In this document: one piece after another, positions 1 through 64,000 of the stretch | How positions within the stretch are numbered: position 1 is the stretch's first letter | How the letters are laid out: every line of letters starts with the position of its first letter | Assembly: GCA_963514005.1 (NCBI GenBank) | Contig: OY740787.1 | Span: 70,866,001 to 70,930,000 of the forward strand | Origin: Raja brachyura | Lineage: Eukaryota | Reading direction: 5' to 3' | Length of the DNA: 64,000 bases | Made by a program: the position numbers and the translations under genes | Notes under the pieces: model-generated | The model's database searches: none | What the model was told of the DNA's origin: nothing | The model's input: the letters and a program-made list of their open reading frames with translations, nothing else

Positions 1-84
1 TAAACGACTCCACACTTCGTGGTCCATTTCTCACTGAATAGAGTTCAACTTCAAAAATCAGAGTTGCATTTGGGGGTACTTTAC
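1..84 (-). CDS. FKBP7: FKBP7 exon 3 (partial, runs off window)
   Basis: Manual translation (G)KVPPNATLIFEVELYSVRNGPRSVESF after TAG acceptor at 85-87; end of FKBP PPIase domain; phase matches exon 2. Confidence 0.92.
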
Positions 85-309
85 CTACATGGAGTGGAAA
101 ATCAAAAACACTTAATTAATTTTCAGTTCAATTTCTTCCTCGCACTTCTACCACACCTATCAAGATCTTCACTGCCTTTCCCTCCATTCATATGCATTGG
201 ATAGCATCTAGTCTTACCTTTAAAGAAAGAGTGGTGCACTCTTGCTGAAAAGAGCACCATGCTTGTGCTGCAGGGGTTTTTCCCTGTGAATGTTGCTTCA
301 TATAGCATC

Positions 310-685
310 GAGTAAGAATACTCATTGAGTGAGGGAGATCACATGTCGAATACAAAGACACTTAACTGAGTGCATTATGTAGACACGTTTCGGGTCAAAA
401 TTCTTCTTCCGACTGAGAGTCAGGGAGCAGGAAAACCAGAGGTATAAAAAGTTTCTGAAGAAATCAGAGCTAGCACTGATGACCAAGGAAAGGTAGAGTC
501 CAAAATGTTCCATTGTTGACTGTGGAAGAGGGAATAATGAATGGACATATGGATGCAAACAGTGAAACTGGCACAACGACTAAGGTGGAGGAGGGGCAGA
601 CAGGGAGGGAATGCAAGACCCAAGTAAAATTGGAGAAATGAATTCATACCACTGGGTTGCAGGCTGCCCACGTGCAATACCTTCT
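310..685 (-). mobile_element. Penelope-like element 3' tail remnant with degenerate hammerhead motif
   Basis: Reverse-complement similarity to 15800-16200 and 39240-39560 (tcataccactgggttg..., cgtttcgggtc...). Confidence 0.55.
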
Positions 686-751
686 GAATTTTGTAGTCGG
701 CAGGGCAGTACTCTGCATATCGCCAACTTGGACAATTTTACATTTTTATCA

Positions 752-918
752 TGCCAATTAACCTACAGATCTGTACGTCTTTGGAGATCTCGGAGAAAAC
801 CCACGCAGATCACGGGGAGAACGTACAAACAGCACCCGTATTCGGGACCGAATCCGGGTCTCGGGCGCAGCGTTTTGCTGTAAGGCAGCAACTCTACCGT
901 TGCGCCACCGTGACTGCC
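752..918 (-). mobile_element. tRNA-derived V-SINE (HE1-like), partial
   Basis: Reverse complement resembles 10702-10870: tRNA-like head (GGTGGCGCAACGGTAGAG) and V-domain GTGGGTTTTCTCC. Confidence 0.75.
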
Positions 919-945
919 AATATGAAGAGGTGTTCCTCCAATTGG

Positions 946-2344
946 CATGCCCTCCATAATGTTTGGGACAGAGACCATTATTTATTTATTTGCCTCTACT
1001 CCACAATTTGAGATTTGTAACAGAAAAAAATCACATGTGGTTAAAGTGCACATTGTCAGATTTTATTAAATGGTATTTTTTATACATTTTGGTTTCACCA
1101 TGTAGAAATTACAGCTTTGTTTATACATAGCCCCCCATTTCAGGGCACCATAATGTGAGGGAAACATGGCTTCACAGGTGTTTTTAATTGCACAGGTGTG
1201 TTAATATGTCTCCTTAATGCAGGTATAAGAGAGCTCTCAGCACCTAGTCTTTCTTCCATTCTTTCCATCACCTTTGGAAACTATCAAAGAAGCCATTATG
1301 AGACTGAGAAACAATAGAACTGTTAGAGACATCAGCCAAACCTTACGCTTACCAAAATTAACTGTTTGGAACATCATTAAGAAGAAAGAGAGCACTGGTG
1401 AGCTTACTAATCGCAAAGGGACTGGCAGGCCAAGGAAGACCTCCACAGCTGATGACAAAATAATTCTCTCCATTCTATGCCACAATGTACTTAAAAGTGC
1501 AACCATGGTTCTGGAAAAAGGTTTTGTGGACAGATTAGATTAAGATTAATTTATATCAGAGTGATGGCAAGAGCAAAGTATGGAGGAGAGAAGGAACTGC
1601 CCAAGATAAAAAGCATACCACCTCATCTGTGACACACGGTGGTGGGGATGTTATGGCCTGAGCATGTATGGCTCACTTATCTTCATTGATTATACAACTG
1701 CTGATGGTAGTAGCATCATGAATTCTGAAGTATATGGACCCCTTATCTGCTAAAGTTCAAACAAATGCCACAAAACTCATTGGCCTGCAGTTCATTCTAC
1801 AGCAAGCCAATGATCCCAAACATACTGCTAAAGCACCAAAGGAGTTTTTCAAAGCTAAAAAATGGTAAATTCTTGAGGAGCCAAGTCAATCACCCGATCT
1901 GAACCCAATTGAGCATGCCTTTTATATGCTGAAGAGAAATCTGAAGGGGACTAGCCCACAAAACAAGCATAAGCTAAAGATGGCTGCAATACAGGCCTGG
2001 CAGAGCATCACCAGAGAAGATACCCAGCAACTGGTGATGTCCATGAATCGTAGACTTCAAGCAGTCATTGCATGCAAAGGATATGCAACAAAATACTAAA
2101 CATTACTATTTTCTTTTACATTACATTGCTTTGTCCCAAACATTATGGAGTCCTGAAATGGGAGAACTATGTATAAACACTGCTGTAATTCTACATGGTG
2201 AAACCAAAATGTATAAAAATGGCCTTTATTAAAATCTGACAATTAAGCACATGTGAATTTTTCTATTACAAATCTCAAATTGTGGAGTTCAGAGGCAAAT
2301 AAATAAATGATGGGTATTTGTCCCAAACATTATGGAGGGCACTG
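946..2344 (+). mobile_element. Tc1-like DNA transposon, IR/DR type, with decayed transposase
   Basis: ~215-bp terminal inverted repeats (tgccctccataatgtttgggaca...tgtcccaaacattatggagggcactg) with inner direct repeats near 1141-1166 and 2132-2155; TA at right end; transposase fragments GTGRPRKT, NDPKHT, SQSPDLNPIE. Confidence 0.93.
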
Positions 2345-4066
2345 TAGGAAAGAACTGCAGATGCTAGTTTACACCAAAGATACATCTGTATGAAAGACAG
2401 ACACTTCAGATATTTGCTAATACCTCACCTACTGTTGTTCTTTAATGTAAGGACATCGAAAAGCCATTTCCCAAGTTTGTTTTGCCTGGTCCTTTTTTAG
2501 TTTTAATTTTAGATTCTATGGAGAATCTGTGGTGCCTCAGATTCCAGACATCTATAACAAGGTCAATGGTAGAAGAGCTTTATACCACAGGATCTTCCAA
2601 ATGGAGGTAGAAACATTGTGCTCATCCAGAAGGTGTACTGGAATTCCACTTTGCAAATGAGGCCCAGACAATCATTGCCCAGTGTACGAAGGGCAAGTTT
2701 AATAATCTCCACCTGCAAACCTCCTCACAACCACCTTCTTTCCTATAACAGTTATTATTCCAAAATGTTAAAACCTTTTTAGCGCAACACCCAGAAACTT
2801 GCTCGTGCTTATTCCAGATCCACCCTCCAACTACTGTATTGCTTTTACTTTGGATAATCTGAGCACCAACCAATCCTTCTGGAACTAGATACTCCTCGAC
2901 TTAAATGATAGGTGATTTACATAAACTCACACTTGCGTTAACCATTTTGTACTCAGTCCCTAGTTCAATCAAGGTAGTTTGCATTTCCACGACACCAAAT
3001 GATTACCTTACTCATGTTTTCAATCGGAAACATGCCAGCAATGGCGGTGGTGCTTACTCACAAGGCCGTGCTCAGCAGCAAGTGCCCCAACTCAAGCAAA
3101 GAATGGCAGCAGTGCTAACGCAGAAGGCTGCCCGCTGCAGGGAGTTCCCCGGATTCAGTCAGATGCGCTGAGTCAGTTAACACATTCAGTGAGTTATTTC
3201 GTTCAGTGGATGGGGATGGCGATTCCAACTTGCATAGTACAGATTTTAGGTAAGGGTTCATGGAACGTAACCCTTACACACGTCAGGAAGTGCCCATATA
3301 TTGTCTTGGAGTTTAAGCTTTTTTTAAAAAAACAAAATCTGTTCCTGGTACTTTCATAATACAGGCGAGATTTTATTTCCTGTCATCCTTTTCCTGAACA
3401 AGGTAACCCTGGTGGAAATTTGCATTAGTAGTTAGTAACGCAATCAATTAAGAGTGTACATACCATATTGAAATAAATACATGCATTCTACTCTAAGACC
3501 AGAGGGTCATCTTTTGCAGCATGCATGAATGCTCTTACATATCACTGGATTTGTAGTTGGATAAACTTCTTCTGGAGAACTGTACAAAAGGTTAAAAGTC
3601 AGAAGTGAGACATTGCCAGATAATTCGACACAGTAACATAAATAAGTATCACATGCAAAAAGAAAATAAGCACTGTTAGAAATGATTATACAATAAACCA
3701 ATGCAAAAACAATGCCAACATTCTGTTAATAAAGATCCATAAAAGGTTGTAATAGATAACCATGCATCGTTGCAGTGACAGTGCAAAAGACAATTGTTTT
3801 ATATTCGGGTGTTCAAAGATAATTCCTTGAATTAATTTTAAAATAATGTTCATGCCGTGATGCAACACAAATTAAAACATGCATTCTATCCTTAAATCCA
3901 TGCCAATAGTGAACATGTTCTGTCACAGTTTGATGATCCTCAATCTTAAATGGCAAGGTAACACATTCAGGTAACACATACTAGACTAAATTAATCTCCA
4001 CATAGCAGTAGTAATATTGGAAAATAAACAGAGCCACCGATTAGCCACTTTCATTGCAAATATTAC

Positions 4067-4218
4067 CTTTGCCAATTATTCCATATGCCAGTGAAGGTGG
4101 TATAATTAATTTTCTTTTCTCTCCTTCACACATATCAGCCATACCAATGTCTAATCCTTTTATTACTTGCCCCACACCAAGCAGAAACCACTTAGGATGA
4201 CCTTCATTGTCTTCACGA
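4067..4218 (-). CDS. FKBP7: FKBP7 exon 2
   Basis: [47 protein letters not shown]; AG/GT boundaries; 152 bp. Confidence 0.95.
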
Positions 4219-4899
4219 CTGGAAGGAAAAGAAAATATTTCTGATTAAAGATATCAATTTCAATAGATTAGAGTAGCAACATTTAAGTGAAAATGGTTTT
4301 ACAGTGAAAATGAAGCACTTGACCAATGTGTAAAATGAAAGCAGAATATTTTTTCCCATGTAGAATAAAAATTGAGATTGTTGGATATCAAAAGTTTATT
4401 CAAGTTGTTATTCACCCGCTGGCTAAAGAAATGCCTCCTCATTTTCATTCTAAAGGTACATCCTTTTACTCTGATAATTCTATATATTTTTTGTCATCAG
4501 AAGCAACTAATTTATTTCAAATCGTATGAATCATTCCTAGCCAAACAAGGTCTGAAATGATAAATGAAACAATTCATCAAACGGATTCAGTCATCAGCAA
4601 TGGCTATAGAGGTCGCTACCATTTATTTTACAACAGGAACCAATAGGAGAAAATGGAACTGGAATCATGCGAGCTAAAAAAAGAATTAACATGTAAATAC
4701 AGTAGTAAAGTAGGCAGGTGATACGAATTCCCAGTTGCTGGGAAGCTGGTATGATAGAAGCTCCTGCAATAGTTGTAGAAATTCTAAAGGAGGCAAGAGT
4801 GCCACCTGGTGTAGAAGCACAGAAAAATAAAATGCTAAAACCAAGACTTCAGAAATTGCACACGAGTCTACAGTGAAACGTAGAGAGATGGTGGAAATC

Positions 4900-4935
4900 C
4901 CTCCACCCGCTCAGCACCCACCCCTCCCTTCTCTA

Positions 4936-4966
<31 letters not shown>

Positions 4967-5285
4967 TCTACATTTCCCTCCTCACTTTCCTTTCTTATCA
5001 GAGTTCACAAATGGCACAATTCTGTCTTATTTACTTATCATCTCCCATCTTGGTTATTATCACCCTGCTCTCCCTCACCTTACACATCTGCAAATCAACC
5101 TCTCCACATGGATTCACCCATCATCTGCCAGCTCTTGCCCCATTCCTGCTAAGCTCTTTCTGCTATCTCCCCTTGACCCCATTCCAACTAAATAAGGGTC
5201 CCTACACAAAACGTCATCTGTCCATTTCCCTCCACAGATGTTGTCTGACCCGCATAGTTTCTCCAGCACTTTGTGTTTTGTTCAA
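4900..5285 (+). mobile_element. Decayed Penelope-like 3' tail with poly-C run
   Basis: Pyrimidine-rich tail ending aagggtc...aaacgtcatctgtccatttccctccacagatg...ctccagcactttgtg, shared with 16750-17150. Confidence 0.55.
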
Positions 5286-6553
5286 AAATCTAAAACCAGA
5301 TTAGTGGGATTAATTCAAAACCAGAGGATCAAGCATTATTATAGTCATTTAAAAGCCATATAAAATATTGACACAATGAGCAAAAGTGCAATAGGAACTT
5401 CAAGTAGTCACGTGTATAATACATGCATTGGTGATTGGTGTGCCCAACCAGACAAATATTTCCTTTTCAAAATAAAATGGAAAGAACAGAAAATATCAAT
5501 ATTTCTTTAATTCTGCATCAATGGTCAATTTCAGATCCCTTTGGAAGGTAGAATTTGCCTGATGTACGGTTTGTCACCAATTTGTTAAATAGCTGGCCAA
5601 TAGACAAACACCTTAAGCACAAGACAAGTATCTTTAAACATTTTGATACCGTGACTGCAAAGATAATATGGAAAAAATATAAATCTGGGATGATGCAAAA
5701 TGTGAACACAATTTAAGGGCAACAACACAAATGGGTTTTTACAAGGGGAAGGGTTTTTTAGATTAGCAAGTCTGCAAAGGTGAAAGGGTTCAGAACTAAG
5801 ATTTGAGGAGCAGGTTGAAAGGGTTTCGAGCTAAGATTTGAGGAGCTGATGAACAGGAACAGGACTTCTGCCAGATTACTGAGAAATGCCACTTTCAGGT
5901 AATAAAGACCCAGAAAAGAAGTTGGCAGTTCAACTATCATCAGTTTTGCAGGAAAAGGACATGGGGCCAGTGCTGTGTTTTATGGGCAGAATACATTTTC
6001 AGCAACCACGAAGAGAGACTGGAAAGGAACAAGAAAAATGTACACATTTGGGACAGGGCTGGGAGAAATACTATGTTTTGTCCTAGTACACAAAATAACC
6101 GGCAAATGGAAAGCTTTCAATCTGAGTGACTAGGATCTTCATGAGGTCCTTACACTGCAGTGAAAAAAAAATCATTGTTTCATACAATAATTGGCATAGT
6201 AAGAAAAAGCTAGTATCTATAAAGACTCCCAGGTCCGAAGCGTTAATTAACGGCCCCCCCACCCCCACAAAAAAAATGGTGCATGACCTTCTGAGTGTTT
6301 CCAACTTTTTCTGATTTTAGTTCAGACTCCCACCATTCTGATTTTGTTATCTATTCTTTGGAGACTTGGGTGCTTCACAATCAGTTTAGCGCACAACAAT
6401 AAGCATGTTTTCGTTATTTTACGTGGTAACGCATGAGAAATGGAATGGGAATGATCGCAGAGGGAGCAACGGACTTTGGTTTCTAAAGTAGGAGAGTTGC
6501 AGACGAAGCGAAGAACTTGAGCAAAACACAAAGGTGAGTGCTGGTGGGACTTA

Positions 6554-6821
6554 ATGCCCTGTCCCACTTAGGAAACCTGAACGGAATCCTCTGGAGTATT
6601 TGCGCCCCACACAAGGTTCCCGCAGGTTTTTGTCCTCCGGCAACCACCTTCAACTAGCATCGCAACCGGCTTGGACTAAAAAAATTACAGATTTTTAAAC
6701 CAGAAACCACTTTCGACCATTAGGGAGACTGACAAAATCCTCCGGGTACTGTACGTAAACCTTGGGTGGGGCGCAAAGTCTCTAGAGGTTTCTGTTCATT
6801 TCCTAAGTGGGACAGGGGCAT
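6554..6821. mobile_element. MITE with long inverted arms (Harbinger-like ends)
   Basis: atgccctgtcccacttaggaaa...tttcctaagtgggacaggggcat; imperfect inverted arms ~70 bp; TTA on left flank. Confidence 0.75.
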
Positions 6822-6844
6822 TTGCGGGTCAAATAGCATATATT

Positions 6845-7873
6845 TAGGTATGTTACAATACCTACCTTTAGCAGCGCTGCAGTTCTGCCGCTCCCCGTGT
6901 GCGCGGTTTTGGTGCCTTTCAGAGTTTAAAATGCCGTTTTAAAATGCAGGTTTAAAATGCCGTTTTTCTCTAGGCAGTCCAGGTCGATCCATGTCGGGCG
7001 ATTTCGTCGCTAAAGAGAAATCGCTCCGACATTTCATTCATAAAGGTATTTTTAAACTACACTAGATTATTTATTAACTAGAGTAGTTTAAAAGTCATCT
7101 TCTAAAGCGCTGAATGGTGACAGCGGAACAGACCTAAGGTAGGCGATAAAAGAAGCTACACAGTTTATTTTTACATAAAAACTTGGTTTTTAGGAAGGCT
7201 TTAATCACATTTTCATGTTGTGAAAAGGGGACAAAAAAATGTATGAACCGGCTGTATTTTTCATACTGACTTCACCGCAAACCGCAACGTTCTAATCCAC
7301 CGCATTCCACTAATGGCCATTAATTTACAGGCATTAAACATTAAATTCCGTCCATTTGGCCTAGAAATTCATGAAAATGAGATTTTAAAATTATGTTATA
7401 TTGTGGATTATTGTGTGAATGTTATTTGGACACTTAGGCAATTAAAAAAAAAAGTTTATCTTTTCTTAAGAAATGGATAGATGTTTAAATCTATTCATTG
7501 AATTTTGTAATTAGCTACAATTAGATAACTAACTAATTATATGCTTTAATTTCAGGTCATCCAAGTAAGATTGTTTCATATTTGTTTCAGAACGTTTCAA
7601 TCTACAATAACTGAAAATTTCATTGAGTTCTCTTAATTTTTAACAAAGTTATGGGCTTTTGACTGTTCTAGATCACAGCTTTTGAGTTATGTCAATTGAA
7701 AGGCAATGGGGAACAAGATGCTAATTTCCGAGTATGAAAATGGTCATAACTTTCTTAATACTGAAGATATGAAAGTGAATTAGGTCTCAATTTAAACTTA
7801 TTTTTTATGCTTTATCTGATGGGATAAATTGCAGACTTGATTTTTTAAATCTCAACATTTTGTAACATTGCTA
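6845..7873. mobile_element. Non-autonomous DNA transposon, copy 1 (~1.03 kb)
   Basis: Imperfect 14-bp TIRs taggtatgttacaa / ttgtaacattgcta; colinear with 27129-28150; no long ORF. Confidence 0.85.
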
Positions 7874-7900
7874 ATCTATGGATGGAGGGAGTGGACAAAC

Positions 7901-7928
7901 GACGTTTCGAGCCGGGACCCTTCTTCAG
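7901..7928 (-). ncRNA. Minimal hammerhead ribozyme-like core
   Basis: CUGAAGA-A-GGGUC-CC-GGCUC-GAAAC-GUC on minus strand; stem I poorly supported. Confidence 0.45.
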
Positions 7929-8250
7929 TCTTTGCTCAAGATTCCAGCACCTGCAGTTTATTGTGTGTCCGAACAGAAGAACTTACCCATATTGCAAAAG
8001 TCGGCAGTGAACTGGAGAAAGTCGGAAACTTTTCGCAAGTGCATCACTCGGACGACTTGGTGACCCGAGCGAGTGGAGCACAGGGGACGACGGAGTGTGT
8101 GAGCAGATCACCACCCACAGAGCAAAACGGTGCTGACAGATTCAAAGCGTCAATATAGAATGAAAATAATTCAAAAGAACACGCAAAACATCAAATGCAA
8201 AATAAATTTAAAAAAGCGGCGTTACAAAGTGCAAGTTAAAGGTAAGAGGT

Positions 8251-8347
8251 AGATACACAAAATGCTGGAGTAACTCAGCAGGTCAGGCAGGCAGCATCTC
8301 TGGTGCTGCCTGACCCGCCGAGTTACTCTAGCATTTTGTATATATCT
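8251..8347. repeat. Hairpin of two inverted Penelope-terminal-repeat fragments
   Basis: agatacacaaaatgctggagtaactcagcaggtcaggcag pairs with ctgcctgacccgccgagttactctagcattttgtatatatct. Confidence 0.8.
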
Positions 8348-8399
8348 TCGGTTTAACCCAGCATCTGCAGATCCTTCCCACACCAAAGGTAAAAGGTAC

Positions 8400-8602
8400 C
8401 TGCAATAAATCTGCGAGCCGTCCTCGGCGAGGTAGCCATCGTAGTGAGCATTGAGCGCGTCTCCTCTCCTGCTCTTCCGATGGCAGTCGTCCGGCCTGTA
8501 CACAACCTCTATCTTCACTTCTTCTTTGGTGTCGGCGTCAACCTGATTAAAGACGGCAGAACAAGCCAACAAAAAGAGGAGTAAGGCGGCAGGACGGTTC
8601 AT
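8400..8602 (-). CDS. FKBP7: FKBP7 exon 1 (signal peptide and start of PPIase domain)
   Basis: MNRPAALLLFLLACSAVF...VKIEVVYRPDDCHRKSRRGDALNAHYDGYLAEDGSQIYC; donor AG|GTACC; synteny with PLEKHA3 and TTN. Confidence 0.93.
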
Positions 8603-8780
8603 TGTGGATAGACGAGGCTGTGCTGAAGCTGCTCCGGCATCGACTGGCAGCGAGCGGCCCAACTGCCACGTCTCCGTGCCCCGCCTGCCTGGGCCCGCCG
8701 TCGCCCCTGACAACGGCAGGGTGGGCCATCCTCCCTATTGGTTACTATCCCTGTCAATCCATCGGCCTGTCGCTCCCGGG
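8603..8780 (-). promoter_or_regulatory. FKBP7 5' UTR / proximal promoter (GC-rich)
   Basis: CpG-rich; TGCCACGT at 8664-8671; CCAAT on minus strand near 8737-8741. Confidence 0.55.
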
Positions 8781-8989
8781 AAACAAGAGCATGCAGAATT
8801 GTGTGAGAAGTGTTCAAGAGTGCGTGAGTCTGCAACAACCGCAGATGCTGGTTTATACAGAGGATAGACACAAAAAGCTGGAGTAATTCGGCATCTCTGG
8901 AGAGAAGGAATGGAGTCTAGATCCTTCATGAGTGTTTGTGTTGTCATATGTCCCAGATAGCATTATGGAAATTCTTACTTGTAGCAACA

Positions 8990-9170
8990 CGTGGATATTT
9001 TAAAGGCAGAAATAGATAGATTTTTGATTATTACAGGTGTCAGAGGTTTATGGGGAGGAGGCAGGAGAATGGGGTTAGGAGGGAGAGATAGATCAGCCTT
9101 GGTTGAATGAATGGCGGGGTAGACTTGATGGGCCGAATGGCCTAATTCTACTCCTATTCCTTATGACATT
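8990..9170 (+). mobile_element. CR1/HER1-like LINE 3' tail
   Basis: aaggcagaaatagatagatttttg...gatgggccgaatggcctaattct, similar to 24195-24310. Confidence 0.7.
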
Positions 9171-9569
9171 ATGAACATAACAGAATATGTAAACAACGTC
9201 ATCTGTAAGCAATATAATAAAGGGAAAAAAAGTTTCGTGTGCAGATATATATATATATATACACACACACACCTACAATGAGTTACTCCAGCTTTTTGTG
9301 TCTATCTTCGCTTTAAACCAGTATCTGCAGTTCCTTCCTACACATGCATTAATTCAGGGAAACAGCAGGGAATAATTAAAAAGACGCAAAGTGCTGGAGT
9401 CATTCCAGGCACACACAAAATGCTGGAGCGACTCAGCGGACCAGGCAGCATCTCTGGCCAAAATCGTTTGGGTGGGGGTGGGGGTGGGGGTCGGGTCGGT
9501 TCGAGGCCCTTCTTCAGACCTAGTCTGGCACTGCCTTCCTGACGTCTAACAATTAACATGTCAATCAGT

Positions 9570-9960
9570 GGCTCTGGCACCGCCCACGGCGGCGGGGGGT
9601 TGGGACCATCTCGCTGGTCGATTACGTGGTGACGTCACGTCTCTGTCCGACGTGACTGCGCAGGCGGCGCGGGGTGAGGGGTGAGCGGGCAGCGGCCGCT
9701 CCGACGGCCTGTCTGTGTCGCAGGCGCCGGTTCCCGGGACGGGCCGCCATGCTGCCGAGCGCAGGCTCCGCCCGTGCCGCCGGCGCCGCGCTGAGGCCGC
9801 GCCTCCGGCTACAGGCCGGGCCCGCCGCTTGCGTGTGAGGCGGCGCCGTCGCGCCGTGTGAAGATGGAAGGAATACTTTACAAGTGGACCAACTACCTGA
9901 CGGGTGAGGGAGGCCCCGGACCCGCACCCGCAGCCGCAGCCGCCTTGTCCCTCCCTCCCT
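9570..9960 (+). promoter_or_regulatory. CpG island / PLEKHA3 promoter and 5' UTR
   Basis: Very high GC/CpG; palindromic CRE TGACGTCA 9630-9637; NRF1-like TGCGCAGGCG 9657-9666. Confidence 0.8.
9864..9903 (+). CDS. PLEKHA3: PLEKHA3 (FAPP1) exon 1
   Basis: MEGILYKWTNYLT-G, the FAPP PH-domain start; donor G|GTGAG. Confidence 0.95.
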
Positions 9961-10029
9961 CGACTCCTGACAGGGACTACACTCTCCATCACTCCCTCAT
10001 CGGCTCGTCCCCTTTGTCCCTTCCCACTC

Positions 10030-10680
10030 GCCCATCTCCAACCTCTGGCACTGCACCTGAAACTGTAGGAGATGCAACACTTGCTCCAACACTCCCTCAC
10101 CACCAACATCCACGGGACTAACTAACTAAACAGCCCTTCTAGGTGAGGCAGAGATTCACATGCACTTCCAACCTCGTTACTACATTCTCTACGACATCGG
10201 TCTTGGGATATGGTATTCTCTACATCTGCCAGACCCAACGTGGATAGATGTGTGATTGTTCTGCAGAATTCCTGTGCTATCTGCAATGGCCATCTTGACC
10301 CTCTAGTTCCATGTCATTTCAACTCCCCCTTCCTTTACTACACTGATTTGTTGCCTTCAATCTTCCAGGGTGAGACCCAGTATAAAACAGATCCACCTGA
10401 GCAGCTACGACCCAAAGTTATAAAAACTGAACTTTCCAATTTCAAGTGAACCCCCCTCTGTTCACCCAAGTTCAGTCCCCTTTTATTCACCTTTTCAATC
10501 CTATCTCCTCCCCCACCTGGTTCCTAATGACTATCATCCACATATCTATCTGGTTTGGATTTTTCTTTCTTGATTCACCTTTTCTCTCTCTACTCCCCCC
10601 ACCCATCCCCATAGCCCCATCTGCCCGTCATCCTTGTCTCTCCCATTCTCCCCAAATCTGATTGTAGCTATGATCATCCT
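10030..10680 (+). mobile_element. Decayed Penelope-like GIY-YIG remnant
   Basis: aggtgaggcagagattcacatgcacttccaacctc... resembles 15548-15870. Confidence 0.55.
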
Positions 10681-10701
10681 ACCTCCCCTCCCACTCGAGT
10701 T

Positions 10702-10979
10702 GCACAGTGGCGCAGCTGTAGAGTTGCAGCCTTACAGCGCTAGAGACCTGGGTTTGATCCTGACAATGGGTACTGTTTGTACAGTCTTTTTTTGACTGCG
10801 TGGGTTTCTCCAGGTGCTCCGGTTTACTCCCATGCTTCAAAGACATGCAGGTTTGTAGGTTAATTGGCTTTTGTAAATTGTTCCTATTATGTTGGATAAA
10901 ACGAGTGTGTGGGAGAAGCTGGTCGATGTGGACTCGGTGGGCCGAAGGGCCTATTTCCATGCGATTTGTAAACTAAACT
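10702..10979 (+). mobile_element. V-SINE (HE1-like), near full length
   Basis: tRNA-like head, V core gtgggtttctccaggtgctccggtttactccc, CR1-like tail gggccgaagggcctatttcc, (taaac) end. Confidence 0.85.
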
Positions 10980-11106
10980 CTCACTTCTATATACTGGCTA
11001 TTTTCACTTGACATTTTTAGTCCTGCGCCTGGTATCTGTCCTGTGAAAATTGCTACTTCGAAGAATTAAGTAGTAATTCTGATTTGTAAATGTTATTTCT
11101 CCTCAG

Positions 11107-11223
11107 GTTGGCAGCCTCGTTGGTTCATACTGGATAATGGAATACTTTCTTATTATGATTCTCAGGATGATGTTAACAAAGGCAGCAAAGGGAGTATCAA
11201 AATGGCTGTTTGTGAAATTAAAG
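11107..11223 (+). CDS. PLEKHA3: PLEKHA3 exon 2
   Basis: [38 protein letters not shown]; CAG acceptor; GC donor (AAG|GCAAGT). Confidence 0.93.
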
Positions 11224-11526
11224 GCAAGTGATAAACACTTTTCCTAAATTAAATCAGTTAATATTAAATGAAATAATTTTGACCTAGATTATTTTATCTA
11301 CTGTAAAGAAAATACCACCATCCTTAATCTTCAGCAGATTTGCATAGATATTTTGTTTAGGTCTTAGGGTAGGATATCCAGGCACTCTCAGAACATCAAA
11401 AACTGATTGTTAACTTTTTTGTAGAAATTAGAATACTGACAGTATTTTTGTAACTATAACTTTTTCGTGAGTTTAGTTGTATTTAACTATGGGATCACTT
11501 CATCACTTGTTCTTCTTTAAAACTAG

Positions 11527-11682
11527 TACATTCAACAGATAACACACGAATGGAGCTAATTATTCCTGGAGAACAACATTTCTATGTCAAATCAGTCAAT
11601 GCTGCTGAGAGGCAGAGATGGTTGGTGGCACTAGGCAGTTCGAAAGCATGTCTTGCAGATACAAGGACTAAAAAAGAAAAAG
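11527..11682 (+). CDS. PLEKHA3: PLEKHA3 exon 3
   Basis: [52 protein letters not shown]; AG/GT. Confidence 0.95.
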
Positions 11683-12400
11683 GTAACATTAAATACAAGC
11701 AGGATAAAAACATACATAAAGTAAATTCAAAGCTACCTGCTGTAACTTTATTTGATGAACTTATATTAATAATTGAGCAATAAGCAAAGTGGTGGAGGAG
11801 TCATCGAGTCAGGCAGCATTTATGGAAGAAAGTGGACAGATGACATATTGGTTCAGGACTCTTCTTCATACTCGTATAGTCATAGAGTCATACGCCGTGG
11901 AAACAAGCTCTTGGGGCCAATTTGCCCACGCGCCTCATCTTCATTAGTTTCACCTGCCTGCTTTTGGCCCATATCCATCCAAACCTGTCCAATCCATGTA
12001 CCTACCCAAATATTTTTTAAATGTTGTGATACTCCAGACAGTTTTAAGAAGAGTTGCAACCTAAGACGTTGTCTGTCCACTTCCCTCCACAGATGCTGCC
12101 TAGCATGCTGAGTTCCTCCAGCACTTTACTTGTTGCTCAAGAAAGTAAATACAATTCTTAACAACCCTGTTGGTAAACAGTAAAAAATATTAATTGCACT
12201 CTAACTGTAAAATAATTAATTTATAAATTATACATGGTTTGCAAAATATAACAAATACATTGTCAGCCTAATACTGGTGTTGGTCTATGTCAGATTATTC
12301 GGCGGGTCTTGCTCATAATTAACTATGTCGACGAATTTTGGTGTATAAATACGTTTCACTATTTCATTCGTTCATATTGTGTATTATTTTAATTCTGCAG

Positions 12401-12537
12401 AAATCAATGAGACCATTGAATCTCTCAGAACTAAGATGTCCGAACTCCGGTTGTATTGTGACTTGCTAATGCAACAAGTTCATACAATACACGAGTCTGT
12501 TAAACAGGATCAGCCAGGTTTGACGCCACCTGCTGAG
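12401..12537 (+). CDS. PLEKHA3: PLEKHA3 exon 4
   Basis: [30 protein letters not shown]...PPAE; AG/GT. Confidence 0.95.
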
Positions 12538-12799
12538 GTATGGTATCAGAATATATATATAGAATATATGTATTTGTATGTATTTATTATTATTTATAGC
12601 TAGTATCTGATGGTTAGAAGATCCTAAATACAAATTAAAACGTGTGTGCAGTCTGGCAATTCTCTCTGCTTTAACTAGACTGAGTGACTTATAAAAATGC
12701 ATTGAAATTACAATGGTACCAGACTATCTCTTGCACCCAAGAAAATTGTGTTCATTCACCCAATGCCAATATTCCTATGTTCGTCCATCCAATTTAATC

Positions 12800-13125
12800 A
12801 TAGTCATAGTGTGGAAACAGGCCCACACTGGCCAGCAATGTCCCAGCTACACTAGTCCCACCTGCCTGAACTTGGTCCATATCCCTCCAAACCTGTCCTA
12901 TCCATGTACCTGTCCAACTGTTTCTTAAATGATGGGATAGTCCCAGCCTCAACTACCTCCTCTGGTAGCTTGTTCCATATACCCGCCACCCATTGAGTGA
13001 AAAAGTTACCCTTCGGATTCCTATTAAATCTTTTCCCCTTTACCTGAACCTATGTCCTCGATTCCCCTACTCTTGGCAAGAGACTGTGCAAGAGACCCGT
13101 TCTATTCCTCTCATGATTTTGTACA
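12800..13125 (-). mobile_element. CR1-like LINE 3' fragment
   Basis: tggaaacaggccc...ccagcctcaactacctcctctgg; reverse complement resembles 32690-32990. Confidence 0.7.
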
Positions 13126-13418
13126 CTGAGTAACGACATTGTTAAGATTTTTGGTAACCTCTGTGTAACATGGAAAAGTGTAGACTGATCTCTGTTTAGC
13201 TGAGTATGATATTTTTTTCTGGCTAATTGTTCTTTTATGTATTATACCTTTTGGTACTAATTAATTTTCCAAAATGAAGTAGTGTTGACTCATATTTGTT
13301 AATTTACTGGCTTGGAACCTGTAGCTATCTAAGGGGTGGTTCTTTTAATCTGCTAGTATTTTGAGAAATTCATTAATCCCAATTGTGTATCTAAAATGAA
13401 TGTATTTTTGTTTCTTAG

Positions 13419-13583
13419 AATATGAATGAAGCCTCTTCTTTGCTCAGTGCCACGTGTAATACCTTCATTACAACTCTTGAAGAGTGTATGAAAATAGCCA
13501 ATGCCAAGTTTAAGCCAGAAATGTTCCAGTTTACTCACTCCGATCCACTTGTCTCTCCTGTATCACCATCACCAGTTCAGATG
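13419..13583 (+). CDS. PLEKHA3: PLEKHA3 exon 5
   Basis: [37 protein letters not shown]...SPVQM; donor after 13583 or 13589. Confidence 0.92.
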
Positions 13584-13779
13584 GTTCGGGTATGGTATTA
13601 TTAAGAGGAACAAATATACATTTATTCCTCTATATGTTAATGTTTCTGCAATTTTTTTGCTGCTATTATTTTCTTGTGTAATGTTTAATTGTCATTTTGT
13701 TCCCTCTTGATACAAGATGAATTGTGATGCAAGTTTAATTTAGATGTTTTGTAAGTTGGTAACTTTTTCAATATTGCAG

Positions 13780-13823
13780 ATGAAACGATCAATTAGTCAT
13801 CCTGGTACCATTCTTTATGATGG
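13780..13823 (+). CDS. PLEKHA3: PLEKHA3 exon 6
   Basis: MKRSISHPGTILYD-G; CAG acceptor, GG|GTAAG donor; 44 bp. Confidence 0.9.
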
Positions 13824-14685
13824 GTAAGAGAAAGGAGTTTTGTTGTTGGTTATTAATACAAATTATATTGGTAATTGCCTGGAACGTGATAAAAAATATT
13901 TGTGCCAGAAGCAGATGGTGCTTTTGCAAACATGGAAAGGCTGGACAAGCATACAGTTAAGATGAGAAAAGGGAAATATGCTAACAAATTTGGATGAGGA
14001 GAGGCTAAAAGAGTCTATAGCTCAAACTGCCATGGACAAGTTGGACCCAATGGCCTGTTTCAGCACCATATATTCCCTGTAATTATTTAATGATGAGATC
14101 ATTTGATTACATAATTATCCTGCCCAGGTATTCATGTTGCTCTGGGGATATGAAAGGAGATGTCTGGGCATTTAGAGGATTGAGGATGTTGTTGTTAGGG
14201 TAGGAATCGGTGGCGGTGGTGGTAATTAGGTAGATGTTTAAGAACACAAAACCTTTCCTGGCATGGATATATGGATAATTGGTAAATCTCAAAAGGGTTG
14301 TGTAAAAGAAGAAAGAAAGTGCAAGATTTATCTGGCTTAACATTTTGATCAGTATTGTCACAACTTTGTACAAGTAAACTTGCTTTTGAATGTACTGGTG
14401 ATTGTCATTTCTCATAGTATTTAATTATTCAGCATGACTGCATAATAGCATAGTATTAGTTAATGCCAGTATATTGCCTTCCTTCACCTGTGAAGAAAAT
14501 GAATACTGTGATAATGCTATAAATGTTAATACTAAATTCGAATCAAATTAATCCATCTTATTCACGTAACTTCTGGTTTGCGTTTTACAATTATTTGGCT
14601 ATCAGAGCACTGTCTTTTTAGTACCTTACATCTTGATTTGTGTCTGATCTTATTCTTGGTTAAGTTTAAATTTTGCATTTAGCAG

Positions 14686-14810
14686 GAAACTAGACACTCC
14701 TCACCAAAAGGAAATGCTTATTGCAACATTACGGCCTAAAGTGCACAGGAGAATACGGACGTATTCAGATACTGAATCATACAACGATGGTGCTCTGGAT
14801 GACCCAGAAA
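14686..14810 (+). CDS. PLEKHA3: PLEKHA3 exon 7
   Basis: ...HRRIRTYSDTESYNDGALDDPE; TAGCAG tandem acceptor (start 14683 or 14686); donor A|GTAAGC. Confidence 0.88.
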
Positions 14811-15059
14811 GTAAGCATTGAAATAGATTCTGCCGATACATGTGTGTAGTTGCAAAAATGGATTTGATGTCATTCTTAGTACATAAAAAAATTATGAATG
14901 AAAATTTGAGGCCCAATGTAAAACAATATTTCTCTTCACCCTCTCCTGCCACTACTGATTTGTTTTGATACCCATTTTAGATGTATTTTGCCTTTATGAA
15001 GTGCTTTGGGACATTTGTCTACATTATAGTTATCAATAGATTTATGAGCTTTGTAATTT

Positions 15060-15344
15060 AGTTTAGTTTATTATTGTCACATGCACTGAGGTACAGTGAA
15101 AAGCTTGTTGTTGCATGCTAGCCAGTCAGCAAAAAGACTACACATGATTACATTCAAACTGTCCATCATGTACAGATACAGGACGAAGGGAATAACGTTT
15201 AATGCAAGATAAAGTACGATTAAAGATAGTCCGGTCTCTAATGCGGTTGTTGGTTGGTCAGGACTGCACTCTATTTGATGATAGGATGGTACAGTTGACT
15301 GATAACAGCATGCAAGAAACTGTCCCTGAATCTGGAGGTGTGCA
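15060..15344 (-). mobile_element. Rex1/Babar-like LINE 3' end (continues at 16245-16512)
   Basis: (tttag) tail + tttattattgtcac...aagaaactgtccctgaatctggaggtgtgc. Confidence 0.65.
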
Positions 15345-16240
15345 CCTCCACTCGCCACATCTTCCCATCTCCCCCACTGTCTGCCTTCCGCAAAGACCGC
15401 TCCCTCCGCAACTCCCTTGTCAATTCTTCCCTTCCCTCCCGCTCCACCCCTTCCCCGGGCACTTTCCCTTGCAACCGCAAGAGATGCTACACTTGTCCCT
15501 TCACCTCCCCCCATCCACTCCTTTCAGGGACCCAAGCAGTCATTCCAAGTCCGACAGAGGTTCACCTGCACCTCCTCCAACCTCATCTACTGCATCCGTT
15601 GCTCCAGATGCCAGCTGATCTACATCGGTGAGACCAAGCGGAGGCTGGGCGATCGTTTCGCCGAACACCTACGCTCGGTCCGCAATAACCAACCCCCCCT
15701 CCCGGTGGCTCAGCACTTCAACTTCCCCTCCCATTCCGTATCCGACCTCTCGGTCCTGGGCCTCCTCCACGGCCAGAGTGAGCAACACCGCAAGTTGGAG
15801 GAACAGCACCTCATATTCCGCTTGGGGAGTCTGCATCCTCTGGGCTTAAACATTGAATTTTCTCAATTCTGTTAACCCTTGCTGTCTCCTCCCCCTCCCC
15901 ACCTCTCCCTTAGCCTTCGGGCCCTAACATTCCTTCTCCATCTCCCCCCCCACCCCACCCAAGTCGCACTAGCTTCTCATTTTCACACTACAAACAGCTT
16001 ACAATGGGCTGTTTCCTTTATCTTCAATACTTTTTTGCATATCTTTCATTCATTGTTCTTTATCTCTCCACATCACTGTCTATATCTCCCGTTTCCCTGA
16101 TACCCTGACCAGTCTGAAGATGGGTCTCGACCCGAAACGTCGCCTGTCTCCTTCGCTCCTTAGATGCTGCTGCACCCGCTGAGTTTCTCTAGCTTTTTGT
16201 GTAACCCTCGATTCTCCAGCATCTGCAGTTCCTTCTTTAA
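15345..16240 (+). mobile_element. Penelope-like retroelement 3' portion: GIY-YIG endonuclease and terminal repeat
   Basis: ORF FTCTSSNLIYCIRCSRCQLIYIGETKRRLGDRFAEH...HFN...LEEQHLIFRLGSLHPLGLN (LIY...YIG); upstream Cys motif PCNRKRCYTC; hammerhead motif in tail. Confidence 0.9.
16114..16141 (+). ncRNA. Minimal type I hammerhead ribozyme core
   Basis: CUGAAGA-U-GGGUC-UC-GACCC-GAAAC-GUC; possible stem I GACCAGU/GCCUGUC with 2x2 mismatch. Confidence 0.65.
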
Positions 16241-16244
16241 CATT

Positions 16245-16512
16245 TTCATAATTATTATCACTTGCCTGATGGGAGAGGGGAGGAGAGGGGGTGACCGGGC
16301 TGATATCCGTCCGTGATTATTCTGGTGCCCTTGCCAAGGCAGCGTGAAGTGTAGGGAGGTTGCTTTGTGTGAAGGTCTGGGCTACTTTCACAACTCGGCA
16401 ATTTCCTGCGATCTTGGATGAAGCCATTCTCAACCCATATTGTGATGCATCCTGATAAAATGCTTTCAACGGCACATCTGTAGAAGCTGGTGAGAGTTGT
16501 TGGGGACATGCT
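16245..16512 (-). mobile_element. Rex1/Babar-like LINE ORF2 C-terminal fragment
   Basis: MSPTTLTSFYRCAVESILSGCIT...HPLSSPLPSG, homologous to 28568-28855. Confidence 0.8.
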
Positions 16513-16749
16513 GAAAGTTCTATGCCTAAATATGTGAGTGGAACAATGTAAATGTTACTACCCAGATTGCTGATTGGGATAGTTGCTATGAACCACCATG
16601 GCACCTACACTAAAGAAGAAGGATAATGACTTGGGCTATTTTGGGAGCACCACAGTGGCACATCAAAATGCTCTGGCATTTATTTCCCACCTCTGGTGCT
16701 GTCTGTGGAATATGCAAAGTTACTTGAAAAGCTGAAGTGCCCTTTTCTG

Positions 16750-17150
16750 TGATGTACAATTCTATCATGTAATGCACCCATTTCTGCCTGTCCCCTCTGT
16801 TTCACCCCCTTCCTCCCCACCCCAATCCCCTTCCACATATTATTTCCACTAGCCTTTTATTTCACACTTCTATCCTTATCTGGACTCGCACTTGTTAACT
16901 TTTCATCTCTGGCCTGTCCAAATCTACCATTCAAAACTCTCCTCTCACCTGTATCCACACATCACTTGCCAGACTTTGTCCCACCCCTCTATTCCAGCTT
17001 TCTTCGTCCCTCCAATAATTCGTCTGAAGAAGGGTCAGACCCGAAACGTCGCCTAGCAGTATTTTCCGGAGATGCTACCTGACTAGCTGAGTTACTCCAG
17101 CACTTTGTCTTATTATTTTAAACAAGCATCTGCAATCCCATGTGTCTCTG
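16750..17150 (+). mobile_element. Penelope-like terminal-repeat fragment
   Basis: Pyrimidine-rich tail + hammerhead motif + gatgctacctgactagctgagttactccagca. Confidence 0.7.
17024..17050 (+). ncRNA. Minimal hammerhead ribozyme core
   Basis: CUGAAGA-A-GGGUCAGACCC-GAAAC-GUC. Confidence 0.55.
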
Positions 17151-17330
17151 TGATTCTTATGTTTGTGTCAAATGTATATCCTTGACTTTAAACATTAAGT
17201 TACATTTAAATTTAAACGTTAAGTTGAGATCTTTAAAATCTGTGGACTGAAACAGTTTTTATGAGTAAAAATATATATATATATATATTGGTCCTAAAAT
17301 TGTAAATGAATTGTTATGATTCTTACAGAG

Positions 17331-17464
17331 ATTGCTTAAATTTCTCGAAATTCTTTATTGACTGCAATGGTGAATTTCCTCCAATGACCATTCCGGAAGA
17401 AAATGCTGCAATATCAAAGAAGAAAACCGGGACAGAGGGTCCTTTTGTTGCACTTTCAAGTTGA
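17331..17464 (+). CDS. PLEKHA3: PLEKHA3 exon 8 (terminal; acceptor uncertain, 17329 or 17331)
   Basis: ...NGEFPPMTIPEENAAISKKKTGTEGPFVALSS* resembles recalled human C-terminus NGDLASATIPEE...SFSS*. Confidence 0.75.
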
Positions 17465-18248
17465 ATATCTGAATTTAAATGGATTTAAAATATGATCACT
17501 CTGCTAATATTGCTATGCAATTACTGCTAGCATTTAGATATTGCAACAAGAGGGAAATGGTTTCCCAGTTAAATGGTTTTCCCTGCACTTTACAATACAA
17601 CATCAAGTCGGAAAACCTGAGAAGCTTACCCAACCTTATTTCTATTATATATTTTCAGTAAGTTACAACTGTAGTTTCTACAGTATTGTGTAATAAACCC
17701 ACTGAGGATCAGTGATCATCTGATTTCAGAACTTTGCCATACAGAGCAATGGTACCATTGAGTTAATAACAACTGTGAAGCTTCAGTGGATAAATAAGGA
17801 CGCAACACATGACTAAAGACAGCATTGCCGGAGTGTGTACTTTGGGGACTGCTGGCCAGGAGAGACTTGATAGAAGGAGTTAAGTCCTTGGGGCTGTACA
17901 AATTCACTGTATGTACCTGTGTATCCTTGGACAATTAGCATTCAGGAGGAATTGCAGTTGGATGTTGTTTCTATTTTCACCTTTTATTTGACTTTGTAGC
18001 TAGTATATGTTGAATGAAACCTGTTATGTTTATGAACACTGAGTACTGTTGTAGGATGAGGTTTGGATTGAGCTTCATTTTTTTTAGTAGCAGACAATTA
18101 GTACTGGTTATACCAGAACTCATAGGTGTAGAAGCAGTTTCTGAAACAAAGTTAAAACTATTGTGCTCTGCATTACCTTTTTGAAAGAGAAATGAGTGGA
18201 TTCTATCCACTTAAATATTAAAGGAATGAAAAGGCGTATTTTCTATTC

Positions 18249-18268
18249 AATAAAAACACATCAATAAA
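18249..18268 (+). terminator. Candidate PLEKHA3 polyadenylation signals
   Basis: AATAAA at 18249-18254 and 18263-18268 (another at 17692-17697); usage unknown. Confidence 0.35.
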
Positions 18269-21200
18269 ATACAATAGTGACCCAGGTATAATTGTAACTG
18301 GCAACTATAGAAAATAAATTACTTTTTTATATGACCATCTTCATTTGAGGTAAAGGGAAAAGTTTTTAATTTGAGTTGAAACCTTCAATGGTGTAATTGG
18401 CTAATATGGCAAGCAAAAGTTATTTGGTTTAAATAGTTAAAAATAAACATTTTTGTAACTCTCTTAAACCAGCTATTTCCAGTCTATTTGCAGAAATTTA
18501 ACCTGTTGTGCAATGGAAGAGATTGCAGAGCTCTGGTGTTTCCTTATCACATGCCATATTTAAGCAGAGGTCTGAAATAAAGCCAGAATAGTGATTTGTA
18601 ACTCACACAAATTTGTTACCTGGATTTAAATTAGATGACCGGAAAAAGGATAATTTGTCCCACTTTTTCCTAAATGTTACGCATTTATATAATAATTCAA
18701 TATCAATCATCAGTTAAAATCTTTTCAATCCCAATTACTTTTGTTGCTCTTATTTACACGCTGGGTATGCTGTCAATGCAATTTATTTAGCAATCTGTTT
18801 CTTCCAATATAAACAACATGATTACAACAAAGGGTGGAATTATATTACTTTAACACATTTAGTAGAAACAGTTGTGGTGTTAAACTTTGTTTTACTGCGT
18901 ATTAAACTTAACAACATTCCAGTGTTTTTAGACTCCATTCTCCAAAATGCCATTGTTTTAAATGAAAAATATTTAAGTTTGCGATGTATGCGTGTTTTTC
19001 TAATAATAGACAATGTGTTGTGATGATTTCATAATTCCTAAAAACGACATCAGACATTTTAGTGTTCTAAACATAGATTCATTGATGTGCAGGGTATACA
19101 CAGCACTTTAATGTCCAAAAACCCAAGGCCTAGTCTAAGAGGAGAACATCTAAATTTTCGTCCCCCAAACCAGCCTTTAAAGATAGAATAGTATTAAGCA
19201 AATAAAAGTGTCAACATACCAGTAAATAATGGAATTAATGATACCAAGTGAGAAAGAGTAATTTAATGCTATTAACTATGCTATCAATTTGTTCTTTTGT
19301 GAATATTAAATGCTGTGAATATTAAGAGTTTGCATGCAGAATTTGTAAAATGGACAGATTTATATCATGCATTTTTGTTTTCAACAAGGCCATAGCTTCA
19401 GGCATTCAAGCTTAAAATTCATGATGTTCTAGTTTAGCTGATAACTGGAAGCCTCCAGTTTGTGAACTGCCTGGTCTCTGCTGGAGCACCAATAACAACT
19501 TTGAACTTTGGTACCCTGGGTCTCAGGAGAGGAAAATCCAACCAGAATTTCAATTACCATCTCTTTTCAACTTTGCCATCCTCTTAGGGTATGTTTTCAG
19601 ATGTCTGTGAAGATGGAATTATGTGACTTCCCCATTCCAGTCAACCGCCACACCTTTTTTTGTATCCATTGAGGTTTGTTAATATTGCTCTGGCGTTTTG
19701 CATGAATAACAGGCCCCTTGGATAAAAATTGAATCCAGAGCTGAGCAGCACAAATTAAAGCTGGAAAGGAGGGAAGACAATTTCCCACTTAATTGTGTCT
19801 TAAACATGTAGCACTAAGTTTTATTAGTGATTTTCTTCCGCTGTTATAAATTACAATGAAATAAAATTGTTCACTTTTCAAATTTTTATGCTTTTCAGTA
19901 ATTAACTATAATAGTTTAAATGTTAATACATTCACATCTAGAGAATATAATTGCTTTTAGAGCAGATATTTTGAAGTATTATAATCCAAATTGGGTATTG
20001 TGGAGCCATTAAGATATCCGCATGATTGATTTATAATGTCATGTATAAAATGTGAATTTTGCTCTCGGTCAATGTAAATAACTATTGGGGAAAGGACTGC
20101 TTTGATTACTGTTTTCAGGATGTCCTTCAGGATTTGCTGGTTCGATGTGTGAAATGGCCTGCTTTTTCTCGATGACGGCTTTTATAAAGAAATTAAATTG
20201 TTCTGAAAATATGTTGATCTAGATTAATATTTAAATATTAGTGAGAAAATAACAGAGAACTACACTCCCATCAGAACCTAATAGATCAAGTTAAGTCAAA
20301 TTTATTGTCATGCACGAGTACGTTAGGGTCAGGACAAGAACATTTGGATTGCAGCAACATCGCAGGCAGATGGACTCAGACAAACACACAAAAAAAATTG
20401 CAAATATTTCTAAAAATGACAATGCAAAAAAAACTGCACAATGTTAGATCTTTGCTTTTAATTGTGAATATTATGAAACTAATGTAACATTGGAAGTACA
20501 CCAACCTGCTATCATGGCATTCAGTTATGTTAATTTTGATTACACCAACAATTCAAATCTAATAGAATCTGAAGAGAATATTGAATTTGCAGGATGATGG
20601 AAGTAAGACATAGAGATCCAGTAATGGAATGGATGAAATTTGAGCTGTGATTAAGCTTGCATTATTTTGGTAGATTAGAAATGTTGGTGTACTGATTTTG
20701 CTCATCATCTTTTCAGTTGCTTTTTACAAAGTTACTGAAATAACATGTAATTCCTACTTATTTCATTTTACATTTCCTCCTGTTGTATAACTTTAGAACG
20801 TTTTTTCTCATACTGATATTTACCACGCATAGAACAGTTTGTATTATTGAATGTCACTTATAGTATGATTTTGTTAGAAAGATATGACTAACAAGTTTTC
20901 TAAAAGCCAGATTCTCTTTTTGAGGCTCTTTCATGATGTCTTTGAGTAGTTGTGTTGAAATTACCTCCCCAAGCCATTATTGAATAATTGCCCTGCTGAA
21001 TGAATTCTAGTCATAAATTACTTAATCTTTACAAGTAAACTTTTAATCTACAGAGTTTTTTGAAAGACCCTTTCCCATTTTCTGAGCTTGTGGAAAATTA
21101 CATATGTAATAATACTGAGCCAAATTAACCCCTTCAAAATTTTAGTATTGTTCTGGCCTAGGTTTGAATTTATATGTTGATTCTAATTAAATCATGATGT

Positions 21201-21444
21201 GGCAATGAGTGGAGTTTAACAAATGTAGAAAATATCATAAATCCTTCTCTTCCATTCTGAATTACATGGTATTATACAATATCTGCTTTGTGGTAAAATG
21301 GTTAAAACTTTCAACCAAACACTGCTTACGTATTGCTTTTTGAGAAGTTATATTCAACCAAAGCAGCACAACCCCAGCCTGGGAACCGTTTTGTCTGCCC
21401 AAACCATTTTCTTAAGTCTGAGAAAATACAAGATAGTTATAAAT

Positions 21445-22425
21445 CTGAGATAGACAATAGGTGCAGGAGTAGGCCACTGGCTGATCATCCCCAATCAGTA
21501 CCCCGTTCCTGCCTTCTCCGCTATTTTTAAGAGCCCTATCTAGCTCTCTCTTGAAAGTATCCAGATAACCTGCCTCCACCGCCCTCGGAGGCAGAGAATT
21601 CCATAGACTGACCACTCTCGAAGAGAAAAAGTGTTACCTCATCTCCGTTCTAAATGGCTTACTCCTTATTCTTAAAAGTGTGGCCCCTGGTTCTGGACTC
21701 CCCCAACATCGGGAAGATGTTTCCTGCCTCTAATATGTCCAAGCCCTTAACAATCTTATATGTTTCAATGAGATCCCCTCTCATTCTTCTAAACTTCAGA
21801 GTGTACAAGCCCAGCTGCTCCATTCTCTCAGCATATGACAGTCCCGCCATCCCGGGAATTAACCTTGGAAACCTACGCTGCACTCCCTCAATAGCAAGAA
21901 TGTCCTTCCTCAAATTAGGGGACCAAAACTGCACACGATACTCCAGGTGTGGTCTCACTAGGGCTCTGTGCAACTGCAGAAGGACCTCTTTGCTCCTATA
22001 TTCGATTCCTCTTGTTATAAAGGCCATGCCATTTACTTTGAAGAAGCATCTGAAAAATCTGCCATCTGAAGAAGGGTTTTGGCCCGAAACGTTGCCTATC
22101 TCCTTCGCTCCATAGATGCTGCTGCACCCGCTGAGTTTCTCCAGCATTTTGTGTACCCATGCCATTTGCTTTCTTCACTGCCGCTGTACCTGCATGGTTA
22201 CTTTCATAGACTGATGTACAAGGACCCCCAGATCCCGTTGTACTTCCCTTTTTCCCAACTTGACGCCATTTAGATAGTAATCTGCCGTCCTGTTTTTGCT
22301 ACCAAAGTGGATAACCTCACATTTATCCGCATTAAACTTCATCTGCCCACTCCCCCAACCTGTCCAAGTCACCTTGCATTCTCATAGCATCCTCCTCACA
22401 GTTCACACTGCCACCCAGCTTTGCT
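21445..22425 (-). mobile_element. CR1/HER1-like LINE 3' part, interrupted by a Penelope terminal-repeat fragment (~22035-22158)
   Basis: ORFs QMKFNADKCEVIHFG, ALVRPHLEYRVQFWSP, RRMRGDLIETYKI, VSLWNSLP. Confidence 0.9.
22066..22093 (+). ncRNA. Hammerhead ribozyme-like core
   Basis: CUGAAGA-A-GGGUU-UU-GGCCC-GAAAC-GUU. Confidence 0.5.
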
Positions 22426-22769
22426 ACTAAAAAATGTAGTAATACTCTTGGAAGTGATCAAATTTTGATGTAGATCTATTCATATTAAAAGAAAGTCTAC
22501 ATAAAGGATGTAGAGATTCTTATATGTTATAACATTTTAATTCAACTTTTCAACTGCAGCTCCCTTCAATGATCAACTGGCACACATTGACTAGCCATTG
22601 ATTCTATCTATTATTGGAATACTACTAATTGCAGTTGTTAACTGAGTTGCACTGTAGATCTGTGAATGCATGATCATTGATTAAATTTGATAACTTCTGT
22701 GCTCCCAAACAATAACAAGCAGTTTATTCTGGCCGTTGGAGCAAAAACACTATTCAGATGATTTTTTTA

Positions 22770-22971
22770 AGAAAGAACTTCAGATGCTGGAAAAATCGAA
22801 GGCAGATAAAAAAGCTGGAGAAACTCAGCCGGTGAGGCAGCATCTATGGAGCGAAGGAATAGGTGATGTTTCGGGTCGAGACCCTTCATCAGACTGAAAC
22901 GAAACGTCGCCTATTCCTTTGCACCATTGATGCTGCCTCACCCGCAGAGTTTCTCCAGCGTTTTTGTCTAC
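22770..22971. mobile_element. Inverted-repeat Penelope terminal-repeat element with hammerhead core (minus, 22865-22892)
   Basis: Arms ~22802-22873 and ~22900-22971 are reverse complements; CUGAUGA-A-GGGUC-UC-GACCC-GAAAC-AUC on minus strand. Confidence 0.75.
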
Positions 22972-23639
22972 ATTCAGATGAATTTGGTAATTGTTTCTTT
23001 TATAGCTAAAGGCAAAAAAACTTGCATTTTATGTATGTATGAAGGAATATTTTAATAGAATAGTAGTTTTAATTGTCCACTACACTGAACCATATAATTA
23101 AAAACTTTCTTTTGTTGCCTTCTTGTTACTTGCCTTGTCCTAATAGTTCTCCTGGTCACTGATGGGAGTTTGAATGGAATAATAATGGCATGCTAGGTGT
23201 GAGGGCATGTCTGGAACCTGGAGGTCATCGTTTCAAAAAGCCAGTTAGAACAGAGATGAGATAAAACTACTCACTCAGTATCGAATCATTGGAATTTTCA
23301 ACCCAAGGGTCTTCGTCAAAGTATATTCAAGGCAAAGCACAATAGATTTTTATATTTCAAGGAATTCAAGCAATTTAGTGAATTCAAGCATTTCCAGTTT
23401 CACAGGAAAGTTGCTAAAGGGAAATTTCAACCATGACTGGGAATGTAGACATAAGGAGCTAAATGTCCTTTTGCTTCAATTTCTTGTGCTCCATGATATA
23501 AGAAACAGCAGTGTGATGCCAGTGACTGTTTCCTCTGCAACTCTGTGGTTAATTTGCCCCCCTCCCACCCACACTACCACATTCCTAGGTACTTTCCCTG
23601 CAAGCACATTTGTAACACCTTTCATAGTAATTCAGTGCT

Positions 23640-24190
23640 GAAACATTGCCTTTGGCCCAAATTACCCACACCGACGAACTCTTGTGTAAAAAAAGTTGCC
23701 ATCACGGTTTCTTTTAAGAACCCCTCTTCCCCCATTACCCTAAACCTCTGTCCTCTTGTTCTCGATTCCCTTACTCTGGGTAAAATACTGCATTTACCCT
23801 ATCTTCCTTGTGGGATCTTCCCTCATCCTCTTGCACTCGAAGGAATAAAGTCCTAGCCCGTTCAATCTCTCCCTATAAGCTCAGCCCCCCCCCCCCCCCC
23901 CCCCCCCGAGTCTTGGCAACATCCTTGTAAATCATTTCTGTCGCCTTTCCAGCTTAACATCTTTCCTATAACCGGGTGACCAAAACTGAACACAATACTC
24001 TAAATGTGGCATCACTAATACTAATACAACAACTGCAACATAACCTTCCAACTTCTATATTCAATACTTTAATGAAGGCCAATGTGCCAAAAAACTTTGA
24101 CCACCCTATCTATTTGTGACGCCACTTTCAAGGAACTATGTACCTGCACTAGACAACTGCTCTACAATACTTCCCCAGAGCATTGTCATT
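23640..24190 (-). mobile_element. CR1-like LINE fragment
   Basis: gaccaaaactgaacacaatactc (QFWSP region, reverse) and tail similar to 12990-13120. Confidence 0.7.
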
Positions 24191-24329
24191 CAGAGCATCA
24201 GAGGTTATGGGGAGAAGGCCGTAGAATGGGGTTAGGAGGGACATGTTTGAATGGCAGATTAGACTTGATGGGCCAAATGGCCTAATTCTGCTCCTGTCAC
24301 ATGATCTTATGAATCACTGTGTAATGCCC

Positions 24330-24790
24330 TATACCTACTCCCTCACATCCATTCAGGATGTTCACACGCATCTCCTCTAACCCTATCGTATCTGTTCCCG
24401 AAGTGGCTTCAGTGAGACCAAGCGTAGATATGCCAACTGTTTTGCTAAACACTTGCGCTTGGTTCACCAAGGCTTACTAGATCTCCTGGTTGCTGACCAT
24501 TTTAATTCCCATATTGACCATTCTGTCCTGGGCCTTCTCCATTGCCAGAGTGAGGACATATGCAAACTACAAGAACAGCACCCCATATTCCGCTTGGGTT
24601 GCTTACAATCCAAAGGTAAGAAAATGTAATTCTCCAATTACATAAATACATCAACCTGGTCATACCTACAACCGGGTAATTAACCTAGAAAAACCCCAAC
24701 CTCCTCTCTTCTCCCGCACCTCCCTATGCCCCACCTTGATGTGCACCCATTTCTTCTCTTCCACCTATATATCTTTATATGGCAATTCTA
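24330..24790 (+). mobile_element. Decayed Penelope-like GIY-YIG remnant (tail resumes ~29125-29320)
   Basis: gtgagaccaagcgtag...ttgccagagtgagg...gaacagcaccccatattccgcttggg matches 15628-15830. Confidence 0.7.
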
Positions 24791-24794
24791 CATC

Positions 24795-27700
24795 ACTATT
24801 AGATTGGATTCGTGTTACCCATCCTGACTGAATCTTAACATCTGGTGTTTTGTCAGACTGCTTTAGCGATCATTCTGCTATCTTCTGTGTGTGGAAGATT
24901 AAACCTTCCCATCTTCCTCCTAGATTTATTTGTGTCAGACAATTTAGAAAATTTAATTATGATAATTATATGCATGACCTGATTGCAATAAACTGGGACA
25001 GGTTTCAACTTATACCAACTGTTGAGGATGCCTGGAACTATTTATACACTGAAGTCACAAGAGTTATTGATAAGCATGCCCCCTGGAGAGAAATAAAAGT
25101 CAAGGGAAAACATTTACCATGGATTAGTGGTGATTTGGTCAACCTTTTTAATGAGCGGGATAAAGTCTGGAAGACTTTCAGGGAAACAAAGGACCCTGCT
25201 GATTGGGAAAAATATAGGTCCTTAAGGAATCAGTGTACGACAAGAACACGTAATGCTAAATCAAGTCATTTTAAAAAACATCTTTCTGAAGATATGCATA
25301 ATCCAAAAAAGTTCTGGAAAAGACTAAATAATGTTCTTAATAAATCAAATCAAAATATCAGCACTCAGATTTGGGTCAATAATGACATAATTCAGGACCC
25401 TGCTGTTATATCCAATGCTTTCAACCATCACTTCCCCACTGTATGTAGCTCTACTGTATTTGACTCATCTATTATATGTGACTTTCCAGCTACCTCTACA
25501 TGTAGAAGCTCTTTTTCTTTTCAAAAAATAAAACCTGTTGACGTTCAACATGCTATTAATGAATTAAAGGATGATAGTGGATCTGGACCAGATGGTATTG
25601 AGACTAAATTCATTAAGTTAGGAGCTAATATTCTAACGTACCCATTGTGTGACCTGTTTAATTTGTCCTTCTCAACTTGTACCCTCCCTCTCGCATGGAA
25701 GTGTGCCAATGTTACTCCACTGCATAAGGGAGGTGACCCACAGGATATTAACAATTACCGCCCCATCTCAATTATCAACTCGGTGGCTAAAATCCTCGAG
25801 AAACTAGTGTTCATCCAGCTATCATATTACGTCTCAACTTTCAACATTCTATCTCCATGCCAGGCTGGGTTCAGACCTAATCACTCCACAACTACAGCTC
25901 TGTTAAAACTCACCAGCGATGTGTTTTCTGCTTCTGAGGATGGTAAACTCACCGGTGCCATCTTTCTTGATTTAACCAAGGCCTTTGATGTTGTTGACCA
26001 CTACCTACTGCTTGATAAACTTTACTCAATTGGTCTTTCTCAAAACAATCTACTGTGGTTTAACTCGTACCTTCATAACAAACGCCAATGTGTTACCTTT
26101 AATGGAAGTCAATCTAATTCCTTAATTATTGAGAAGGGGGTCCCGCAAGGTTCGTCTTTGGGACCACTCCTTTTCTCTATTTTCATATACGACCTCCCTA
26201 ATATTTGTTCTGACTGTCAAACACAACTATATGCTGATGATGCAGTGCTATATACATCTAGTACTAACAAGTCCAAAATTGAAAGATCCCTTCAATGAGA
26301 TCTTACTTCTGTTCAGAAATAGCTATTATTTAACAAATTAATTTTAAATAAAAATAAATCATGCAGTATGTTATTTGGTACCAGACAAGGCCTTGGTAAT
26401 TCTGCAGATCTGACTATATCATTTAATGAAGGATCACCATTAGAACAAGTATTGGACTTCAAATATCTTGGAGTTTGGCTCAACCCATTTACACAGCATA
26501 TTGAGACGATTACTAAAAAACTCAGCTGTAATCTAGTTGTTCTTTACCGCCATATAAATTGTTTCACCTTTCAGATGAGAAAAATAATTGTCTCTCAACT
26601 ACTACTACCAACACTGGATTATGCTGATATTGTCTATCAGAATACATTTGATACACATCTTCAACCCCTCAATGTAGTTTATAATAGTCTCTGCAGATTT
26701 ATTTTAAGGTGTCCATATCTAACACACCACTGTTCTATGTACGAAACTCTAAACTGGTTATCCTCCCACGCTCGAAGATGCTACCACTGGTTCCAGTTCA
26801 TCTTTAAATGCATCCATCTCAATTACCCTTCTTATTTAAAACAAGACCTATTACTATACACACCCTCATATTCACTAAGACATATTCAGCAACCCTTCTT
26901 TTTCATTCCAAGAATTAACAAAGAAATTGGGAGACGTGCATTTAAATTCAAAGCTCCTTCTGACTGGAACACTCTGCCTAGTACCATAAGAACTAATAGC
27001 TCATTTTGTCTATTTAAAAATACACTTTTACCCTTACTTATAAAACCATGTACCTGTTTCTAGTATTAGAGTCTTCGAGCTCCTTTATCTAGCTTGCTCT
27101 GTGTGTGATCATTTGTCATAGCTATTGTTAGGTATGTTACAAAACTTACCTTGAGCAGCGCTGCAGTTCTGCCGCTCCCCGACTTTGGCGCCTTTCAGAG
27201 GTGGGCGGGCTTAAAGTGCCGTTTTTCTTCAGACTGGTCAAATCGATCATGTCGGGCGATTTCGTTGCGGAAGAAAAATCGCTCCGACATTTCATTAATG
27301 AAGATATTTTTAAATTACGCTAGATTATTTATTATCTAGAGTAATTTAAAAATCACCTTCAAAAGCCGTGAGCGCCGATAACGGGAAGGATTTTGTGTAG
27401 GGGAGAAAAAAAGGTACACAGTTTATTTTTATATTAAAAGTTGGTTTTTATGGAGGCTTTAATAATATTTTCATGTTGCGAAATGGGGTCCAAAAAAAAT
27501 GTATGAACCGGCTGTATTTTTCATACTGACTTCACCGCAAACCGCAACGTTCCAATCCACCGCATTCCACTAAAACCCACTCGCTAGTTGATTTAAATGG
27601 CCATTAATTTACAGGCATTAAACACTAAATTACTTCCATTTGGCCCAGAAATTCATGAAAATGAGATTTAAAAATTATGTTATATTGTGGATTATTGGGT

Positions 27701-28411
27701 GAATGTTATTTGGACACTTAGGCAATTAAAAAAAAGTTTATCTTTTCTTAAGAAATGGATAGATGTTTAGATCTACTCATTGAATTTTGTAATTAGCTAC
27801 AATTAGATAACTAATTATATGCTTTAATTTCAGGTCATCCAAGTAAGATTGTTTCATATTTGTTTCAGAATATTTCAATCTACAATAACTGAAAATGTCA
27901 TTGAGTTCTCTTAATTTTTAACAAAGTTATGGGCTTTTGACTGTTCTAGATCACAGCTTTTGAGTTAAGTCAATTGAAAGGCAATGGGGAACAAGATGCT
28001 AATTTCCGAGTATGAAAATGGTCATAACTTTCTTAATACTGAAGATATGAAAGTGAATTAGGTGTCAAATTAAACTTATTTTTATGCTTTATCTTATGGC
28101 ATAAATTGCAGACTTGATTTTTTAAATCTCAAAATGTTGTAACATTGCTACTAATGTATATGCATGGCCAGTACACTTATGTATTATTGTATTGCATAGT
28201 GTAACAAGGTCTTATTTTGTATTATGTCACAATACTATGAAATAATATGAGGATGGAGGGGTTTTGGGATTGGTGTGTGGGTAGGTGGGTCAATGAGAGC
28301 CTCTATGTATGTTATGTCTTGTGCTGTATGTTCTATGTTGGACCCCCTCGAAAACGAGATGACTATCCATCTCAAGGGGTTATCCTGAATAAATTTAAAT
28401 AAATAAATAAA
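24795..28411 (+). mobile_element. L2/CR1-group LINE, 5'-truncated, ORF2 nearly intact; 3' UTR split by a DNA transposon
   Basis: Endonuclease end SDH; RT motifs NYRPIS, FLDLTKAFD, GVPQGSSLGP, LYADD; 24850-27063 is one frame with stops at 26296 and 26320; 3' stem-loop and (TAAA)n tail at 28340-28411. Confidence 0.9.
27129..28150. mobile_element. Non-autonomous DNA transposon, copy 2
   Basis: Same TIRs as 6845-7873; flanks ctattgt / ctaatgt. Confidence 0.88.
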
Positions 28412-28431
28412 TATCAACGGGTCAGTGGTTT

Positions 28432-29118
28432 ATATCAACGGGTCGATGGTTGAAAGGGTCAAGAGCTTTAAATCTCTGGAAATCTTTCCTGGTCCGAGAA
28501 CACTGATGCAATTATTAAGAAAGCACATCAGCGCCTCTACTTCATGAGAAGATGACAGAGAGTCGGTTTGTCAAGGAGGACTCTCTCTAACTTCTTCAGG
28601 TGCACAGTAGAGAGCATGCTGACTGGTTGCATCGCGGCTTGGTTCGGTAACTTGAGCGCCTTGGAGAGGAAAAGACTACAAAAAGTAATAAACACTGCCC
28701 AGTCCATCATCGGCTCTGACCTTCCTTCCATCGAGGGGATCTACCGCAGTCGCTGGCTCAAAAAGGCTGGCAGTATCATGAAGGACCCACACCATCCTGG
28801 CCACACACTCATCTCCCCGCTACCTTCAGGTAGAAGGTACATTCCAGAGGCCTGAAGATTGCAACAACAAGGTTCAGGAATAGCTACTTCTGCACCACCA
28901 TCAGGCTATTAAACTTGGCTCGGCCAAAACTCTGAACATTAACAGCCCATTATCTGTTTATTTGAACTTTATCAGTTTATTTATTCATGTGTGTATATAT
29001 TTATGCAATGGTATATGGACACACTGATCTGTTCTGTAGTCATGCCTACTATGTTCTGTTGTGCTGAAGCAAAGCAAGAATTTAATTGTCCTATTCGAGA
29101 CACACGACAATAAACTTG
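28432..29118 (+). mobile_element. Rex1/Babar-like LINE 3' part
   Basis: LSNFFRCTVESMLTGCIAAWFG...KDPHHPGHTLISPLPSGRRY; ends gacaataaacttgaa. Confidence 0.85.
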
Positions 29119-29934
29119 AATCATGAATCTTCCTCTAAATTCATAATTTGCACTCAAAAATCCCCTCATCTGTATATACCAATCACTTCCAGCTCCCCCC
29201 ACCCCCAGCTACAATCAGTCAGAAGAAGGGTTCCAACCTGAAATGTCACCTGTCCCATGTTCTCCAAAGATGCTACCTGACCAGCTCAGTTACTCCAGCA
29301 CTTTGTGTCGCTTTATGTTAATCTGCTCAATGGAATTAATATGTTTGGAGAGCCAGTTTATTTTACAATTTAAACATCAGGTAAACTGAAGCCATTTTCT
29401 TTATAAAGAAATTCACAAGTTTGCCATTGATTTCAACACCTCGGTTTTGCATCTGGTTAAACTAGATCTTATTGAAACCTGGATAATTCTGAAGGGGTTT
29501 AGATCATTAAATAATACTGATATTTCCATTGTTATTCTCCACTGCAATTAAAATTGTGGTTCACCACGCATTTAGTTTTTAAAATTGGACAATTTCTTTA
29601 TAACAAAATTACTTAAATGACCCAATAACCATAAGACATTGGAGCAGAATTAGGTCATCAGCCTATCGAAGTCTACACTGCCATGCAACAATGCTGATCT
29701 ATTTTTCCCTCTTAACCCCATTCTTCTGCCTTCTCCCTGTAACCTTTGGCACTCTTGAAAAAACACTTTAAAAAAATCAGATCATTTTCAAATGTATGTG
29801 AACTAAAATTCTTGTGCTTTAGTATAGCCAGGTGATGTTACTAAATGGTTAAAGTATTGTGCGTCACAATAAATGTGTGTACTAAAGTGTGTACAAAATA
29901 AGACAGAATATGTTTATAGGTGCGGAAAACATGC

Positions 29935-29940
29935 TTTATT
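29935..29940 (-). terminator. Probable TTN polyadenylation signal
   Basis: AATAAA on minus strand ~1.1 kb after the stop codon, followed by GU/U-rich sequence. Confidence 0.55.
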
Positions 29941-31055
29941 TCACAAACAAATTCAGTTTTACTTTTCTAATTCTCAAGGAGGTCCAATAATATAAACTAA
30001 ACACTACTCCTCTAAATAAAGTTATTGCATAGGGCATTATAATGTTGGAACACAGTGTCATTTTTAATGTGGCTAATTTCTGTTGTCAATGCCCTAAGAA
30101 CAAATAACATTAAATACAATTCTATGATTACCACACAAAACCAGTGCATCCCATGGAAAACCTCCTTGAGTTAGCACTGCTTCCACATAGGAGAACTTGG
30201 AATAGTTTGCTGACACGAGGGTATGACCAGGTTGATGTATTTATACTATCCAAGAAATCACCATGCTAGAAACAGGGCAATATGGTTATACAAAGTAATG
30301 GCCGCTTATACTTTGTATTCATCATTGTCTATGTTAAACAGTGATAGTGACATAGTCGGTTCATTGGCTGTTGTGATGGTATTTGCAGGGAGGGTATTTG
30401 CAAATAGCATCACAAGTCTAGCCATCTAATTCCACAAACTCGTAGGTTGTCTTCAGCAGGGAGCCTCTCCACCTGCTGAGGTATTCTTAGACATCAACAT
30501 TGTGTTGAGGCACAAATTTTAGTTCCAAGTTAAACAAGGTAATCGTCCTATTCAAACTTTCCCCTGCTAACTATCAGTTTCAAGTTGCAATGAAAATCTC
30601 ATGAAACACAAGGTACAAAACTTGCATAACCGTTTAGACCGGCTATATACAGTATGTACATGTCACAGAAAATGGTTAAAAATTCCTAAATCAAGTGCAA
30701 TAATTCATTATTGCACAATCTATCATTTGTTCAGAAATTGTCTAGACTGGTATAAATGCATGATGTCATGTCAGATACAAAAAATAAAATAATATATACA
30801 AGTCAGATTCAAGTTCATTACAATTACAATATCTATTAATTTTCAAGTTTACACAATGCCCCACAATGCCTTCCCTCATAGTGGGAACCATTGTGGGGGG
30901 GATGTTTTTATGTTTATTGTTAAATTCTTTAATGTTGTGTCTTATTTTTATTGCTGTGCTGCAGATGGGAAGTATGGTGTATGTGATAATAAATGTCCTT
31001 TGTCCTTTGTTTGTCCTTTGTTTAGCTTACAACGTGTGATATCAGATTCAAATCT

Positions 31056-31354
31056 TTAAATTGATCTAATTTTAATATTTACAGTGGCAGAATCTGATCC
31101 AAATTCATTTGAGAGTCTTAAAGTGTAGCGTCCTGCATCGTTTTCTTGGACACCTGTAATAATGAGTGTTGTTAGATCATCTGTAGTTTCAATGTGGAAT
31201 CGGCCACCTTCTACTTCATCAGAAAGAGGTTTTCCTCCACGTGACCATTTTACTTGAGGCAGGGGTTCACCTGAGAAAGCACAGGCCACTGTTAAAACTT
31301 TTCCTTTCTCGATTGTGATATCCGATGGTAAAGCTTCGATTTTAGGAGAAGACC
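31056..31354 (-). CDS. TTN: Titin last exon (Mex6, Ig M10)
   Basis: PKIEALPSDITIEKGKVLTVACAFSGEP...DSATVNIKIRSI*. Confidence 0.97.
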
Positions 31355-31454
31355 CTGTTTGAAAAAAAGAAACGAAAGGGTAATTTGTGTCTCTGTCCAG
31401 CACACTGGATATAATTAATAGAAAAAAATTAAGGAGCTTTAGTAATAACATCAC

Positions 31455-31730
31455 CTTTAATACTACCGCTAATCATTCTGCCAGTACTTGCTTCCAAATG
31501 ACTCATACTGGAATGCTCCATAAAAGAGCTGGAGCTCGATGATATCCTTGATTCTTTAAAAGATGACATACTGCTTGAAGACATACTGGCAAACTTAACT
31601 TCACTCATGCTGCTGCTGGCCTCTTGCTTGGACATTTGCAATGTTTTGGAAGAGAAATGTTCCTGCATCATAGCGGAGGCACTGGCACCCGATTCCAAAA
31701 CTACCAATTTTGAAGGTTCTTCAAGGAGAC
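31455..31730 (-). CDS. TTN: Titin Mex5 (is7)
   Basis: LLEEPSKLVVL...SKQEAS...SEVKFASMS, Ser/Met-rich; 276 bp, symmetric phase 1. Confidence 0.93.
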
Positions 31731-31899
31731 CTGTAGAACATAGAGTATCACGCATCACACGATAATTGATGAAGGAAAAACATCAAAATATTTGCATCTA
31801 GTTTAAATTTTAAATCGTGTACAGTATTTTCGAGTGAGACTTTGTTCTATGTTGTACTAAAGGATGCTCTATAAAATGCCAAGATAATAAACAGAGATT

Positions 31900-32988
31900 A
31901 AGATGTGGTGGGGTTTCTTAAATGTGTATATTTTAATGCTAGGAGCATTGTAAGAAAGGTGGATGAGCTTAGGGCCTGGATTGACACCTGGAAGTATGAT
32001 GTTGTGGTGATTAGTGAAACATGGTTGCAGGATGGCTTTGATTGGAAACTAAATATTCCAGGATTTTGTTGCTTCAGGTGTGATAGAATTGGAGGGGCAT
32101 GAGATGGAGGTGTTGCATGAGGTGGAGGTGTTGCATTGCTTGTCAGGGAAGATATTATAGCAGTGCTTTGGCAGGATAGATTAGAGGGCNNNNNNNNNNN
32201 NNNNNNNNNNNNNNNNNNNNNNNNNNNNNNNNNNNNNNNNNNNNNNNNNNNNNNNNNNNNNNNNNNNNNNNNNNNNNNNNNNNNNNNNNNNNNNNNNNNN
32301 NNNNNNNNNNNNNNNNNNNNNNNNNNNNNNNNNNNNNNNNNNNNNNNNNNNNNNNNNNNNNNNNNNNNNNNNNNNNNNNNNNNNNNNNNGGCCTTTATAA
32401 ATCAGAGCATTGAGTATAGAAGTTGGGATGTAATGTTAAAATTGTACAAGGCATTGGTGAGGCCAATTCTGGAGTACAATGTACAATTTTGGTCACCAAA
32501 TTATAGGAAAGATGTCAACAAAATAGAGAGAGTACAGAGGAGATTTACTAGAATGTTACCTGGGTTTCATCACCTAAGTTACAGAGTAAGGTTGAACAAG
32601 ATAGGTCTTTATTCTTTGGAGCACAAAAGGTTATGGGAGGACTTGATAGAGGTCTTTAAAATTATGAGAGGATAGACAGAGTTGACGTGGATAAGCTTTT
32701 TCCATTGAGAGTAGGGAAGATTCAAACAAGAGGACATGATTTGAGAATTAAGGGACAAAAGTTTAGGGGTAACATGAGGGGGAACTGTGTGGAATGAGCT
32801 TCCAGTGGAGTGGTGAAGGCAGGTTCGATTTTATCATTTAAAAATAAATTAGATAGGTATATGGATGGGAACGAAATGGAGGGTTATGGTCTGAGTACAG
32901 GTAGATGGGACTAGGTGAGAGCAAGAGTTCGGCACGGACTAGAAGGGCCGAGGTGGCCTGTTTCCGTGCTGTAATTGTTATATGGTTA
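31900..32988 (+). mobile_element. CR1/HER1-like LINE spanning assembly gap
   Basis: Endonuclease N-terminus (CVYFNARSI...ISETWL) before the gap; ALVRPILEYNVQFWSP and 3' tail after it. Confidence 0.9.
32190..32389. other. Assembly gap (200 N)
   Basis: Run of N. Confidence 1.
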
Positions 32989-33067
32989 AATCAGATTCAC
33001 GGATATCAAAATTGTGTAATAGCAAGTATAATAATTAATTTATGACACCAAGCACCAATTAACTTAC

Positions 33068-33221
33068 CAAGTACAATCAAAGAGGCTGTTGCTGAACATT
33101 GTCCATGGAAATTCTTTGCCGCTGCTGTATATTTTCCACTGTCAGAGACCGCTGTGCACCTAATCTCTAATGTATACATGTTTTTCAAACGATTGATTTT
33201 TATATTTCTTGAGACTGCAAT
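33068..33221 (-). CDS. TTN: Titin Mex4 (second half of Ig M9)
   Basis: IAVSRNIKINR...DSGKYTAAAKNFHGQCSATASLIVL; 154 bp; AG/GT. Confidence 0.95.
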
Positions 33222-33298
33222 CTGAAATGTAGAATAAGTCAAATTATTATTTGTATAACTAGATAAATGAGCAAAAACTAAAATAATTAATTACTTAC

Positions 33299-36200
33299 AG
33301 GTTGGTTGTCTTTTAGCCATTCAACCTCTGGAGAAGGATCCCCTGAGATTTCACAATTAAATGTCACCTTTTCTCCTTCATTGACATTTCGGGATTTGGG
33401 CTGCTTTATGAACTTTGGCGCATTTGATTCTTTTTGCTTAATGGTTAAATCAAATTGACATTTAACTATTCCATGTTCAGTTTTTGCTTCACAGGTGATT
33501 GTGCCTTCATCTCTGAAACTGATGGTTTTGATAGTTAAAGTATGGTCACTTCCAGATACACCATATTGATAATCTCCTGAATTGGCAAGCTCAACACCAT
33601 TTGCAACCCATTTCACACTGGAAGCATTTGGTATGCTGGCCTTAAGAATGGCCTTTTGACCATCAACTGCATTAATCTGTACACGTGTAGCTGTAATCTC
33701 TGTGTACGATGTTTTCAGTTCCTTTTTCACAATTTGCTCCTGAACTACCTTTGCTTCTCCAAGCGACTTAGCTACAGTTTTTTTCTGAGTAGCTTCCTTT
33801 GATTCAGCTAACTTGGTCACTTTGTTGACAATGTTTTTGAATACTTGACCAACAAAGGAAAAAGTTGTTTTGGAAACTCCTCCCTCACCGGTGATTTCAC
33901 AAGTATATTCTCCTTCATCAGTTTCATTAATTCCATAGATACTTAAGGTGTAGACACCATTTGCAGCATATTTCAATTTGTAATGACTGTTTTCTCTTAT
34001 TTTACATCCATCCTTAAACCAAGTTAATTCTTTCACATTCAGAGCTGTGCTTTCAACTGCACATGCTAGTTTTACAGAACCATCGTCAGAAACCTCAGCT
34101 TTCAAAGCTTGAGAAATCTTAGGTGGAGCACTTGCCGGGATCTGCACTCGTTCTGCTGAAGGCGTCCTGTCAGCTGGTGGAGATTTAACTCTTGGAAATG
34201 AAGTGACTGGTTCTGGAGATTTGATTCTCTTGGAAGTTTTTGTTCCCTCAAAAGACTTTGTTTGAGGTTCAGGGACCTTTCGCATTGGCTCTGCTACAAT
34301 ACCCACTTCCTTTACTCCTGCCCTTCGTATTGTCAGAGTAAAATGTGCTTCTTGTTTGCCTTCAGAATTTTCTACCATCACCGTATAGCTTCCTTCATCA
34401 GATGATTGAACTGATGTAATTGTAAAGGTAGATTTATACTGTGTTGTAACAATAAGTAAACGTTTAGAAGTTGTAATAATTCTTCCCCCATGCATCCATG
34501 TCACAGTGGGTGTTGGCTCACCATCAGTGCCACAAGAAAATCTAACAGATTCTCCCTCTGCTATTGTGACTGATTGTGGTTTTGTTAGTATTTTGGCAGG
34601 AAGAGTTCGCTTAGATGCATAAGCTGCCTTTTCCTTTGAATCATAGAGACCGTAGCTGATCGATTCCTTTATTTCGGATTCTTTTGTTCTAGTTTCTTTT
34701 GTCTCTTCAAATTCTGCAGATTTTCTAATTGTGGATATTTGGTAAAAATCCGTTTTTGTCAGTTCAGGTACAAGTGATTTTGGTGCTTCCTCATCTCTAC
34801 GGCGAGACAAGTAGGTAAGGTAGTCACCTCCTGTAATATCTAATGTTGCATAGTCAGAGGCCTCACCTTTATAATTGGAACAAACAACACGATAGGTTCC
34901 ACTATCTTCAGCTTGACAATCCAGAATTTCCAGTGTCAGGACACCAGTCATATCAGTGAAACGATACTTGTCACCCTCTTGAATTTCTTTACCATTGTGG
35001 TACCAACTAACTTCAGATTTTGGCTTGCACAGAATATTTAGAGTAAATCTTGTATTTTGACTGCGCGGGATGCGGTGAGAACGCATTCTCAAAGTTATAC
35101 GTGGACCATGGTCAAGGCTGAAAGGCTCTTGAGTAATAACTTCATATTTCCCTTCTGAAGTTCTTTGAGATTTTAAAGCAGTTTTCATTGACTCATATCG
35201 TGAAAAGATGTCAAATCTAGCAGTTCTTTCAAAGCGTGAAAGTGAGCTTTCTCGAGACACAGGGCTGGGTGAACGAGGCCGGGTTCTCTCGGGTGTGGGT
35301 GAGCGTCTTTCTAAACCTTCACTTTCAAATTCGGTAGGATGTGTTCGAGATCTGATCAGTTCAGAAACAGGTCGCATTAATTCAATGTAAGTTGGGGAAA
35401 GTGATCTCCTTCTCCTAAGAAGCCTTGAGACAGATGGGGATTCTCGACGAACATATTGCTTAACCTCGATGGCTTGTTGTTCTTCTTCTTCTGATTTTGA
35501 TACAAATATCTCTCTTTCTCGTCTTCGTTTGATCCTTAATTTTTCCTCATGTTCCATGTACTCAAGTTCTTTTCGGTAGGTAGACAATCTCTGAGTGGTA
35601 GCAACTGGCCTCAGGAGCTCGTCGTCTTCTATGTCTTCCTCCATTCTTTGTCTTTGCTTTGGAGGTTTATAAACAGCTTTGTCATGTCGCTGTCTGAGAT
35701 CTATATAACTAGGGCCAGCTTCATATTTGGAAGGGATGTGATATTTCTGGTAGCCGATATATTTTTCCTCTTTTTGTGCTGCGGCTAATTGTGTCTGTTT
35801 AGATCTTTGCTGAAGGGATAATAATTCAAAACCGGGAGGGCTACGGCGCGGAGGTGATGCAGAAAATCCTAATTCAAGCTCCTCCTCAAGACGTAATCTT
35901 TCTTCCTCCACTCTTTTCATTGAGAGATAGTCATCAACAGGTAGAAGTAAATCGTCTTCTGACATGTCCCCAAGTGATCGCCTTCTTGGTCTGTAATACA
36001 TTTCGTAGTCAGGTGATGGGGTTCGCCTCCGAGCTGGTCTTACTGTTTCCAGATCATCTTGTGACAGTTTTGGAATTCGCCATTTGGGTTTATACTGATC
36101 GGTAAAGCGCGGCAGTGGCATAACGTAAAACTGCTCCCATCTTGACAGACGAATTCGTTTTGGCCGCTTTGTTACAATTCTTTCCAATGGTGCTGGCATT

Positions 36201-39174
36201 TCATATTGGTCTCGCAATTTCCTATACCATTTCATGTCTGACAAAGGCACAAACTGTTTAATATCTTGATTTTCTTCAATTACATTTGCTGCATGAACAC
36301 GAGGTTCTGGAATTTCATAAGGCATTCGAAGTCTCTTTTCTTCCTTTCTCTTTTTGATCTCTGAAATTTCATATTCACCTTTTACGTTCTTGGTACTGAC
36401 AGCTGGTTTGTACAATATTGCAGCTTCTTGCAGAGCTTGCTTTGCTACAGCGTTCAGTGGAACAGATTCAACATTTGCAAGTATTTCTGCCATTCTAATT
36501 GTTTTGTCAATTTGTTTCTGAACATGTTGCTGCCGATCCTCCTCACTCTTGTATTGACGCTTAACATAGGTCATGCGTTCAACTTTCAGATACGCTTGGC
36601 AACTTGCAGATCCAGCACTGTTGGTAGCAGTGATTCGGTAAATGCCAGAATCTTCAGGCAAAGTATCCCTTACATGCAAAACATAGTAGTCCAGACCTTC
36701 ATGTACAATTTCAATATTTGGACATAATGACAAAGCCTGTCCATCTTTCTCCCATTTCAGAGTTGGTGCTGGTGTGCCAGACACTCTACACTCAAAACGA
36801 ATGTTCTGGCCTTCTATACATTCTGCATTTGCCAACAAACGTTTAAACATTGGTCTCAAAGTGCTGTCCGCTGCAGGTGGGCGAGGTATTACAGTTAGTT
36901 TGGCTTTGCAGCTGTCGTCACCATATCTATTGCGAGCTTGTACTGTGTACTCAGCATCATCATCGTTTGTTAACTTGTGAATTATCAGTTGATAGAGACC
37001 TTTGTCAGACACAAAAGTATATTTTTTCTCATCTTCACCAGGCTTAATCCTTTGTCCAGATTTCAACCAAGTTACTCTTGGGTCAGGGTGAACAGTTATA
37101 GTAACACCAAATCTGACATCTTCTCCAAGGTAGGCAGTTTGGTTGTACAAAGGCAGAGTGAATTCTGGTGGTCTTTCAAGAAGCCTCATTGCATCCACTT
37201 TACGTTTTACTCTTTTTACAGTACGTTGCATAAAGAATTTACGGATTTCTCTTACACCGCTCACAAATAGTTCTACATAGGAACTATCTTCACCATAGTC
37301 ATTTACTACTTTGCACCTGTATGTACCATCATCTGTCTTGTTTATGTCTTTAACATACATTGTTGCCAAACCATCCTGATAGGTAATTTCATACTTGTCA
37401 CTGCATTCAAGTTGCCTGACGCCAAAGTACCAAGTGACTTGGGTAGATTGATCGTAGTTTGCAATTCTGCAGGAATATTTAACATGACCGCCCTCTTCAG
37501 CAGTTGCATGCATGATCTGTCCGGCAAGTGGACCAATTTCAATTGAAGATATTTTAACTTTAGCAACTGTAACTCCCCTTTGAGCTCTAACAGCTCCACC
37601 AGAGGAAATTCGAGCCACGGAAACAACAAGGTTCATTTCCTTCTTTATTAAGGTCTGATAGTACCTTCTGTGTCTCAAAGTCTTAATTACTTTGGTGCTC
37701 ATTTTCTCTGTCTTCTGCTTCAACCATGTATGTTCAAGAGCATCAGCAGCTGTCATCCGACTCTTCCTTTCCTTGACCAACAGGCGATCAATGAAGTCGA
37801 GAGCTTCAGTTGTGATGTCCTTGAAAGCTTCATCCTCAAAACTATATTCTGCTCTAATAATGTTATCAATAACCTGCTGGTTTGTTTCAGCAATAAATGG
37901 ATTCAGACCACTGAGTAATACATACGCAAGTGTACCGACTGACCACATGTCTGTGGCTGCATTGACCACATCATGCTGGTGCAGTTCAGGTGCTGCGTAC
38001 TCTGAGGCAGTGAACTGAATTCTAATGCTGTCACCCGGTGTGAGTGCCCTGGCCTGACCAAGTTCAACAATCTTAATAAAAGAGCTTTTCCTTGTGGTAT
38101 AGATTATATTGTCTGGTTTGATATCAAAATGCGCCACATTCTGACTATGTAGAAATTCCAATGCTTCACAGACTTGGCGAATGTAGATGATAACTTCCCT
38201 TTCAGTTAGTTCAAAGGTAGAAGTATTAATGCGCTCAAATATGTCAGCACCTGAAATAAACTCGAAGATCATGACTAATTCTTCAAGGCTCTCAAATGAT
38301 TCATGAAGCCATAGGATACTTCTGTGTCTAGCAATATTGAGAATGTCAATCTCTTTCTTCACAAGTACCTGATCAGCACCTTTGATTTTCACAAACTTTG
38401 CCATGTATGTTTTCTTGCTTATGTTTTCCATACAGCGATGAACAATACTAAATTGTCCACGTCCTAGCTCTTCAGCAAATGTGTAGCGGGAATGAAGATC
38501 TTTAATAGTAGAATGATTAGCTTTGCCTTTAGTAATTGTCATTGTTTCATCGACCTCTTCATCATAGTTTATAACTCTTGACTTGTCTTCTTTTGTGACT
38601 ATTGGATCAGTTGGCTCTGATGGCTTGCTCTGTCCAAACTTGTTTTCAGCAATCACACGGAACTGGTAGCTAGTTTTGCCAAATAGATTTACAACAGTGT
38701 AATGTGTATCACGTGACTGTGCTACGCGTATCCACATCTCTGCAGTTGTTGCACATTTCTCAATGATGTAGTTCATTACTTTACTTCCACCATCATTAGC
38801 TGGAGGACTCCATGTTAAATTGACAGAATCACGTGCAATGTCACTGACTTTAATTCCTCTTGGCATGTCAGGTACGTCTGCGACGTCCAGTTCAACTGTT
38901 TGCTGATCTATGCCAAATCTGTTCTTGGCACACACAACATAGAAACCAGCATCTTTTATGTCAACTCCATTCGGGAACACCAGAGATGTAAAAGATCTGG
39001 TGACAATTACTTGAAAATGGCCGTTGTTATCAATGAGATCTTGTCCTTTCTGCCATGTAATTACGGGATCAGGTCTTCCACTGAAAGGAATCTTAATGCT
39101 TACAATTTCACCACGGAGAGCATGAACTGCACCCATGCCTTCCAGATGTTTGGGTAGTTGAATCTTGGCTGGGA
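33299..39174 (-). CDS. TTN: Titin large exon: A169-A170, kinase, M1-M6, M8 and first half of M9
   Basis: Continuous ORF from VPAKIQLPK through kinase (YMAKFVK, HFDIKPDN, ELG) to EVEWLKDNQP; donor CCT|GTAAGT. Confidence 0.96.
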
Positions 39175-39237
39175 CTAGAAACAAACAAAAAAAGGTTATA
39201 AATACTTAAAGGCAAGTGAATGTAAAAGTTAATGAGT

Positions 39238-39888
39238 AGGAAAGAACTGCAGATGCTGGTTTAAATCAAAGGTAGACACAAAATGCTGGAGTAAATCAGC
39301 ACGAAACAGGCAGCATTTCTGGAGAGAAGGAATGGGTGAAGTTTCGGATCGAGACCCTTCTCCAGATTGGTGTCAGGGGAGTGGGCGGGACAGAGACAGA
39401 ATGTAGTCAGAGACAGTAAGACTGGTGGGAGAACTGGGAAGGGGGAGGGGATGGAGAGAGAGGGAAAGCAAGGGCTATTTGAAGTTAGAGAAGTCAATGT
39501 TCATACCGCTGGGGTGTAAGCTACCCAGGCAAAATATGAGGTGCTGTTCCTCCAATTTGCGCTGGGCCTCACTCTGACAATGGAGGAGGCCCACAACAGA
39601 AAGGTCAGATTGGGAATGGGCAGGGTAGTTAAAGTGCTGAGCAACCGGGAGATCAGGTAGGTTAAGGTGGACTGTGCGGAGTTGTTCAGCGAAACAATCG
39701 GCAAACCCGCACTTGGGCTTGCCGATGTACAGGAGTTGACACCTTGAACAGCGGGATACAATAGATGAGGTTGGAGGAGGTGCAAGTGAACCTCTGCTTC
39801 ACCTGAAAAGACTGTTGGGGTCATTGGATGAAGTTGAGGGGCAGGTAAAGGGACATCTCCTGCGGTTGCAGGGGAAAGTACCTGGGTT
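39238..39888 (-). mobile_element. Penelope-like element 3' portion in titin intron
   Basis: Reverse complement homologous to 15455-16240 (GIY-YIG remnant and terminal repeat); hammerhead core mutated (CUGGAGA). Confidence 0.85.
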
Positions 39889-40071
39889 ACTGAAAGTTAA
39901 TGAGTTTGAAATTGGTCTTGGAAAGCAGAGCAAAACTGGGAGTAGTGAATTCACAGCCTACTTTATACCCCACATGATATTTTCTTTAATTCACTTTGAT
40001 ATAAAAGAAGAATGAAAAACAAAACCAGGCAACTTTTAAAATTTGGAAACAAAGAACTGCAGATGCTGGTT

Positions 40072-40215
40072 AAAGGGTCTGTCCCACTTACAGGCCCTTT
40101 ACAGGCGACTGCCGGCACCCGTCATAGGTCGCCGAAATTTTCAACATGTTGAAAATTCAGCGGCGACCAGAAAGACGCTACGACTCTTTGGAGACCTCTC
40201 ACAACCATACAGCCT
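40072..40215. mobile_element. Truncated Harbinger-like MITE
   Basis: Begins aagggtctgtcccactta (cf. 6554); 22-bp palindrome aattttcaacatgttgaaaatt at 40136-40157. Confidence 0.55.
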
Positions 40216-40439
40216 GTATGCCTAGGTGAGGGAGGGGGAATTTCATCGGAGGCTGGTTGAAACAAAGTTAAGAAAGGAAGGTAGATGTGTGGGACAGGTT
40301 TGAAGATATGCAAATCCAGAGGAGGGAAATTGGCAGGTGAGGGAGAAGCATGGGGGTTCCAAGCTGAATAGGAGGTGTCAAAGCACTGAGATTGCTGTTT
40401 CACAATGATAATTTTGGATAACTCCTCAGACTAATTACA

Positions 40440-41035
40440 GGTGCTTGGTTGATCAGGAGGGCAGTATGGTAAAGATGGTATTTGGCACACTTGCCTTCAT
40501 TGGGAACATTATTAAGTACAAACGTTGGCACATCATGGTGCAGTTGTACAAGTCATTGGTGAGACCATATTTGAGGTACTACGTGTAGTTCTGGTCACTC
40601 AGCTATAGGAAGGACGTAAATTGAGTTGGAAACGGTGCAGAAGAGATTCACAAGGATGATACCTGGGCTTGTGGGCTTGAGTTATTGGGTGAAGTTAGAT
40701 AGACTGTGACATTTTTCTTTGGCACAAATTAGGTTAAGGGATGTCTTATTGAGGTGTACAAGATCATGAGGGGCATGAATAAAGTGAATCTCACTTTGTT
40801 TCCCCAGGGTGGAGCTTTCTAAAACAAGAGGGCATTGGCTTAAGGTGAGAGGTGAGTGATTTAAGAAGCTCCTCATGGGCAACACATTCACTCAGAGCGT
40901 GGTCCGTATCTGGAATGAGCAGTCAGAGGAAGCTAAATAATTGGTTACAATTACAACATTGAAAAGACATTTGGAAGGTTTAATGGGCTATGGGCCAAAT
41001 GCAGGCTGAATGGTCTGCTTCCATGCTCTATGAAT
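40440..41035 (+). mobile_element. Decayed CR1-like LINE 3' part
   Basis: cattggtgagaccatatttgaggtac...ttctggtc, similar to 32450-32980. Confidence 0.75.
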
Positions 41036-41103
41036 CTAATCACATTCCAGATGTATTCAGAAATATTACACAATTTTTAACATAATTTTTATATGATACA
41101 TAC

Positions 41104-41697
41104 CATCAACATCTAAAGATACTGTTGTTGAGATGGAACCTCCTTGATTGATTGCTCTGACTTGATATACGGTTGCATCTTCTCCTGTGACGCCAGTAAT
41201 TACCAGTTGATAGTAGCCTCCCTTAAATTCCAGGATCTTTACCTTTTCACCATCAGGTTCGATTTCCTTTCCCTGTTTAAACCATTTCACAACAGGTTTA
41301 GGATGACCAATAACCTTGCATACGAATGTGGCATTGCTCTTATATTTCACACTTAAATTGCGTATTTCTTCTTTAAACTTTGGTGCCTTGATTGGTATAT
41401 CGCACATTGGAATAACAGGATCGGATATTTCACTCCAGTCACTCTCACCACCAAGGTTTTCACATTTAACACGGAACTCATACTCCATGCCTTCAATGAG
41501 GCCTTTAACACTGTGAGCTGTTTCATGTATTTCATCAGTTGTTACAGCGATCCATTTATTCTGCTTTTTCTCTCGTTTTTCAAGGTAATAATTTCTGATC
41601 TTTGCGCCACCATCACTGGCAGGTGGCTTCCATGAAACCATACACGAGTCCTTTGTGACAGCAGCTACTATAGGTTTGGCTGGATTCCCTGGCTTCT
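41104..41697 (-). CDS. TTN: Titin A-band exon (FN3 + Ig)
   Basis: EKPGNP...ISTTVSLDVD; AG/GT; 594 bp. Confidence 0.95.
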
Positions 41698-41786
41698 CTG
41701 TAGACAGAAGTGAAGTGAGATATTTTAATATTTAGGCTATAACATGTTAATAGACAAACAACAAATTCATTTATGTAGATACTTAC

Positions 41787-42092
41787 CAAATTGACTCTTG
41801 ATGATGACAACGGAGGAAACTTCCAACGGTGTACTGACACCAAACTGATTTTGAGCAGAGACACGGAAGTAGTAGCCAGCATTGTCGATGAGGTGTGTAA
41901 TCCTACAAGATGTGCCAGCAATAGAAGAAGATACCAGATGCCATTGTGCATCTTCCTTGGCTTCACGTTTTTCTACAATGTAGTTCGTAATTACAGCACC
42001 TCCGTCATCAAGTGGTGGCTTCCAACTGATTACTGTAGAATTTTTCAGCAATGCATCAATTGATATTGGCCCTTCTGGCATATCTGGCTTAT
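41787..42092 (-). CDS. TTN: Titin exon (FN3)
   Basis: DKPDMPEGP...IIKSQF; 306 bp. Confidence 0.95.
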
Positions 42093-42186
42093 CTGTATGG
42101 AAAGATAGACGGTATTAGGCATTTCATTATTATTAACATTCATTGTAATGTAACTTATGCATACATACACAATTGAATATCATTAC

Positions 42187-42762
42187 CTTGGATTTCTACG
42201 TTAAATGTTTTATCGATTGTTCCAAATGAATTGCTGAGTTGCACTCTGTATTTTCCAACATGATTCTTTCGATGAATATTTCTCACTACAAGATGAGTGT
42301 AATGCTCTGTGTTCTCTATTGAAATATTATCTGAATCTGACAAGAGTTTCTTTTCATGGAACCAGCGAATAGCAGGTACTGGACGGCCAATGTATACAAC
42401 GTGGATACGAAGACTTGCACCAACGCTTACAACATAGACGTCTTTTTGTGGAAAAGAGGGATGGAAGTGTGGAGCAGCCTCAAGCAATACACTGCCGCTG
42501 ATCTCGATTTCACCAGTATCATTAGTAGCTTTACAGATATAGAGACCTTCATCATCTTGATCGTCTGTTAAAATGGTGATAGAATGATTACGCCCATCTG
42601 AACTCATCTTATACTTGCGGCTTTGTTGCAATTCCTTTCCATAATGGTACCACTTAATTTCTGGAAGCGGTCTACCAATGATCTGGCAAGCCAGTTTTGC
42701 TGGTTCACCTAGCTTGGCAACAACTTCTGTGATTTCTTGTTTAACTGTTGGTTCTTCTCCCG
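42187..42762 (-). CDS. TTN: Titin exon (2 Ig)
   Basis: SGEEPTVKQE...FNVEIQ; 576 bp. Confidence 0.95.
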
Positions 42763-42853
42763 CTGTTGACAAAGAAGTGGAGACAAATGAGCTAAAGCCA
42801 TTATATAACACAAAAATTATATCATTTAAAATAAAATATTAAAAAATACACAC

Positions 42854-43153
42854 ATGTCAATTTAGTCTTGATTGCAATAACAGTTCTGCGAGGTCGGCTG
42901 ATTCCTGTCTCATTCTCTGCAAAGACTCTGAATTCATATTCCGTGGCTTCCAGCAGACCACCTTGTATAAACTGCCTATCCTTCATTCGTTCCTTACTGC
43001 ATTTTTTCCAAGCACTATCACCGGACTGACGATACTCAACCCAGTAACCAATAATTTCCTTGCCACCATCACATTCTGGACGGTCCCACTGAATGGTGAT
43101 GCTATCTTTTGTGACAGACGTAACTTCAATCTCTCCAGGTTGGCTTGGTTTAT
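42854..43153 (-). CDS. TTN: Titin exon (FN3; not in ORF track)
   Basis: Manual: DKPSQPGEIEV...SRPRRTVIAIKTKLT; 300 bp. Confidence 0.92.
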
Positions 43154-43265
43154 CTGTGGAAATTTATTTACTTGTTAAACTCTAGTAATTGTGTCATATC
43201 TGAAGTCACATCATCATAAATTTCATATTGATGTAGCATATTAATAGAGATTGAATGAAACATAC

Positions 43266-43571
43266 CAAAAGGATCCTTGCATTGAACGACATCAGAAGGT
43301 GGGCTTGGCTCACCAAGACCAATGTCATTCTGTGCCAAAATACGGAACTGATATTCAGCATCTGGAATAAGTCCAGAAACACTGTACATTGTAGTGGTGA
43401 TGTGAGTCTTGTTTTGTCGCACCCATTTATCTGTGGTAGACTCTTTGCGATCGATAAAATATCCAGTAACACGTGATCCACCGTCATCCTTTGGTCTTGA
43501 CCAGCACAGGGTGACAGAACTCTTGGTGACATCCAGTATTTCTGGAGGATTGCTTGGAGGCTCTGGTGGAT
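43266..43571 (-). CDS. TTN: Titin exon (FN3)
   Basis: PPEPPSNPPEILD...CKDPF; 306 bp. Confidence 0.95.
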
Positions 43572-43668
43572 CTAGAGTGACGTAGTGAATTAACAACCAT
43601 GTACAAAAATTAAATAAATTCAAAAGATAAGATGACATTAAGATGACAATGAACAATATTCAACTTAC

Positions 43669-44253
43669 ATAGTGGTGTCTTTGGTACAACTGATTCTTCT
43701 GATTTCAAAGATTTGCTAATGCCGAATTGATTTTCAGCAGAAACTCGGAAGTGGTATTCCACAGTTTCTTTCAAGCCTTTGACAACAATGGCAGTGTCCT
43801 TTACTCTAGAATCAACAGTGTACCAGGCAGTTTTGGATACTTCACGTCTCTCAACAATATATCCAATGATATCAGATCCACCATCATCAACAGATGGTCG
43901 CCAGCTTACTCTGACAGAACGAGCTTGAATATCATCAAATTCAAGTGGACCTTGTGGAGGATCTGGATTGCCGATCACCTTCACCTTAATGTATACTGTC
44001 TTTTTGCCACACTTGTTTTCGAGAACAAGGTCATATGTGCCTGAATCTTCTCTGACTGATTCTTTTATCACAAGTTCGGTGTGAGTCTCAGAAGTTGCAA
44101 TCATTGCACGCATACTGATATCACGACCTTCCTTTGTCCACTTGCAGACAGGAATAGGTTTGCCTTTAATGGGTACTGTTAGTTTGATTGCTCCACCTTG
44201 TCTTACAATCAGGCCTTCAAGGTATTGATGGTCAAGTTCATAATCAGGATACT
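43669..44253 (-). CDS. TTN: Titin exon (Ig + FN3)
   Basis: EYPDYELD...VPKTPL; 585 bp. Confidence 0.95.
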
Positions 44254-44618
44254 CTGTAAGAAAATAAAAATCAAGTTTTATATTAAAAAGCAAGCAAATA
44301 ATACATTAGTACCATCCAATGGCCAGGTATACATTTACAAAAGAACAAAACATAATACTCCAAAATGTCAATATAGGTTGAAAACAAAAATTGGAATAGA
44401 CTAATCAGCATGTAAATTTTGCGGTAAAAATATGGGACCCATTTCTTCTTTCATCACTGAGTGCCTGAGGATTAGCTGATGGTCTAACAGAGCATCAAAA
44501 TGCATCAAAAGATGGAGGTTCTTTTTCTTTTTAATGGCTAGCTGACAAATGTGAATTCACCTGTATAATTCAGCACACTTAGCTGAATACAAAACATAAG
44601 AGTGTCAAAATTTCTCAC

Positions 44619-44921
44619 CGAGCATTTCAGTGACCTTAACAGTTCCTGGCACATCAGCTGGCTCACCAGGACCACCGGCATTAACTGCCATAACACGGAA
44701 CCTATACTCGGCACCCTGTGGCATGTGAGTCAGGGTGTATTCACAGATCTTTGTTGGAGTAGTGTTGCACTTAGTCCATTCAAACTGGTCAACTTTCTGC
44801 ATCTCAATAAGATAGCCTGTGACCTTCGAACCACCTTCCTCTTCTGGTGGACTCCAAGCAACAGAAATTGATGTTCTGGATGTGTCCGTAACTCTTGGAT
44901 TTTGTGGTTTTCCAGGTGGAT
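44619..44921 (-). CDS. TTN: Titin exon (FN3)
   Basis: DPPGKPQNPRV...VTEML; 303 bp. Confidence 0.95.
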
Positions 44922-45587
44922 CTACAGAAACAGTAAATGTCATTAATAATTGAAATCAGCATTTTGATGTAAATAGTATTTTGGAAATACTTTTCCAAAT
45001 GATGCTCAATGATTTGAAATAGAGTACAACTGAGGTAACTGGAATGTCAAAGTTTGACACATGGTTTATGTTAGGTAATTTAAGTTAAGGTTGTAATTGA
45101 CCATAGGTTCATCTATTTTTGGATAGTGAAAAGAAAATCAGAGCGGGATCTGTTTTTTAACAGCTATTCAATGCCACCTATTGGAAATGCACATGGGGAT
45201 TTCTCGTGAATATGTTTGGAGTTTCTCCACAATCAGATTACAGCACTTACAAAGCAAACAAATATCATCTGATATTTTTACTACCTCAAACAATTTTACC
45301 AGAGATGTGCAGTTAATCCAGACGGGCATTATTCCCATCATGTTAACCAAGTGTTCCTGTCACGGTGGAAAATGCAGCACTCTACAGTTGCACATCCACC
45401 TTCGCACCAGAAAAAAAAAGCAGCTCATTTAAACATTTTTCATTACTATTATCTATAGGAAATTATTAGTATTTAAGAAACTAAATGGAAGAGAGACAAT
45501 TAGAATCATGAAATAAAGTCTAAACAATTGATTTTTGGTGGCACCTCTATCTTTGTACTGACATTGTAAGTTGAATTGATACGTTAC

Positions 45588-45890
45588 CTATCGGGTCCAT
45601 GGCAACTGCAGATTTGGAAGGTCTGCTTGGCTTGCTGGTCCCTCTAGCATTCACAGCTGTCACACGATGTTCATATTCTAATCCTTCTACAAGGCCAGTG
45701 GAACGGTACCTTGTCATGGTCACAAGCACTTTGTTAACTCTCACCCATCGTTCAGACCTTAGCTCCTTGCGTTCAATGATGTAACCAGAAATTGGTGAAC
45801 CACCATCTTCGATCGGTGGTTCCCAGGTAAGTGTCATACCATCACGGGATGCATCAAATACATGGGGGGTACCAGTGGGGTCCGGCACAT
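45588..45890 (-). CDS. TTN: Titin exon (FN3)
   Basis: VPDPTGTPHVFD...AMDPI; 303 bp. Confidence 0.95.
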
Positions 45891-46199
45891 CTGCAGGAAA
45901 AGGGAAATGAGGTTTGTAGAAAGATTATCACCCAGTGATTCATAAAGAAATATATATAACATATTTTTTTTAATTATAACTGATTCTAAAAGTTCTAATA
46001 TTCTATTGTTCAGGAAAAAAGTATGTTCTCAAACCATTTATTTAATATTTAAATATTAATACTGGTTCATTAATTCATCATTACTGAAATAGTTATTCAT
46101 TATAAAAGTTAATGGATGAGCATTATGATCAATCTTTACAACGAGCAATCCATTATTTAATATCCTGGCATCTCTAATCATCGCCAATTTTGCACTTAC

Positions 46200-46499
46200 T
46201 AATGGCACTCTTGCACTCCACAATGCTAGATTGTACGAATGACCCAATACCAAAACGGTTTGAGCCAGCGACACGGAATACATATTCAGTGCCTTCAGTT
46301 AATCTTGTAAATCTGAATGTATTCCTGGTAACGGATTCAGACACAGACAGCCATCCTGGGCGATGAGCATCACGTTGTTCCACAACATAACCGCTGATGG
46401 CGGCACCTCCATCTTTCTCTGGTGGTTCCCAACTGATGGTGACAGTGGTGGCATCAATTTCGTCAATTTTAATTGAGCCTTTGAGTGGTCCTGGTTTAT
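46200..46499 (-). CDS. TTN: Titin exon (FN3)
   Basis: DKPGPLKG...ECKSAI; 300 bp. Confidence 0.94.
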
Positions 46500-46606
46500 C
46501 TATAAATTAATTGATACATTTAACAAAGATTCAAAAAATATGACATACTACATACAATGGGTAGCTGTTTAAGATTTTACAAATAGAATTTGGAAGATAA
46601 ACTTAC

Positions 46607-46894
46607 CAAGAATGATCACTTTGATGGATTCAGTCGTCGTTCCGGCAACATTTTTCAGTTCAAGTGTATAGTCACCAGTATCATCTATGGTGGTTTCACG
46701 CACAGTAAGATTGATCACCTTTGCAATTCTTTCTATTTTGGTGCGATCACTTTCTTTCAGTTTAGTACCTTCAAAGTACCATGTTGCAGCAGGGGGTGGA
46801 CGTCCACTAATTGGAATAGATAATTCAATAGGCCTTCCAGCATGTACGTTGACTGTCCTTTGAGGTATGCCTGCCAAATCAATCTTTGGTATCA
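46607..46894 (-). CDS. TTN: Titin exon (Ig)
   Basis: VIPKIDLAG...IKVIIL; 288 bp. Confidence 0.95.
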
Positions 46895-47021
46895 CTGTTG
46901 GAAAATAAGCACAAGAATAAGACATATTTATGTATTATTATTGCATTCATTATGTACAATTTCATATCAATATGAGAACATATATCAACAACAACAACAT
47001 TCAATTTAAAGCGGCACATAC

Positions 47022-47615
47022 CTTTTTGATCTTGTACAATGACAGCAGTTACGGTCTCTCTTGGTTCACTTACACCTTTGTCATTCTGGGCCCTGACTCT
47101 GAACAGATACTGTTCAGACTCATTCAGAGAGATGATGGTATGCTCAAATACTGTGTGCTTTAGAGTTGCAACTTTCATCCATCTTTCTGTGCCAGCTTTG
47201 CACGCTTCAATAACATAACCAGTCAGTCTGCATCCTCCATCGTGCAGTGGTTTTTCCCAGGCTAGTGTAACTGTGGATTTTGTGACATCAATTGCATCCA
47301 ATTTCTGCGGGACCATTGGAACTTCTGAAACAAGGACTGCATCTGCGGTTTCACATGGCTCACCGACACCATAGATATTTTCTGGTGAGACTCTAAAATA
47401 ATACATTGTACCCTCAGTAAGTCCAGTTATTCTATAAATGGTCTTGCTGCATTTAATTGTCACAGTTTTGAATGCTCTCATAGCAGCTTCCCGTCTCTCA
47501 ATGATGTAATTGTTGACTGGTGCTCCACCATCAATCATTGGAACATCCCATGTGATGACTGCAGAATCTCTATTGACTTCCTTTACTTTAACAGCACCAG
47601 GAGGGCCAGGCGTAT
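47022..47615 (-). CDS. TTN: Titin exon (2 FN3)
   Basis: DTPGPPG...VQDQK; 594 bp. Confidence 0.95.
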
Positions 47616-47713
47616 CTGAGAAGAGAGAAGTTATTTTAAAAACTTTTGCTACTTTTTAAAAGTCTTGGAATAGATGATAATGAAAAGGACTGAAAATATC
47701 TTGTTTCACATAC

Positions 47714-47995
47714 CATATACTTTGGCAACTATAGTAGCTGACTTCTTGCCTGAAGGATTTTCAGCCTCAATGGTGTATTTGCCTGCATCATAGCGATTCA
47801 CCTTGTCAATTACAAGCAATGTGTAAGAATCTGTTGTATCAATATAAGCATGACTGTAGAGGTCAACATTTGGTTTACTCCATGTTAACACTGGAGCTGG
47901 TCGACCCGACACTGACACCATTAAGCGGAGTGAGCCACCAGCTCTAACAGTAACTGTCTTTTTGAGATCATCCGCAAGTTCAAGATCTGGTATTT
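47714..47995 (-). CDS. TTN: Titin exon (Ig)
   Basis: EIPDLELADD...VAKVY; 282 bp. Confidence 0.95.
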
Positions 47996-48244
47996 CTAGA
48001 AAAATAAGATAAAATGAAATAGAGAAGAAAAACACATTGCAGTCTTCCATAATAAAATATTCAAGGTGTTATTCGAAATTTACATTGAATAAAATGCTTG
48101 GGAGTAGATTCATTTCTAGTCACAATTAAACAGTAGCATATTTTCAGTAGCAGCTATGCATATTTTATTCTAATATTAAAGGCACTGTCAGCAGTGTGTG
48201 AATAAAGAAAAAACAATATAGATAGTTTTTATAATGCAACTTAC

Positions 48245-48550
48245 CTATTCTTTCTACTGCTTCAATTACAGCAGATGACTCACTGTATTCACTCATTCCA
48301 TTTATGTTTACAGACGCAACTCTAAAATAGTATTGCTTGTTGGTGGTAAGACCTGTAATGGTATATTCTGTATTTCTTATGTTGTCTTTTGTATGTGCTC
48401 TATACCACTGTTCCATACTTTCCTCTTTCATTTCGAGTACGTATCCAATAATATCAGAACCACCATCATACATGGATCTTGTCCACGCTAGGCTGATACT
48501 GTGTTTGGTTGTATCTACAACTCTTGGTATTGAAGGTACACCAGGTGTAT
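48245..48550 (-). CDS. TTN: Titin exon (FN3)
   Basis: YTPGVPS...AVERI; 306 bp. Confidence 0.95.
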
Positions 48551-48637
48551 CTACAATATAATTTTAAAATGTTATGTTCATAATTATTTACAGAATTACA
48601 ACAAGAAACTAAAATAAAATAAAAATCTGGCACTTAC

Positions 48638-48943
48638 ATGTGGGATCTTTGCATAGGATGTATTGCGATGATTCACTAGGTTCACTGTTACCAGCGGCAT
48701 TCACTGCTGTAACACGGAACTGGTATTCACAGCTCTCCATTAGATTTGTTATCTTGAGTCTAGTATCATAAATAGTAACGTCTTTGTTGACTCGAGTCCA
48801 GCGTACACTTCGTTTTTCACGTTTATCTACCAGATAATTACTAATTTCTGCTCCACCATCAGTTTCAGGTTTCAACCACTGAATAATGATGTGATCTTTT
48901 CCCACTGTAACAAGCTCTGGTTCACCAGGTGGTGATGGAATAG
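48638..48943 (-). CDS. TTN: Titin exon (FN3)
   Basis: TIPSPPGEP...CKDPT; 306 bp. Confidence 0.95.
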
Positions 48944-49060
48944 CTGTTTAAAATAAATTGATTTCAATTAATCAACCAATCAATTAATTCATTCATTAAT
49001 AATCATTACTAAGATTAATAATAATTTGAAAATTAAAAATAATTATCACATTGTACTTAC

Positions 49061-49360
49061 TGTATGATTTTCTAGCCAAGACTGGTACAGACTCCAATGG
49101 CACACCAGGTCCATACTTATTAACTGCTCTTACTCTAAAAAGGTATTCATTGTTCTTTATAAGTCTTGTAACAACACTGGAGAGAGCCTTGCACTCAGCT
49201 TCAACGATGACCCAGTTAAGTCTGCTCGTCTCACGTCTCTCTACAATATAGTGTGTAATCACTGCTCCACCATCTTCCTTTGGCATATTCCATGATAAAG
49301 TGCACTTCTCTTCAGTTAATCTGCTGATGTTAAGTGAACCTTCACAAGGCCCTGGTGAAT
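49061..49360 (-). CDS. TTN: Titin exon (FN3)
   Basis: DSPGPCEG...ARKSY; 300 bp. Confidence 0.95.
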
Positions 49361-49466
49361 CTATATAGAGTTTGGAATATAAAAATTAGGATGCATACAA
49401 TGCCAATATTGTACCTTGATGCTTTCACACGTGATTTTTTTTTCTATTTAATTACTGAAAACATAC

Positions 49467-49757
49467 CTTGTACTTTAACATTTACAGACACAGTCTTAGC
49501 TCCACTTGGATTTTTCACAGTTAGTGTATATTTTCCAGTATCATTTCTGTCACAGTACTTGATAATGGCAACAGCTCGCTTGTTTGTGTACTGTAGAGAA
49601 ATCTTCTCACAAAGTTCTAGTTCTTTGTTTCCTTTAGACCAATAGACCTTTGGGTCAGGTTTCCCACCAATGAAAGCATCGAGCACCAAGTCTGATCCTG
49701 CCCTTATGGTAATAATGTCTCCAAGTAATCTGCTGTCCAGTTCTGCCTTAGGAGGTA
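49467..49757 (-). CDS. TTN: Titin exon (Ig)
   Basis: VPPKAELD...VNVKVQ; 291 bp. Confidence 0.95.
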
Positions 49758-49850
49758 CTGTAAATCAGAATAAAAAGTAATGAATTATTTTTGAAAAAGA
49801 TGTTTCTTGTTCAACAGAAAATGTATAGATATATTTTTACACCAGCATAC

Positions 49851-50156
49851 CGTATTCATCTTTGCATGTGACAGGTCCAGTAGATTCAGATGGTGTACTA
49901 ATTACTCCACTTGCATTCTTGGCTAAAACGCGGAATTCATAGACCTCCGAATCACTTAGTCCTGTCACAGTGTAGAAGGTTTCAGAGATGGATGTGTAGT
50001 TGCACTTCAGCCAGCGGCCATCACCAGTTTCATTATAGGGCTTGCGATCTACGATGTATCCAACAATTTTACTTCCACCATCGTGGAGTGGTACAGTCCA
50101 TTTTATCGAAACTGAAGATCTCGTAACATCTGTTACTTCTGGTTGACCTGGAGGAT
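49851..50156 (-). CDS. TTN: Titin exon (FN3)
   Basis: DPPGQPEV...CKDEY; 306 bp; AAG acceptor. Confidence 0.94.
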
Positions 50157-50256
50157 CTTTATACATTTAAACAAAAGTACATTTCAATTGAAATCTGTAA
50201 ATATTTGCAAATATAGAAAGTATAATATATGAATTTCATTTTACTTTTGATCTTAC

Positions 50257-50559
50257 CAACAGGATCTTGTGCCATTATTAGTCTAGAAGCTTCACTTGCT
50301 TTACTCAAGCCAGCTGCATTCATGGCGTAAACCCTAAACTGGTATTCCAAGCCTTCCACAAGAGTGGATATTTTGTAATGGCAATCAATGCATGGTATTT
50401 TGTTTTCTTTCACCCAGAGAATGCTGTTACGTTCTTTCTTTTCAATCCAGTAGCCTGTAACTTTGCTGCCACCATCATGATATGGGTCTTCCCATTGGAT
50501 TGACATGGCATTAGCAGATACAAAATTCACTACTGGCCTGGTTGGAGAGCTTGGCGGAA
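50257..50559 (-). CDS. TTN: Titin exon (FN3)
   Basis: VPPSSPTRP...AQDPV; 303 bp. Confidence 0.95.
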
Positions 50560-50652
50560 CTGCAGGACATAAAAATATATAATTAGTAAATTTTCTCCAG
50601 CTTCATTGCTTAATATGCATTATCCAATAAATAGTTAGAATTTTTGACTTAC

Positions 50653-52716
50653 CAAATGGATGTTCTGCAACGACAGGTTTTGATTCCAATGGTTTGCTGA
50701 CACCAAATCTGTTCTCCGAACAGACACGGAAAGTGTATTCCATATACTTTGTCAAGTGGGTAACTTTAATCTGAGTACGTTTTACACTGGAATTGATGAG
50801 CTGCCATGTTGTGGTACCAGATTCACGTTTTTCTACAATATAGTTGGTGATATCAGTACCACCATCATCTTCAGGCTCTGCCCATGACAAAACGCACGAA
50901 TCTGCAGTGACGGATGAGATACTCACAGGTCCAGTCACTGGACCTGGTCGACCAATAACATTAACAGTTACAGTAAATGTCATGACTCCTGCCGTGTTTT
51001 CAAGTGTTAGGTAATATTTTCCTGAGTCACCCCTCATAGCGTCCTTCGCAGTCAACGTAGTTCTCTCTTTTGTCGTTGTGATACTGACCCTTTCAGTTTC
51101 CTTTAATCTCATTTCCTCAAGCTTCCACGATACCTTAGGTGCAGGACGGCCAGTAATAGGTACATCGATGGTAAAGGTACTTCCTGATTTACAGGTAATT
51201 GTTTGATTGGTGATTCCTGATAAATCTGCTTTAGGCTCAATCTGTGGTTCTTTAATAATAACAGATGAAAATGCCTCTCTTGGTTCACTGTGACCTGCAT
51301 CATTTTTCGCTCTGACACGGAATTCATACTCTTTATTTTCAACAAGTCCATCGATTTGAAGTGTAAGGAGTTTGGTTTGACCACCTTCAACCCAGTGATC
51401 TGAATCTTTTTGTTTCATCTCCACTACATAGCCAGTGATTGAACTGCCACCATCATGCTCTGGTTTCATCCAAGCCAAAATTGCAGAGGTTCTGCCTGTA
51501 TCTACAATATCTAGTCTCTTAGGTGGTGCTGGTTCCTCAGTGGCTATAATAGGTTCTGTTATCTCATATGGTACACCAAGGCCATATTCATTTTCTGCCA
51601 TGACCCGGAAAAAGTATGGCACTCCTGCAAGTTCTTGTGCTCTGAAGATCTGTCGGGGGCATTTGCTACTGATTTCTTGCCAGCTGCGTCGACTGGCTTC
51701 ACGCTTCTCAATTACATAATGACGAACACGGGAACCTCCATCATGAATGGGAGCATCCCACATCAACGTAATTGCACCTCGAGTGACATCTTTGAATGTA
51801 ATTGGTCCTGGTGGACCTGGAGTGTCTTGTACTTTAACGGTGAAAGTTATAGATTTGCTGCCAATGCTGTTTTCCACAGTAAGAGTATATTTCCCAGCAT
51901 CGTATCTATTGCAGTTCTCTATTGTTAATGTACTGTTCGTATCTGTTGTATTAATGTGAACATGTACTCCAATAGATGAGTCTGCTTTCTTCCAAGTGGC
52001 CATTGGAACTGGCCTACCTTGGAAGGCAATATGCAGCTGAATGGTATTGCCAGCTTTAACAATATGTATTTGTTTGAAATTGGCATCAGTCTCAATTTCT
52101 GGTGCTGTTAACCTATCTGTAGCGTGTACTGACACAGCAAGTTCGCAGCTATCTCCTTTTCCTGCCCCATTAACAGCACAGACACGGAATTTGTACTCTT
52201 CACCAGATTCCAATTCAGTAACTGTGTATTTGGTATTGACGCATGCTTCAACGTTAACCTTATGCCAATCTCCAAGACTGGCTTTGCACATTTCAATTAT
52301 GTAGCCAATAATTTCCATGCCTCCGTCAAAGACAGGCTTAGTCCATTCTAAGCTTACAGATTTCTTTGTTGTATCTGTGACTCTAACAATGGTGGGTGCA
52401 CCTGGTGGGTTTACTGGTTCTCTACACTTAATAAGTCTAGAAATATCACTTGAGGGGCCCACTCCAGCTTTATTTTCTGCCATGACATGGAATTCATATT
52501 CGTTTCCTTCTGTGAGGTTAGTCACTTTGAACCGGTTTTCAGTAATCGGTCTTTTGCTGGAAACTTTGACCCAGCGCAGACTCTTCTTCTCACGTCGTTC
52601 AAGAATGTAATGTATAATTTCATTCCCTCCGTCTGATTTTGGTCTTGACCAAGTAAGGGTAATAGTTTCACCTGAAACATTGGTTGGTTCTGGTGTACCA
52701 GGTGCATCTGGCACAG
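50653..52716 (-). CDS. TTN: Titin exon (multi FN3/Ig)
   Basis: TVPDAPGTP...VAEHPF; 2064 bp. Confidence 0.95.
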
Positions 52717-52830
52717 CTGTGAAACAAAAAAAAAACAAGTTCATTAAGTAGCACTGTTTGGACACGTAAAGACTGGCAAATGTTTGATAAAAGATTGGAA
52801 CATCAATTGTAAATTCTGAAAAATACATAC

Positions 52831-53130
52831 TGTATTGTATCTGTGCAATAACTGGCTCTGAATCTAATGGTTTGCCAGTGCCAAATTTGTTGACAGTTGC
52901 AATTCGGAACTGGTACTCATTCCCCTTAATTAACTTGGTGACTGTATACGAACAGGCTTCACAATTATCATTGACCAATGCCCATGTAAGTCGACTGGTC
53001 TCACGCTTTTCTATTACATAATTGGTAATGACAGCACAGCCATCATTTTCTGGTGGCATCCACCATAATGTAAGCTTCTCTCCAGTGATGTTGGTAAATC
53101 GAATTGGTCCAATTGGTGGTCCCGGAGTAT
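52831..53130 (-). CDS. TTN: Titin exon (FN3)
   Basis: DTPGPPIGP...IAQIQY; 300 bp; donor A|GTATGT. Confidence 0.93.
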
Positions 53131-53245
53131 CTAAAGAAAACCAGAAATGTTAGTACCCAGCAAGTTAACTAAAATATTAAAATGACTAAAACATTAAACT
53201 GAACAATTATAAAGAGCACACAAGTTGCCAATGACTTCTAATTAC

Positions 53246-53533
53246 CGTGAACTCTAACATGAATGTCGGCCTTCTGGATGCCTGATGCATTCTTGGCTTC
53301 CACAGTATATATGCCACGATGATCTCGGTTGCAGTCTCGCACAAAGATGGAACTGGACCCAATAACGTTGGTGATATCCACCATCAATTTCTTATCAATC
53401 TCCTTTCCATCTTTGTACCAGGTTACTTGAGGTAATGGGCGGCCTTTGATATGTACCTTAAGTCGCATACTCTCACCAGATTTTACTGTCACACCTTCAA
53501 AATGTTCAGCACCAAATTCAATTGATGGTGGTA
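53246..53533 (-). CDS. TTN: Titin exon (Ig)
   Basis: IPPSIEFG...HVRVH; 288 bp. Confidence 0.95.
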
Positions 53534-53634
53534 CTATGAAAGAAACAGATGAGTGATTGCCAGGTCGATGCTTCAAAGGCATTACATGTATAAGCAATAC
53601 ATATGCAAACTATTTAGCTTTTAGATGTACTTAC

Positions 53635-53928
53635 TGCTTTCATCCCTTGTCATAATGTTGCCTGATGACTGAGACGGTGGACTGACTGTTCCAACAGCGT
53701 TTCTAGCAATTATGCGGAATTCATAACGATCACCAGGGCTAAGGCCTGACACTGTATATTGGCATTCATTAATATCAATAAAGTTGCACCGCAACCAACG
53801 ACCTCCACCTTGCCGCTTTTCAACACTGTATGCCACAATTTTACTTCCACCGTCACGAGCTGGTGGTTCCCACTTAAGTGTTATAGTATCTCTTGTCACA
53901 TCAATGTAATCTGGTGTACCAGGTGGAT
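53635..53928 (-). CDS. TTN: Titin exon (FN3)
   Basis: DPPGTPDYID...TRDES; 294 bp. Confidence 0.95.
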
Positions 53929-54049
53929 CTGATGAAATAATTTTGCAAGTAGTCAGTTAAAGATAAATCCAATCAATCGTCAACATCAACTATTATGCTT
54001 TAATACAAGTAGAATACTTGTTGTATGTTTGAGGAAAGAAATTACTTAC

Positions 54050-55816
54050 CAACTGGAGAGACAGCCAACGTGAATTTGCTTGCTTCACTAACTGTGCTCA
54101 ATCCAACACTGTTTTCAGAATAAACTCGGAACTGATAGTCCAGGCCTTCAATAAGTCCTAATATTCTGTATTCTTTGTTAGAAATAGGAGTTTTGTTGAT
54201 TTTTTGCCATAAGATGCTGTTCCTTTCTTTCTTCTCAACATGATATCCAGTGATTTCTGAACCACCATCATATAAAGGTGCATCCCATGAGATTGTCATA
54301 CCATCACAAGTTATATTGTATACAACAGGCTTTCCAGGGGGTCCAGGAAGTCTGTACTGATGTTTTGCTATAACAGCCATTGAATTCAGTGGCAGACTTA
54401 CTCCATATCTATTTTCAGCATAAATTCTAAATTGATATTCTAGATCTTTAACCAGTTTGGTAACTTTAAAGGTTTCCCTGGCTGCACTGGAACAAACCAC
54501 TTTCCAATTAGTTTGTGAAGTTTCACGTTTTTCAATACTGTAGCTCGTAATTTCACTTCCTCCATCATCGTCAGGTGCATCCCATGAAATTACGATACTT
54601 TCAGACTTGATTTCATCAAATCTAATTGGCCCTTTCGGCTTCGAAGGAGGGCCAAGAGTAATTATGGTAAAGTTGAATGACTTTCTTGAAACTGCATTTT
54701 CAAGAATCACAGTATACTTTCCACCATGTTCTTTCTTGACATTCTTAATACTTAATGTAAGTTTGTCTTCTGTTTTTGTGTACCGGACTTGTTCACTTTC
54801 TTTTAATGGAATGTTGTCTTTCTGCCATTTGATACTTGGTCGAGGTTTACCCTTATATGGAAGATCAACGTGAACATTGTGTCCAATTCTTACTTTAATT
54901 TGTCCTCCTGCTATTTCAGATAAGTCAGCTTCAGGTGTAATGACATAATCTTTCACAGTGATAGGTGCAGTAATAACACTATCACTTAATCCTTTTTCAT
55001 TCTTTGCAAAGACTCTGAATTCAAATACTGTTAACTCCTTTAATTTAATAACTTCAAAGGTACAGACTTTGGAAATGCCAGCGTGACACCACTCTTGTTC
55101 CTCTTTCAATTTCTTTTCAATTACATATTCTGTAATTATGCTGCCTCCATCATAGTCAGGTTTGTTCCATTGTAACATCACAGAAGATTTAGTTGAGTCT
55201 TTCATCATAAGATCCTTGACAGGCCCTGGTACTTCAGTGGCTTTCACTGGTTCTGCAGTGTCACATGGCTCACCAATTCCGTTCTCATTCTCTGCTATTA
55301 CTCGGAAAAAGAATGAGCACTTTTCTGACAAGTTGGTGATTTTAAAGGTTGTGCTGGAGCATTTGGTTGTAACACCAGACCAGGCTCGTTTTGTTGCATC
55401 TCGTTTTTCAATAACATAATTGACAATTTCAGAACCACCATTAATAAGAGGTGGTTCCCAAACTAATGTGACTGTACCTCTGGTCACATGCTTAACATGC
55501 AACTTCTGACAAGGTCCAGGAGATGCAAGGACTTTCACATTTACAAATGTTGATTTGGGTACTCCAACACCATTTTCAATTGTCAAAACATATTTGCCAG
55601 TATCGTCACGGTTGACCTCGGTAATATTGAGAAGGGTAGATGACTCAGTATTGTGGATGGTGTATCTTTCATCAGCGTTGATATTTTTCTCACCCTTTCT
55701 CCAGGTGACATTTGGATGAGGTCGACCTTTGAAAGGTATCATAATTTCTACATTTTCTCCTGTTTTTGCTGTTATGGAAGTCCTGAGTGCAACATCAAGA
55801 TCAATCTCTGGCTCCT
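54050..55816 (-). CDS. TTN: Titin exon (multi Ig/FN3)
   Basis: EEPEIDLDV...LAVSPV; 1767 bp. Confidence 0.95.
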
Positions 55817-55903
55817 CTGTAGAATGAAATGTAAATATATATCAGGATCTAATAAATACACATGCTAATTGTAATCAAGGCATTCTACATATCATAGACT
55901 TAC

Positions 55904-56209
55904 CTAGTATGTCTTTAGCCTGTGCAGGTTCCACCATTTCAATTGGTTCCCCTTGTCCTGCAATATTAACTGCGCAGACACGGAAGTAGTAGTTTATGCC
56001 ATGTGTCAAGTGGAACACAACATATTCTGTTGTCCTGACTTCTCCCTTAGAAGTAATTACTGTCCATTGTTCTTCATCAGCTTCCCTCATTTCAACAACA
56101 TAGCTCGTTATTGCACTTCCTCCGTCATAGACAGGTTTAACCCAGCCAAGAGTGATGGAAGATTTAGTGCTGTCCACAATCTTCAGTTTGGTTGGTTGAC
56201 CAGGTTCAT
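55904..56209 (-). CDS. TTN: Titin exon (FN3)
   Basis: DEPGQPTK...AKDIL; 306 bp. Confidence 0.95.
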
Positions 56210-56303
56210 CTAGATACAAGAAAGATAATATTTGAAAGAATTAACCGTAAAATATTGATACAAATTGCTTAATCTTTTGCAAATTTCTATTAATTTTCCA
56301 TAC

Positions 56304-56606
56304 CAATTGGATCAGCAGCCTTGTAGAAATCAGAAGGATCAGAGTATGGACCCTCGCCTGCTGCATTGATAGCACACACTTGGTACTGATATTCATTTCC
56401 TTCTGCAAGCCCAGAAACCTTTTGCCTGGTATCACGGATAGGTTCCTTAGTAACCTTAAACCATCGTAGACTCTTTTTCTCACGTCTTTCCAAGATGTAG
56501 CCACTGATTTCATTGCCACCATCGACAGTCGGTCTCTTCCAGCTTATAGTCATTGTTTGTTTAGTTATCATGGAAGCTTCTGGCAATGATGGCTGCCCGG
56601 GTGTAA
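56304..56606 (-). CDS. TTN: Titin exon (FN3)
   Basis: VTPGQPS...AADPI; 303 bp. Confidence 0.95.
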
Positions 56607-56689
56607 CTATTAAAAAAATTCTCAAATTAACCTTCATGTAACAATTAAGAAGAGCATTCATTGGAAAAAAAATTGTCTTGTTTTCTTAC

Positions 56690-56989
56690 CAAATGCATTC
56701 TTAGCAATAACAGCATCAGATTCCAGTGGATCACCGACACCATATTTATTCACAGCCCGAATACGGAACACGTATTCATTGCCCCTAATAATATTATGTA
56801 CAGTAACGATAGTATGTTCCATGTGCTCTGAAATGAGCGACCATACAACTCGACTTGTCTCACGCTTTTCAACAATATAGTGGCTGACGGGGGCACCGCC
56901 ATCATCCGTTGGAGCAGCCCAAGTAAATGTGATCTTTTCAGCTGTAACAGTCTTAAACTGTACAGGCCCAAGTGAAGGTCCAGGTTTGT
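56690..56989 (-). CDS. TTN: Titin exon (FN3; not in ORF track)
   Basis: Manual: DKPGPSLGPVQF...IAKNAF; 300 bp. Confidence 0.93.
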
Positions 56990-57080
56990 CTGTGAAACAG
57001 AAGCAAATAAATCATGCAACTCCTGAAAAAAGTGTAGTTTCAAAAATAACCTTCAATTTATAAGCAATACATTCACATAC

Positions 57081-57368
57081 CTAGAACTTGTAATCTGATT
57101 GTTCCTGATGCTGAGCCTAAGGGGTTCTTAAGCCTGACTTCATAGCTTCCAGTGTTGATACGACTGGCATCCTTAATAATGACTGCTGCAGAGTCTGTTG
57201 TGTTTTCAATAAAGACTTGTGAACTTGTCTCAAGTTCTTTACCGTTTTTATACCATTCAATAGACGGCAGAGGCTTTCCAGAGATACCAACTTTAATCTT
57301 TATGGCTGAATCGGCCTTAAGTTTGACAATATCCATATACTCCAAAGGCAAGTCAACCTCGGGTGCAC
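57081..57368 (-). CDS. TTN: Titin exon (Ig)
   Basis: GAPEVDLP...IRLQVL; 288 bp. Confidence 0.95.
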
Positions 57369-57466
57369 CTAAGCAGCAAAGTTAATAACAGCAACATTAT
57401 TAGCAATACTAATCACAAAAGAAAATCCTATATTTGCAGATATAGAGTAAGTTGCAAAATAGTTAC

Positions 57467-57763
57467 CTATGGTATCACGGCAGGTTACAGGTCCAACAAC
57501 CTCAGACGGATTACTTATTGAACCAATAGCATTCTTCGCAAATACACGGAATTCGTACTGTGCATCTTGAGTCAAGCCTGATACAGTGAAATGAGTTTCA
57601 ATGACATTTGTGAAGCTGGCCTTTGTCCATCTCCCATTTGGCAAATCACGTTTTTCAACAATGTAGCCGGTAATCTTGCTGCCACCGTCATAAGATGGTT
57701 TTTTCCAGCTGAGGCTTACAGAGGTCTTTGAAACATCTGTTACACGTACATTTGTTGGGAACT
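57467..57763 (-). CDS. TTN: Titin exon (FN3)
   Basis: EFPTNVRV...CRDTI; 297 bp. Confidence 0.94.
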
Positions 57764-57882
57764 CTGAAAGACAAACATATAAGAGATTTATTTATCTGAT
57801 TATATTTACAAATACTAGTTTATCACCAGCAATTCTACATTGAAATGAAAAGAACCAAAGCCCAATTTCAGTGAATACCAAC

Positions 57883-58185
57883 CACAAGCATCAATTGCTA
57901 GAACTTGATCAGAAGGATGGCTGACTTTTCCAACGCCTGCAGCATTTACTGCATTTACACGGAATTCATAGATAAGTCCACCACTGATAGTTGTGACCTT
58001 GAAGTGTGTTGTACGGATAATATTCTTGTTAACTCTCTGCCATAAAATGCTATTCCTGTCCTTCATTTCTAAATGATAACCAATCACATGGTTACCACCA
58101 TCAGAAACAGGCTCATTCCAACCTACTGTAATACTTTCTCTGGTGACATTAGTAACCCATGGGGTTGATGGAGGACCAGGCGTTG
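57883..58185 (-). CDS. TTN: Titin exon (FN3)
   Basis: TTPGPPSTPW...AIDAC; 303 bp. Confidence 0.94.
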
Positions 58186-58288
58186 CTGAAAAATACAGGA
58201 AATATAGAGTTAGCATTGTGAGCAGATGAAGATCAACAATATGATTTGCTAAGATGAATAGTCATGCAAACAAGAGCAAACAACTTAC

Positions 58289-58876
58289 TATATGGCAACT
58301 TGACTGTTACACAAGTGGAGTCAATATGATCACTGATTCCAAAACGGTTCTCAGCTTTGATGCGGAACTGGTATTCCTCTCCAGTAGTCAGCTTCATGAC
58401 TTTGATTAAACTTCTTGCTGCAGTAGCAGATACTTCTGACCATGCAGCTGTGCTGGTTTCTCTTTTCAAAACGATGTAATTTGTTACCTGACTGCCACCA
58501 TCATATGTTGGTGGATGCCATCTCAATGCCACACTATCTTCAGTAACATCACTAATGGTTACAGGACCCACTGGAGGGCCAGGCCTGTCCAGCACTACAA
58601 TATTAATGAATGACTTTGTTGTTCCACTGGAGTTAGAAGCAGTAATATCATAGTGACCAGAGTCACCGGCAACACTTTCTTTCAAGTTCACAATCATGCT
58701 TTCTGCAGTCATTTCAGTGTTAAATCGCATGGATGACTTCACACAAATGCCATCTTTGGACCAAGATATGTTGGGCTGTGGCTTGCCAGAAATTGGGATT
58801 TCAAATTTTAGGTTGGATCCAGCTCGAACATAAACAGTGTTACGTGGGAAGTTGTTCATGTCAATTTCGGGTGATT
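58289..58876 (-). CDS. TTN: Titin exon (Ig + FN3)
   Basis: ESPEIDMNNFP...VKLPY; 588 bp. Confidence 0.95.
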
Positions 58877-59023
58877 CTGAAAATAATTTGAAAAAATATA
58901 TAGTAGTCTTGATTCAATGAATAAATCCTCAAGCTCAAAAGGCTATTGGACTAAAAGTGACCAACATTAATTAGAGATACTCACACTACAGATTGTTATC
59001 ATTATAATATGAAAAATAATTAC

Positions 59024-59320
59024 CAAGTTGTTCTTTAACTGTTACTGGTAGAACCATTTCCTTTGGGTCACTTAGGCCAGCCTGGTTTTCAGCAGAAACT
59101 CTAAAGAAATAGTCAGCATTTTGTTTCAAACCATGTATAACATGATTGGTAGTCTTCACAACAGCACATTTAATCCACTTTTGTTGGCCTTTTTCAAGAG
59201 CTTCTATAAAATAGCTTGTGATCCTACTGCCTCCATCATGTTCAGGCTTTGACCATGCAAGTGAAACGCTATCTTTGGTGACATTTGTTACTCCAAGTCG
59301 CTCAGGTGGGCTTGGTTTCT
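59024..59320 (-). CDS. TTN: Titin exon (FN3; not in ORF track)
   Basis: Manual: EKPSPPERLGVT...VKEQL; 297 bp. Confidence 0.93.
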
Positions 59321-59569
59321 CTGAAAAAGAGTATAATACATTTTTAAAGCTTAAATTAAGAATGATGAAAATAAAAATGTCAAAATATTCTTTGGCTGAA
59401 TTTTGGCCATGTGCTTTGGCTTCTCTACTTAAATCAAAATCTTTACTTCCTCCATGTTATTTACACTGTGTAATAACTTGATATCTCGATTTAATGAGTT
59501 GGTAAAGACTGAGAGGGTATCATAATAGGAATGAGAAAAGAGAATCTCCCCCAGACTAAAACATACGTA

Positions 59570-60080
59570 TCCTTAGGCCTATGTAAAAAGGCATTGATGA
59601 ACCTCTGTAAAGCACTGATTTAGCCATAACTACAGTATTCAGTGCAATGGGAAGAACGTGGAATTGCCAGAGACAGTGCAAAAAAAAATTAGTAGAGAGG
59701 ATGTGGGAATTTAGTTCATAATAGCTAGACTTGAGAAGCTAACTTTTTTCTCCGTTGAACACTGAAGGCAGAGAGGTGATTTAATGGAGGTATTCAAAAT
59801 TGTTAAGGGCTCAGGTAAAATGAATGAATCAGAAATATTTCCATTGGTTGAAGAATTGAAAACCAGATTTACAGTGAACCAGGGATGACATTGGGAAAGA
59901 ACCAGGGATGACATTGGGAAAAGCATGTTCACAATGTGGTTTGTCACAACCTGCATTTCACTTTCAAATCGGCATTGGAAAGATAGTTGACTGAGAAATA
60001 AATTGCTGGGAAAAAAGTTGGATTTGCCATGGGAGCACATGCAAATAGCCAGCACACATTTAATGGGCATAATAATCATC
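59570..60080 (+). mobile_element. Highly decayed CR1-like LINE fragment
   Basis: gaaggcagagaggtgatttaatggaggtattcaaaat (RGDLIEVFKI-like); internal ~23-bp tandem duplication 59877-59923. Confidence 0.6.
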
Positions 60081-61033
60081 TTCAAAGTTGCAATAAGTCT
60101 GATTCTATATCCTGTCGCTCAAACAAAGCATATTCTGATGAGGTCAGCCATTTAAGGAACTGTCTCTGGCAGTACAAAACAATATATCCCGTACAGAAAT
60201 AAATTGGAATCCTCATGCCTGAATCAGCCCCCTCTTTGAAGCTATGTATCATAACTATAGTCAGCGAAAGACTGCTCCAATTTTGATCATTTAATGGAAA
60301 CTGGGATTGATTGAATACCACCAACTATTTTTTGTTCAAGAAATTGGTAAAACATTGCTGCTGTGTTGGAAGCAGGAGAGGTGTACTGATTAATGTCCCA
60401 ATCTCAGCACCCTCTTTGCATTTTGCTTTTGCACCCATTTTGCACCCTAATCACCAGGTTGATCATCCTCTTTTCCTTCAAGATTACTTTGAGCATGATG
60501 GAATGTGATTCATTTTCTTAAGGCAGGCAGGCTGTTTGTGGAGGCTCACCAAATACTGACAGGTCACCAATTACGATTAATGAGATCCAATGCACAGTTT
60601 TTGATTGCTTTTGCCATTTATTCGTACACCTATTCAGGCCACAATAACACATTCACAGCTGAAACTCAGTATGGGCTGATTATTTTTTTAACCCCTATTG
60701 ATCACTACAATTATTGTTCTATGTCATATTTATATTTAAGGAATTTGCTATGTTTTTCATTTAGCAGATCATTCATAGTAATCTTGCAATGTTAAAGTAA
60801 TCAGAGAGCATTTGTGAGATCACCAGGGGATTAACCATTCTCACTCTTGGGAAAAAAGCATATTTCTCTATACCAAGATACAATGACTTCATGGGAAAAG
60901 TTAAATTAAAATGTGAGAAATTACACAAAAAATCCATTGCTAATTCTAAAGACTACTATGCGATTATGCCACAATACATTGTTCAATAACGTAATAAAAA
61001 TATTAAAGTGGCAATAATAAGTGGATAAATTAC

Positions 61034-64000
61034 CTGTTATTTTAACTCCTTCCTTGGCCTCAACAGGTACACCAACGCCAAACTCATTTTCTCCCCGGAC
61101 ACGGAAATAATAAATGCCTCCTTCTTGCAAGTCACTGACTTTGTAAGTAAGTCTCTGACAGTTGTTTGTTACAGTGACCCATGCCTTCTTACTAGCTTCA
61201 TGCTTTTCAATATGATATGTCTTCACACGAGCACCTCCTTCATTTTCCGGAATATCCCAGGCCAGTGTCACCGATTCTTTGGTAACTTCTTTTACAGTAA
61301 TAGCACCAGGAGGTCCAGGTGAATCCAGAACTTTGACAACCATTGTCAGTGTGGCAGTGGCTAAGATGTTCTGCAATGTTACTGTGTATTTACCACAGTC
61401 ATTCCTTGTTGCTGTTTCGATTGTCAGCGATGTTTTTGTATCATTAGTCTCTATATTTCCTCTTACCCGGAGATCTACATCAGGCTTGCTCCACATAACA
61501 TTAGGTACTGGTTTTCCGCTAAAAGGTACAGTTAATGTAAAGGAACTCCCAGCCTTGACAATCAATGTTTTACGCATTTCATTATCAATATCAAATGCAG
61601 GTTCCTCTTCTCTTTCTTTAGCAATTTGTGGCTCTGATATTTCACTTGGATCACTGACACCAACTTTGTTAATGGATCTTATACAGAAAAGATACTCTGC
61701 TCCAGATGTAAGTCCATGCACCGTAAACTCAGTGCCCTTCAAATTCTGAATTGCTGTTGTCCATTCAGTGTCGTCAGACATTTTATACTCTACAGTGTAT
61801 CCCGTCACTGGTGATCCACCGTCAAACAATGGCTTCGTCCAGCTAGCAGTAATGCTTGTCTTTGTTGAATCAATAATTTTTGGTTTGGATGGTGGAGAAG
61901 GTAAGAAAACTGGATCTTTTGCACAGATCAACATTGATGGTTCACTTGGAGGACCGAGTCCTGCAGCATTTTCTGCATAAACACGATATTCATATTCAGC
62001 ACCTTCACGAAGTCCTGCTGCTTTTACTCTTAGATCATACACAGGTTTCTTAGTGACTCGAATCCAGCGTAAACCTGTCTTTTCACGCTTCTCAATAACA
62101 TATCCAGCAATTGGATTTCCACCATCACTCTCGGGTCTTCCCCAGCAGATAGTCATAGAATTCTTTGCGACATTGCTAATTTCAATTGATTTTGGTGCAC
62201 TGGGAACTGTGAATGGATCTACAGCTTTTACAGGTTCACTCTCCAAGACTTCACCAACTCCAAACTTGTTGACTCCCATTACTCTAAAAACATACTCATT
62301 GCCTGGAAGCAGTTTAGTTACCTTGCAAGATGTTGTAGGTAAATTATCTGTTACGCATGTCCAAGCAATACGACTTGTTTCTCGTTTTTCTACAATATAG
62401 TGATCAATTTCTGCCCCTCCATTCTCTTGAGGTGGTGCCCATGACAATGAACACTTTTCAGATGTGCAGCCAGTTATTTCCAAAGGACCAGCAGGTGGGC
62501 CTGGCCTGTCCAGTACCTTACAGTTAACAGCTAGGGATCTTGTTCCTGCTACATTCTGCAATGTTATGACATATTGTCCTGAGTCTCTTCTTATGCAGTC
62601 CTTAATGACAACTGCAGTGCTGTTGTCAGTTGATTGGATTTCAACTCTAGCGTGTCCTTCAAGTTCTTTACCATCCTTTGTCCATGATATCACCGGAAGA
62701 GGACGGCCAGCTATATCTGCATTAAACTTAACAGTGTCACCTGCTTTAACAATAATCTCTCTAAATTTTGCATCCATCATAATTCTTGGGGCTTCCATAT
62801 CATCCTTTACAGTAATGGGCCCTGTTGATTCAGATGGTTCACTGAATAGTCCTGCAGCATTCTTTGCAATAATATGGAACTCATAGCGTTGATCTTCAGT
62901 AAGACCAGTAACATCAAAATATGTTTCTTGGATGTTGGTAAAGTTACATTTAAGCCAGCGTCCATCAGGTAACTGCCTGGATTCAATAATATAACCAGTA
63001 ACTTTAGCACCACCATCATATTCAGGCTTAGTCCAAGAAAGTGAAACACAGGTTCTGGTAATATTTGTTACGGCGGGTTGACCCGGACAGTCACATGGAT
63101 CTCTTGCTGCAACAGTTTCAGAAGCTTTACTGGCTCTGCCAATGCCTGCAATATTTTCTGCATAAACACGGAACTCATATGACAGACCTTCATCAAGGCC
63201 AGTTACTTTCATTTTTGTGTCATTAATTGGACCTCTATTCATCTTCGTCCACAGGATACTGCTTCTTTCTTTGCATTCAAGGTGGTATCCAATAATTTTA
63301 GAACCCCCATCGAAAACTGGTTCATTCCATTTTACAATCATATAACCTTTGGTGGCATGTGCAACAATAGGAGTTGATGGAGGACCAGGCAGTTTAAATG
63401 GATATTCTGCGACAACAGCAGAAGATTCACAAGAGTGGCTTTTACCATATCTGTTTTCTGCATAAACACGGAACTGGTATTCGCTTCTTGTTGTAAGTCC
63501 TGTGATTTTAATTGATGTTCTTGCTACAGTGGCAGAAACTATTTGCCAGGTTGTTGTTGTGGTGTCTCTCTTTTCAACAATGTAATTGGTAATTTGGCAA
63601 CCACCATCATATTCTGGTGCTGTCCAAGATATAACCACATAATCAGAACTAATTTCATCAAAACGAATACTATTTGGTGGTCCCGGTTTGTCAAGAACAA
63701 TGACATTAATTAAGAAAGTTTTTGATCCTATACTATTGGCTACAGTTAGTTCATATTTTCCAACATCTTCCTTTAAAGCTTCTTTGATGGTCAAAAGAGT
63801 TGATGTTTTTGATGTCTGAAAATTTAATCGTGTTGTTTGTCTCAAAGGCTGGCCATCCTTCTTCCATGTCACAGTTGGCAAAGGTCTTCCTCTAAATGGT
63901 ATATCAATCTTGAGGTCATCACCAGCTTTAACACTGAAACTATTGAAAAGAAGCTCAACAGAGGGTTCAATTTCAATATCTTTTGCAATTACTGGTACTC
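61034..64000 (-). CDS. TTN: Titin giant A-band exon, 3' part (runs off window)
   Basis: Uninterrupted Ig/FN3 super-repeat ORF ending AKEGVKIT; donor G|GTAATT. Confidence 0.97.

Follow-up and report, generated by a model that had tools for sequence, protein, structure and literature searches.

Can two hammerhead motifs that share an intron cut the transcript of their host gene? The question is raised by a 64-kb stretch of DNA, referred to below as the window, in which two sequences resembling the minimal hammerhead ribozymes of Penelope-like elements (PLEs) follow each other on the + strand at a distance of 910 nt, inside what a preliminary description took to be intron 7 of PLEKHA3. According to that description, the two copies could act together as a double hammerhead and cut the intron. 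Our analysis points elsewhere. We consider it highly probable that the motifs are cores left behind by two separate PLE insertions, and that they are idle passengers of the gene, decaying neutrally and being removed by splicing.

The genomic setting held up. Exon 3 matches the PH domain of the solved PLEKHA3 structure on the + strand (E = 1.5e-25), and eight exons of the gene are readable in the window. The junction 14810/17329 was found in a contig of another organism (X1, the run type of which is RNA by guess). Therefore, intron 7 extends over positions 14811-17328 and both motifs lie on its sense strand (Table 1). Judging from a stop codon in exon 8, this would be the last intron of the gene. 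The start of exon 8 has peculiarities of its own: from the junction, the PLEKHA3 frame continues for three codons before it meets TAA (17337-17339), a longer frame in a different phase stays open to TGA 17463-17465, and in contigs of two other organisms an additional A follows 17365, which would put the downstream part into the frame of the junction. Either this lineage may have a shorter PLEKHA3 C-terminus, or splicing may use a second acceptor at 17331, 2 nt further downstream. Adjoining the gene on the - strand (~25000-42000 and beyond) are long coding-like stretches resembling immunoglobulin and fibronectin repeats, presumably those of titin.

Table 1. Features of the PLEKHA3 intron 7 region (positions in the window)
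Feature	Position	Strand	Sequence or basis
PLEKHA3 exon 7	14683..14810	+	exon reading and spliced-contig junction
PLEKHA3 intron 7 (GT..AG), holding both hammerhead motifs	14811..17328	+	sequence and junction
PLEKHA3 exon 8, start (extends further 3')	17329..17560	+	spliced-contig junction
Older repeat, left part, interrupted by the element of copy 1	15077..15344	-	joints in other copies of the repeat
Older repeat, right part	16241..16580	-	same interrupted repeat as 15077..15344
Young 5'-truncated PLE insertion, probably Neptune-type, with copy 1	15345..16240	+	alignments of relatives
Open frame with GIY-YIG endonuclease fragment	15330..15875	+	Pfam PF01541
Copy 1 minimal hammerhead	16114..16141	+	CUGAAGA-U-GGGUC-UC-GACCC-GAAA-CG-UC
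Older PLE-terminus remnant with copy 2	16805..17150 (approximate boundaries)	+	relatives 72-79% identical
Copy 2 minimal hammerhead	17024..17050	+	CUGAAGA-A-GGGU-CAG-ACCC-GAAA-CG-UC

Both motifs are intact hammerhead cores in sense orientation, just as had been claimed. The catalytic boxes (CUGANGA, GAAA and UH, with C17) are complete in each. Copy 1 consists of C3-A9 (16114-16120), an extra U (16121) in place of the A of the family, stem II (16122-16125 with 16130-16133), G12-A14 (16134-16136), ACGU (16137-16140) and C17 (16141), after which the scissile bond is predicted. In copy 2 the corresponding parts are C3-A9 (17024-17030), an extra A (17031), stem II (17032-17035 with 17039-17042, closing a 3-nt loop), GAA (17043-17045), ACGU (17046-17049) and C17 (17050). 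The stem II strands GGGU and ACCC are complementary by sequence in both copies, although folding models do not favour their pairing. The extra base after A9, which had been noted, is present in both copies. It is no oddity but a family trait (412 of the 433 copies sampled have A), and an unpaired base between positions 9 and 10.1 is a described conserved feature of the minimal hammerheads of PLEs (PMC4209133). Stem I is as weak as had been noted, with 2 bp (U-G and G-C) in both copies, and its third position is an A-C mismatch in 283 of 377 family copies. The extension of stem I ascribed to copy 1, in turn, depends on a private G at 16146, where the family has A, and we rejected the longer stem as a functional trait.

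A descriptor of the core and stem II has four matches in the 64 kb (both copies, 22066 on the + strand and 7928 on the - strand), while 60 first-order Markov simulations gave a mean of 0.017 matches and a maximum of 1. The motif is therefore not a chance occurrence but a repeat, and a family profile finds 17 matches in the window. A scan with hammerhead models, which the preliminary description had proposed, was negative as far as Rfam is concerned: no hammerhead family is among the 4 weak matches obtained for 12000-22000 at E up to 10. Further motifs of the family lie at 22066-22093 (+) and 7901-7928 (-), both with intact cores, and at 22865-22892 (-), 22881-22977 (+) and 29220-29247 (+). The stretch 22865-22977 resembles a head-to-head inverted motif pair; such pairs, with one base between them at the core start, were also seen elsewhere in the genome (G000:C1:272160-272216, 1338397-1338453 and 1866042-1866098). 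Directly upstream of the motif at 22066 is a fragment (21662-22060, -) that resembles a reverse transcriptase, presumably of a CR1-type LINE; a Pfam search gave no match for it.

The elements that carry the two copies are different. Copy 1 belongs to an insertion that contains the end of an ORF (CX4CxxC linker and GIY-YIG, frameshifted), a UTR, the hammerhead and a tail of ~100 nt, and that has CA on both flanks. The GIY-YIG frame reported ahead of copy 1 is present, scoring 22.3 bits against PF01541 (E = 1.7e-4), just below the cut-off of 22.6. It is a fragment with neither a start codon nor a reverse transcriptase (RT), and the linker cysteines are in another frame (15299-15631). The insertion interrupts an older antisense repeat, other copies of which join 15342 to 16261; Pfam has no match for this repeat, which by its translated motif we presume to be a LINE fragment. 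All 39 other scored relatives of the element of copy 1 are 94-97% identical to it, and there are 5,112 candidates in the 2.7 Gb genome. Its longer relatives are 5'-truncated at many different points. Two long ones (L036 and L037) have RT motifs, the CX4CxxC linker and GIY-YIG, and the Pfam scores of the relatives (RVT_1, E = 7e-6; GIY-YIG, E = 1e-4) are both just below the curated cut-offs. From the linker motif and the host group, the element is likely of the Neptune type. The 3' ends of this family fall into two classes ~32 nt apart (L002-L020).

The remnant with copy 2 has no such close relatives, even the best being as distant as Table 1 indicates, and we place it in a PLE terminal repeat by the homology of its motif and tail alone. 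Between the two copies, 92 of 145 columns are identical over the motif and tail and 128 of 249 upstream. Going by these comparisons, the copies are two separate insertions that differ in subfamily and age. That they might be the two pseudo-LTRs of one element is ruled out by the differing subfamily, age and identity.

Pairs of this kind are to be expected in this genome. A single 28-letter form of the motif has 53,052 exact occurrences genome-wide (control 0), and a general intact-core pattern has 144,984 (control 520), which corresponds to one per 18.6 kb; the totals are approximate, because some places listed with the fixed pattern are missing from the gapped search. By a Poisson estimate, chance alone should place same-strand neighbours within 910 nt of each other in ~3,500 cases. 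A sample of 1.55 Mb contains 883 profile matches, 118 intact-pattern matches and 6 same-strand pairs within 910 nt, 5 of them formed by the family and one involving a non-family match; two of the 6 are sense-oriented within introns. With independent insertions, ~3,500 chance pairs expected and 5 family pairs in 1.55 Mb, there is no support for the PLEKHA3 pair being special or a likely intron-cutting double hammerhead.

Nor do the copies bear a clear mark of selection. Among 433 copies with motif and tail, conservation is 0.91-0.95 at the non-CpG core positions and 0.89-0.96 at the invariant tail positions; G12, which lies within a CpG, has changed to A in 100 of them. Since the profile used here included the core, the sample is biased toward core conservation, and the absence of an excess is conservative. 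In other words, the core decays like neutral DNA across the sampled copies. Stem covariation across genomic copies, the absence of which the preliminary description had named as part of a refutation, is not clearly seen, an essentially negative outcome. In 410 copies, neither stem II nor stem I departs from the pair counts expected under independence. At pair 10.2-11.2, the genome-wide counts are 91,448 for G-C, 3,075 for A-C, 2,245 for G-U and 119 for A-U, so that the pair-breaking A-C is commoner than the pair-keeping G-U. The compensated A-U shows a small, 1.6-fold excess (119 observed and 75.5 expected), for which differences in copy age could account. Subfamilies differ by one-sided stem changes.

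A strand comparison in introns leads to a similar picture. It covered 1.40 Mb in 14 intervals between same-strand Laminin G exons (Laminin_G_2 matches, independent of annotation), with stretch overlaps of 2.0 and 2.2 kb removed; the 62 antisense pattern matches include one non-family match (L129). Intronic profile matches number 428 in sense and 400 in antisense orientation, those with an intact core 86 and 84, and fully intact motifs 28 and 40, the last difference not being significant (p = 0.18, CI 0.29-0.54). Strong depletion of the sense strand is thus excluded, and a weak trend toward modest depletion remains. Several observations count against the passenger reading, among them the A-U excess: the trend of 28 versus 40 goes in the direction predicted by harmful sense cutting, and both PLEKHA3 cores are fully intact, even that of the old copy 2. 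By the full intactness test, both PLEKHA3 copies are intact, compared with only 68 of 403 intragenic full-coverage copies. Moreover, a lack of selection is no proof that nothing is cut: an intron severed by a slow hammerhead can nevertheless undergo splicing (PMC2995048, citing two other studies).

An alternative is that the two copies pair as a hybrid or double hammerhead, perhaps with the aid of PLE protein, intron 7 being severed at a low rate that splicing tolerates and with no function for the host. On paper, an ACGU/ACGU stem III and stems I of U-G and G-C can form between the copies in both directions. As reported for PLE minimal hammerheads, the monomer is inactive and dimers are weakly active in vitro (PMC4209133), and the hammerhead of an anole PLE cuts only with the protein of the element, no RNA-seq reads ending at the site (PMC11167929). 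The young relatives of copy 1 suggest recent activity of the family, and the non-significant sense depletion of fully intact copies would also fit. In folding models, the double hammerhead is unfavourable. In a fold of 16060-17110, the inter-copy stem III has a probability of 0.00, and the complete double structure is 27.6 kcal/mol less favourable than the ensemble. A single hybrid, with the core of copy 1 and the cleavage strand of copy 2, costs 12.5 kcal/mol, which is less than two other natural pairs require (21.0 and 21.8 kcal/mol) and speaks against the passenger reading. Stem I duplexes across the copies extend poorly (-2.6 and +0.5 kcal/mol). The predicted probability of stem II is 0.00-0.03 in copy 1, where it is mostly out-competed, and 0.05-0.89 in copy 2, depending on the flank. 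These predictions carry little weight, as the models include neither tertiary contacts nor Mg2+ nor an active hammerhead as a positive control. Nevertheless, with stems this weak and 900 nt of unrelated sequence between the copies, assembly before splicing is unlikely: in the host pre-mRNA, a 4-bp inter-copy stem III together with 2-bp stems I would rarely form in time. Taking into account also the lack of copy-end clustering at the cut site (see below), we regard low-rate cutting by the pair as improbable.

In the models, the purine-rich core of copy 1 pairs with its pyrimidine-rich tail at the expense of stem II, as happens in most family copies. The private changes of copy 1 can be dismissed as the cause, because family-typical copies fold alike. 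We also rejected a built-in 'off' hairpin in which the core would pair with the post-cut sequence. It is predicted in all five subfamilies, but composition is a sufficient explanation: when the downstream 25 nt are shuffled, 23-37% of the shuffled sequences suppress stem II equally.

That the host has co-opted the pair to regulate the processing or output of PLEKHA3 seems to us extremely unlikely. It is true that both cores are intact and sense-oriented in the intron preceding the last exon, and that part of the element of copy 2 was found in contigs of two other organisms. But copy 1 is young, ~3-5% off its family, and has private changes in the motif region; such pairs are common; there is no stable stem III or long stem I here; and the contig of a related organism, which may not carry both copies, shows normal splicing of intron 7. 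HH9 and HH10, the conserved intronic hammerheads of amniotes, too lie on the sense strand of a host intron, but they are single-copy, conserved and fast, whereas the PLEKHA3 motifs are high-copy, decaying and minimal and have no Rfam match.

The ends of family copies tell something about the RNA from which they were made. Copies continue across the scissile bond into a tail of 65 or 100 nt, and hence their RNA templates were uncut there; the family would have been reverse-transcribed from RNA left intact at the hammerhead site. We looked at the 5' ends of copies for a footprint left by cleaved templates and found none. Only 5 of 883 copies start at the cut site, compared with 3-8 at neighbouring positions, and 1 of 489 does so in an anchored test, which means no clustering in a sample that would not resolve a rare class of cleaved templates. 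The anchored set has another property: 117 of its 489 copies start 1-5 nt before C3.

This last observation bears on the suggestion that the family motif is no longer a ribozyme and is kept for promoter activity, protein binding or as a boundary of reverse transcription. The 2-bp stem I with its frequent A-C third position agrees with such a role, as does the prediction that stem II is favoured in none of five subfamily majority sequences (0.00-0.20), and hammerhead mutants of the anole element insert in vitro without loss (PMC11167929). Yet in every one of the five subfamilies the majority sequence has all catalytic positions, the extra base and the palindrome, and the motif matches a published PLE hammerhead alignment in which stems covary between species (PMC4209133). 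On balance, we find a non-ribozyme role doubtful, though deserving attention. As a reading of the family as a whole, it does not conflict with the two PLEKHA3 copies being idle passengers.

Even if the motifs are passengers here, the hammerhead in element RNA would, by analogy with other PLEs, probably serve a slow processing that is assisted by dimerization or protein. The likeness to the PLE minimal hammerheads described by Cervera and De la Pena in 2014 (PMC4209133) is extensive. It includes the catalytic boxes, the unpaired base, G10.1-C11.1, the palindromic 15.2-16.2 with no loop 3, the position in PLE terminal repeats and the prevalence of single truncated copies. The earlier identification of the two copies as minimal type I hammerheads of PLE termini with a palindromic ACGU stem III agrees with that source. 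The Acropora digitifera row shares this layout, with a 4-bp stem II starting with GGG; a Neptune element of this species is tabulated in the same paper. Stem I is shorter here (2 bp versus 3-6 bp in the published rows, apart from D. virilis, which also has 2 bp), and intact cores are far more numerous (~145,000 versus 4,000-9,000 in coelacanth and Xenopus, where another descriptor was used). The two supplement files of PMC4209133 that were searched contain no shark or skate row, and none of the three papers that a literature search gave for Penelope in shark, skate or elasmobranch contains 'ribozyme'.

With the Neptune clade as characterized in PMC8557442, the family shares an RT followed by a C-terminal GIY-YIG, a CX2-5CxxC linker and 5' truncation, and the optional 30-40 bp tail of the clade is reminiscent of the two 3' end classes. 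Unlike Neptune, the element of copy 1 is a frameshifted fragment, and as Nematis also has a (reduced) linker, the assignment here follows from the motif and the host group (PMC8557442). PAc, a Poseidon element of Anolis carolinensis, resembles the family in its PLE hammerhead, in being copied from uncut RNA and in having two 3' classes, two RT start sites being reported for it; it is a member of a different clade, however, and its cleavage was measured, whereas ours is predicted from sequence (PMC11167929). The double hammerheads of tandem repeats and of non-LTR retrozymes (PMC4209133 and 10.64898/2026.07.22.740005) likewise have a weak palindromic stem III that two copies could complete. There, though, a single unit is repeated within the RNA of one element to give both partners, while those in PLEKHA3 are unrelated insertions of two subfamilies. 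Retrozymes have been reported in one chondrichthyan, and 8 of 9 tested Xenopus dimer elements showed no cutting (10.64898/2026.07.22.740005).

What, then, do these motifs mean? They are an example of cartilaginous-fish type, present in very many copies, of a motif class reported in 2014. With an intact core every 18.6 kb, dozens of sense copies would be expected in a 1-Mb gene, and so many of them with no clear strand depletion fit near-inactivity outside the ribonucleoprotein of the element itself. It is tempting to speculate that neighbouring unrelated PLE insertions form hybrids, so that the genome would hold thousands of slow, accidental intron-cutting ribozymes, the PLEKHA3 pair included, switched on where the element protein is expressed and under weak negative selection in sense orientation. 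We think this highly improbable. If true, hybrid cutting would mean that introns are broken throughout the genome, and it would allow the role of PLE hammerheads in vivo to be tested directly.

Finally, the 3' half of the hammerhead (from G12) and the tail also occur as 66-nt tandem arrays, with units 97-99% alike. Their exact junctions number 32,478 genome-wide (control 0), none being in the 64-kb window. The 17 arrays in the sample are all on C46 (L118-L132, e.g. L121:4053-4647 and L129:5701-6289), and others are found in the first ~9 Mb of G000:C1. Many arrays are preceded by the core strand, some begin mid-unit, and the first or last units are often from other subfamilies. The unit carries the ACGU and cut site required from a partner and lacks the catalytic strand; for a cis hybrid hammerhead at the arrays, the folding model gives a cost of 11-13 kcal/mol (37 C). 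The arrays could be a minisatellite spread by conversion, the product of an array-bearing master element, or the outcome of rolling-circle copying of a ribozyme-excised 66-nt circle.

Follow-up and report, generated by a model that had tools for sequence, protein, structure and literature searches.

Titin lacking the M-band domain M7 in a fish genome: a probable in-frame deletion with counterparts in other vertebrates

On the minus strand of the window, by which we mean the whole 64,000-nucleotide stretch analysed, lies the terminal, 3′ part of a titin gene; the initial annotation had not given the strand. Judged from its domain sequences, the gene is the M-band region of vertebrate titin (TTN). 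An open frame of 1972 codons from stop to stop (39205-33290, minus strand) contains an exon with its acceptor before 39174 and its donor after 33299. These sites give exactly 5,876 bp, the length of the single exon from A169 into M9 that the initial annotation had described. The features of the region are as follows.

33299..39174, minus strand: fused M-band exon (Mex1+Mex3) with A169, A170, kinase, M1-M6, joined linker, M8 and the first half of M9 (open frame, splice sites)
37541..38503, minus strand: titin kinase region (PDB 1tki match, E 8.6e-161)
34820..37528, minus strand: M1, M2, M3, is2 and M4 (PDB 2bk8, 6hci and 3qp3 matches; domain tree)
34325..34600, minus strand: Ig domain M5 (66% to primate M5, score 132 bits; next-best domain 60 bits)
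33848..34126, minus strand: Ig domain M6 (56% to primate M6, score 119 bits; M7 scores 38 bits)
33785..33850, minus strand: predicted amphipathic helix capping M6, the kept start of is5 (AlphaFold, myomesin superposition, hydrophobic pattern)
33698..33847, minus strand: M6-M8 linker of 50 codons, in the place of is5-M7-is6
33437..33697, minus strand: Ig domain M8 (57% to primate M8, score 108 bits; next-best domain 38 bits; M8 clade SH-aLRT 99)
33068..33421, minus strand: Ig domain M9, interrupted by a 77-bp intron at 33222-33298 (joints in spliced contigs)
33068-33221, minus strand: Mex4 (joints in spliced contigs)
32190..32389, no strand: assembly gap of 200 N, among repeats, in the M9-is7 intron (31731-33067)
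31455..31730, minus strand: Mex5, serine-rich is7 (spliced in X3, X4 and X12)
31056..31354, minus strand: coding part of Mex6, M10 and stop codon (70% to primate M10)

PDB matches located A168-A170, the kinase, M1, M3 and M4 in the exon. When the fused exon was joined to Mex4-Mex6, the spliced M-band frame had its sole stop at its end and encoded nine Ig domains after the kinase. Their best mammalian matches were M1-M6, M8, M9 and M10, which scored 108-162 bits where the second-best domain scored 38-62, and all nine lay inside their own orthologue clades in the domain tree, a quick tree of 92 columns. In the A-band, the window aligned colinearly with a rodent record running from the A-band to M10, over its residues 2-4299 and with no gap of 25 amino acids or more. 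Spliced contigs showed that the three introns downstream of the fused exon are retained, and the M-band of the window titin has four exons. Its is4 (34129-34324, minus strand) is short, with about 65 residues and two KSP motifs; teleost ttn.2-type records carry long KSP arrays. At position 31498, in Mex5, the window has A and all four runs compared have C, a mismatch that is likely an allele or an assembly base error.

Elsewhere in the window, exon-like frames lie head to head at 9864-12600 (plus strand) and about 8400-8600 (minus strand) around a CpG-rich stretch (9501-10000). Pfam gave no fitting family for them; they may resemble PLEKHA3 and FKBP7, which are conserved neighbours downstream of TTN. 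A LINE-type reverse transcriptase (Pfam RVT_1, E 1.9e-29) occupies 24832-27063 (plus strand) in two frames parted by a stop. Fragments at 15330-15875 (plus), 39478-39896 (minus) and 24381-24626 (plus) belong to a single repeat family, likely Penelope-type, whose GIY-YIG match is weak (E 1.7e-4) and falls slightly short of the cut-off. Frames at 1229-2096 (plus strand) are presumably pieces of a Tc1/mariner transposase.

M7 is missing from both the DNA and the spliced transcripts of the window titin. About 50 residues separate M6 from M8. Pfam found no Ig family in 33602-33901, the AlphaFold model of the M6-M8 region contained no third Ig domain, and the domain tree agreed with the initial annotation, which had placed no Ig domain there. 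The mammalian-type arrangement, with M7 between M6 and M8 and introns around Mex2, is absent. The proposed fusion of Mex1 to Mex3 with loss of the Mex2 introns was borne out by one open exon that was identical in genomic and spliced contigs; none of the listed runs was recorded as RNA, and the spliced contigs served in place of transcripts.

From 24 listed runs we compared eight, representing seven coded organisms: the genomic contigs X1, X8 and X13, the spliced contigs X3, X4, X16 and X18 (19-41 kb), and X12. All are assembled contigs, as opposed to raw reads, and come from close relatives with identities of about 97% or higher. All eight spanned the M6-M8 join without a gap, and when X1 and X3 were left out as the possible source sample, the remaining six, from six organisms and six studies, were also ungapped. 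The assembly gap cannot hide M7, as had been argued earlier, since it sits in an intron that the spliced contigs skip whole.

A search of the same genome with rodent M7 returned generic Ig domains only (124 matches, the best at 38-42%, with 150 of 377 candidates scored), which supports the absence of an orthologue. For comparison, rodent and bonefish M7 are 51% identical. The top match (G000:C1542:14081-17323) was considered as a displaced M7 and rejected as a generic Ig match. It lies on an unplaced contig, where a three-Ig exon is followed by a long simple repeat; presumably this exon is the start of an obscurin-like protein. Our mammalian M7 reference matches PDB 3puc, the M7 structure according to PMC6922384.

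The linker had been described as resembling is5 in its first half and the end of is6 in its second, and this reading as an is5/is6 join was right. The first 22 linker residues matched is5 in four of four M7-bearing titins, with a score reached by none of 2000 shuffles. For the other 29 residues, three of six comparisons with is6 were significant, those with bonefish, hagfish and Dallia (p 0.004-0.009); the comparisons with two mammals and tilapia were not. The join lies at about 33770-33795 and is not resolvable to the base. The low complexity of these linkers prevents breakpoints from being assigned to single residues, and differing linker lengths among lineages may reflect later erosion.

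M6 and the next ~20 residues (33785-34129, minus strand) are predicted to form an Ig-helix unit like those of myomesin, and every titin compared that has M6, mammalian ones included, conserves it. AlphaFold (19 sequences, mean pLDDT 78) predicted a helix at model residues 94-121, confident to about residue 110; residues 115-146 had pLDDT under 50. Positions +3, +6 and +10 after M6 were hydrophobic in all 78 distinct sequences, and +13 in 94%, an amphipathic pattern conserved as in the myomesin-type module. The hydrophobic moment exceeded that of shuffles (p<0.05) in 47 of the 78.

When the model was compared with 48,161 chains, the top four rows were all myomesin; for the part with M6 and the helix, the Z scores were 15.4, 15.1 and 14.7, with an rmsd of 1.7-1.8 Å over 108-114 residues (for My10, 1.7 Å over 110-114 residues). 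The best plain Ig reached Z 14.1 over 91 residues. Foldseek ranked myomesin second and fourth, among many Ig tandems, and the phmmer match to myomesin continued past the end of the Ig domain. In the predicted model a helix comes directly after the Ig domain and packs against it, which is the myomesin-type arrangement. The titin unit is single, with no tandem array in which the helix reaches the next Ig. Myomesin helices unfold reversibly at about 30 pN or less, according to PMC8900313. A spring-like role of the conserved amphipathic helix in titin is predicted, and the shared fold in itself shows no function.

For the distribution of M7, 330 proteins were compared, and the rows counted below are redundant cluster members, not independent events. 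The sample spanned this lineage, mammals, birds, lizard-type reptiles, a turtle, frogs, teleosts and hagfish, with no named cartilaginous-fish titin and no shark, chimaera, lamprey, gar, coelacanth, lungfish, salamander or monotreme sequence among them. Both M6 and M8 were present in 40 rows. M7 was found in six of them (rodent and primate records, bonefish) and was missing from the other 34, namely two from the window, three from close relatives, 13 from birds (12 named), nine from frogs, six of lizard type and one from a turtle, the painted turtle. One lizard-type row is a named gecko, and of the remaining lizard-type rows three representatives clustered with birds; among the frog rows, Leptobrachium is named and one cluster includes Staurois. 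A further 22 mammal-type frames end within the first half of M7. The spacing from M6 to M8 was 46 residues in the window, 43 in frogs, 60-61 in sauropsids, 159 in bonefish and 228-242 in mammals. In the titin tree, the window titin fell outside tetrapods and teleosts, a position that, together with matches to elephant-shark primers, makes a cartilaginous fish the likely source. A clade check against a SPEG stretch of electric ray gave 75% and 61%, no higher than the similarity of bichir to that stretch. A search of the 50% representatives with the is2 stretch gave 17 matches, with no shark, lamprey or gar M-band among them.

Teleost records varied. M6 was present without M7-M9 in Eleginops and Pampus, M7-M9 without M6 in Dallia and Oreochromis, and M6 together with M7-M9 in Albula; other frames lacked M6-M7 or M6-M8. 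The Dallia and tilapia records (P0167 and P0274), with M7-M9 kept and M6 absent, are a mirror of the ttn.2-type records. Teleost ttn.1-type titins had at least five different in-frame breakpoints that remove M7 and sometimes M8, some of them leaving domain stubs (P0017, P0021, P0069, P0070, P0078, P0233 and P0284). For example, one 90% cluster unites P0021, with a ten-residue stub of M7, and two records that retain the first half of M7, P0323 and P0324. These breakpoints display the loss process in action.

In M7-bearing titins, genomic-type open frames matched M7 to residue 40 and then stopped in six of six mammalian and six of seven teleost cases; the seventh matched to residue 44. Since the frames stop after residue 40, M7 appears to be cut by an old, shared intron. 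A second intron presumably lies after M7. Skipping the small exon would therefore leave half a domain.

We consider it probable that the window lineage lost an ancestral M7 by an in-frame genomic deletion, and that other vertebrate lineages likely lost theirs separately. A single in-frame deletion from is5 to is6 would remove M7 together with both introns and keep the frame. Such a loss would be tolerated because the mapped M-band partners of titin bind elsewhere and the flanks of M7 are low-complexity spacers. In PMC6922384, FHL2 is placed at is2, Bin1 at is4, and calpain 3, obscurin and myospryn at M9-M10; the accessible text of that paper gave no partner mapped to M7.

In the window, in frogs and in sauropsids alike, the 5′ join lies near residue +21-22 after M6. 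The packing of the helix on M6 is predicted to set this 5′ edge of the deletion, so that losses keeping M6 would also keep about 20 residues after it; if the packed helix is real, it would account for the common edge. The different spacings (46, 43 and 60-61) fit separate events but could be erosion. Mediation by direct repeats was also considered: is5 and is6 are alike in mammals (p 0.034 and 0.0075) but not in bonefish (p 0.5), and for this reason we did not adopt this mechanism.

An alternative order of events begins with splicing: a donor just behind the M6 helix came to be spliced onto the acceptor of Mex3, so that M7 was skipped, and the intervening DNA was removed later by cDNA recombination or decay. 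Teleost ttn.2-type frames end near +21-22 at a likely splice donor, about where the window, frog and sauropsid joins lie. In most of 21 such frames, similarity is lost 22-24 residues after M6, and at that point two spliced records run on into is7. The sauropsid 3′ side starts near the beginning of mammalian is6. Frogs and the window, however, retain less of is6 than sauropsids, and in the teleost ttn.1-type losses the breaks fall within M7 or M8 and away from exon edges. The three remaining downstream introns also count against this order, and the helix alone accounts for the common 5′ edge. We regard it as unlikely, though the best placed of the alternatives, and prefer direct deletion.

The initial annotation had left a choice between lineage-specific loss and a later gain in bony vertebrates. 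Sequence comparison places M7 as ancestral: hagfish, two mammals and four teleosts form one M7 clade in the quick tree (SH-aLRT 97) with no member from the window. The hagfish record (P0221) has M5, M7, M8 and M9. It is one automated gene model without M4, M6 and most of is2, so we used only its M7; the absence of M6 and M4 is perhaps a model error. Its M7 is 57% identical to that of bonefish and 46-49% to those of mammals, and it stands directly before M8. A domain first gained in bony vertebrates or mammals, and absent in early jawed vertebrates, would match its absence from the window lineage, frogs and sauropsids, and the opposite reading must assume several losses. This gain nevertheless fails because M7 is in the hagfish record, and it is further contradicted by the intron position common to mammals and teleosts and by the recent losses visible in teleosts, which leave it very improbable. 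Read onto the accepted vertebrate tree, the data make M7 an ancestral domain that was likely lost by the window lineage, by frogs and by sauropsids, and on several occasions among teleosts. Loss is the part of the earlier choice that stands. To call it lineage-specific understates it, because birds, lizards, the turtle and frogs have the same M6-to-M8 fusion and M7-M9 are reported missing in zebrafish and salmon (PMC6922384). M7 is likely an old, dispensable domain that was deleted several times.

Assembly collapse or a mis-assigned Ig domain has a negligible chance of being the explanation: an assembly gap does lie among repeats 1.3 kb away, and PDB M7 is among the fold neighbours of the M8 model (Z 12.8, 20% identity), as for many Ig domains, but the eight unbroken runs refute collapse at the contig level and the domain tree, examined for such a mis-assignment, puts each of the nine window domains with its own orthologues.

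A wider proposal, which we offer tentatively and hold to be somewhat doubtful, is that vertebrate titin, including human titin, carries a single, so far unrecognised myomesin-type Ig-helix strain absorber at M6 with a deletion hotspot behind it. Among jawed vertebrates, M7 would have been lost at least four times (in this fish lineage, frogs, sauropsids and teleost paralogues), with the helix always spared where M6 stays, and the reach of the M-band would be tuned by module loss while the spring is kept.

That zebrafish and salmon lack M7-M9 is already known from PMC6922384. Loss of M7 alone and a helix after M6 were not stated in the accessible portions of PMC6922384, PMC12241362, PMC12198301, bioRxiv 2025.08.04.668337, PMC7023976, PMC7912658, PMC12854356 and PMC8900313; the older chicken and zebrafish connectin papers and Fig. 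3c of PMC12241362 were outside this scope. What appears to be new is the predicted, conserved amphipathic helix in the ~20 residues after M6, which together with M6 superposes best on the Ig-helix modules of myomesin. The loss of M7 is real, recurrent and apparently tolerated, and is neither a new system nor special to this animal. The vertebrate norm has been taken to be an M-band of ten domains. Titins of the chicken type, those of frogs and the one of this fish have nine, and mammals, the reference of the initial annotation, are among the lineages that retain M7. This pattern marks M7 as naturally dispensable, which bears on in-frame human variants there and on cross-species epitope maps of the M-band. 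The predicted M6 helix is a directly testable candidate for an elastic element of the titin M-band and, with the wider loss pattern, a point of interest to titin specialists.

Compared with the Ig-helix modules of myomesin My9-My12 (PDB 3rbs, 2y23 and 6t3o; PMC8900313), the titin helix is predicted to take the same position directly after the Ig domain. Unlike myomesin, titin has a single unit, at 20% identity, in which the helix is followed by a disordered linker, the titin side being a predicted model. In PMC6922384, M6 was modelled only on M-band templates, and the accessible text does not mention the helix.

For elephant shark connectin, four of four tested primers from PMC12241362 match the window with 0-3 mismatches of 18, a comparison that had no bony-fish control. 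The available part of that paper calls the A/M region "almost identical" to the human one and makes no remark on M7. Its primer numbers, M6 = 190 and M9 = 193, leave room for M7. The numbering could reflect retention of M7 or use of human numbering, and is a weak hint that chimaeras keep the domain.

With the mammalian M-band (M1-M10, Mex1-Mex6; PMC6922384), the window titin shares the kinase, M1-M6, M8-M10, is2, is4 and is7 in the same order, at 56-82% per domain, an intron-split M9, and separate exons for is7 and M10. It differs in lacking M7, in having four M-band exons where mammals have six, and in an M6-M8 spacing of 46 residues instead of 228-242. Zebrafish (A5X6X5) and Atlantic salmon titin, which lack M7, M8 and M9 according to the Fig. 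1 legend of PMC6922384, resemble it as working titins in which M7 is absent and M6 kept. Those two fishes, however, have also lost M8 and M9, and splicing takes their M6 directly to is7, a ttn.2-type layout that was not found in the window, where M8 and M9 are present and fused into the big exon.

Titins of birds, lizards, a turtle and frogs (P0003 cluster, P0018, P0268 and P0009), known here from database records that the papers found do not describe, also run from M6 through helix and linker to M8 and M9 without M7. Their genomic-type records have a single open frame through the join, like the window. The linkers differ in length (60-61 residues in sauropsids, 43 in frogs and 46 in the window) and keep different parts of is6, and on the species tree these are probably separate events.
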